A stretch of DNA of 20,000 bases from Psammoneis japonica. Taxonomy: Eukaryota. The stretch spans positions 294,053-314,052 of the forward strand of contig QPGO01000098.1 in the NCBI GenBank assembly GCA_008632985.1. The letters are read 5' to 3'. The notes under the pieces were generated by a model that had not been told where the DNA came from, made no database searches, and worked only from the letters and a program-made list of their open reading frames with translations. Numbering within the stretch: the stretch's first letter is position 1; every line of letters starts with the position of its first letter. The position numbers were made by a program, and so were the translations under genes. Shown piece by piece: positions 1-20,000 of the stretch.

Positions 1-2
1 AA

Positions 3-3000
3 GCGACGGCGCATGAGCCAGCGACAGTCGCTCAGTCTGGAGAAATGCTGTGCTCTGTTTGTCCACCAATCGGGCCAGTGGATCACTACATTGAAGACTT
101 TGTCAGTGGAGATGACATTGGACTGGTCACACGTGAGTGTGAGCTTGGAACTTGTCCTGGCCCCTGTCCCTCTCACGGCCACATTTGTGTGACGGGAGAG
201 GGCAACCGAGAGTGTGGAAAATGCGGAAAGACGTTTTGCCTGATGTGTGCAGTTAGAAACGAAGACGAATCTGGAAGCACCGACGTGGTGTGTGTCCCTT
301 GTCTTGGAGCCACAACAGATTCTGTAGATCCTGTGTCCAAGTTGTCAGAGAATGCATTGCGGGAGGCGCCAAGCGACAAAATTGAAGTGCCGGCTGACAT
401 GCCGATGGCGGATCTCCAGGAACTGTACATTGGCATTGTGGAGGGCGACTCAATGGACTCTTTGGATTCAAAAATGTTGGAGCAAGTGCGGCATCCATTG
501 TGCCACCCAAGAGCACTAGATTCGAATGAGAAAGTGTTGGATTTTGTGGCTGATTTTGACTTTCGAGATGGCGCTCGCTTTCTTCGTGATCGTGATCTCA
601 CCTGCATGCAGCGTTGTGGTGTCATGAACCTGTTGGCAGACCTTGTCACATTTGGGAAGAACAAAAGCTTGCCAAAGCATGCAGAGGTGCTGCCATCACT
701 TATCTCAAAATTCGCAAGCGAAGCAAGAGTCGACAGCGGAGAGCGTTTGATGAAGCGCTGCGCATGACACGCTCTCGACCCGAAATCGCCATCAATGCTC
801 CATGCACATGGCAGCATGATGGAGCACAATGGAGAAATGGGCCTCACAATGCATGACAAAATGTCACCATCGTTCAAGGATGGCATGTGTGCCGTGTCAT
901 CGGCATTTGCTGCATCCGATTTGTTGGCCAACAGATGCGAGTGTAAAGCTGGAGCGGAAAATCAGTCAGTGGTGGCAGAGGTTGGCGGGACCAGCACCGA
1001 CGATGCGGGAAAGCACGTGTGTGTACACTGCCTTCCGGTGCCGTGTAAGGTCACAATTCTTTTGATGGATGGTCTGGCAGAACACGCTCTTGTTGAGTTC
1101 TCGTCGTGTTTTGGCTGTCACGAGGAAAACAGCCCAGATGTTTCGGACAAAGAAAAATTGAGAATGTCCATTCTAACGCTGATGGATGCCGCCAGTTTTA
1201 AGAGTGCCGATTCTCTCCAATCGAAGTCGCCACATGAGCTGCTGCAAGCATTCGCGGTTGGTGCAGAGAGGGGCAAGAACAAGCTGCCCGACCCACCTGA
1301 CCCTGAAAAGTTGGGGCCAATGCGGAACTTCAAAAGAGTTTCACCAGAGGAAAAGGCAAAAATGGCATTGAAGATGAAAGAAGAAAAGACGGCAGCATCA
1401 ACCACGAATGTGGCAAATGAATCGGACACCTTGCCCGAACCAGATCATCTGACAACATCGCGGCTGTGCCGCACCTTCGCCAAAGTTCTCGCTGACAACA
1501 AAAGCTTGGATGAGACAATGATTGTCGGGCATCGTTTGCTTGACCTGCGTGCAAAGAAAGTTGGTGCAACTGATGCTGCCATTTCTTTGGTGGATGCTGG
1601 GCTAAGGCCGAGGGTCAAACAACTGTTCCAAGCAGCAAGAACCCGTGTGGATCCACGAACAAAAGCAGCAGAGGCAAAAAGGAAACTCGCAGCAGAACAT
1701 TCGGAGGAATCAGAGTTGCAACTGGAGGCGCAACCAAATGATGCAACGGAATCATCAAATGAAACAAAGCGTCGGGTGTCGAAACACCCGGCATCAAAAA
1801 GCACCCGTCGCTGCTGCTGCCAAAACTGCAACAACAACATTGCCACTGGTTCCAAGATTGTGCCGCCTGTTCCTGCCAAACCACCGGTGGGAGCCAGTCG
1901 CAACAGATGGATGACGCACTTCAAGAAACGGTTTGATTGACATGAATTTCTGCGACGAATCGGCGCAGATGAAAACGACTCATGCAAAGATCTCAGGATC
2001 TGCCTCTGCCACCCAGTGGAAACGACCACAAAATCTTTCACCGTGACGACACCAGCATTGACACCAGTTTCGTCACCACAAGGCGGAGAAGACGAGTCGG
2101 ACCATGAAAATGGCGAGTTAGAAAAAGGAGACGGTGCAGATGGGGAGAAAAAACCGACAGTGTTTTCCAAACGTGCTGCATTTGAAGGCCTGCCTGTTCC
2201 TTTGGGCGCCAAAAGCAACCGATCCGAGGCATCCCCTGCCACAACTTCTAAAGGGGTGGGAGAAGTGCGACAAATGGTGCGCTTTGCTGCTTTGGATCAC
2301 AAAGTTGGAGAAGAGGCTGTGCGAAATGAGTGTCTTGCTGTGCAGCAACGCACGGAAATTGAGCCGGGTGAACGAACCAAAATGATGGAAGAGGTCCATC
2401 CACATCTCCAGCAGTCCACAGGACCAGACCAGCACATCAAGTCGCCACCAAAGAAGAAGAGAGCCACCGAAATGACCAAACCTTCAAAGGGCAAACCGTC
2501 GACTGCCACTGTTCCGCCTGCAGTTGATCCTCACCCCATTTCGACTGCTGACGTTCAAACTCGCTGTGGGTTTGGATCCTTGTTGTTGCTGCTTTGTTTC
2601 ATTGCGGTTGTTTGCAATGGTGACATTTCTGCAATGATGAAAACAACAACAAGATTGAGTTGGTTTGAAGAATGGTTTTTTTTCTTTGAATTGCTTTGGG
2701 GGCGGTCTCTGCATCGCTGGGCAGATGCAGAGCGCACATGCAAAATGCACCACAAATGTCTTCAGAGAACATTCAAACAAAAGCTTGCTCTTGTTAAGTT
2801 GGCAGCAAATCGGTGGCCGCGACGCGTTTGTCACGAGGAGGACGTGTCCCTGCGCTCTGAGAAATGGAAGGAACAGCACAGAAACAAGCGTGTTGCAATG
2901 TGGGACAATGCAAATGTTGATCTGATGGGGAAGCCTACAGATGCAGATTTGCAGCGACTCACGCACTCACTTCATTGCGGCGGGAACTTGTCAAAGGCGG

Positions 3001-3439
3001 CATCTTTCTGCAACTTTGTGGGTGGCTTGGCGGCTGGGAGCTTTGGCTGGGAGCGGTGTCAGACTCAGACTGTTTAGAGAAAAGTGGGCTGATGCAGCAC
3101 CAAGAACAATTTCAAAAGATGGACCCAACCTCCACGCTGTCTTTCACAAACATCTTGGACAAGGGATGCCGGTGTGTTTTGGCCGCGTGGCGAGGAGGGG
3201 GGCAGCTGCTGCTTCAGCCATTCTTTGCTAAAAGTGATGGAAAGTTTGCCAGCCGTGAGGTCCTTTTGTCAGGTGCAGTTGCCAGTGACAGGTCGGGGAA
3301 TGAGCGAGCGGTCAAGCAGATGAAAATGAGCAACTTGATTGCTGGCGGCATTCATCAAAAACAAGATCTGAACAATTTTGCTGATGTCTGGATTGCCTGG
3401 GGTTTCCAATGCAATTTCATGCATGAGCCAGTGCTTTAA
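3..3439 (+). pseudogene. Large multidomain transposase (over 1100 codons, 5'-truncated): Cys-rich finger, SWIM-like finger, THAP-like finger, helical/HTH region, DDE_Tnp_4 catalytic domain
   Basis: ORFs 45..767, 795..1940 and 2016..3077 share one frame, interrupted by TGA at 765-767 and 1938-1940 (both plausibly CGA>TGA). A 1-nt loss near 2988 moves into ORF 2975..3439. Motifs: CECKAG...HVCVH (936-1028), CCCQNC...RICLCH (1812-2012), WP...WDN..V...P..ADLQRLT[H]SL[HC]GGN..KGG, W.GAVSD, ILDKG[C], QPFF...KF..RE...VA.DRSGNERAV, giving the D-D-E triad WDN/DKG/NER. Confidence 0.85.
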
Positions 3440-3659
3440 AACAACTGCAGCATTTTCACTTTACCTTGTAGAAGCTAGATGTTTTGTTTTGTCTTGTTGT
3501 TCTAGACTCCACTGTGTCGTTTCTGTTGTTTCGTGCGGGGCATGCTGACAGCCAAGTAACCCGGAAAGCAACCGAGAAATTCGAAAGGCACAAAGTCCAT
3601 TGCACTCCCAACTGGGGTGTTCCTTCCCTGGCGAGACTGCGAATGGCGCCTCCAAGGGA

Positions 3660-3690
3660 ACGAGGGGGTGCCATGTGACGTCGCCCACCC
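3660..3690 (-). repeat. Candidate right terminal inverted repeat (minus strand 5'-GGGTGGGCGACGTCACATGGCACCCCCTCG...)
   Basis: GGG-starting terminus, as is common in PIF/Harbinger-type TIRs, about 250 bp after the transposase stop and coinciding with the compositional break. The partner TIR and TSD are not visible in the window. Confidence 0.3.
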
Positions 3691-3699
3691 AAACTCTCC

Positions 3700-4550
3700 A
3701 TCAACAGCACTCAGCTGAAAGCCAGTGCAAATTGGGTTGTTGGTGCACACGTGTTGGAAAACAATGACAACCTTGAAAGAAAGGGGGTCACAAAAGCAAG
3801 CCATCATCTCTCAGCAGCGGCCACGCAAAAAACATTGAAACAGCAAGCTCAAGCTCATGGAAAGCTCATGCTGCTGCAGAGCCAATGACAAAAACAATGG
3901 CTTCATCACAGCACAAGCCAACAAAGGGTGCTGTCTGCCAGCACGGGTTTGTTGCCAGCTTTTGAAGAGCTGCTCCTGCACACAGCCCTGTGGCAAAAAA
4001 AACAAGTCACAAAACAGCAGCGCCAGAGTGATCTCAGCATGGCACTGTGCCACATTGAAATGATGTTGCAAGCTTTGGAGTTGTTGGCACCAGGGAAGGT
4101 GGCACATGAGTTGTCAGCATTGGAGCAGCAGCATGGCAGGCAGGTGGCAGGTGGTGCATCAGTGCATCAGCAGGTGGCATTTGAGTGCAGCGGGTGGCAC
4201 CTCAGCTTGTGGCGGCATTTGGAGCAGTCTTTGTTGGAGCAGCTGGCCAAAAGGTTTTTTGCAGTGAGGTGACAAGCTCCACTTCTTTGTCATCAACCAT
4301 GCTCACCTCACTGGCAATGAGAAAGCTGTCTGAGCACTCATCCACTGCTGGCAGGGATGTGCTCCAGGCAGCCCCGGGTGGAGCTCTCTCTGATGTGGGT
4401 CTGCAGAGAGCTCTGTGTGTGAGCTCTGCAGTTCACACACTGGGCAATGAATGTGTTTGTTTTCAAAATTTGAACAAACAACCACTCAACATTTTGGTGA
4501 CATTTGTGCATGCTGGCGCACCCTGCAGACACATCAAAGAGCTGCTTCAT
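3700..4550 (-). pseudogene. Degraded coding remnant of unknown function
   Basis: Protein-like frame with a Pro/Thr/Ala-rich linker followed by ...AAVL*LVFFATGL...EAIVFVIGSAAA*AFHELELAVS..., where the stops are TGA and can be read as CGA. Frameshifted; no family recognised. Confidence 0.35.
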
Positions 4551-4848
4551 GCAAAAACTGTGCAAAAAGTTGTTGAATGGATTGCCCAACAACTGTGCTA
4601 CAAACTGACACAAAATGTCACCAAAGTCATGCAAAAAAATGCATGTGCACAATGCACAACCTGTGGTGCACATGAAACAAAAACTCAAACTTGATTTCAC
4701 TCAGTGGAGTCGCACCTTTGCCCAGCAACAGTGGCGCTGGCTGGCCCACACTTCCAGCACACCCTCCTGGGGGTGAAGCAGAAGCTCATGCAGTCAGCCA
4801 GTCAATGTGCCACTTTGCAGTGACGCACACCAGAGACCACTTGTTGAG

Positions 4849-5930
4849 ATGAAGCTCTGCACAAGAATGAGGACATTGCTTTCTTTTGGAGAGAACACAA
4901 AGCACCCAAACTGCCACAGCAAAGGATGGTCACGTTGTTCAGAAGAGGATTCAAAGTTGGCACAAACTCTGAGAAAAAAACCTTGCTTCCAAGGATGGGT
5001 CTTGTCTTTAACAAAGACTGGCCAAGTTCCACATTTGCATGTGATGGAGCAAAAGCAAACAGCTCACTGCTTGCTGGCAAGTGTGGAAGAGGGGCCATTC
5101 AGGACTTCATGCAGGTGTTTGAAACAGGGAGCCTTGGCAACATGATGAGAAGGATGTTGGAAGAAACACTGCTCTCACACAGAAGTGACAGCAAATCTTG
5201 CACAGAAATGCCAATCCTTGCAGCAAATGGATGATTGTCCAGTGGTGCCAATGGTTTGTCCAAACAAACACACACAAGCACCACAGCAGGAACAGTGCTT
5301 TCACCACATGAAGTGAAGAAATTGAGCAGCCAGCAGGAGAAAAGGAAATTGTTGAGGGCTGATGGGTGTGGATGGAAGTTCATTGCATGGGAAACATTGT
5401 GGTTGTCAGTTGGTGTTTCTGAAGTGTGCAGAATTTGCACCAGATCCTGCACAGAAAATGCGCCCAATCTGCAAAAAATTGCCAAATGAGTTGACAAGCA
5501 TGCAAACCACAAGACATCAATGCCAGTCATTTTCCATTGGAAAGTGCTGCATTTCATCCTGAAATGAGGGGGCACCAATGTCAGAAGTGGCCAAAAGGGT
5601 TTCAGGGGACCCAGTGAAACACCATCTGAGAACACATGCAGGGGCTGTGAGTGGGCAGCTCATGTCAGGAAATGTGTGGTGCATGACCAAAACAATGCCA
5701 ATGTCACAACCCAGCAGTGTGAGGCCCCACTCAGAGCTGGAGACTGTGTGTTTTGGGACATGCAGATGTCATTTGCCGGGACAAGCTTCTGTGCCTTCTT
5801 GCATCCCATCCCTTGGTGGTGACACATGCAGTGCAGCAGGTCAAACAATTTTTTGGCACAGCACATTTCAAAAAAATCCTCTTCTCACCTTTTGCTTGCC
5901 ATTTTTTTCACTTTGTGAAGGTTGATGTGG
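4849..5930 (+). pseudogene. Degraded coding remnant of unknown function
   Basis: ORFs 4926..5234 and 5235..5489 are in one frame separated only by TGA, and the frame continues through further TGAs. No Tyr, excess Met/Cys/His. No family recognised. Confidence 0.35.
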
Positions 5931-6020
5931 AAAGTGCAGTTGGGCCTGCATTTGCTGGGAGGAGGTTTGCCCATGAAGAAAGGAAGGGGGCTGAAGCTGC
6001 CTCTGTTGGGGTGGCAACTT

Positions 6021-6138
6021 TGCATCAGCAGCAGCACAACCCACATTGGGGACATCTCTTCCAGCTGGCATTGAGTTGTTGCATCAGCAGCAGCACAACC
6101 CACATTGGGGGCATCTCTTCCAGCTGGCATTGAGTTGT
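6021..6138. repeat. Tandem duplication, 2 x 59 bp, one mismatch
   Basis: TGCATCAGCAGCAGCACAACCCACATTGGGG[A/G]CATCTCTTCCAGCTGGCATTGAGTTGT at 6021-6079 and 6080-6138. Confidence 0.97.
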
Positions 6139-6566
6139 TGTCATCAAAGCCATAAAAATCATTGCTGGTTGGACATGCAACATCGTCTTGAAGAATTGAC
6201 AAGTTTGCATGACAAAGCTGCTGGCAAGCCAGTGCCAGCCGGTGTGCAGTGTGACATTGAAGGGACACCGCCAGGCATCCCTTTTGCATTTGATGCTTTT
6301 GATTTGCACAGATCACATGCTTTCTTTTGAAACAGTGGCTTTTTGGTCTTTGCTGTGAGTGCATTGTGTGAAGATGCACCAGCTTTGTAAGTTCTTTCTT
6401 GGACTGCTTTTGGCCATGGGCCAGCACAGCACTGTGGACACAATTCCAAAAAAAAATCCAGTGGAGCAACTCCAGTGAAAAAAACAAATCCATGGCTCCA
6501 CATCAATGTGAAATGGAATCATTGTTTCCATCAGCAAAGCACAGAATGAGTCTTGCTTCTTGTGGC

Positions 6567-7102
6567 TCCAGTGGGTGATGGAGAACTCATGTCACTTGAT
6601 CATTGATCAGAGTGCTTGACTTCTGCAACCGGACAGAAGTGTCATTCTTCAAAAACTGCCATGTTGAAATGGAGTGCACAGAGAGATGCGATCTCTTTTG
6701 CATTTTCCTTTTCCAAACTGGAGAGTTTGTAGTCAACCAAGTGCACAGTGCATTTCATCCCTTTGCCCCACAGTGTGGCACCTTGGCAGTGTCAATGAGA
6801 AGATCATCACAACTCTCATTGGCCACCTTGCACCACTCCTGATCAATTCCAGTGGGCAACGGAGATCCCGCATCATTTGATTATTGATCAGAATGTTTGT
6901 CATGTGCAGTGGGGTGGAAACATCCTCATTCAAACTGCCAGAATCAAGAAAAGACATGGTGATGCAATCTCTTGCACTTTCCTTTTCCAGATTGCAGACT
7001 GCGCAATCAATCACACATCCACCGCATTCCGTCCATTTTGCCCGGCGGTGGCACCTCTGCACAATCAACAAGAAGATTGTTGCAATTGTCAACGGCCACC
7101 TT
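6567..7102 (-). repeat. Old diverged tandem duplication (period about 275-280 bp), probably a duplicated protein domain of a minus-strand pseudogene
   Basis: Colinear anchors in both copies: TCCAGTGGG (6567/6848), TTGAT.ATTGATCAGA, AAACTGCCA, GATGC.ATCTCTT, TTTCCTTTTCCA, GTGGCACCT, GGCCACCTT (6821/7094). Minus-strand translations share LEKE.A and RWP. Confidence 0.75.
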
Positions 7103-7331
7103 CATGCCCCTCCTCCAACCACTGTTTCTTGAGCATGATGACTCCAATGAAATCATCTGATTTTACAGCAGGCCTGAGTTTGGCTGCTCGCTCCCTTTCC
7201 GGCTGAGAATGTGATGCACACGCTGATTCACCTCGTCCAGGCCCAATGCTGTACGGCAGTAGAAGTTCGTTGGACAATTAAGCTGTCTCGACAATTAAGT
7301 AGATTAGCAAGAGAGTGATATATCATAATAT

Positions 7332-8690
7332 CTAGTGTCTCTGCAAGAATGAATGCTTTAGCAGCGTTTTGTAATGCGGGCGATCTCGTGGGGATATCTT
7401 TAGCATGGATTTCAAAAAGTCAACAGCTTGCGCCTTTTCCTCTTCGCTTACTCGGTCATTGTCGAGTCTCGGGAAAACTGTCTCTTCGCAATTCATCAAG
7501 AATGGCTTGAATTCTCGCTTTTCAATGTCAGATCGATCCAGGTCTACAAGATCTGCAAGGTCAAACTCTCCATCGTCGGCGTGACTGCTTACAGGAATCA
7601 TGACATTGCCTCCAATGTGTTCAAGCGTAGCTCGCATTCTATCGTAGTGTACTGGGGGATCTTGCTTGAATGACGACCCGTCGTCCCATGAACAAGGGAA
7701 ATATATTAAGCGAGCAAACAGAATGCCAATTGACCAGACGTCATATTGCCAAAGATTAGCGTATCGCAGCTTGACTTTTTTTCCATTCATGACCACGTGC
7801 TCAATCCAGGCTTCGGGTGGGACAATGCCAAAGTTGACGTCGATAGCATAGAAATCTTCATCCACAGTTTGGCCTGAATTCCAGTCAACAAGGAGGGCAC
7901 CGCCATCGCTCTTGTCATAAACAACGTTGGTTCTGACAAGCAAATCGCAATTGTTGAGACCAAGACCAATTGCGTAGTCCATTTGACTTAGAAGACTTCT
8001 CATAAACGTGCGAATTTGATGCAAGCTTCCCATGTATTCATCCTTGGTAACCCAGTCTGAAACAAAGTCAAGATGCGGCACGATGTGAACCACCAGTCGA
8101 TCTTCTTTGGCAAGACGCGTGGCTTGTTTTGTTGGCATGGAATTCCAAAACGTTCGAATCTTGTGTCTGCCACTTACAATGTTCTCTGTTGCGTTCAGTC
8201 CAAGAAAGGGATTTGTCACATTCCTGTCAGCAAACACCAGCTCCATTATTTTGTGCGTTCGTGCTGCCTCCTTATCTGCATTCAAACGTTCCATTGCATC
8301 AAGTTCGTACGTTGCATATCTCATATACCATGCAAGTTTGAGTAGCATTCTTGACGGTTCTCTTTCTTCTTGCTCCCACCACCACTTTGGAAGAGTTACA
8401 TCACAAACTAAGTTGACACCACCACGCGCGTAGTATTTACCAAGCACCAAGTCATCAAACTTCAATTCTCTTTTGCTTCTTGGTGCTTCTAGTGGCAACT
8501 TTTGAATCATTTCCTTTTGATACGGAAGATTGGATGCATCCATTGTGGTATTTCTGAGTAATAAAAATTGTGTCAGTTGTGAAAATATCCAGGCAACAGC
8601 CAAGAGCGTGAGATAACGACCGATTTTGGCACCAAAGAGACGGCTCTTCCTTTTCGCTGACGACGCCATGGTTTGTGCAAGCTTCGCCAT
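7332..8690 (-). CDS. Atypical Ser/Thr protein kinase-like protein with N-terminal signal anchor (452 aa)
   Basis: Intact ORF. Basic patch KRKSR then hydrophobic YLTLLAVAWIFSQL. Kinase subdomains: GKYYARGG, LLK, NCDL...N (HRD position), DWN (DFG position), PPE, DVWSIGILF, DFLKSMLKISPRDRP..LLKHSFL. Confidence 0.88.
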   Translation of the reverse strand: MAKLAQTMASSAKRKSRLFGAKIGRYLTLLAVAWIFSQLTQFLLLRNTTMDASNLPYQKEMIQKLPLEAPRSKRELKFDDLVLGKYYARGGVNLVCDVTLPKWWWEQEEREPSRMLLKLAWYMRYATYELDAMERLNADKEAARTHKIMELVFADRNVTNPFLGLNATENIVSGRHKIRTFWNSMPTKQATRLAKEDRLVVHIVPHLDFVSDWVTKDEYMGSLHQIRTFMRSLLSQMDYAIGLGLNNCDLLVRTNVVYDKSDGGALLVDWNSGQTVDEDFYAIDVNFGIVPPEAWIEHVVMNGKKVKLRYANLWQYDVWSIGILFARLIYFPCSWDDGSSFKQDPPVHYDRMRATLEHIGGNVMIPVSSHADDGEFDLADLVDLDRSDIEKREFKPFLMNCEETVFPRLDNDRVSEEEKAQAVDFLKSMLKISPRDRPHYKTLLKHSFLQRH

Positions 8691-9128
8691 TGTGGAACGC
8701 CGAAAATCAAAATGCAGATTTTTTTTTTGCTAAAGCGATCGACCGTCAATCCATCGTACGTTGAGACAAAAAGGCAAAAATATGGAGAAATTGGCATCCG
8801 AAATCTGTCTGAAACAAAGAAAAAGCGAGGAAAATGTTTGGAAACGCCAAAACCAAGGAGAAAGACCGTTGGGACGTGCCGTTGGCGATTCAACGGACGT
8901 CACTGCAGTCTTTGTATGCTAAATATCTCGAGATCGGTCGCCGGCAGAGTTTTTGAAACTCAGGAACGCCGGCCCAGCACGCGCCCACGCTGTCAAGCGC
9001 AAACGGCAAACGGTCTTATACACACACAACCAACGACCAACGAACACATTGAACGACCTCATATCGACCGGTACCCCCTGTCTGTTTACGCTTCCTTCGT
9101 GGACATTTAGTCCAGCACACCGTGCACC

Positions 9129-10121
9129 ATGACAAAACCCGGCAGTACGAGAGAGAACGGAAAAGGAGTCGCCAGTGACGATTCCAGCAAGTCGCATGAA
9201 ACCGAAAGTCGAAGATACAGGGCAAGAAATTGCGCGCTGGCGATTTTCACCCTGTGCGCGTTAACGGTTGGAATAATGGCAGGTAAAGCCGGTTCATATC
9301 GAGAAAAAGGGTCTTTGGAAGTGCATCCGGCGGTGGACTCAAATTTCGATTCAGAGAGTGACCTATTGAATGTGGGCAAAGGTGGCAGCTGCAAGAAGCA
9401 ACCAGATACAAAAATAGGCAACACCACAGACGGCGATTTGAACGGCACACAGAATGGCGGTAAGGCAGAAGACTGGGAGAGTTTTAATGCCTTGCAGCTC
9501 TACGACTACCTCGAATGTGTCTATTATTCAGAATACGAGGTGGAGTTTCCAATTCGCAGTCAGGAGACCTATCAATTAATGCGAGCCACATTTCACAATG
9601 TAGTTGGACCAGAAAAATCTACAATCGGTCTACCCTTGGATGGTTCCAATGGATTCAAATACCCATACGTCGTCAAACAAAGCCCTGGTAAAGGCCGAGG
9701 AATCTTCGCTGCTGCAGATATTCCCAAAGGAGACCTGGTTTGGTCCAACGATAGAACCGCCATATTTCCAAATTCTTGGTATTACCGAAAGTTTTTGCTA
9801 TCGTTACCTCCAAGCATTGCCTGTGACTGCATGCAGTGGACTTATATCTACGATCTATACGGCTTGGGTAAGGACAACAAGAAAATCATGATTGATCTCG
9901 ATGAAGGAGCACTGTGCAATGACGGCGAAGCTGACGACAGTAGCGACATTACCAACATCGGTTGGGATAGAGATTTTGCCAGAACTGCTGATTCAGGAAA
10001 CGGAATGCACCTTTTAGCTCTTCGGGATATCAAAGCCGGAGAAGAGTTCCTTTGTGACTACACGCAGTTTACATCTGAAGGCGAGGTGGACTGGGCAAAT
10101 CATGATCTCAGCTGGGTTTGA
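9129..10121 (+). CDS. SET-domain protein (putative lysine methyltransferase) with N-terminal signal anchor (330 aa)
   Basis: Intact ORF. RRYRAR followed by CALAIFTLCALTVGIMA. SET motifs VKQSPGKGRGIFAAADIPKGDLVW, EGALCND (NH position), ALRDIKAGEEFLCDY. Confidence 0.9.
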   Translation: MTKPGSTRENGKGVASDDSSKSHETESRRYRARNCALAIFTLCALTVGIMAGKAGSYREKGSLEVHPAVDSNFDSESDLLNVGKGGSCKKQPDTKIGNTTDGDLNGTQNGGKAEDWESFNALQLYDYLECVYYSEYEVEFPIRSQETYQLMRATFHNVVGPEKSTIGLPLDGSNGFKYPYVVKQSPGKGRGIFAAADIPKGDLVWSNDRTAIFPNSWYYRKFLLSLPPSIACDCMQWTYIYDLYGLGKDNKKIMIDLDEGALCNDGEADDSSDITNIGWDRDFARTADSGNGMHLLALRDIKAGEEFLCDYTQFTSEGEVDWANHDLSWV

Positions 10122-10250
10122 CGCGAAAAAAAAGATGCCTTGTAGCAATGATGATGACATTGACGACATCGACGACGACAGCTCCGCAGCTACCAGATGT
10201 TATTCAATGGCAACACCGAACCTTTACACAAGAGATGGATCAACAGATTA

Positions 10251-11850
10251 TCATGAGCTAGCGCCATAATTCATAATATTGTAGTTCAGTTCCAAGGGTG
10301 AGGAACAAGAATTTGCGGCAGATGCAATGCGTTTTGCTTTAATTAAGTCGTGTAGATGTCCCAAGTTTCCAGTGCCTTTTTTGAATGATGTTGCCCCTGT
10401 GCCCGCCTTTGTTCCTGCTGCGTTCTTGATGGGTGTTAGCACAGTGGCGTGGGAACAGCAAGCAACTGGGACCAGTTTTGGCCCATCCCTTGCTGACAGT
10501 GTTGTGAAATTGCAGTCATGACTTGTTGGATGACAGAAATGGTTTGGGGTGTGTGTGAGATTTGCTGTTTTTGTGAGCTCAGTTTTGTTTCTCCACATAT
10601 TTTGCTGGGTGCTGAGTCAGAGTTTTCACTTTCCATGGTTGTTGCAACATGATGGTGCAGTCCATGATTGACTGCTCTGTGATTGCTTGTCTTGTCCCAG
10701 CATGTGCTTGCAGAGCTTGCCAATGCACCAAAACCTTGGGTGCATCTTTTGCTGCACACCAAGGTTGCCAGATTCTGTGCATTGGCAGGCACCACCAGTT
10801 GCAGTGGCCATGCTTTTGTTGTCAGTCATGCCCCACTTTGCCAAAACATTGAACATGGCTTCATGACCAGAAATTCACAGATTGGTTGACGTTGCCCATC
10901 AGATTGGGAGAGCAAATGCTCTTTAAAACAAAATGAGCCTTTGGTGTTTTGCACTTCCACAGTTTGGCAAGCCAAGCCAAGCAGCCAGGATTTGGTCAAC
11001 AAGAGAGAACGTTTGAGACTCTGAGACTGCAACCTCGTTGATGCACCAACTGCATTTTTGCTCAAATCACCCATGGAAAAACTGACACAATGGTGTCATT
11101 TGGCTCTGCCAGAAGGGCTTGAGCCAACAATGGTGTGGCACCACAATCCTGCTGTGTCTTTGCCATGCTGCACCAAATGTCGGCAAAATTTGTCAAGGGC
11201 TCTTGGCTGTTGCCTGTCTCCTCTGCACACTTTCTTCACTGAGGTTGGGTGATGTTCATTTGTGGCCACAGATGTGCAACCTCAGCAAAGGTGACTCCAT
11301 CTGCACACCAGCGTTGCTGGTGTGGCGATGCTTGTTGGAGGCTTGACGCTGCGCACTGCCACACACATGGCGGTTGGAGCCTTTGCGCCAGAGTGTCTCT
11401 TGTCTTTGTTTGAGGCTTGGCAATGCCATCACAAATGGGGTTGGAGATTTTGCACTGCTGTCACTTGTGGCAGTTGGAGCCTTTGTGCTGGTGCACTTGT
11501 GGCAGCAGGTTTGAAGCTTTTGCACCCCGTTGGGTGGGGGCACCACGAACTTGTTGGTGGTGGCCGGGGTGGTTGGAGCTTTTGCACTGCTGTCACTTGT
11601 GGTGCTGGTTGGAGCCTTTGTGCTGGTGTCATGCATGGTGGTTGGAGGCTCCTTTCTAACATGAAAAATGACAAACAATTCCTCCTTAGATTGTCACACG
11701 GAGGCAGTCCCTCTGAGCTTGAAGTCTGTCTTTCATTCCGTGATTGTGAGAAGACCGTGCGGGGAGACAAAACGACGCACGATGACACACAAGTCATTAC
11801 GCACTGTATTTCACAACTTCGTCGAGGGAGAAGCAACAGCAAGTTTGATT
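10251..11850 (-). pseudogene. Hypermutated, frameshifted remnant of a host-like gene with a Ser/Thr/Pro-rich KAPT-repeat linker
   Basis: Minus-strand fragments (TSTKAPTSTTSDSSAKAPTTP..., ...PKLVPVA[CC]S[H]ATVLTPIK...) in shifting frames. Only 2 TpA in 10441-11655 (near 10598 and 10924), CpG also low. Boundaries approximate. Confidence 0.55.
11372..11648 (-). repeat. Imperfect internal repeats encoding (T/A)KAPT units
   Basis: GGTTGGAG.TTTTGCACTGCTGTCACTTGTGG...GTTGGAGCCTTTGTGCTGGTG at about 11439-11493 and 11571-11628; a shorter GGTTGGAGCCTTTG copy at 11372. Confidence 0.85.
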
Positions 11851-11898
11851 TGTGTTTGTGTGTATTGAACTATATTTTCAAAAACGAGACACATCATC

Positions 11899-12791
11899 AT
11901 GAGTGAAGACTCTCCGATATCCCCTCGTCAGGCCATGGCAAAACAGTCTTCGTTTGCACGTTCCTTTTTCAGTTCCGAAGCAGCGGCAAACCCTCCCGTC
12001 TTTGATGGTAACGACGATGACGACGACGATTACCGTCCCGACAGTCGTCGTTTCTTCCCGCCCAAAGTCGAGTAGTAGCAGTAGACGCAGCAAGAAACCT
12101 GCAGTCAATACGGAAAACCTTGCCATGGCTGCCGCAAGAGATACTACTACCCACAACAAGAAACCCGCAGCAGCAGCTGCAGCAGCACTCAAGTCGGATT
12201 CCGCTGCTGAAGATTCGTGGTATACCGGTGGCAATGATCATCTCTTGCAGGATGCTCCACCCGGGTGGAGACAAGACGACGGATGAAAGTTGGAACGATG
12301 ATGAAGTATTGGAACAATACAGGCTCATGGCACAACACGAAGCCACCGCACGTGTTTTGGAAAACACGGGCTTTGATGCACGGGAATACGAACGCCGTCG
12401 CAAGCTCGAACAACAGCCCGAACCCAAAAAGGACGGTAGTAGTAGTCTGTATGGTGCGAGCCGCAAACCACGACAGAAATTACCGGAACCACGAAAGATT
12501 GTCACGTCCAGCAGTGACATGTCTGGCATCAAACCCGTGGAGGCTCCCAAACCGCCTCCGCTCAAGCATACGCGATTGATTGAACAAAAGGTGGAGCGTG
12601 TGCCCGAACTATGTCCTGGACAAGCCATTACGGGGAGTGCGTCCGGACAAGTGTTTTCCGCGGATGAAATTGTGGTGAAATGCTTGGGGTCGTGCGACAA
12701 GCAGTTGCGTGTGCATCGGTATGCCACTCTGGTGAGTTGTCCGGTTTGTCACACGGTAAGTCCAGCCACGGCTATTCGTGCGGGTAATTAA
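11899..12791 (+). CDS. Hypothetical low-complexity protein with C-terminal zinc ribbon (LSD1-like spacing); two apparent +1 frameshifts
   Basis: ATG at 11899 (MSEDSPISPRQAMAKQSSF...), continues in the 11903 frame after about 12050 and in the 12120 frame after about 12281. Ends CLGSCDKQLRVHRYATLVSCPVC. Confidence 0.7.
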
Positions 12792-12935
12792 ATGTGCTGT
12801 GAAACAATGTACTGGCAGAAAATATCCTAAGGCTGGAGAACAAGAACGGATTGCACAAGAAGATTTATACAATGTTAGCCTGAAACTAAGTAAAGTTTGT
12901 TTATGCCTACCCCTCTGCGAGAAAAACTCTCCGAC

Positions 12936-13394
12936 TTAGTTCATTTTATCCAATGGCCTATTGAAACCTCCTTTACGATTCATGTATTGTCGGTATTTGC
13001 GTGCCTTGTTTTTGGCCGTCGCTCCCCGTGCCGCCGAGCTCGCGTTATCCTCGACGGCTTGTCCCTTTGTGGATGCAAAATCACCAAATCCCAGCAACCG
13101 TTGCATTTGTTCTTGTTCGTCCAATCCCTCCAATTCTTCCTCGTTCACAGTTACAAATTCTTCCTTGGGTTTGGGGCGTAATTTTTCTTTTTCTTTCATT
13201 TCGTTGGGTTCTTCCAATTGGCGTTCTTCGAGTTCATTTTCGGCACGCAATCGTGCCATGCGTTCGCGGCGTTCTTGCTCGAGTCGTTCGCGGCTTGCAG
13301 CAGGACTCTGTGACCGAGTCCGTTTTTTGTTTCGGGTAGTTTTTTCGGTTGCAACAACGCCATGGTGCCTGTCATCTTTGTTGCGGTCCGACAT
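12936..13394 (-). CDS. SNRNP27: U4/U6.U5 tri-snRNP 27 kDa protein (DUF1777 family)
   Basis: R/E-rich N-terminus and the signature C-terminus MQRLLGFGDFASTKG...RKYRQYMNRKGGFNRPLD. Confidence 0.93.
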   Translation of the reverse strand: MSDRNKDDRHHGVVATEKTTRNKKRTRSQSPAASRERLEQERRERMARLRAENELEERQLEEPNEMKEKEKLRPKPKEEFVTVNEEELEGLDEQEQMQRLLGFGDFASTKGQAVEDNASSAARGATAKNKARKYRQYMNRKGGFNRPLDKMN

Positions 13395-13716
13395 GGCTTT
13401 GCTGCTTCTTCTTCTTCTTCTTTTGTTTTATATTACAGTGTGTATTATTGTTGCGTGTTGTCTGTTGCGCTGGCTGTAGTATGTTGTGTTGGTGCTTTTC
13501 TTTTTCGGTTTGGCCTTGTGTGCTTCCCGGCCTGAGTGTGATGGATGGACAGACATTGGAACGAAAATCTGACCTCACATTCTTTTGCGCGTTTTTTTCA
13601 CACAAACGAGAAAATTCTTCAGAAATTTTACTCATTACAATTAATTGTTGCATTGACTGTAATATTGCTATTGATGTAGAGTTTGAGCCTTGATAGGTTT
13701 TTTTTTCTTGTTGGTC

Positions 13717-15187
13717 ATGAGAGTTCTCGCAAGATCCTCCGTGTTTTCATCATCACTTGCTCCATGCGGCAAAAAACGACGACACTACTTGAGTGTCTAT
13801 GCCATGGGTGAAGGGTGGACGGGAGCATTGGGAACGGGGGACTTGGATTCCAACATTGATGGTCACGACGATCAAGAGGAGGCGTCTCAAATACCACCGC
13901 CGCTGGTATTCGAGGGCAAAACAAGAGCTCTTGCGACCGGTTGGGGTCACACAGCACTCATTACTGAAAACGAAAACAAACTCTACGTTTGTGGTCGACC
14001 ACAAGATTTTCAAGCTCTCTTGAGATTAAAACGTTTACCGGGCTTTTTACGACAGCATGCCGTCAATCATGCACTGCGAAACTATTTTACTCGAGAACAA
14101 GACACGACACTGGTCGGTCGGGTCTTGTCGTGGATGGTGGGACAAGAACTCGATGGCCAGGACGGTCCGTGGGCGAATGCTCGACAACTTTCCGTCTTGC
14201 CCAATTTTACACCTATACCACTACCCGACGGGGATGAGCCGTCGTTGAATACAAATCAAAATCGAATTTTAGCGGCGAGTGCCGGTTTGACGGCTGTCAT
14301 TGGAAAAAGCGGTACACTTTATACGTTTGGCACCAACACGCGTGGTCAGTGTGGAGTGGGGGAAACGAGCAACAATGTATGGACACCCCAACGTGTGGTG
14401 GGACTCAGCACACAATTTGCACACGACGGACGCGACAAGTTAGAACAAGAGTTTCCCATGGTGAGTGTCGCCTTGGGATTGCAGCACGGACTTGCCCTGG
14501 ATGACCAGGGCAATTTGTTTGCGTGGGGCAAGGGTGAACGTGGCCAACTGGGGCAAGGACAACAACAAGAGGTGCAAAGCTCGACACATGCCTTGCGTGT
14601 CACTCGTTTCCAACTTCCCAGTAATCTTGATGGATCACGACGACTTGAGGACAATCCCGTTGTCACAAAATTGCCGCCGGCATGAATCGATCGGCGGCTC
14701 TCACAAAAGACAATCATGTCTATGTGTGGGGCAAGAATATATTGCCGCCGCCACTTGCCGACAAAAAGAAGGCATCCATGATTTCAGACTCACCCTGGCC
14801 ACACTTTGTTGAGGGCCTTCCCAAAATATGCAAGTATTGGACATTGCCTGTGGCTCACATCACACGGCCATTTTGCTCGAGGACGGCAGTGTCTTTTGCG
14901 TTGGCCTTACATCCGACACGGCCCAACTCGTGTCGCACGCCATGGAAATTGTTCCACCCGGTGTCGTGGAATTGCCGATTCAACAGTTTGATGCTCACTT
15001 TGATCGAACCACAATTGTGGGACGAGGTGGCAAACAAGTCTTGCAGGTTCACTTGTGGCAAGATGAGGAGCTACAAGAAGATGGAATCTTTACTCCGCCG
15101 TGGGTCGAGCATATCTTGAAGGATGATGACACGAGAATAAGAGAGGTACAGCGTGGATGGTTGCACACGATCGTTGCAACAATGTAG
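13717..15187 (+). CDS. RCC1-repeat protein, possibly mitochondrion-targeted; two apparent -1 frameshifts in A runs
   Basis: RCC1 repeats GWGHTALI, LYTFGTNTRGQCGVG, VALGLQHGLAL..GNLFAWGKGERGQLG, IACGSHHTAIL, GWLHT. Adding one A near 14668 gives TKIAAGMNRSAAL and one A near 14825 joins to MQVLDIACG. N-terminus is R/S-rich and lacks acidic residues. Confidence 0.88.
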
Positions 15188-15455
15188 TACCTAGAAAGAA
15201 GAAATCTCGAGTAGTAAAGAAAAAGAGCTAGTAGAGCATTACTTTTTTAGAACAAAGTTTGTAGTCACGCACAGCGTCTACTCGGCGCTAATGGCTGCGA
15301 GACGCAACGTAGTCCTGAATGACTCCATGGAGCTCATATGGCTTGAATATGTACCGACAACGACTTGTGTCGTCCTCAATCATGTAGATATGTAAGAATA
15401 TGTATAGCCAAAAATAAAGAATATGCAAGGTGTTTTGATGGTCATCAAAATAGGC

Positions 15456-15725
15456 TCAAATGATAATGTTCATCGAGTCGGAGCCCAACGCAACTTCGAC
15501 ACTGTCGTTGTTGCACGGATAATCCATGATTGGATTGGCTCGTTGAAGCACTCTGCATGCATCTAGAGCTGCTCGTGTAATTTTTTCATGTCGTCGGAGG
15601 GACGATGGTCTTGATGGCATGGTGGCATCCTGGTGACAACCGCCGCACGACGAGTCGGATGGAACGAAGAATGCTGCTGCTACAGGAAGCATGCAAAGGA
15701 AAACGCCGTATTCTGCACCCGTCAT
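15456..15725 (-). CDS. Possible small hypothetical protein with a signal-peptide-like N-terminus
   Basis: ATG start then GVFLCMLPVAAAFF (AF cleavage-like motif). May extend to about 15280 through a stop or frameshift. No family recognised. Confidence 0.3.
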   Translation of the reverse strand: MTGAEYGVFLCMLPVAAAFFVPSDSSCGGCHQDATMPSRPSSLRRHEKITRAALDACRVLQRANPIMDYPCNNDSVEVALGSDSMNIII

Positions 15726-16163
15726 GTTGACTACTTGTGGATGGAAAGTGTTGCGATAGCAAGTTGCAAGCTGTTGATGGGTTGGTCGTGTTTGTTTTCT
15801 TTTTTTTGTGAGGCTCTATTTCGGTGCTATTTTTTTGCCGAATCTTTCGTTCGTTGAAGAAAACGATCGCGTTAACGCTTTCCGTTATTTATAATATTCA
15901 ACATCATATTTCGTTCAATGATAAGCCGTTTTCGGATTCATCGAACTATCAGCGTTTTACGGGATAGTAAAAGATACTCAGTACTAAGTGATTATTCTAA
16001 TCGACATTGACATATTTGATACTGTGTCCGGTCATTTACGGACATCTTTTTTCGAAAACAATCCAGGATAGACGGGTGAGCTTTTAGCCTCTCGAAAAAC
16101 GGAAGCAAGCCGTTGCATCGCAGTCCCATTCGAGGACAAGTAGTGTCTTGCATTCCAGAAGAT

Positions 16164-16250
16164 GCTCTACTCTACTGTAGTAGCTACTCTATCTCTCTAG
16201 TAGTAGAGCTAGAGAGTAGAGGGCCATACTCTCTACTCTAGAGAGTAGAT
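16164..16250. repeat. CTA/TAG-rich low-complexity tract with short inverted repeats
   Basis: CTCTACTCT (about 16165) is complementary to AGAGTAGAG (about 16213); TCTACTCT-AG-AGAGTAGA at about 16232-16249. Confidence 0.6.
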
Positions 16251-16630
16251 GGAGGGGCTGCCCTTGAACCGCGTGAGCAACAATGAGCAGTGTGGTCCAG
16301 CGATGCACAGTTTCTCATTATGGTGTTTCGGAGCATGATTTGCACCATTTCTCGGATGCTCTATGTGCAATCGTAAAAACTCCGTTACAAAGCGATGAAA
16401 CGGTGGGATCAAGAGACAAGGATGAGGAAGCAAAGCAAGGAAGAAATGTGGAGATTTGATGATGAACTGCACGGGACCATGTGCGCGACGTAACGGTGGA
16501 TCAGAGATTCTAGACGAAGCAATCTCTACAATCGATTTAGATGGCAACAAACAAATGCCAGCGTTACCAACAGGTTTCACCGAAAGTTTTGTCCCAGGGT
16601 GCTGCCGTCGCTGCATCGGTTGCATGGATT

Positions 16631-19600
16631 TCACATGAAACATCCTCGAGGTTTATTTTCATGCACTGGCACCCGTGCGGTGTCATCCCTCTTCGTGCGC
16701 TCGTTGTAAATTTCAGTGTCGATGGTGTCGGAGGCCAAGTACCGCCACACATGAACCTGCGAATCCAAGAAGCGATATGATTAGAAAGTTGTTGGAAAAA
16801 CTGCTCAAGTAACCCCGACCGAATCGTGGCTTGGACTTACTGTTTTTGTTTGACCATATCGACGAATACGTCCAATTGCCTGTGTCTCGTACGCATCATA
16901 TTGCTGAGGCTATCAACAAGCAATGGGTGGACCTGCCAGCAGAGAGCGCAAAGCATTGCAAATTTTGTTAGACACGTCCCGTCGAGAGCCGAGAAAATCA
17001 AAGTCAACTTACAAATACTGCGTGGTTGCAAGTGGTTAGATTGACACCCGCCGACGTCTCATCATCTAGCGTCAGCAAAAGACATCTGGGGTCGTTCGCA
17101 CCAGGCTCGACTTTCTGGAGTACGTCCAACGCCTTTACCTGTTTTTGAACGGAACCCTTCACTTGAAGCGTCTTGACATTCCGTTTTTCAAGCGCTTCCG
17201 CTACCTTCTCCTTCAAGTCCTGAAATTGTACGAAAACTATGACTCGATCTCCATCCTGAACTAGACTCTGCACCTTGTCGACAATCAAAGTCAACTTTGC
17301 TCCATACTGTCCCCCACCCGGGCCCAAGTCCAACTTTGCGCCAAGACTGTCTGCGGGAACAACATGGGCGCGTTTTATCTGAGCTCTACACGACGGGTCA
17401 ATGCAGGTTTCTGCGTCGGCACACTTGTTTAGACAACGCAAGCATCCCACGTGCCCGCAGCAAGATAAGACTCCAGAGTTTTCCATATCGATTCCCTTCT
17501 GTTTCATGCACTGTGGCGAGGGGCAGCTAATGGTCGTCTCCTGCTGAAACTTGCATACCCATTGAAAATAGCGCAAACTCCGAATACGGCCACAGAGCTC
17601 TTTGCAATCAGATCTGACAGTATGCATATGGTTTCGCAACGCCCATTTCATTTCTACCAGAGAACTCTCGTCTTCGTCTTTTTTGGAGGAACGCTTCCGC
17701 TTCTTGCTTCCTTCCTCGTCTTTTGGAATTTTATCTGACGCAGCTTCAACAATCTCTGCCAGCTTGCTGTGAATTTCGTCGTCCGCGCCACCCGGAATGG
17801 ATTGGCTCAGCTTCACATCAGCAAGGAAAATTGACAAAGTGTCTTGAACCTCATCCTTTTCGGTTCGGGACAGCCTTCCCAGTCCGGTTGTAGCTACATG
17901 CAGAACAATGCGAGAAGACGAATGAGCTAAGCTACAACGGACTTATGCGCGCAAAGCGTTGAGACCGCATGAAACCCTTACCGTCAAGATGCATTTCCGC
18001 TGCTTCAGTGCGCTGACAATCGAGTCTTTGAGCTGGTTTTCACATTCCTGTAGCTGTTCTTGTCGAAGCTTTGCGATAAACGAGCAAGTTTCAGCCGCTG
18101 TTGCTTTTTCCTTCCCACACATGTTGAAGTGAGAACACCGCTTCAATAAAGCCTCCTCAGCAGACGCTGAGTTTTCAAGCACCTTTTGCATCCGATTGTC
18201 TCTGTCTGACTGAGTTGCCTTTTTCGATTTCCGAGCTTTCTTCTTGTTCATTTCTAAGCTCTTTAGATGAGTTTCGAGCTCCAGATAAATAGCTTTTTCC
18301 GCCGGGGGGAGGTCAACAAATTGCATGTGCTCCTCGAACTTAATTTCGTCAATCTCGGCAATGTTTTGTCTAACAAATCGATCGAGAAAAAGCTGGGCAA
18401 CCTCGTGTCGCCGTTGATGCCATTGAACTGACCGCATTTCGAGCATTTCGGAGAATTTCTCAAGACCACTCGTCTCGCTGGAATTCTTGTTGCCTCGCCT
18501 GGTACCAGGTAAACTTTCATCTACGCCCAAATGGATGCCTAAAAGCTTTGCTAAGCTTTGAACGTCGTTGAAATTCTCGTGAGGTGGCGTGCCTGACAAG
18601 CACCAACGAAAGGAAGACTTGAGACCAAGAACAAGCGTGAGCACACGAGCTCGGTCCTTCTTTTCTTCCAGGTAATGAAACTCGTCTACGGTAGAGATGT
18701 AAATACAACATGTGGTCAGCGCGAAAGAGAAATGTTCGTGCCGATTGTGCTCATGGCATCCACGTACCTACGACAATTCTATTCCAAAAGAACATTTCCA
18801 GGGGCGGGCATTTCATTTTGCTACTGTCTTTTTTGACTTGAGCCGTCGATAAACCCCATGGATCAAATTCCGTCTTGACCGTACCTGACTTGCCTTTGGC
18901 GCGAGATGATGAAAGTTTTCTATCACGACCACTGCTTCCGACTTTCGTTTGCTCCTCTGAAACAGCTTTGTACACTGCTTTCTTGCCATCTAGACGAACC
19001 GTCTCCTCGACTTCTTTCTCTGAGTGTGCAAAGGAGTCTCTCTCGATGCAATCGAACACATTAGAACAGTCTCCCTTCAAAGAGACGACTCGCTCCGAGA
19101 GCCCTGTTAGGCATTCGTTGTAAACCGCATCAAAATGTTTGCCTCCCTTTCCGCTGGGTAAACTGCTGGGTCAGCCCCGGCAAGCCGCGCCAATCTACGG
19201 AAGTACAATTCCGAGCTGAGAACGGTGAAGTTCACAATGACAATGTCCGCTTCTTGGATTTCTTTCGACGTTATTTTGTTGAAGCCGGACATGTCTTTGA
19301 GAACGATAACCCTTTTGCTTTCGCCAAGAAATTTCTTGACTTCGTTTGGCTGTAGATGCAAGGAGCATATTTTGCGGTTTGTTAGATTTTCAAGTCATCA
19401 GCACGGATACGAAGTAAGAAACGAAACGAGAAGGAGAACGTACCCACTGAGACATCAAATGACCGGTACAATGACCAACGTTGCACGGGTGGACACGAAT
19501 GAGTTACTGAGCTTTTCGAGAATCGCCGGCGGATCTCCGTTTACACTTGGAGCGGCATCGATGAGCCCAAGCGTAATGGCAGTTTTTCCATAGCCGACCT

Positions 19601-20000
19601 GGTCAGCGACGATTCCTCCTCGAACTAAAACAGGACGTCGCACTCTCGCTTCCGCACGCCAGTTCAAACTTGGTAGAACGCTCTCCGCAATCTCTTCTTC
19701 CATGAAGGGATCTTTGGACGATTCTTGCGACAGCATCCAAGAAAGGGAGCGGAGCTGCTCCGGTCGCAGGTTGTAAGCACTGAAATTTGGAGGTTGCTCG
19801 GCTTCAGGCGTCATTTTGTTGGATGTGAAGTAAAGTTTCGGAAAATTGCCAGAGCTTTTCTCCACGTGCGACACAATCCTCCAATGAAAACAGATTTCTT
19901 CTCCGCAACCTTCGCATTCTCACGCTCCAAAGATTGTGGGAAGAGCCCAAAGCGCGATTCGTGAGACTGTTGACGTTGCATCCAACCTGAAACTTCAATT
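16631..20000 (-). CDS. DNMT5: 3' part (SNF2 ATPase with inserted RING finger) of a DNMT5-family cytosine DNA methyltransferase; 5 introns; several apparent 1-nt frameshifts
   Basis: Motifs I recognise as DNMT5-type SNF2: LRPEQLRSLSWMLSQE, EEEIAESVLPSLNWRAE, RGGIVADQVGYGKT, PPLEMF..RIVV/DEFHYL, RWCLSGTPP, FVRQNIAEIDEI, AEEALLKRCSHF, RING (C..C...CGH.GC..C...C...C), HPLL...YETQAIGRIRRYGQ. GT-AG introns at 19350-19443, 18686-18767, 17894-17981, 16933-17012 and 16757-16840. Stop TGA at 16631-16633. The methyltransferase domain would lie beyond the window. Confidence 0.85.

Follow-up and report, generated by a model that had tools for sequence, protein, structure and literature searches.

We identified three blocks in the window (the whole stretch of 20,000 nucleotides of Psammoneis japonica DNA analysed here) from which TpA has been almost erased; the change is confined to the TpA context, runs from TA to TG or CA, strikes both strands, is restricted to the blocks and has hit paralogous copies independently. 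Very probably these blocks are silent mobile or foreign DNA that has undergone TpA-only A:T to G:C mutation in the host genome, together with CpG decay. The TpA signature is probably the work of a process of the type measured in Bigelowiella natans, here acting in a diatom. The features of the window, with the evidence for each, are as follows.

1..3439, plus strand: TE1, a transposon relic with a large DDE_Tnp_4-type transposase pseudogene (tblastn of protein P0007; PF13359 in homologues)
1, plus strand: window edge, by which TE1 is cut (tblastn of P0007)
3 to about 2993-3029, plus strand: frame 3 of TE1, followed by frame 2 to the TAA at 3437-3439
765..767, plus strand: in-frame TGA stop in TE1 (ORF list); CGG in a paralogous contig (765 T>C, 767 A>G)
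1938..1940, plus strand: second in-frame stop in TE1 (ORF boundaries 768..1940 and 1941..3077), assigned as TGA because there is no TA at that site
2993..3029, plus strand: frameshift zone of TE1, frame 3 to frame 2 (overlap of two P0007 tblastn segments)
2964..2978, plus strand: His-Ser-Leu-His-Cys (CAC TCA CTT CAT TGC), Tyr-Ser-x-Tyr-Tyr in relatives
3158..3169, plus strand: Asp-Lys-Gly-Cys with TGC at 3167-3169; the fourth residue is Tyr in 17 of 17 close relatives (mostly DKGY)
3437..3700, no strand: region 3' of the TE1 stop, with 6 residual TA (3437-3557) and 12 CpG, still TG-rich
3701..7251, no strand: block 2, without recognisable coding content (TpA O/E 0.03, CpG 0.14)
6020-6137, no strand: 59-bp tandem duplication in block 2 (repeat within the window)
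7252..7335, no strand: sharp right boundary of block 2 (12 TA per 82 bases, CpG back to normal)
7332-8729, minus strand: kinase-like gene just past the block 2 boundary (gene position in the window)
10438..11656, no strand: block 3, a second island, between a SET-domain gene and the following gene (TpA O/E 0.03, CpG 0.18)
11407-11647, no strand: 32-36-nt tandem repeats in block 3 (repeats within the window)

Dinucleotide composition of the blocks and their flanks

By dinucleotide counts in the window, the TpA observed/expected ratio (O/E) is 0.07 over 1-7250 versus 0.47 over 7251-20000. Block 1 (1-3436) retains 18 TA (TpA O/E 0.09, CpG O/E 0.74), block 2 (counted over 3701-7163) six (0.03 and 0.14) and block 3 (10438-11656) two (0.03 and 0.18), whereas the flanks of the blocks have a TpA O/E of 0.49-0.53 and a CpG O/E of 0.99-1.06. 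Pooled, TA occupies 26 of 8120 positions in the blocks against 404 of 11531 in the flanks (Fisher p=1.4e-63). An earlier sequence-only reading had counted 19 TA in 1-3440 and 7 in 3700-7250, and both counts were exact when repeated; the abrupt switch that it placed at about 7252 is likewise evident from the TA spacing, which collapses from positions 6882 and 7164 to 7252, 7260, 7279, 7296, 7300, 7305 and onward. Block borders could be located to within 88-161 bases wherever they fall inside the window, and, as in the B. natans type, all three blocks are confined, with normal flanks.

As TpA drops in the blocks, TG and CA go up (O/E 1.4-2.2; 1.85 and 1.94, respectively, in block 2). The four YpR dinucleotides together make up 0.241-0.256 of the positions in each segment of at least 1 kb, and this constancy across blocks and flanks is as predicted if transitions interconvert YpR. 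ApA is undepleted, with an AA O/E of 1.26 in 1-7250 versus 1.21 in the flank. The loss of TpA is separate from CpG decay, because block 1 combines a TpA O/E of 0.09 with a CpG O/E that is still 0.74. The strong CpG depletion in 3701-7163 and 10438-11656 had not been stressed by the earlier reading, in which the third TpA-poor block, 10438-11656, was absent.

The transposon relic and its lost tyrosine codons

Residues 363-1381 of P0007 (1517 aa) were aligned by tblastn to 12-3029, and residues 1370-1517 to 2993-3436 with 54% identity. P0007 itself matches PF13359 (E 4.7e-08), and DDE_Tnp_4 is found at the C-terminus of 5 of 5 long homologues (E 9.6e-11 to 4.9e-06); the TE1 pieces themselves gave no Pfam match at an E of 0.01 or below. 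Through the C-terminus of P0007, TE1 can be assigned a DDE_Tnp_4 domain by homology, and the motifs MWDN, ILDKG and NERAV are retained in it. Since the transposase that it encodes is of the DDE type, TE1 is classified, on this homology, as a cut-and-paste DNA element. Set beside PIF/Harbinger-ISL2EU-like DDE_Tnp_4 transposases, the homologues of TE1 stand out by their great length (1446-1977 aa) and by a DDE domain placed at the very C-terminal end. No inverted repeats of at least 30 nt were found in the window, outside which the 5' end of TE1 lies.

The scarcity of Tyr in the transposase, claimed by the sequence-only reading, holds: there are 2 Tyr in the 1025 codons of frame 3 (3-3077), next to 42 Cys and 37 His, and 1 in the 173 codons of frame 2 (2921-3439). 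Neither Tyr nor TpA is lacking by nature in the family, as Tyr makes up 2.4-4.3% of ten long homologues and the TpA O/E is 0.46-1.23 across 52 of 52 related loci. At 13 in-frame conserved Tyr columns (at least 60% Tyr among the ten long homologues; a 14th, at 3048, was excluded as it lies past the frameshift), the window has His 6 times, Cys 4 times, Tyr twice and Arg once, the Arg codon (CGC) requiring a second transition outside TpA. The codons at 2964 (CAC), 2973 (CAT) and 2976 (TGC) each stand opposite a conserved Tyr, in line with the proposal that 2964-2978 is a lost YSxYY. The same is true of the proposed losses at DKG-Cys and SDSD-Cys, where Tyr is present in 17 of 17 close relatives and Cys in the window. 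For the NFM-His codon, the His was confirmed, but the supposed ancestral Tyr is ambiguous, since relatives have Phe or Tyr. Cys (TGY) and His (CAY) replacements are interleaved, even in the adjacent codons at 2973 and 2976, and therefore both strands have been hit.

The direction of change can be followed in the nearest DNA relative, locus L001, which is 72% identical to the window over 531 columns. Its 16 TA sites correspond in the window to TG (8), CA (4), TA (1) and other dinucleotides (3), while the reverse was seen once, 1 of 4 window TA sites being CA in L001. This bias, 12 of 16 TA sites ending as TG or CA, bears out the TA context that had been postulated for the substitutions, and by alignment the mutations fall on TpA and yield TpG or CpA. 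Of the 27 CG sites of L001, 9 read CA, 4 TG and 7 CG in the window. Taken with the Tyr columns and the block composition, the L001 sites uphold the central claim of the sequence-only reading, a locus-targeted A-to-G conversion in TpA on both strands. The three checks that this reading had named as able to overturn it, on sequencing data, on the native composition of the family and on the bias to the TA context, all turned out in its favour, the first through contigs of a run that may be the source sample.

Contigs of a public sequencing run

We compared the window with contigs of a public run, X1, built from exact 31-letter words; X1 may be the source sample itself, and its library type is unrecorded. 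The TA-free sequence was reproduced by these contigs at a k-mer depth of about 60, in pieces (3598-4799, 5242-5987, 6186-7527 and 9677-12000) of 746-2324 bases with 3-9 differing letters each. By summed X1 depth, 1-3600 (134-234) and 4401-5600 (500-1200) are repeated, versus about 60, the single-copy level, for 3601-4400, 6001-7200 and 10401-11200 (59-60 in the last), older copies having perhaps diverged beyond 85%. A single-copy contig begins at 3598. None of 15 ORFs from block 2 had a Pfam match reaching the curated cut-off. Blocks 2 and 3 may be mobile or foreign DNA, judging by the high repetition of 4401-5600, the core of block 2, and by the shared signature, an argument that is partly circular.

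The X1 contigs differ from the window by transitions at 311 places and by transversions at 76. Among the best supported 40 of 391 rows of this comparison, YpR-to-YpR transitions account for 20 of 27 difference groups, including 8 double swaps of TG and CA, 2 sites at which the window has TA and a paralogue TG, and 3 at which the window has TG or CA and a paralogue TA. Because paralogous contigs differ mostly by TG/CA swaps, the TpA hits came after the element was copied, independently in the paralogues.

Known processes and rival explanations

The sequence-only reading knew of no characterised mechanism for such a change. This part of it has been superseded, since the same TpA-only A:T to G:C hypermutation has been measured directly by Mettrop et al. 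in integrated viral DNA of Bigelowiella natans (bioRxiv 10.64898/2026.01.13.699255). According to that preprint, two integrated viral regions gained 231 de novo mutations, of which 230 were A>G or T>C, every one of the 230 lying at TpA; the rate was about 6e-7 per site per generation, and the type is marked by a de novo mutation rate about 1000-fold higher in the blocks. Mutations were called from Illumina NovaSeq data, and DDE endonuclease and reverse transcriptase domains were enriched among TpA-poor coding sequences (bioRxiv 10.64898/2026.01.13.699255). As far as the preprint describes it, that system shares with ours a change that strikes TpA on both strands and leaves TpG or CpA, its confinement to foreign blocks within an otherwise normal nuclear genome, a long-term low TpA with high CpA+TpG, the targeting of single-copy DNA, and the presence of DDE endonuclease genes, represented here by TE1, among TpA-poor coding sequences. 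On the other hand, our host is probably a diatom, its genes looking diatom-like and unlike those of B. natans by named relatives of 41-42% identity, whereas B. natans is a chlorarachniophyte; TpA makes up 3.5% of dinucleotides in our flanks (404/11531) versus 6.0% reported for the B. natans nuclear genome; the erasure is far deeper here (O/E 0.03-0.09 versus a Rho of 0.45 in the B. natans giant-virus region); and the identifiable target is a transposon rather than a virus. CpG decay accompanies the loss here, while 'CpG' appears nowhere in the main text of the preprint, and in B. natans the mutation rate was measured whereas here a footprint was read from the sequence.

Like fungal RIP, the process would hypermutate mobile DNA within the genome by dinucleotide-specific transitions, ruining coding capacity and leaving a sharp-edged footprint. 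The RIP enzyme family is a relative of the cytosine methyltransferases. RIP converts CpA to TpA, so that TpA rises (PMC2621366), while in these blocks the direction is the opposite, TpA being destroyed and GC going up; we rejected RIP in view of the TpA O/E of 0.03-0.09 and the raised CA and TG. RIP also needs duplicated sequence, whereas the depleted blocks are partly at single-copy depth, with older copies perhaps diverged beyond 85%. As described in PMC9998398, diatoms have DNMT4 relatives whose function is not known, and diatom transposon methylation depends on DNMT5a. Methyl-CpG decay resembles our case in its TG/CA end product, in marking transposons and in the CpG O/E of 0.14-0.18 in blocks 2 and 3, where CpG has been lost to TpG/CpA. 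It explains the CpG part only, since it cannot remove TpA, and the two losses are uncoupled in block 1.

We propose that silent mobile or foreign DNA (1-3436, 3701-7251 and 10438-11656) would undergo A:T to G:C mutation at TpA and nowhere else, whichever the strand; a TA would end as TG or CA and then offer no further target. In the dead transposase copy of TE1, Tyr codons (TAY) would become TGY (Cys) or CAY (His). Methylated CpG would decay to TG/CA in a second, slower layer, which has gone far in blocks 2 and 3 but is only partial in block 1. Targeting would follow a silent, cytosine-methylated chromatin state and not repeat number. Tentatively, the chemistry could be that an ADAT2/TadA-like enzyme deaminates adenine in DNA, leaving hypoxanthine, a good possibility though short of a probability. 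The leading guess for the enzyme is a DNA-acting ADAT/TadA-like adenosine deaminase; such a putative enzyme would have a natural substrate with U before the target A.

Thymine chemistry would leave an identical footprint on double-stranded DNA, and all the window evidence fits it equally: T in TpA of silent DNA would be oxidised or modified by a TET/JBP-type enzyme, to 5-hydroxymethyl- or 5-formyl-uracil or a base-J-like form, and mispair with G; the resulting T>C would turn TA into CA, read as TG when the opposite strand is hit. Dinoflagellate hydroxymethyluracil prefers TpA and TpC, and 5-formyluracil mispairs with G. We nevertheless consider this route unlikely, as nothing in the window points to any thymine modification, the papers found on 5-hydroxymethyluracil in connection with diatoms all concern, by title, dinoflagellates, and adenosine deamination is the route preferred for B. 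natans by its authors, who put forward an ADAT2 homologue as a candidate (bioRxiv 10.64898/2026.01.13.699255). Error-prone repair in heterochromatin, for example patch synthesis by a polymerase-eta-like enzyme with A>G errors at WA motifs, would suit blocks that resemble silent chromatin, judging by their CpG decay. Polymerase eta has an A>G hot spot at TA. WA includes ApA, however, which is undepleted, and the loss is limited strictly to TpA, where it is almost complete, so that we regard this explanation as very unlikely.

Even less credible is an artefact of assembly or base calling, a possibility that the sequence-only reading had itself raised, in which modified bases in the TpA of silent DNA, like 5mC in its CpG, would be systematically miscalled and the true DNA keeps TA. 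The depleted blocks are where DNA modifications would be expected; the agreement of exact-word contigs over long pieces, coming from a run that may be the source sample and whose library type is unrecorded, is nevertheless unlike noisy, modification-sensitive 2019 reads. Strand-specific miscalling should leave TA in half of the reads, TE1 also has TGA stops and a frameshift, and the same changes in B. natans were called as genuine de novo mutations from Illumina NovaSeq data (bioRxiv 10.64898/2026.01.13.699255). That the family natively avoids TA, for instance to evade a nuclease that cuts at TA or insertions that target it, or came from a TA-poor donor, would account for sharp borders limited to the element. 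Yet native avoidance is refuted for TE1 by its TpA-normal relatives and their retention of Tyr; moreover, TE1 is a pseudogene missing conserved Tyr beside the DDE motif, and paralogues differ by TG versus CA at the same sites, which makes a native or selected composition extremely improbable. We give as little credence to ADAR-like A-to-I editing of double-stranded RNA that is then reverse transcribed and inserted again. The A edited by ADAR is preferentially preceded by U. This preference is also mentioned in the B. natans preprint (bioRxiv 10.64898/2026.01.13.699255). Editing of retroelements would pass through RNA and leave its bias on one strand, which is at odds with a DNA element encoding a DDE transposase, with Cys and His interleaved in adjacent codons, and with paralogues hit independently after copying. 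ADARs are not known outside animals. TpA-directed mutation of DNA remains the preferred reading, and its likeness to the process in the other alga points to a candidate role in a more widespread defence that edits the DNA of invaders.

TpA-poor blocks and their borders

Based on dinucleotide counts, the observed/expected ratio (O/E) of TpA is 0.07 in positions 1-7250 versus 0.47 in positions 7251-20000 of the window. The sequence-only reading had counted 19 TA in 1-3440 and seven in 3700-7250, and had placed an abrupt right-hand switch near 7252. Our recount reproduced both numbers exactly and located the switch at the same place, with TA at 6882 and 7164 followed by 12 TA within 7252-7333. 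The depleted DNA comprises three blocks, and wherever their borders lie within the window they can be placed to within 88-161 bases.

Composition of the TpA-poor blocks and flanks, and genes in the flanks
1-3436: block 1; 18 TA, TpA O/E 0.09, CpG O/E 0.74
3701-7163: block 2; 6 TA, TpA O/E 0.03, CpG O/E 0.14
10438-11656: block 3; 2 TA, TpA O/E 0.03, CpG O/E 0.18
Flanks: TpA O/E 0.49-0.53, CpG O/E 0.99-1.06
7332-8729, minus strand: divergent kinase-like protein; normal TpA and CpG
9111-10121, plus strand: SET-domain protein; normal TpA and CpG
12936-13427, minus strand: SNRNP27-domain protein; normal TpA and CpG
13687-15119, plus strand: RCC1-repeat protein; normal TpA and CpG
16697-20000, minus strand: SNF2/RING/Helicase_C gene, truncated at the window's right edge

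When the blocks are pooled, 26 of 8120 positions are TA, versus 404 of 11531 in the flanks (Fisher p=1.4e-63), and the longest runs without TA reach 1144, 1042 and 733 bases, versus a maximum of 181 in the flanks. TG and CA are raised in the blocks, with O/E of 1.4-2.2, and the summed frequency of the pyrimidine-purine dinucleotides (YpR: TA, TG, CA and CG) varies only between 0.241 and 0.256 per position across all segments of at least 1 kb, as expected if TA and CG had been turned into TG or CA by transitions. As TpA is nearly gone from block 1 while CpG is largely intact there, the loss of TpA is separable from the decay of CpG, and we show that it was the faster of the two in this block. 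Blocks 2 and 3 combine the TpA signature with strong CpG loss, which fits older, cytosine-methylated silent DNA.

The surviving TA in the blocks may hint at a sequence preference that extends beyond the dinucleotide: none of the 26 is in ATAC/GTAT or ATAG/CTAT, four are in TTAA (flanks, 13 of 404) and seven in CTAA/TTAG (flanks, 39 of 404). The counts are too small for a conclusion, and stop codons account for some of the TTAA and CTAA/TTAG sites. Six of the residual TA in the left 7 kb fall within the 121 bases of 3437-3557, a TG-rich segment directly after the transposase stop, which resembles an incompletely converted 3' tail of the element that was once very rich in TA. Block 3, an island low in both TpA and CpG with the SET-domain gene on one side and the next gene on the other, had gone unmentioned in the earlier reading; it carries tandem repeats of 32-36 nt at 11407-11647. 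Block 2 contains, at 6020-6137, a tandem duplication of a 59-bp unit whose copies (98% identity) differ once, by A versus G (GGGGACA versus GGGGGCA), at a site that is not TpA. A search of the window for inverted repeats found none, and the tandem repeats are all short. None of the 20 open reading frames of 3502-7206 and 10251-11906 reached the curated cut-off when searched against Pfam; many long open reading frames occur in all six frames there because TAA and TAG are scarce.

The transposase relic and the direction of change

In block 1, frame 3 is open over 3-3077 apart from two stops (765-767 and 1938-1940), and another frame is open from 2921 up to the TAA at 3437-3439. The four pieces of the encoded protein had no Pfam match at E <=0.01; the family assignment came through homologues only. 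The last 172 residues have 618 protein matches at E <=0.001 among 1.84 billion representatives, and ten of the 150 matches listed are 1446-1977 residues long and match at their extreme C-terminus, where PF13359 (DDE_Tnp_4) was found in all five long relatives tested (E 9.6e-11 to 4.9e-06). One long relative, P0007 (1517 aa), aligns with residues 363-1381 on 12-3029 and with residues 1370-1517 on 2993-3436 (54% identity), indicating that the window carries roughly the 3'-terminal 75% of the gene, the reading frame of which shifts near 2993-3029. These homologues identify block 1 as a defunct copy of a DNA transposon of the DDE_Tnp_4 (PIF/Harbinger-like) type. One named family relative comes from the diatom Odontella aurita. 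The proteins of this family are unusually long (1446-1977 aa; P0001, P0007, P0010 and P0013), and their roughly 1300 residues upstream of DDE_Tnp_4 match no Pfam family save for a faint THAP-like match in P0013 (E 0.095).

The ten long homologues contain 2.4-4.3% Tyr, versus two Tyr in 1025 codons of the window, which has 42 Cys and 37 His. We identified 14 columns with Tyr in at least 60% of these homologues, and dropped the one at 3048 as lying past the frameshift. At the remaining 13, the window reads His six times, Cys four times, Tyr twice and Arg once. Where Cys (TGY) stands in place of Tyr, the coding strand has changed A>G; where His (CAY) does, the opposite strand has. The two kinds of replacement are intermixed along the gene and occur even in the neighbouring codons at 2973 (CAT) and 2976 (TGC). 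In the last domain, the Tyr residues of the DKGY and SDSDY motifs are kept in 17 of 17 relatives (50-79% identity over the alignment) and are Cys in the window; at two more places there the window has His and the relatives Phe or Tyr.

The closest related locus for which DNA is available, L001, is 72% identical to the window over 531 aligned columns. Its 16 TA face eight TG, four CA, one TA and three other dinucleotides in the window, and just one of the window's four TA in this stretch is CA in L001. A net loss of CpG in the window is also seen, as the 27 CG of L001 face nine CA, four TG and seven CG, with only four CG of the window facing TG or CA in L001. A composition native to the family could have left the element poor in TpA; however, TpA O/E ranges from 0.46 to 1.23 across 52 loci encoding relatives, obtained in one scan of a metagenome collection with a narrow alignment (A2) as the query. 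None of the 52 is near 0.09, and we rejected this explanation.

Related copies in the sequencing reads

Among the three public sequencing runs listed, all from one sample of one study, the stretch is found in X1 only, with X2 covering little of it and X3 nothing; the listing included no RNA run that contains it. The library type of X1 is unrecorded, and its sample is possibly the one behind the window's assembly. X1 contigs at a depth of about 60 cover 3598-4799, 5242-5987, 6186-7527 and 9677-12000 with 3-9 differing letters each. As these rest on exact 31-letter words at that depth, TA-free sequence exists in accurate reads; a base-call artefact is therefore rejected, since contigs of such words reproduce the TA-free sequence. 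The depth is also about 60 over 3601-4400, 6001-7200 and 10401-11200, as for single-copy DNA, while the summed depth of 134-234 over 1-3600 and of 500-1200 over 4401-5600 indicates that these two parts are repeated. The latter is the core of block 2; parts of it are bridged by many contigs, as would be expected of a short family of dispersed repeats.

We aligned 382 X1 contigs resembling the window, many at 85-95% identity, and found 311 places with a transition versus 76 with a transversion. The best supported 40 of 391 rows of differences form 27 groups, of which 20 are YpR-to-YpR transitions, eight of them TG/CA double swaps, and the remaining seven are three transversions and four transitions in other contexts. 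The 20 YpR-to-YpR transitions also include two sites at which the window has TA and a paralogue TG, and three at which the window has TG or CA and a paralogue TA. The double swaps and this reciprocal retention of TA demonstrate that the copies were struck independently, after their separation and within this genome.

A TpA-directed process, its candidate mechanism and known systems

Together, the Tyr columns, the polarity against L001, the TpA O/E of the family and the paralogue differences bear out the earlier claim of a locus-targeted process turning TpA into TpG or CpA. They show the change to be a TpA-specific A:T>G:C transition on both strands, confined to the three blocks, and the process is self-limiting because TG and CA are no longer targets. 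That no characterised mechanism was known, as the sequence-only reading had also put it, has been overtaken by a 2026 preprint by Mettrop et al. on the chlorarachniophyte Bigelowiella natans (bioRxiv 10.64898/2026.01.13.699255), the one species in which it reports TpA-only hypermutation of foreign DNA, with the enzyme not identified. According to its text, two integrated viral regions received 231 of the 302 nuclear point mutations in mutation-accumulation lines; of these, 230 were A>G or T>C, every one at TpA. At ~6e-7 per site per generation, the rate exceeded the background about 1000-fold, and hypermutation was seen in some lines only. The giant-virus region subject to hypermutation is present in a single copy and is transcriptionally silent. 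The preprint also describes 324 TpA-poor coding sequences, enriched in DDE endonuclease and reverse transcriptase domains, and 124 clusters of TpA-poor, CpA+TpG-rich 1-kb windows, and proposes adenosine deamination in DNA with an ADAT2 homologue as the candidate. The words 'CpG' and 'diatom' are absent from its main text. Compared with the system described there, the target here is a transposon, the erasure is much deeper and its separation from CpG decay is visible; TpA makes up 3.5% of flank dinucleotides (404/11531) versus 6.0% in the nuclear genome of B. natans according to the preprint. The host lineage is probably new as well. In the literature on diatom transposons, RIP and TpA depletion, we found the signature described only by Mettrop et al.

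Among the mechanisms considered, deamination of adenine to hypoxanthine by a candidate ADAT2/TadA-like enzyme has in our judgement close to an even chance of being the right one. In the natural tRNA substrate of such enzymes, the target A is preceded by U. If thymine were instead modified so as to mispair with G, the footprint would be the same and inseparable from that of adenine deamination by sequence alone. We consider this improbable; in the 5-hydroxymethyluracil literature sought together with diatoms, the titles pointed to dinoflagellates only. Polymerase-eta-like repair is rejected because ApA is not depleted (O/E 1.26 versus 1.21), which identifies the target as TpA and not A behind any weak base. 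RNA editing followed by retro-copying is likewise rejected, as the element is a DDE DNA transposon and its Cys and His replacements are interleaved on both strands. Whatever the chemistry, targeting of the process would follow silent, methylated chromatin, as is suggested by the co-occurrence of CpG decay and by the targeting of single-copy DNA.

We tentatively propose, at somewhat less than even odds, a TpA-directed DNA-editing defence in a diatom-like stramenopile, the first outside chlorarachniophytes, which would have erased over 90% of the TpA of transposons and of single-copy silent DNA, faster than methyl-CpG decays, and would be steered by the same silent, cytosine-methylated chromatin. 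If this is true, editing-based genome immunity would be an old and widespread trait of the SAR lineages rather than one alga's peculiarity. A transposon footprint in an apparent diatom would show that the process is neither a single-species oddity nor limited to viruses, and with a second footprint one could ask directly which genes for deaminases or base modification accompany the signature. Searches for repeats in genomes of this kind would need to allow for Tyr-free, stop-poor, 'ORF-rich' relics, which mislead gene finders.

In a diatom, transposon methylation is reported to depend on DNMT5a; DNMT4 proteins related to the fungal RIP enzyme, of unknown function, also occur in diatoms (PMC9998398). 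Relatives of the SNF2/RING/Helicase_C gene include fusions of a PF00145 cytosine methyltransferase with SNF2 (P0178, 48% identical), and the cluster of one relative has members named 'site-specific DNA-cytosine methylase'. On these resemblances, the gene may encode the ATPase portion of a DNMT5-type enzyme, a kind that keeps diatom transposons methylated. The best protein matches of the SET-domain and SNF2/RING/Helicase_C genes have 45% and 58% identity, respectively, and none is near-identical; the closest named relatives of the former are from the diatoms Chaetoceros tenuissimus (42%) and Helicotheca tamesis (41%). Protein Atlas searches with two flank genes gave a weak hint of Bacillariophyta for one and no taxon for the other. 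These identities, although weak, and the TpA content of the flanks make it very likely that the genome is not that of B. natans, and a diatom is the most probable host. The genes of the window have long exons and a few introns of ~80-100 bases, and several intron-like insertions of that size in the SNF2/RING/Helicase_C gene bear apparent in-frame stops, e.g. TAA at 17943-17945.

Follow-up and report, generated by a model that had tools for sequence, protein, structure and literature searches.

The locus

The window analysed here, 20,000 nucleotides of Psammoneis japonica DNA, carries between two genes a 1.3-kb tract in which the dinucleotide TA is nearly absent and CG is strongly reduced (Table 1). 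This tract, referred to below as the island, takes up most of the gap between the stop codon of the left neighbour (10121) and the ATG of the right neighbour (11900), with about 235 bp of unconverted sequence on either side. The left neighbour is an intact gene for a SET-domain protein, with a period-3 signal of 7.3 and a normal TA content of 5–13 per 200 bp. The right neighbour is split into two frames by one base of the window at 12052/12053; this base is left out in an independent DNA run (contigs X1 and X2), and frame arithmetic suggests that dropping it would join the two frames. Per 200 bp, TA is found 5–13 times in 9100–10300 and 5–9 times in 11700–12700, in agreement with a preliminary description of the window, which had called both neighbours unaffected. 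The long ORFs of the window match the Pfam families SET, protein kinase, SNRNP27, RCC1 and SNF2/helicase; the window is eukaryotic.

Table 1 Features of the island and its surroundings (positions in the window)
Feature	Positions	Strand	Basis
Left neighbour, intact SET-domain gene	9129–10121	+	330-aa ORF, Pfam SET E 2e-8
TA-rich unconverted spacer, probable 3' end region of the SET gene	10122–10356	.	13 TA in 235 bp
Island proper, TA- and CG-erased tract	10357–11656	.	Change points and dinucleotide rho
Left shoulder, partly converted only	10357–10450	.	Residual TA and CG
Array of 5–6 copies of a 21-nt core, GTTGGAGCCTTTG followed by CG, CA or TG and then C	11366–11650	.	TRF periods 33 and 36
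Unconverted spacer before the right neighbour, probable promoter region	11657–11899	.	7 TA in 243 bp
Right neighbour gene, normal TA	11900–12791	+	ORFs 11903–12286 and 12021–12791

Composition of the island

The TA deficit of the island is real and far beyond chance. Exactly two TA (10598 and 10924) lie in 10441–11655, the number first reported, together with 14 CG, 176 TG and 119 CA. We took the normal parts of the window (7201–10300 and 11701–20000; TA 3.5%, CG 5.9%) as background; at these rates, 42.5 TA and 71.4 CG are expected in the same stretch (Poisson P ~3e-16 and ~1e-16, respectively). No TA-free gap in the normal parts exceeds 181 bp, whereas the island has gaps of 733 and 326 bp, and the minimum over 88 overlapping 1300-bp chunks of normal sequence is 29 TA and 54 CG.

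Across the island as a whole, we count 3 TA (rho 0.04) and 16 CG (rho 0.20), against 76.4 CG expected from the normal parts, with TG at rho 1.74 and CA at rho 2.15. CG has been erased along with TA, a loss that is absent from the preliminary description. Relative to the normal parts, the island lacks 42.5 TA and 60.4 CG and has a surplus of 94.2 TG and 26.1 CA; summed, TA and CG are down by 103 and TG and CA are up by 120. The TA and CG missing from the island are therefore present there as TG and CA. The two products are not equally represented: TG and CA stand at 190:122 overall, at 70:39 and 66:33 in the outer thirds and at 52:50 in the middle third, on a plus strand that is rich in T and G (T 30%, A 19%). 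The TG excess may have arisen because A-to-G and C-to-T changes favoured the plus strand, or it may go back to an ancestral skew; the two origins look the same here.

The window also has a 7.1-kb TA-erased block, in the coding part of which tyrosine is found at 0.2%, compared with 3.2% in the sole homologue. Block 1–3550 has lost TA (rho 0.11) with CG nearly normal (rho 0.74); block 3551–7100 has lost both (TA rho 0.03, CG rho 0.18), as in the island. TpA erasure and CpG decay are separable, because block 1–3550 lost TA and kept CG. A single shared mark for the two losses is not general across the window.

Edges of the erased tract

To place the edges, two change points were fitted by likelihood on the sites that read TA, CG, TG or CA. 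The fitted TA-poor tract spans 10357–11643, with TA at 3 of 315 TA/TG/CA sites inside and at 117 of 544 outside; the CG-poor tract spans 10351–11697, with CG at 16 of 337 sites inside and at 175 of 593 outside. Although separately fitted, the two tracts have edges that agree to within about 55 bp. Support at 2 lnL units extends over 10351–10463 on the left (about 100 bp) and over 11621–11795 on the right (about 170 bp).

The edges had been described as graded over 150–200 bp. Such a gradient is not borne out: the fit puts the edges at 10353/10357 and 11643/11657, and they are sharp at the resolution that the density of sites permits. A partly converted shoulder is visible nowhere but at the left end of the island, where 1 TA (10437) and 3 CG (10404, 10421 and 10448) are retained; only 4 CG and 2 TA are found in 10449–11311. 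The left spacer stays TA-rich right up to the edge (10353), and in the right spacer normal CG density resumes from 11699. A 1.3-kb tract with edges placed to about 100 bp thus lies between two unaffected genes, and the suggestion that the process acts at gene-sized resolution stands; the resolution is in fact finer than a gene.

Coding signal in the island

The island had been taken for a host-like gene with a PT-rich linker. It does not look coding, and it is not a recognisable host gene. The period-3 signal is 0.25 in 10441–11250 and 2.5 in the repeat-bearing right end, compared with 2.4–8.6 in six real genes of the window and 13.6 in the TA-erased coding block at 3–3077. As this erased coding block scores 13.6, TA erasure leaves coding periodicity in place. 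A codon model, trained on the genes of the window after in-silico erasure of their TA and CG, scores no third of the island above +7.4 bits, whichever of the six frames is read; the erased coding block, an independent positive control, scores +158 bits, and the erased training genes score 6.9–30 bits per 405 bp. The three minus frames of 11251–11655, where the PT-rich words lie, score −2.5, 0.4 and −10.7 bits. TGA codons interrupt every frame of the island, 5–10 times each.

Homology searches agree with these measures. The six frames of the island, with stops written as X, match 0 Pfam families at E ≤ 0.1; Miff (0.86) and CUT (0.17) are the only families listed when the limit is relaxed to E 1. 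The PT-rich minus frame has no homologue among 662 word-sharing protein candidates and no phmmer match among 1,835,955,588 representative proteins, and the minus frame with the fewest stops finds nothing among 8000 scored candidates of a word-based search. In the Atlas, where a recognition of 2300 is reached by 91 of 100 proteins of known families, the 126-aa PT-rich ORF reaches a recognition of 932; its best score, 0.76, falls in the range of shuffled sequences. The island has neither a signal peptide nor an ORF longer than the PT-rich one, and it matches 0 Rfam families at gathering scores and 0 tRNAs. The block A ORF of the window had no usable Atlas match.

The repeat array

The PT-rich words are the minus-strand reading of the short repeat array at the right end of the island, where this strand spells 'STKAPT' and similar words rich in S, T, P, K and A (for example, TSTKAPT and DSSAKAPT). 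Start-to-start spacings between array copies are 67, 33, 99 and 36. The preliminary description was right that the copies vary by CG/TG and CA/TG exchange: CTTTGCGCCA begins at 11381 and CTTTGTGCTG at 11481, among five copies of the 21-nt unit, and repeat column 14–15 reads CG, CA, TG, CA and TG in successive copies. CG, CA and TG in a single column of the array are what independent decay of one ancestral CG predicts. CG is partly retained in this end of the island (9 CG in 11301–11656, rho 0.34).

The array is the only part of the island seen to recur in the DNA of the organism (Logan contigs of one DNA sample). Extra contigs are confined to 11412–11679, with summed word depths of 201 and 117, compared with 59, and a GGTTGGAGCCTTTG-type motif is found on six loose ends of other contigs at the array. 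Because depth rises and the six loose ends share the motif, the array motif is found at further loci. Counted by eye, the loose ends (six of 30 nt, 180 nt in all) contain 0 TA, with about 6 expected at the background rate.

Search for copies and terminal repeats

No terminal inverted repeat delimits the island, as first noted: the best inverted match between its edges, in a purine/pyrimidine alphabet, scores 18, compared with 15–20 in 10 shuffles. A repeat search of the island gave no terminal repeat pair, and Pfam searches of its six frames gave no transposase or reverse transcriptase domain. A DNA transposon, a MITE and an LTR element were each considered and set aside on these grounds, that is, the lack of terminal repeats and of transposase or reverse transcriptase domains in the searches. 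The island may still be a decayed fragment of a mobile element.

Copies of the island were sought in the window in three ways. With the sequence written as purines and pyrimidines, a search for exact 26-mers turned up 1 chance match, and gapped blastn scored 33 at best, compared with 30–43 in 20 shuffles; blastn and tblastx of the ordinary sequence gave an 18-nt match at best. Among the filtered Logan contigs, the left part of the island (10340–11143) is covered at 80% likeness or above by a single contig, which leaves its single-copy state unproven. A motif scan of metagenome contigs found single matches at 52 loci, close to what we estimate for chance, and none of these loci is like the island beyond 24 nt. 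The same kind of scan on viral contigs gave 2 single matches.

A duplicated neighbour as control

The 3' part of the SET gene (9689–10102) has a paralogue on a second contig that is about 84% identical to it, with 3 gaps and 68 differing letters in 417 bp. The contig comes from the same DNA sample, has a similar depth and is at least 417 bp long. Over the 116 bp for which every difference is listed, the paralogue keeps 4 of the 7 TA of the window and has 6 CG, and the differences are a mixture of transitions and transversions.

This pair bears on the proposal that the process hits duplicated genes in the way that repeat-induced point mutation (RIP) does. The SET gene, with a paralogue at 84% identity, has normal TA. 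A duplicate spared, with an orphan tract erased 240 bp away, is evidence against duplication as the trigger. It is duplication that sets off RIP, with thresholds of about 400 bp and about 80% identity, and all copies are mutated; RIP converts CpA to TpA (C-to-T) and so creates TpA. What the island shares with RIP of Neurospora and other ascomycetes is a dinucleotide-specific transition hypermutation confined to non-genic or mobile tracts, in which reading frames are destroyed and adjoining genes are left intact. The chemistry, however, is opposite, since the island loses TpA (rho 0.04) and has CpA and TpG at rho 1.7–2.2. Here, moreover, a proven duplicate is untouched, whereas for most of the island the searches described above gave no copy. 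The initial interpretation was half right: the resolution of about a kilobase stands, whereas the content is not recognisable as a gene and duplication is disfavoured as the trigger.

Comparison with an independent DNA run

We compared the window with the Logan contigs of one independent run of DNA from the same organism. This run shares 0.86 of the sampled 31-mers with the window, which fits a divergence of about 0.5%. A contig of 2487 nt (word depth 59) spans 9677–12165; between it and the window there are 11 letter differences and 2 gaps. The contig carries the same island, and a base-calling artefact is unlikely because the TA- and CG-free state is reproduced by the independent run.

Four of the differences fall in the island (window versus run: TG/CG at 10703, CA/CG at 10810, CA/TA at 10868 and TG/CG at 11094). 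One is at a TpA (TA versus CA) and three are CG versus TG or CA, an unpolarised set of four. The window is in the converted state at all four, an outcome with a chance of 1 in 8 when either lineage is allowed. We counted the sites at which the window, the contig or both read TA or CG: in the island 4 of 23 such sites differ, compared with 4 of 115 in the flanks covered by the contig (odds ratio 5.8, Fisher p 0.026; a small sample). All other types of substitution together amount to 0 in the island, compared with 3 in those flanks. The total density of differences is not raised in the island (4 in 1300 bp, compared with 7 in 1190 bp of flanks).

Proposed origin of the island

The composition, the repeat copies and the four polymorphisms suggest mutation in situ. 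We think it probable that the island is a non-genic and presumably silenced tract that was marked by position and hit by TpA-to-TpG/CpA hypermutation together with CpG decay. Under this proposal, transitions from TpA to TpG or CpA and from CpG to TpG or CpA would have run near to completion inside the tract and not in the DNA beside it. The TpA step would have the signature that experiments in the main text of a preprint show for viral DNA that is integrated and silent in Bigelowiella natans; the CpG step would be ordinary decay of methylated CpG. The coincidence of the TA and CG tract edges to within about 55 bp leads us to infer that one positional mark defines the target. Neither homology to a second copy nor gene identity would then define the target, and the mark would most likely be chromatin methylated and silenced over a small patch. 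As the array at the right end also occurs at other loci, the tract is probably a relic of an inserted or repeat-bearing element, possibly of an insertion that carried a dispersed minisatellite.

Several other origins have to be weighed against this one. The island could be a host gene, duplicated and with a PT-rich linker, that is recognised through homology or small RNAs and inactivated in a RIP-like manner. The minus strand of the array is indeed rich in S, T, P, K and A, three of its four spacings are multiples of three (33, 99 and 36, but not 67), and the repeat motif occurs at other loci where the fragments are TA-free too. Yet no frame, the PT-rich one included, has a period-3 or codon signal, six-frame searches found no Pfam family and no homologue was found, the 126-aa ORF is at the level of shuffled sequences in the Atlas, there is neither a signal peptide nor a longer ORF, every frame contains several TGA, and the adjoining duplicated SET gene is untouched. 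We consider such a gene an unlikely source of the island. Foreign or mobile DNA that arrived poor in TA and CG, or that selection kept so, would need no local mutation at all; the orphan sequence, a composition unlike its surroundings and the failure of searches in the window to find an unmutated ancestor would suit it. It would not account for the TG and CA excess that matches the TA and CG deficit, for CG, CA and TG at one column among the repeat copies, for four differences to the independent run that are all of the TA/CG versus TG/CA type, or for the same signature in unrelated coding and non-coding blocks of the window, and the viral contig scan gave 2 single matches. This second origin strikes us as distinctly improbable.

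Errors of assembly or base calling at modified bases could also produce false TG and CA. Consensus error is suggested by three 1-base indels relative to the independent run in 4 kb (11850/51, 12052/53 and 12262), and the window is in the TG or CA state at all four island differences. Against this, an independent contig at depth 59 has the same 1300-bp island but for 4 differences, and the differences in the flanks occur in both polarities; an artefact has, in our estimate, very little chance of being the explanation.

Returning to the proposed position-marked, hypermutated tract, we put forward more tentatively that the mutator reads a positional mark of chromatin or methylation, that it can act on a unique, non-transposon patch of 1.3 kb with edges of 100 bp or less at about 240 bp from a start codon, and that it may still be active. 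Continued activity in the island is suggested because its residual TA and CG are about five times more often polymorphic than those of the flanks. If this is true, mini-islands would be natural reporters with which to map, in a stramenopile, what recruits an activity that edits adenine in DNA.

Relation to known processes

TadA-type enzymes prefer a 5' U or T, and ADAR acts on RNA. With the editing of invading nucleic acids by deaminases (ADAR hyperediting, APOBEC, and the ADAT2/TadA-type adenine deaminases acting on DNA that the main text of the preprint on B. natans discusses), the island shares A-to-G change next to a 5' T and a concentration in selfish or foreign sequence. ADAR differs in having an RNA target, whereas the footprint of the island lies in genomic DNA, on both strands and within positional bounds. 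For B. natans, adenine deamination in DNA by an ADAT2-type deaminase has been proposed in that text (10.64898/2026.01.13.699255), and a deaminase could likewise be involved here, together with silencing.

A process of this kind is already known from one preprint, in whose main text TpA-restricted hypermutation of integrated NCLDV and virophage DNA in B. natans is described (Mettrop et al., bioRxiv 10.64898/2026.01.13.699255). The cut-offs given there are ≤ 0.43 for rho TpA and ≥ 1.52 for rho CpA+TpG (10.64898/2026.01.13.699255). The island lies beyond both (TA 0.04, TG/CA 1.7–2.2) and, as in B. natans, is regionally confined, with normal sequence on both sides. The main target in B. natans is described as single-copy and transcriptionally silent (10.64898/2026.01.13.699255), so a repeat is not required there. 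With B. natans as described in the same text, the two cases have in common the change of TpA to TpG or CpA according to strand, confinement beside a normal genome and a long-term footprint in which TpA is low while CpA+TpG is high; TpA-poor clusters of B. natans are rich in unannotated sequence, as the orphan island is. The reported B. natans regions measure 25–186 kb, with clusters built from at least three 1-kb windows, whereas the island measures 1.3 kb and has edges placed to about 100 bp. TpA is depleted 1.8-fold in the NCLDV region but is nearly exhausted in the island (rho 0.04). The term 'CpG' occurs 0 times in the main text of the preprint, whereas CpG is erased over the same tract in the island. 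B. natans is a chlorarachniophyte in which de novo events were measured, whereas the island is known from sequence comparison.

Regional TpA-to-TpG/CpA hypermutation has so far been described in this one 2026 preprint, for a chlorarachniophyte, and the island comes from a different eukaryote. Full-text literature searches, at the level of listings and abstract openings, gave no description of TpA erasure in diatoms. To what the preprint's main text reports, the island adds confinement to 1.3 kb between working genes, edges shared with CpG decay and a neighbouring duplicate that was spared, three features that speak for a mark of position or chromatin rather than for RIP-like sensing of homology. 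Its use lies mainly in being a small, clean-edged example with a built-in control, the SET duplicate.

The CpG part of the signature resembles the decay of methylated transposons. CG is depleted, TG and CA are in matching excess, and the tract is bounded at 10351–11697, which suggests past cytosine methylation of the island. The likeness extends to the CpG rho of 0.20, the TG/CA excess and the sharp bounds of a non-genic tract; the difference is that such decay leaves the TpA loss unexplained, and block 1–3550 loses TpA without CpG. In the diatom P. tricornutum, CG methylation marks transposons and depends on DNMT5a, as described in PMC9998398, which also treats relatives of DNMT4/RID.

A TA-erased coding frame beside a doubly erased block

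The left end of the window is occupied by a long reading frame in which TA dinucleotides are erased (observed/expected ratio, rho, 0.11) whereas CpG is kept (rho 0.74). Its coding periodicity of 13.6 is the highest of the window, and it contains two TGA codons within its first 1025 codons (up to position 3077) and several further TGA codons beyond. The only homologue of the frame (P0001; 1570 amino acids, E = 5e-67, 26% identity) is an unnamed NCBI protein without a Pfam domain. Tyrosine makes up 0.2% of the residues encoded by the frame, compared with 3.2% in P0001, and positions held by tyrosine in P0001 are often occupied by cysteine or histidine in the frame. The frame resembles a copy of a large orphan gene from which TA has been erased.

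In the adjoining 3.5-kb block, 7 TA (rho 0.03) and 37 CG (rho 0.18) dinucleotides remain. A six-frame Pfam search of this block gave no credible match, the sole row at E ≤ 0.1 being a Zn-ribbon (E = 0.026) that falls below its cut-off. A kinase-like gene begins approximately 230 bp past the end of the block.

Coordinates of the erased regions and of the kinase-like gene in the window
Feature	Position	Strand	Character or basis
Reading frame, 1146 codons	3–3440	+	TA erased, CpG kept
3.5-kb block	3551–7100		TA and CG both erased; dinucleotide counts
Kinase-like gene	7332–8729		
Apparently non-genic tract	10357–11656		TA and CG erased

The apparently non-genic tract and its flanks

Conversion products in this tract show a strand bias that varies along its length: TG outnumbers CA by 70 to 39 in the left third and by 66 to 33 in the right third, and the middle third holds 52 TG and 50 CA. 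Contigs of an independent DNA run include a paralogue, approximately 84% identical, of the 3′ portion of the neighbouring SET-domain gene (9689–10102). The paralogue diverges completely from the window past 10102 and shows no TA erasure within its readable stretch.

Compared with contigs of this independent run, the window carries one extra base at each of three places (11850–11851, 12052–12053 and 12262). In the window, the second of these divides the gene whose ATG lies at 11900 between two frames; it is either an assembly consensus error or a real frameshift allele. Positions 12136–12247 are covered by two 112-nt contigs of the independent run (word depths 26 and 38), one identical to the window and the other with nine differences, which suggests that the sample contains two haplotypes.
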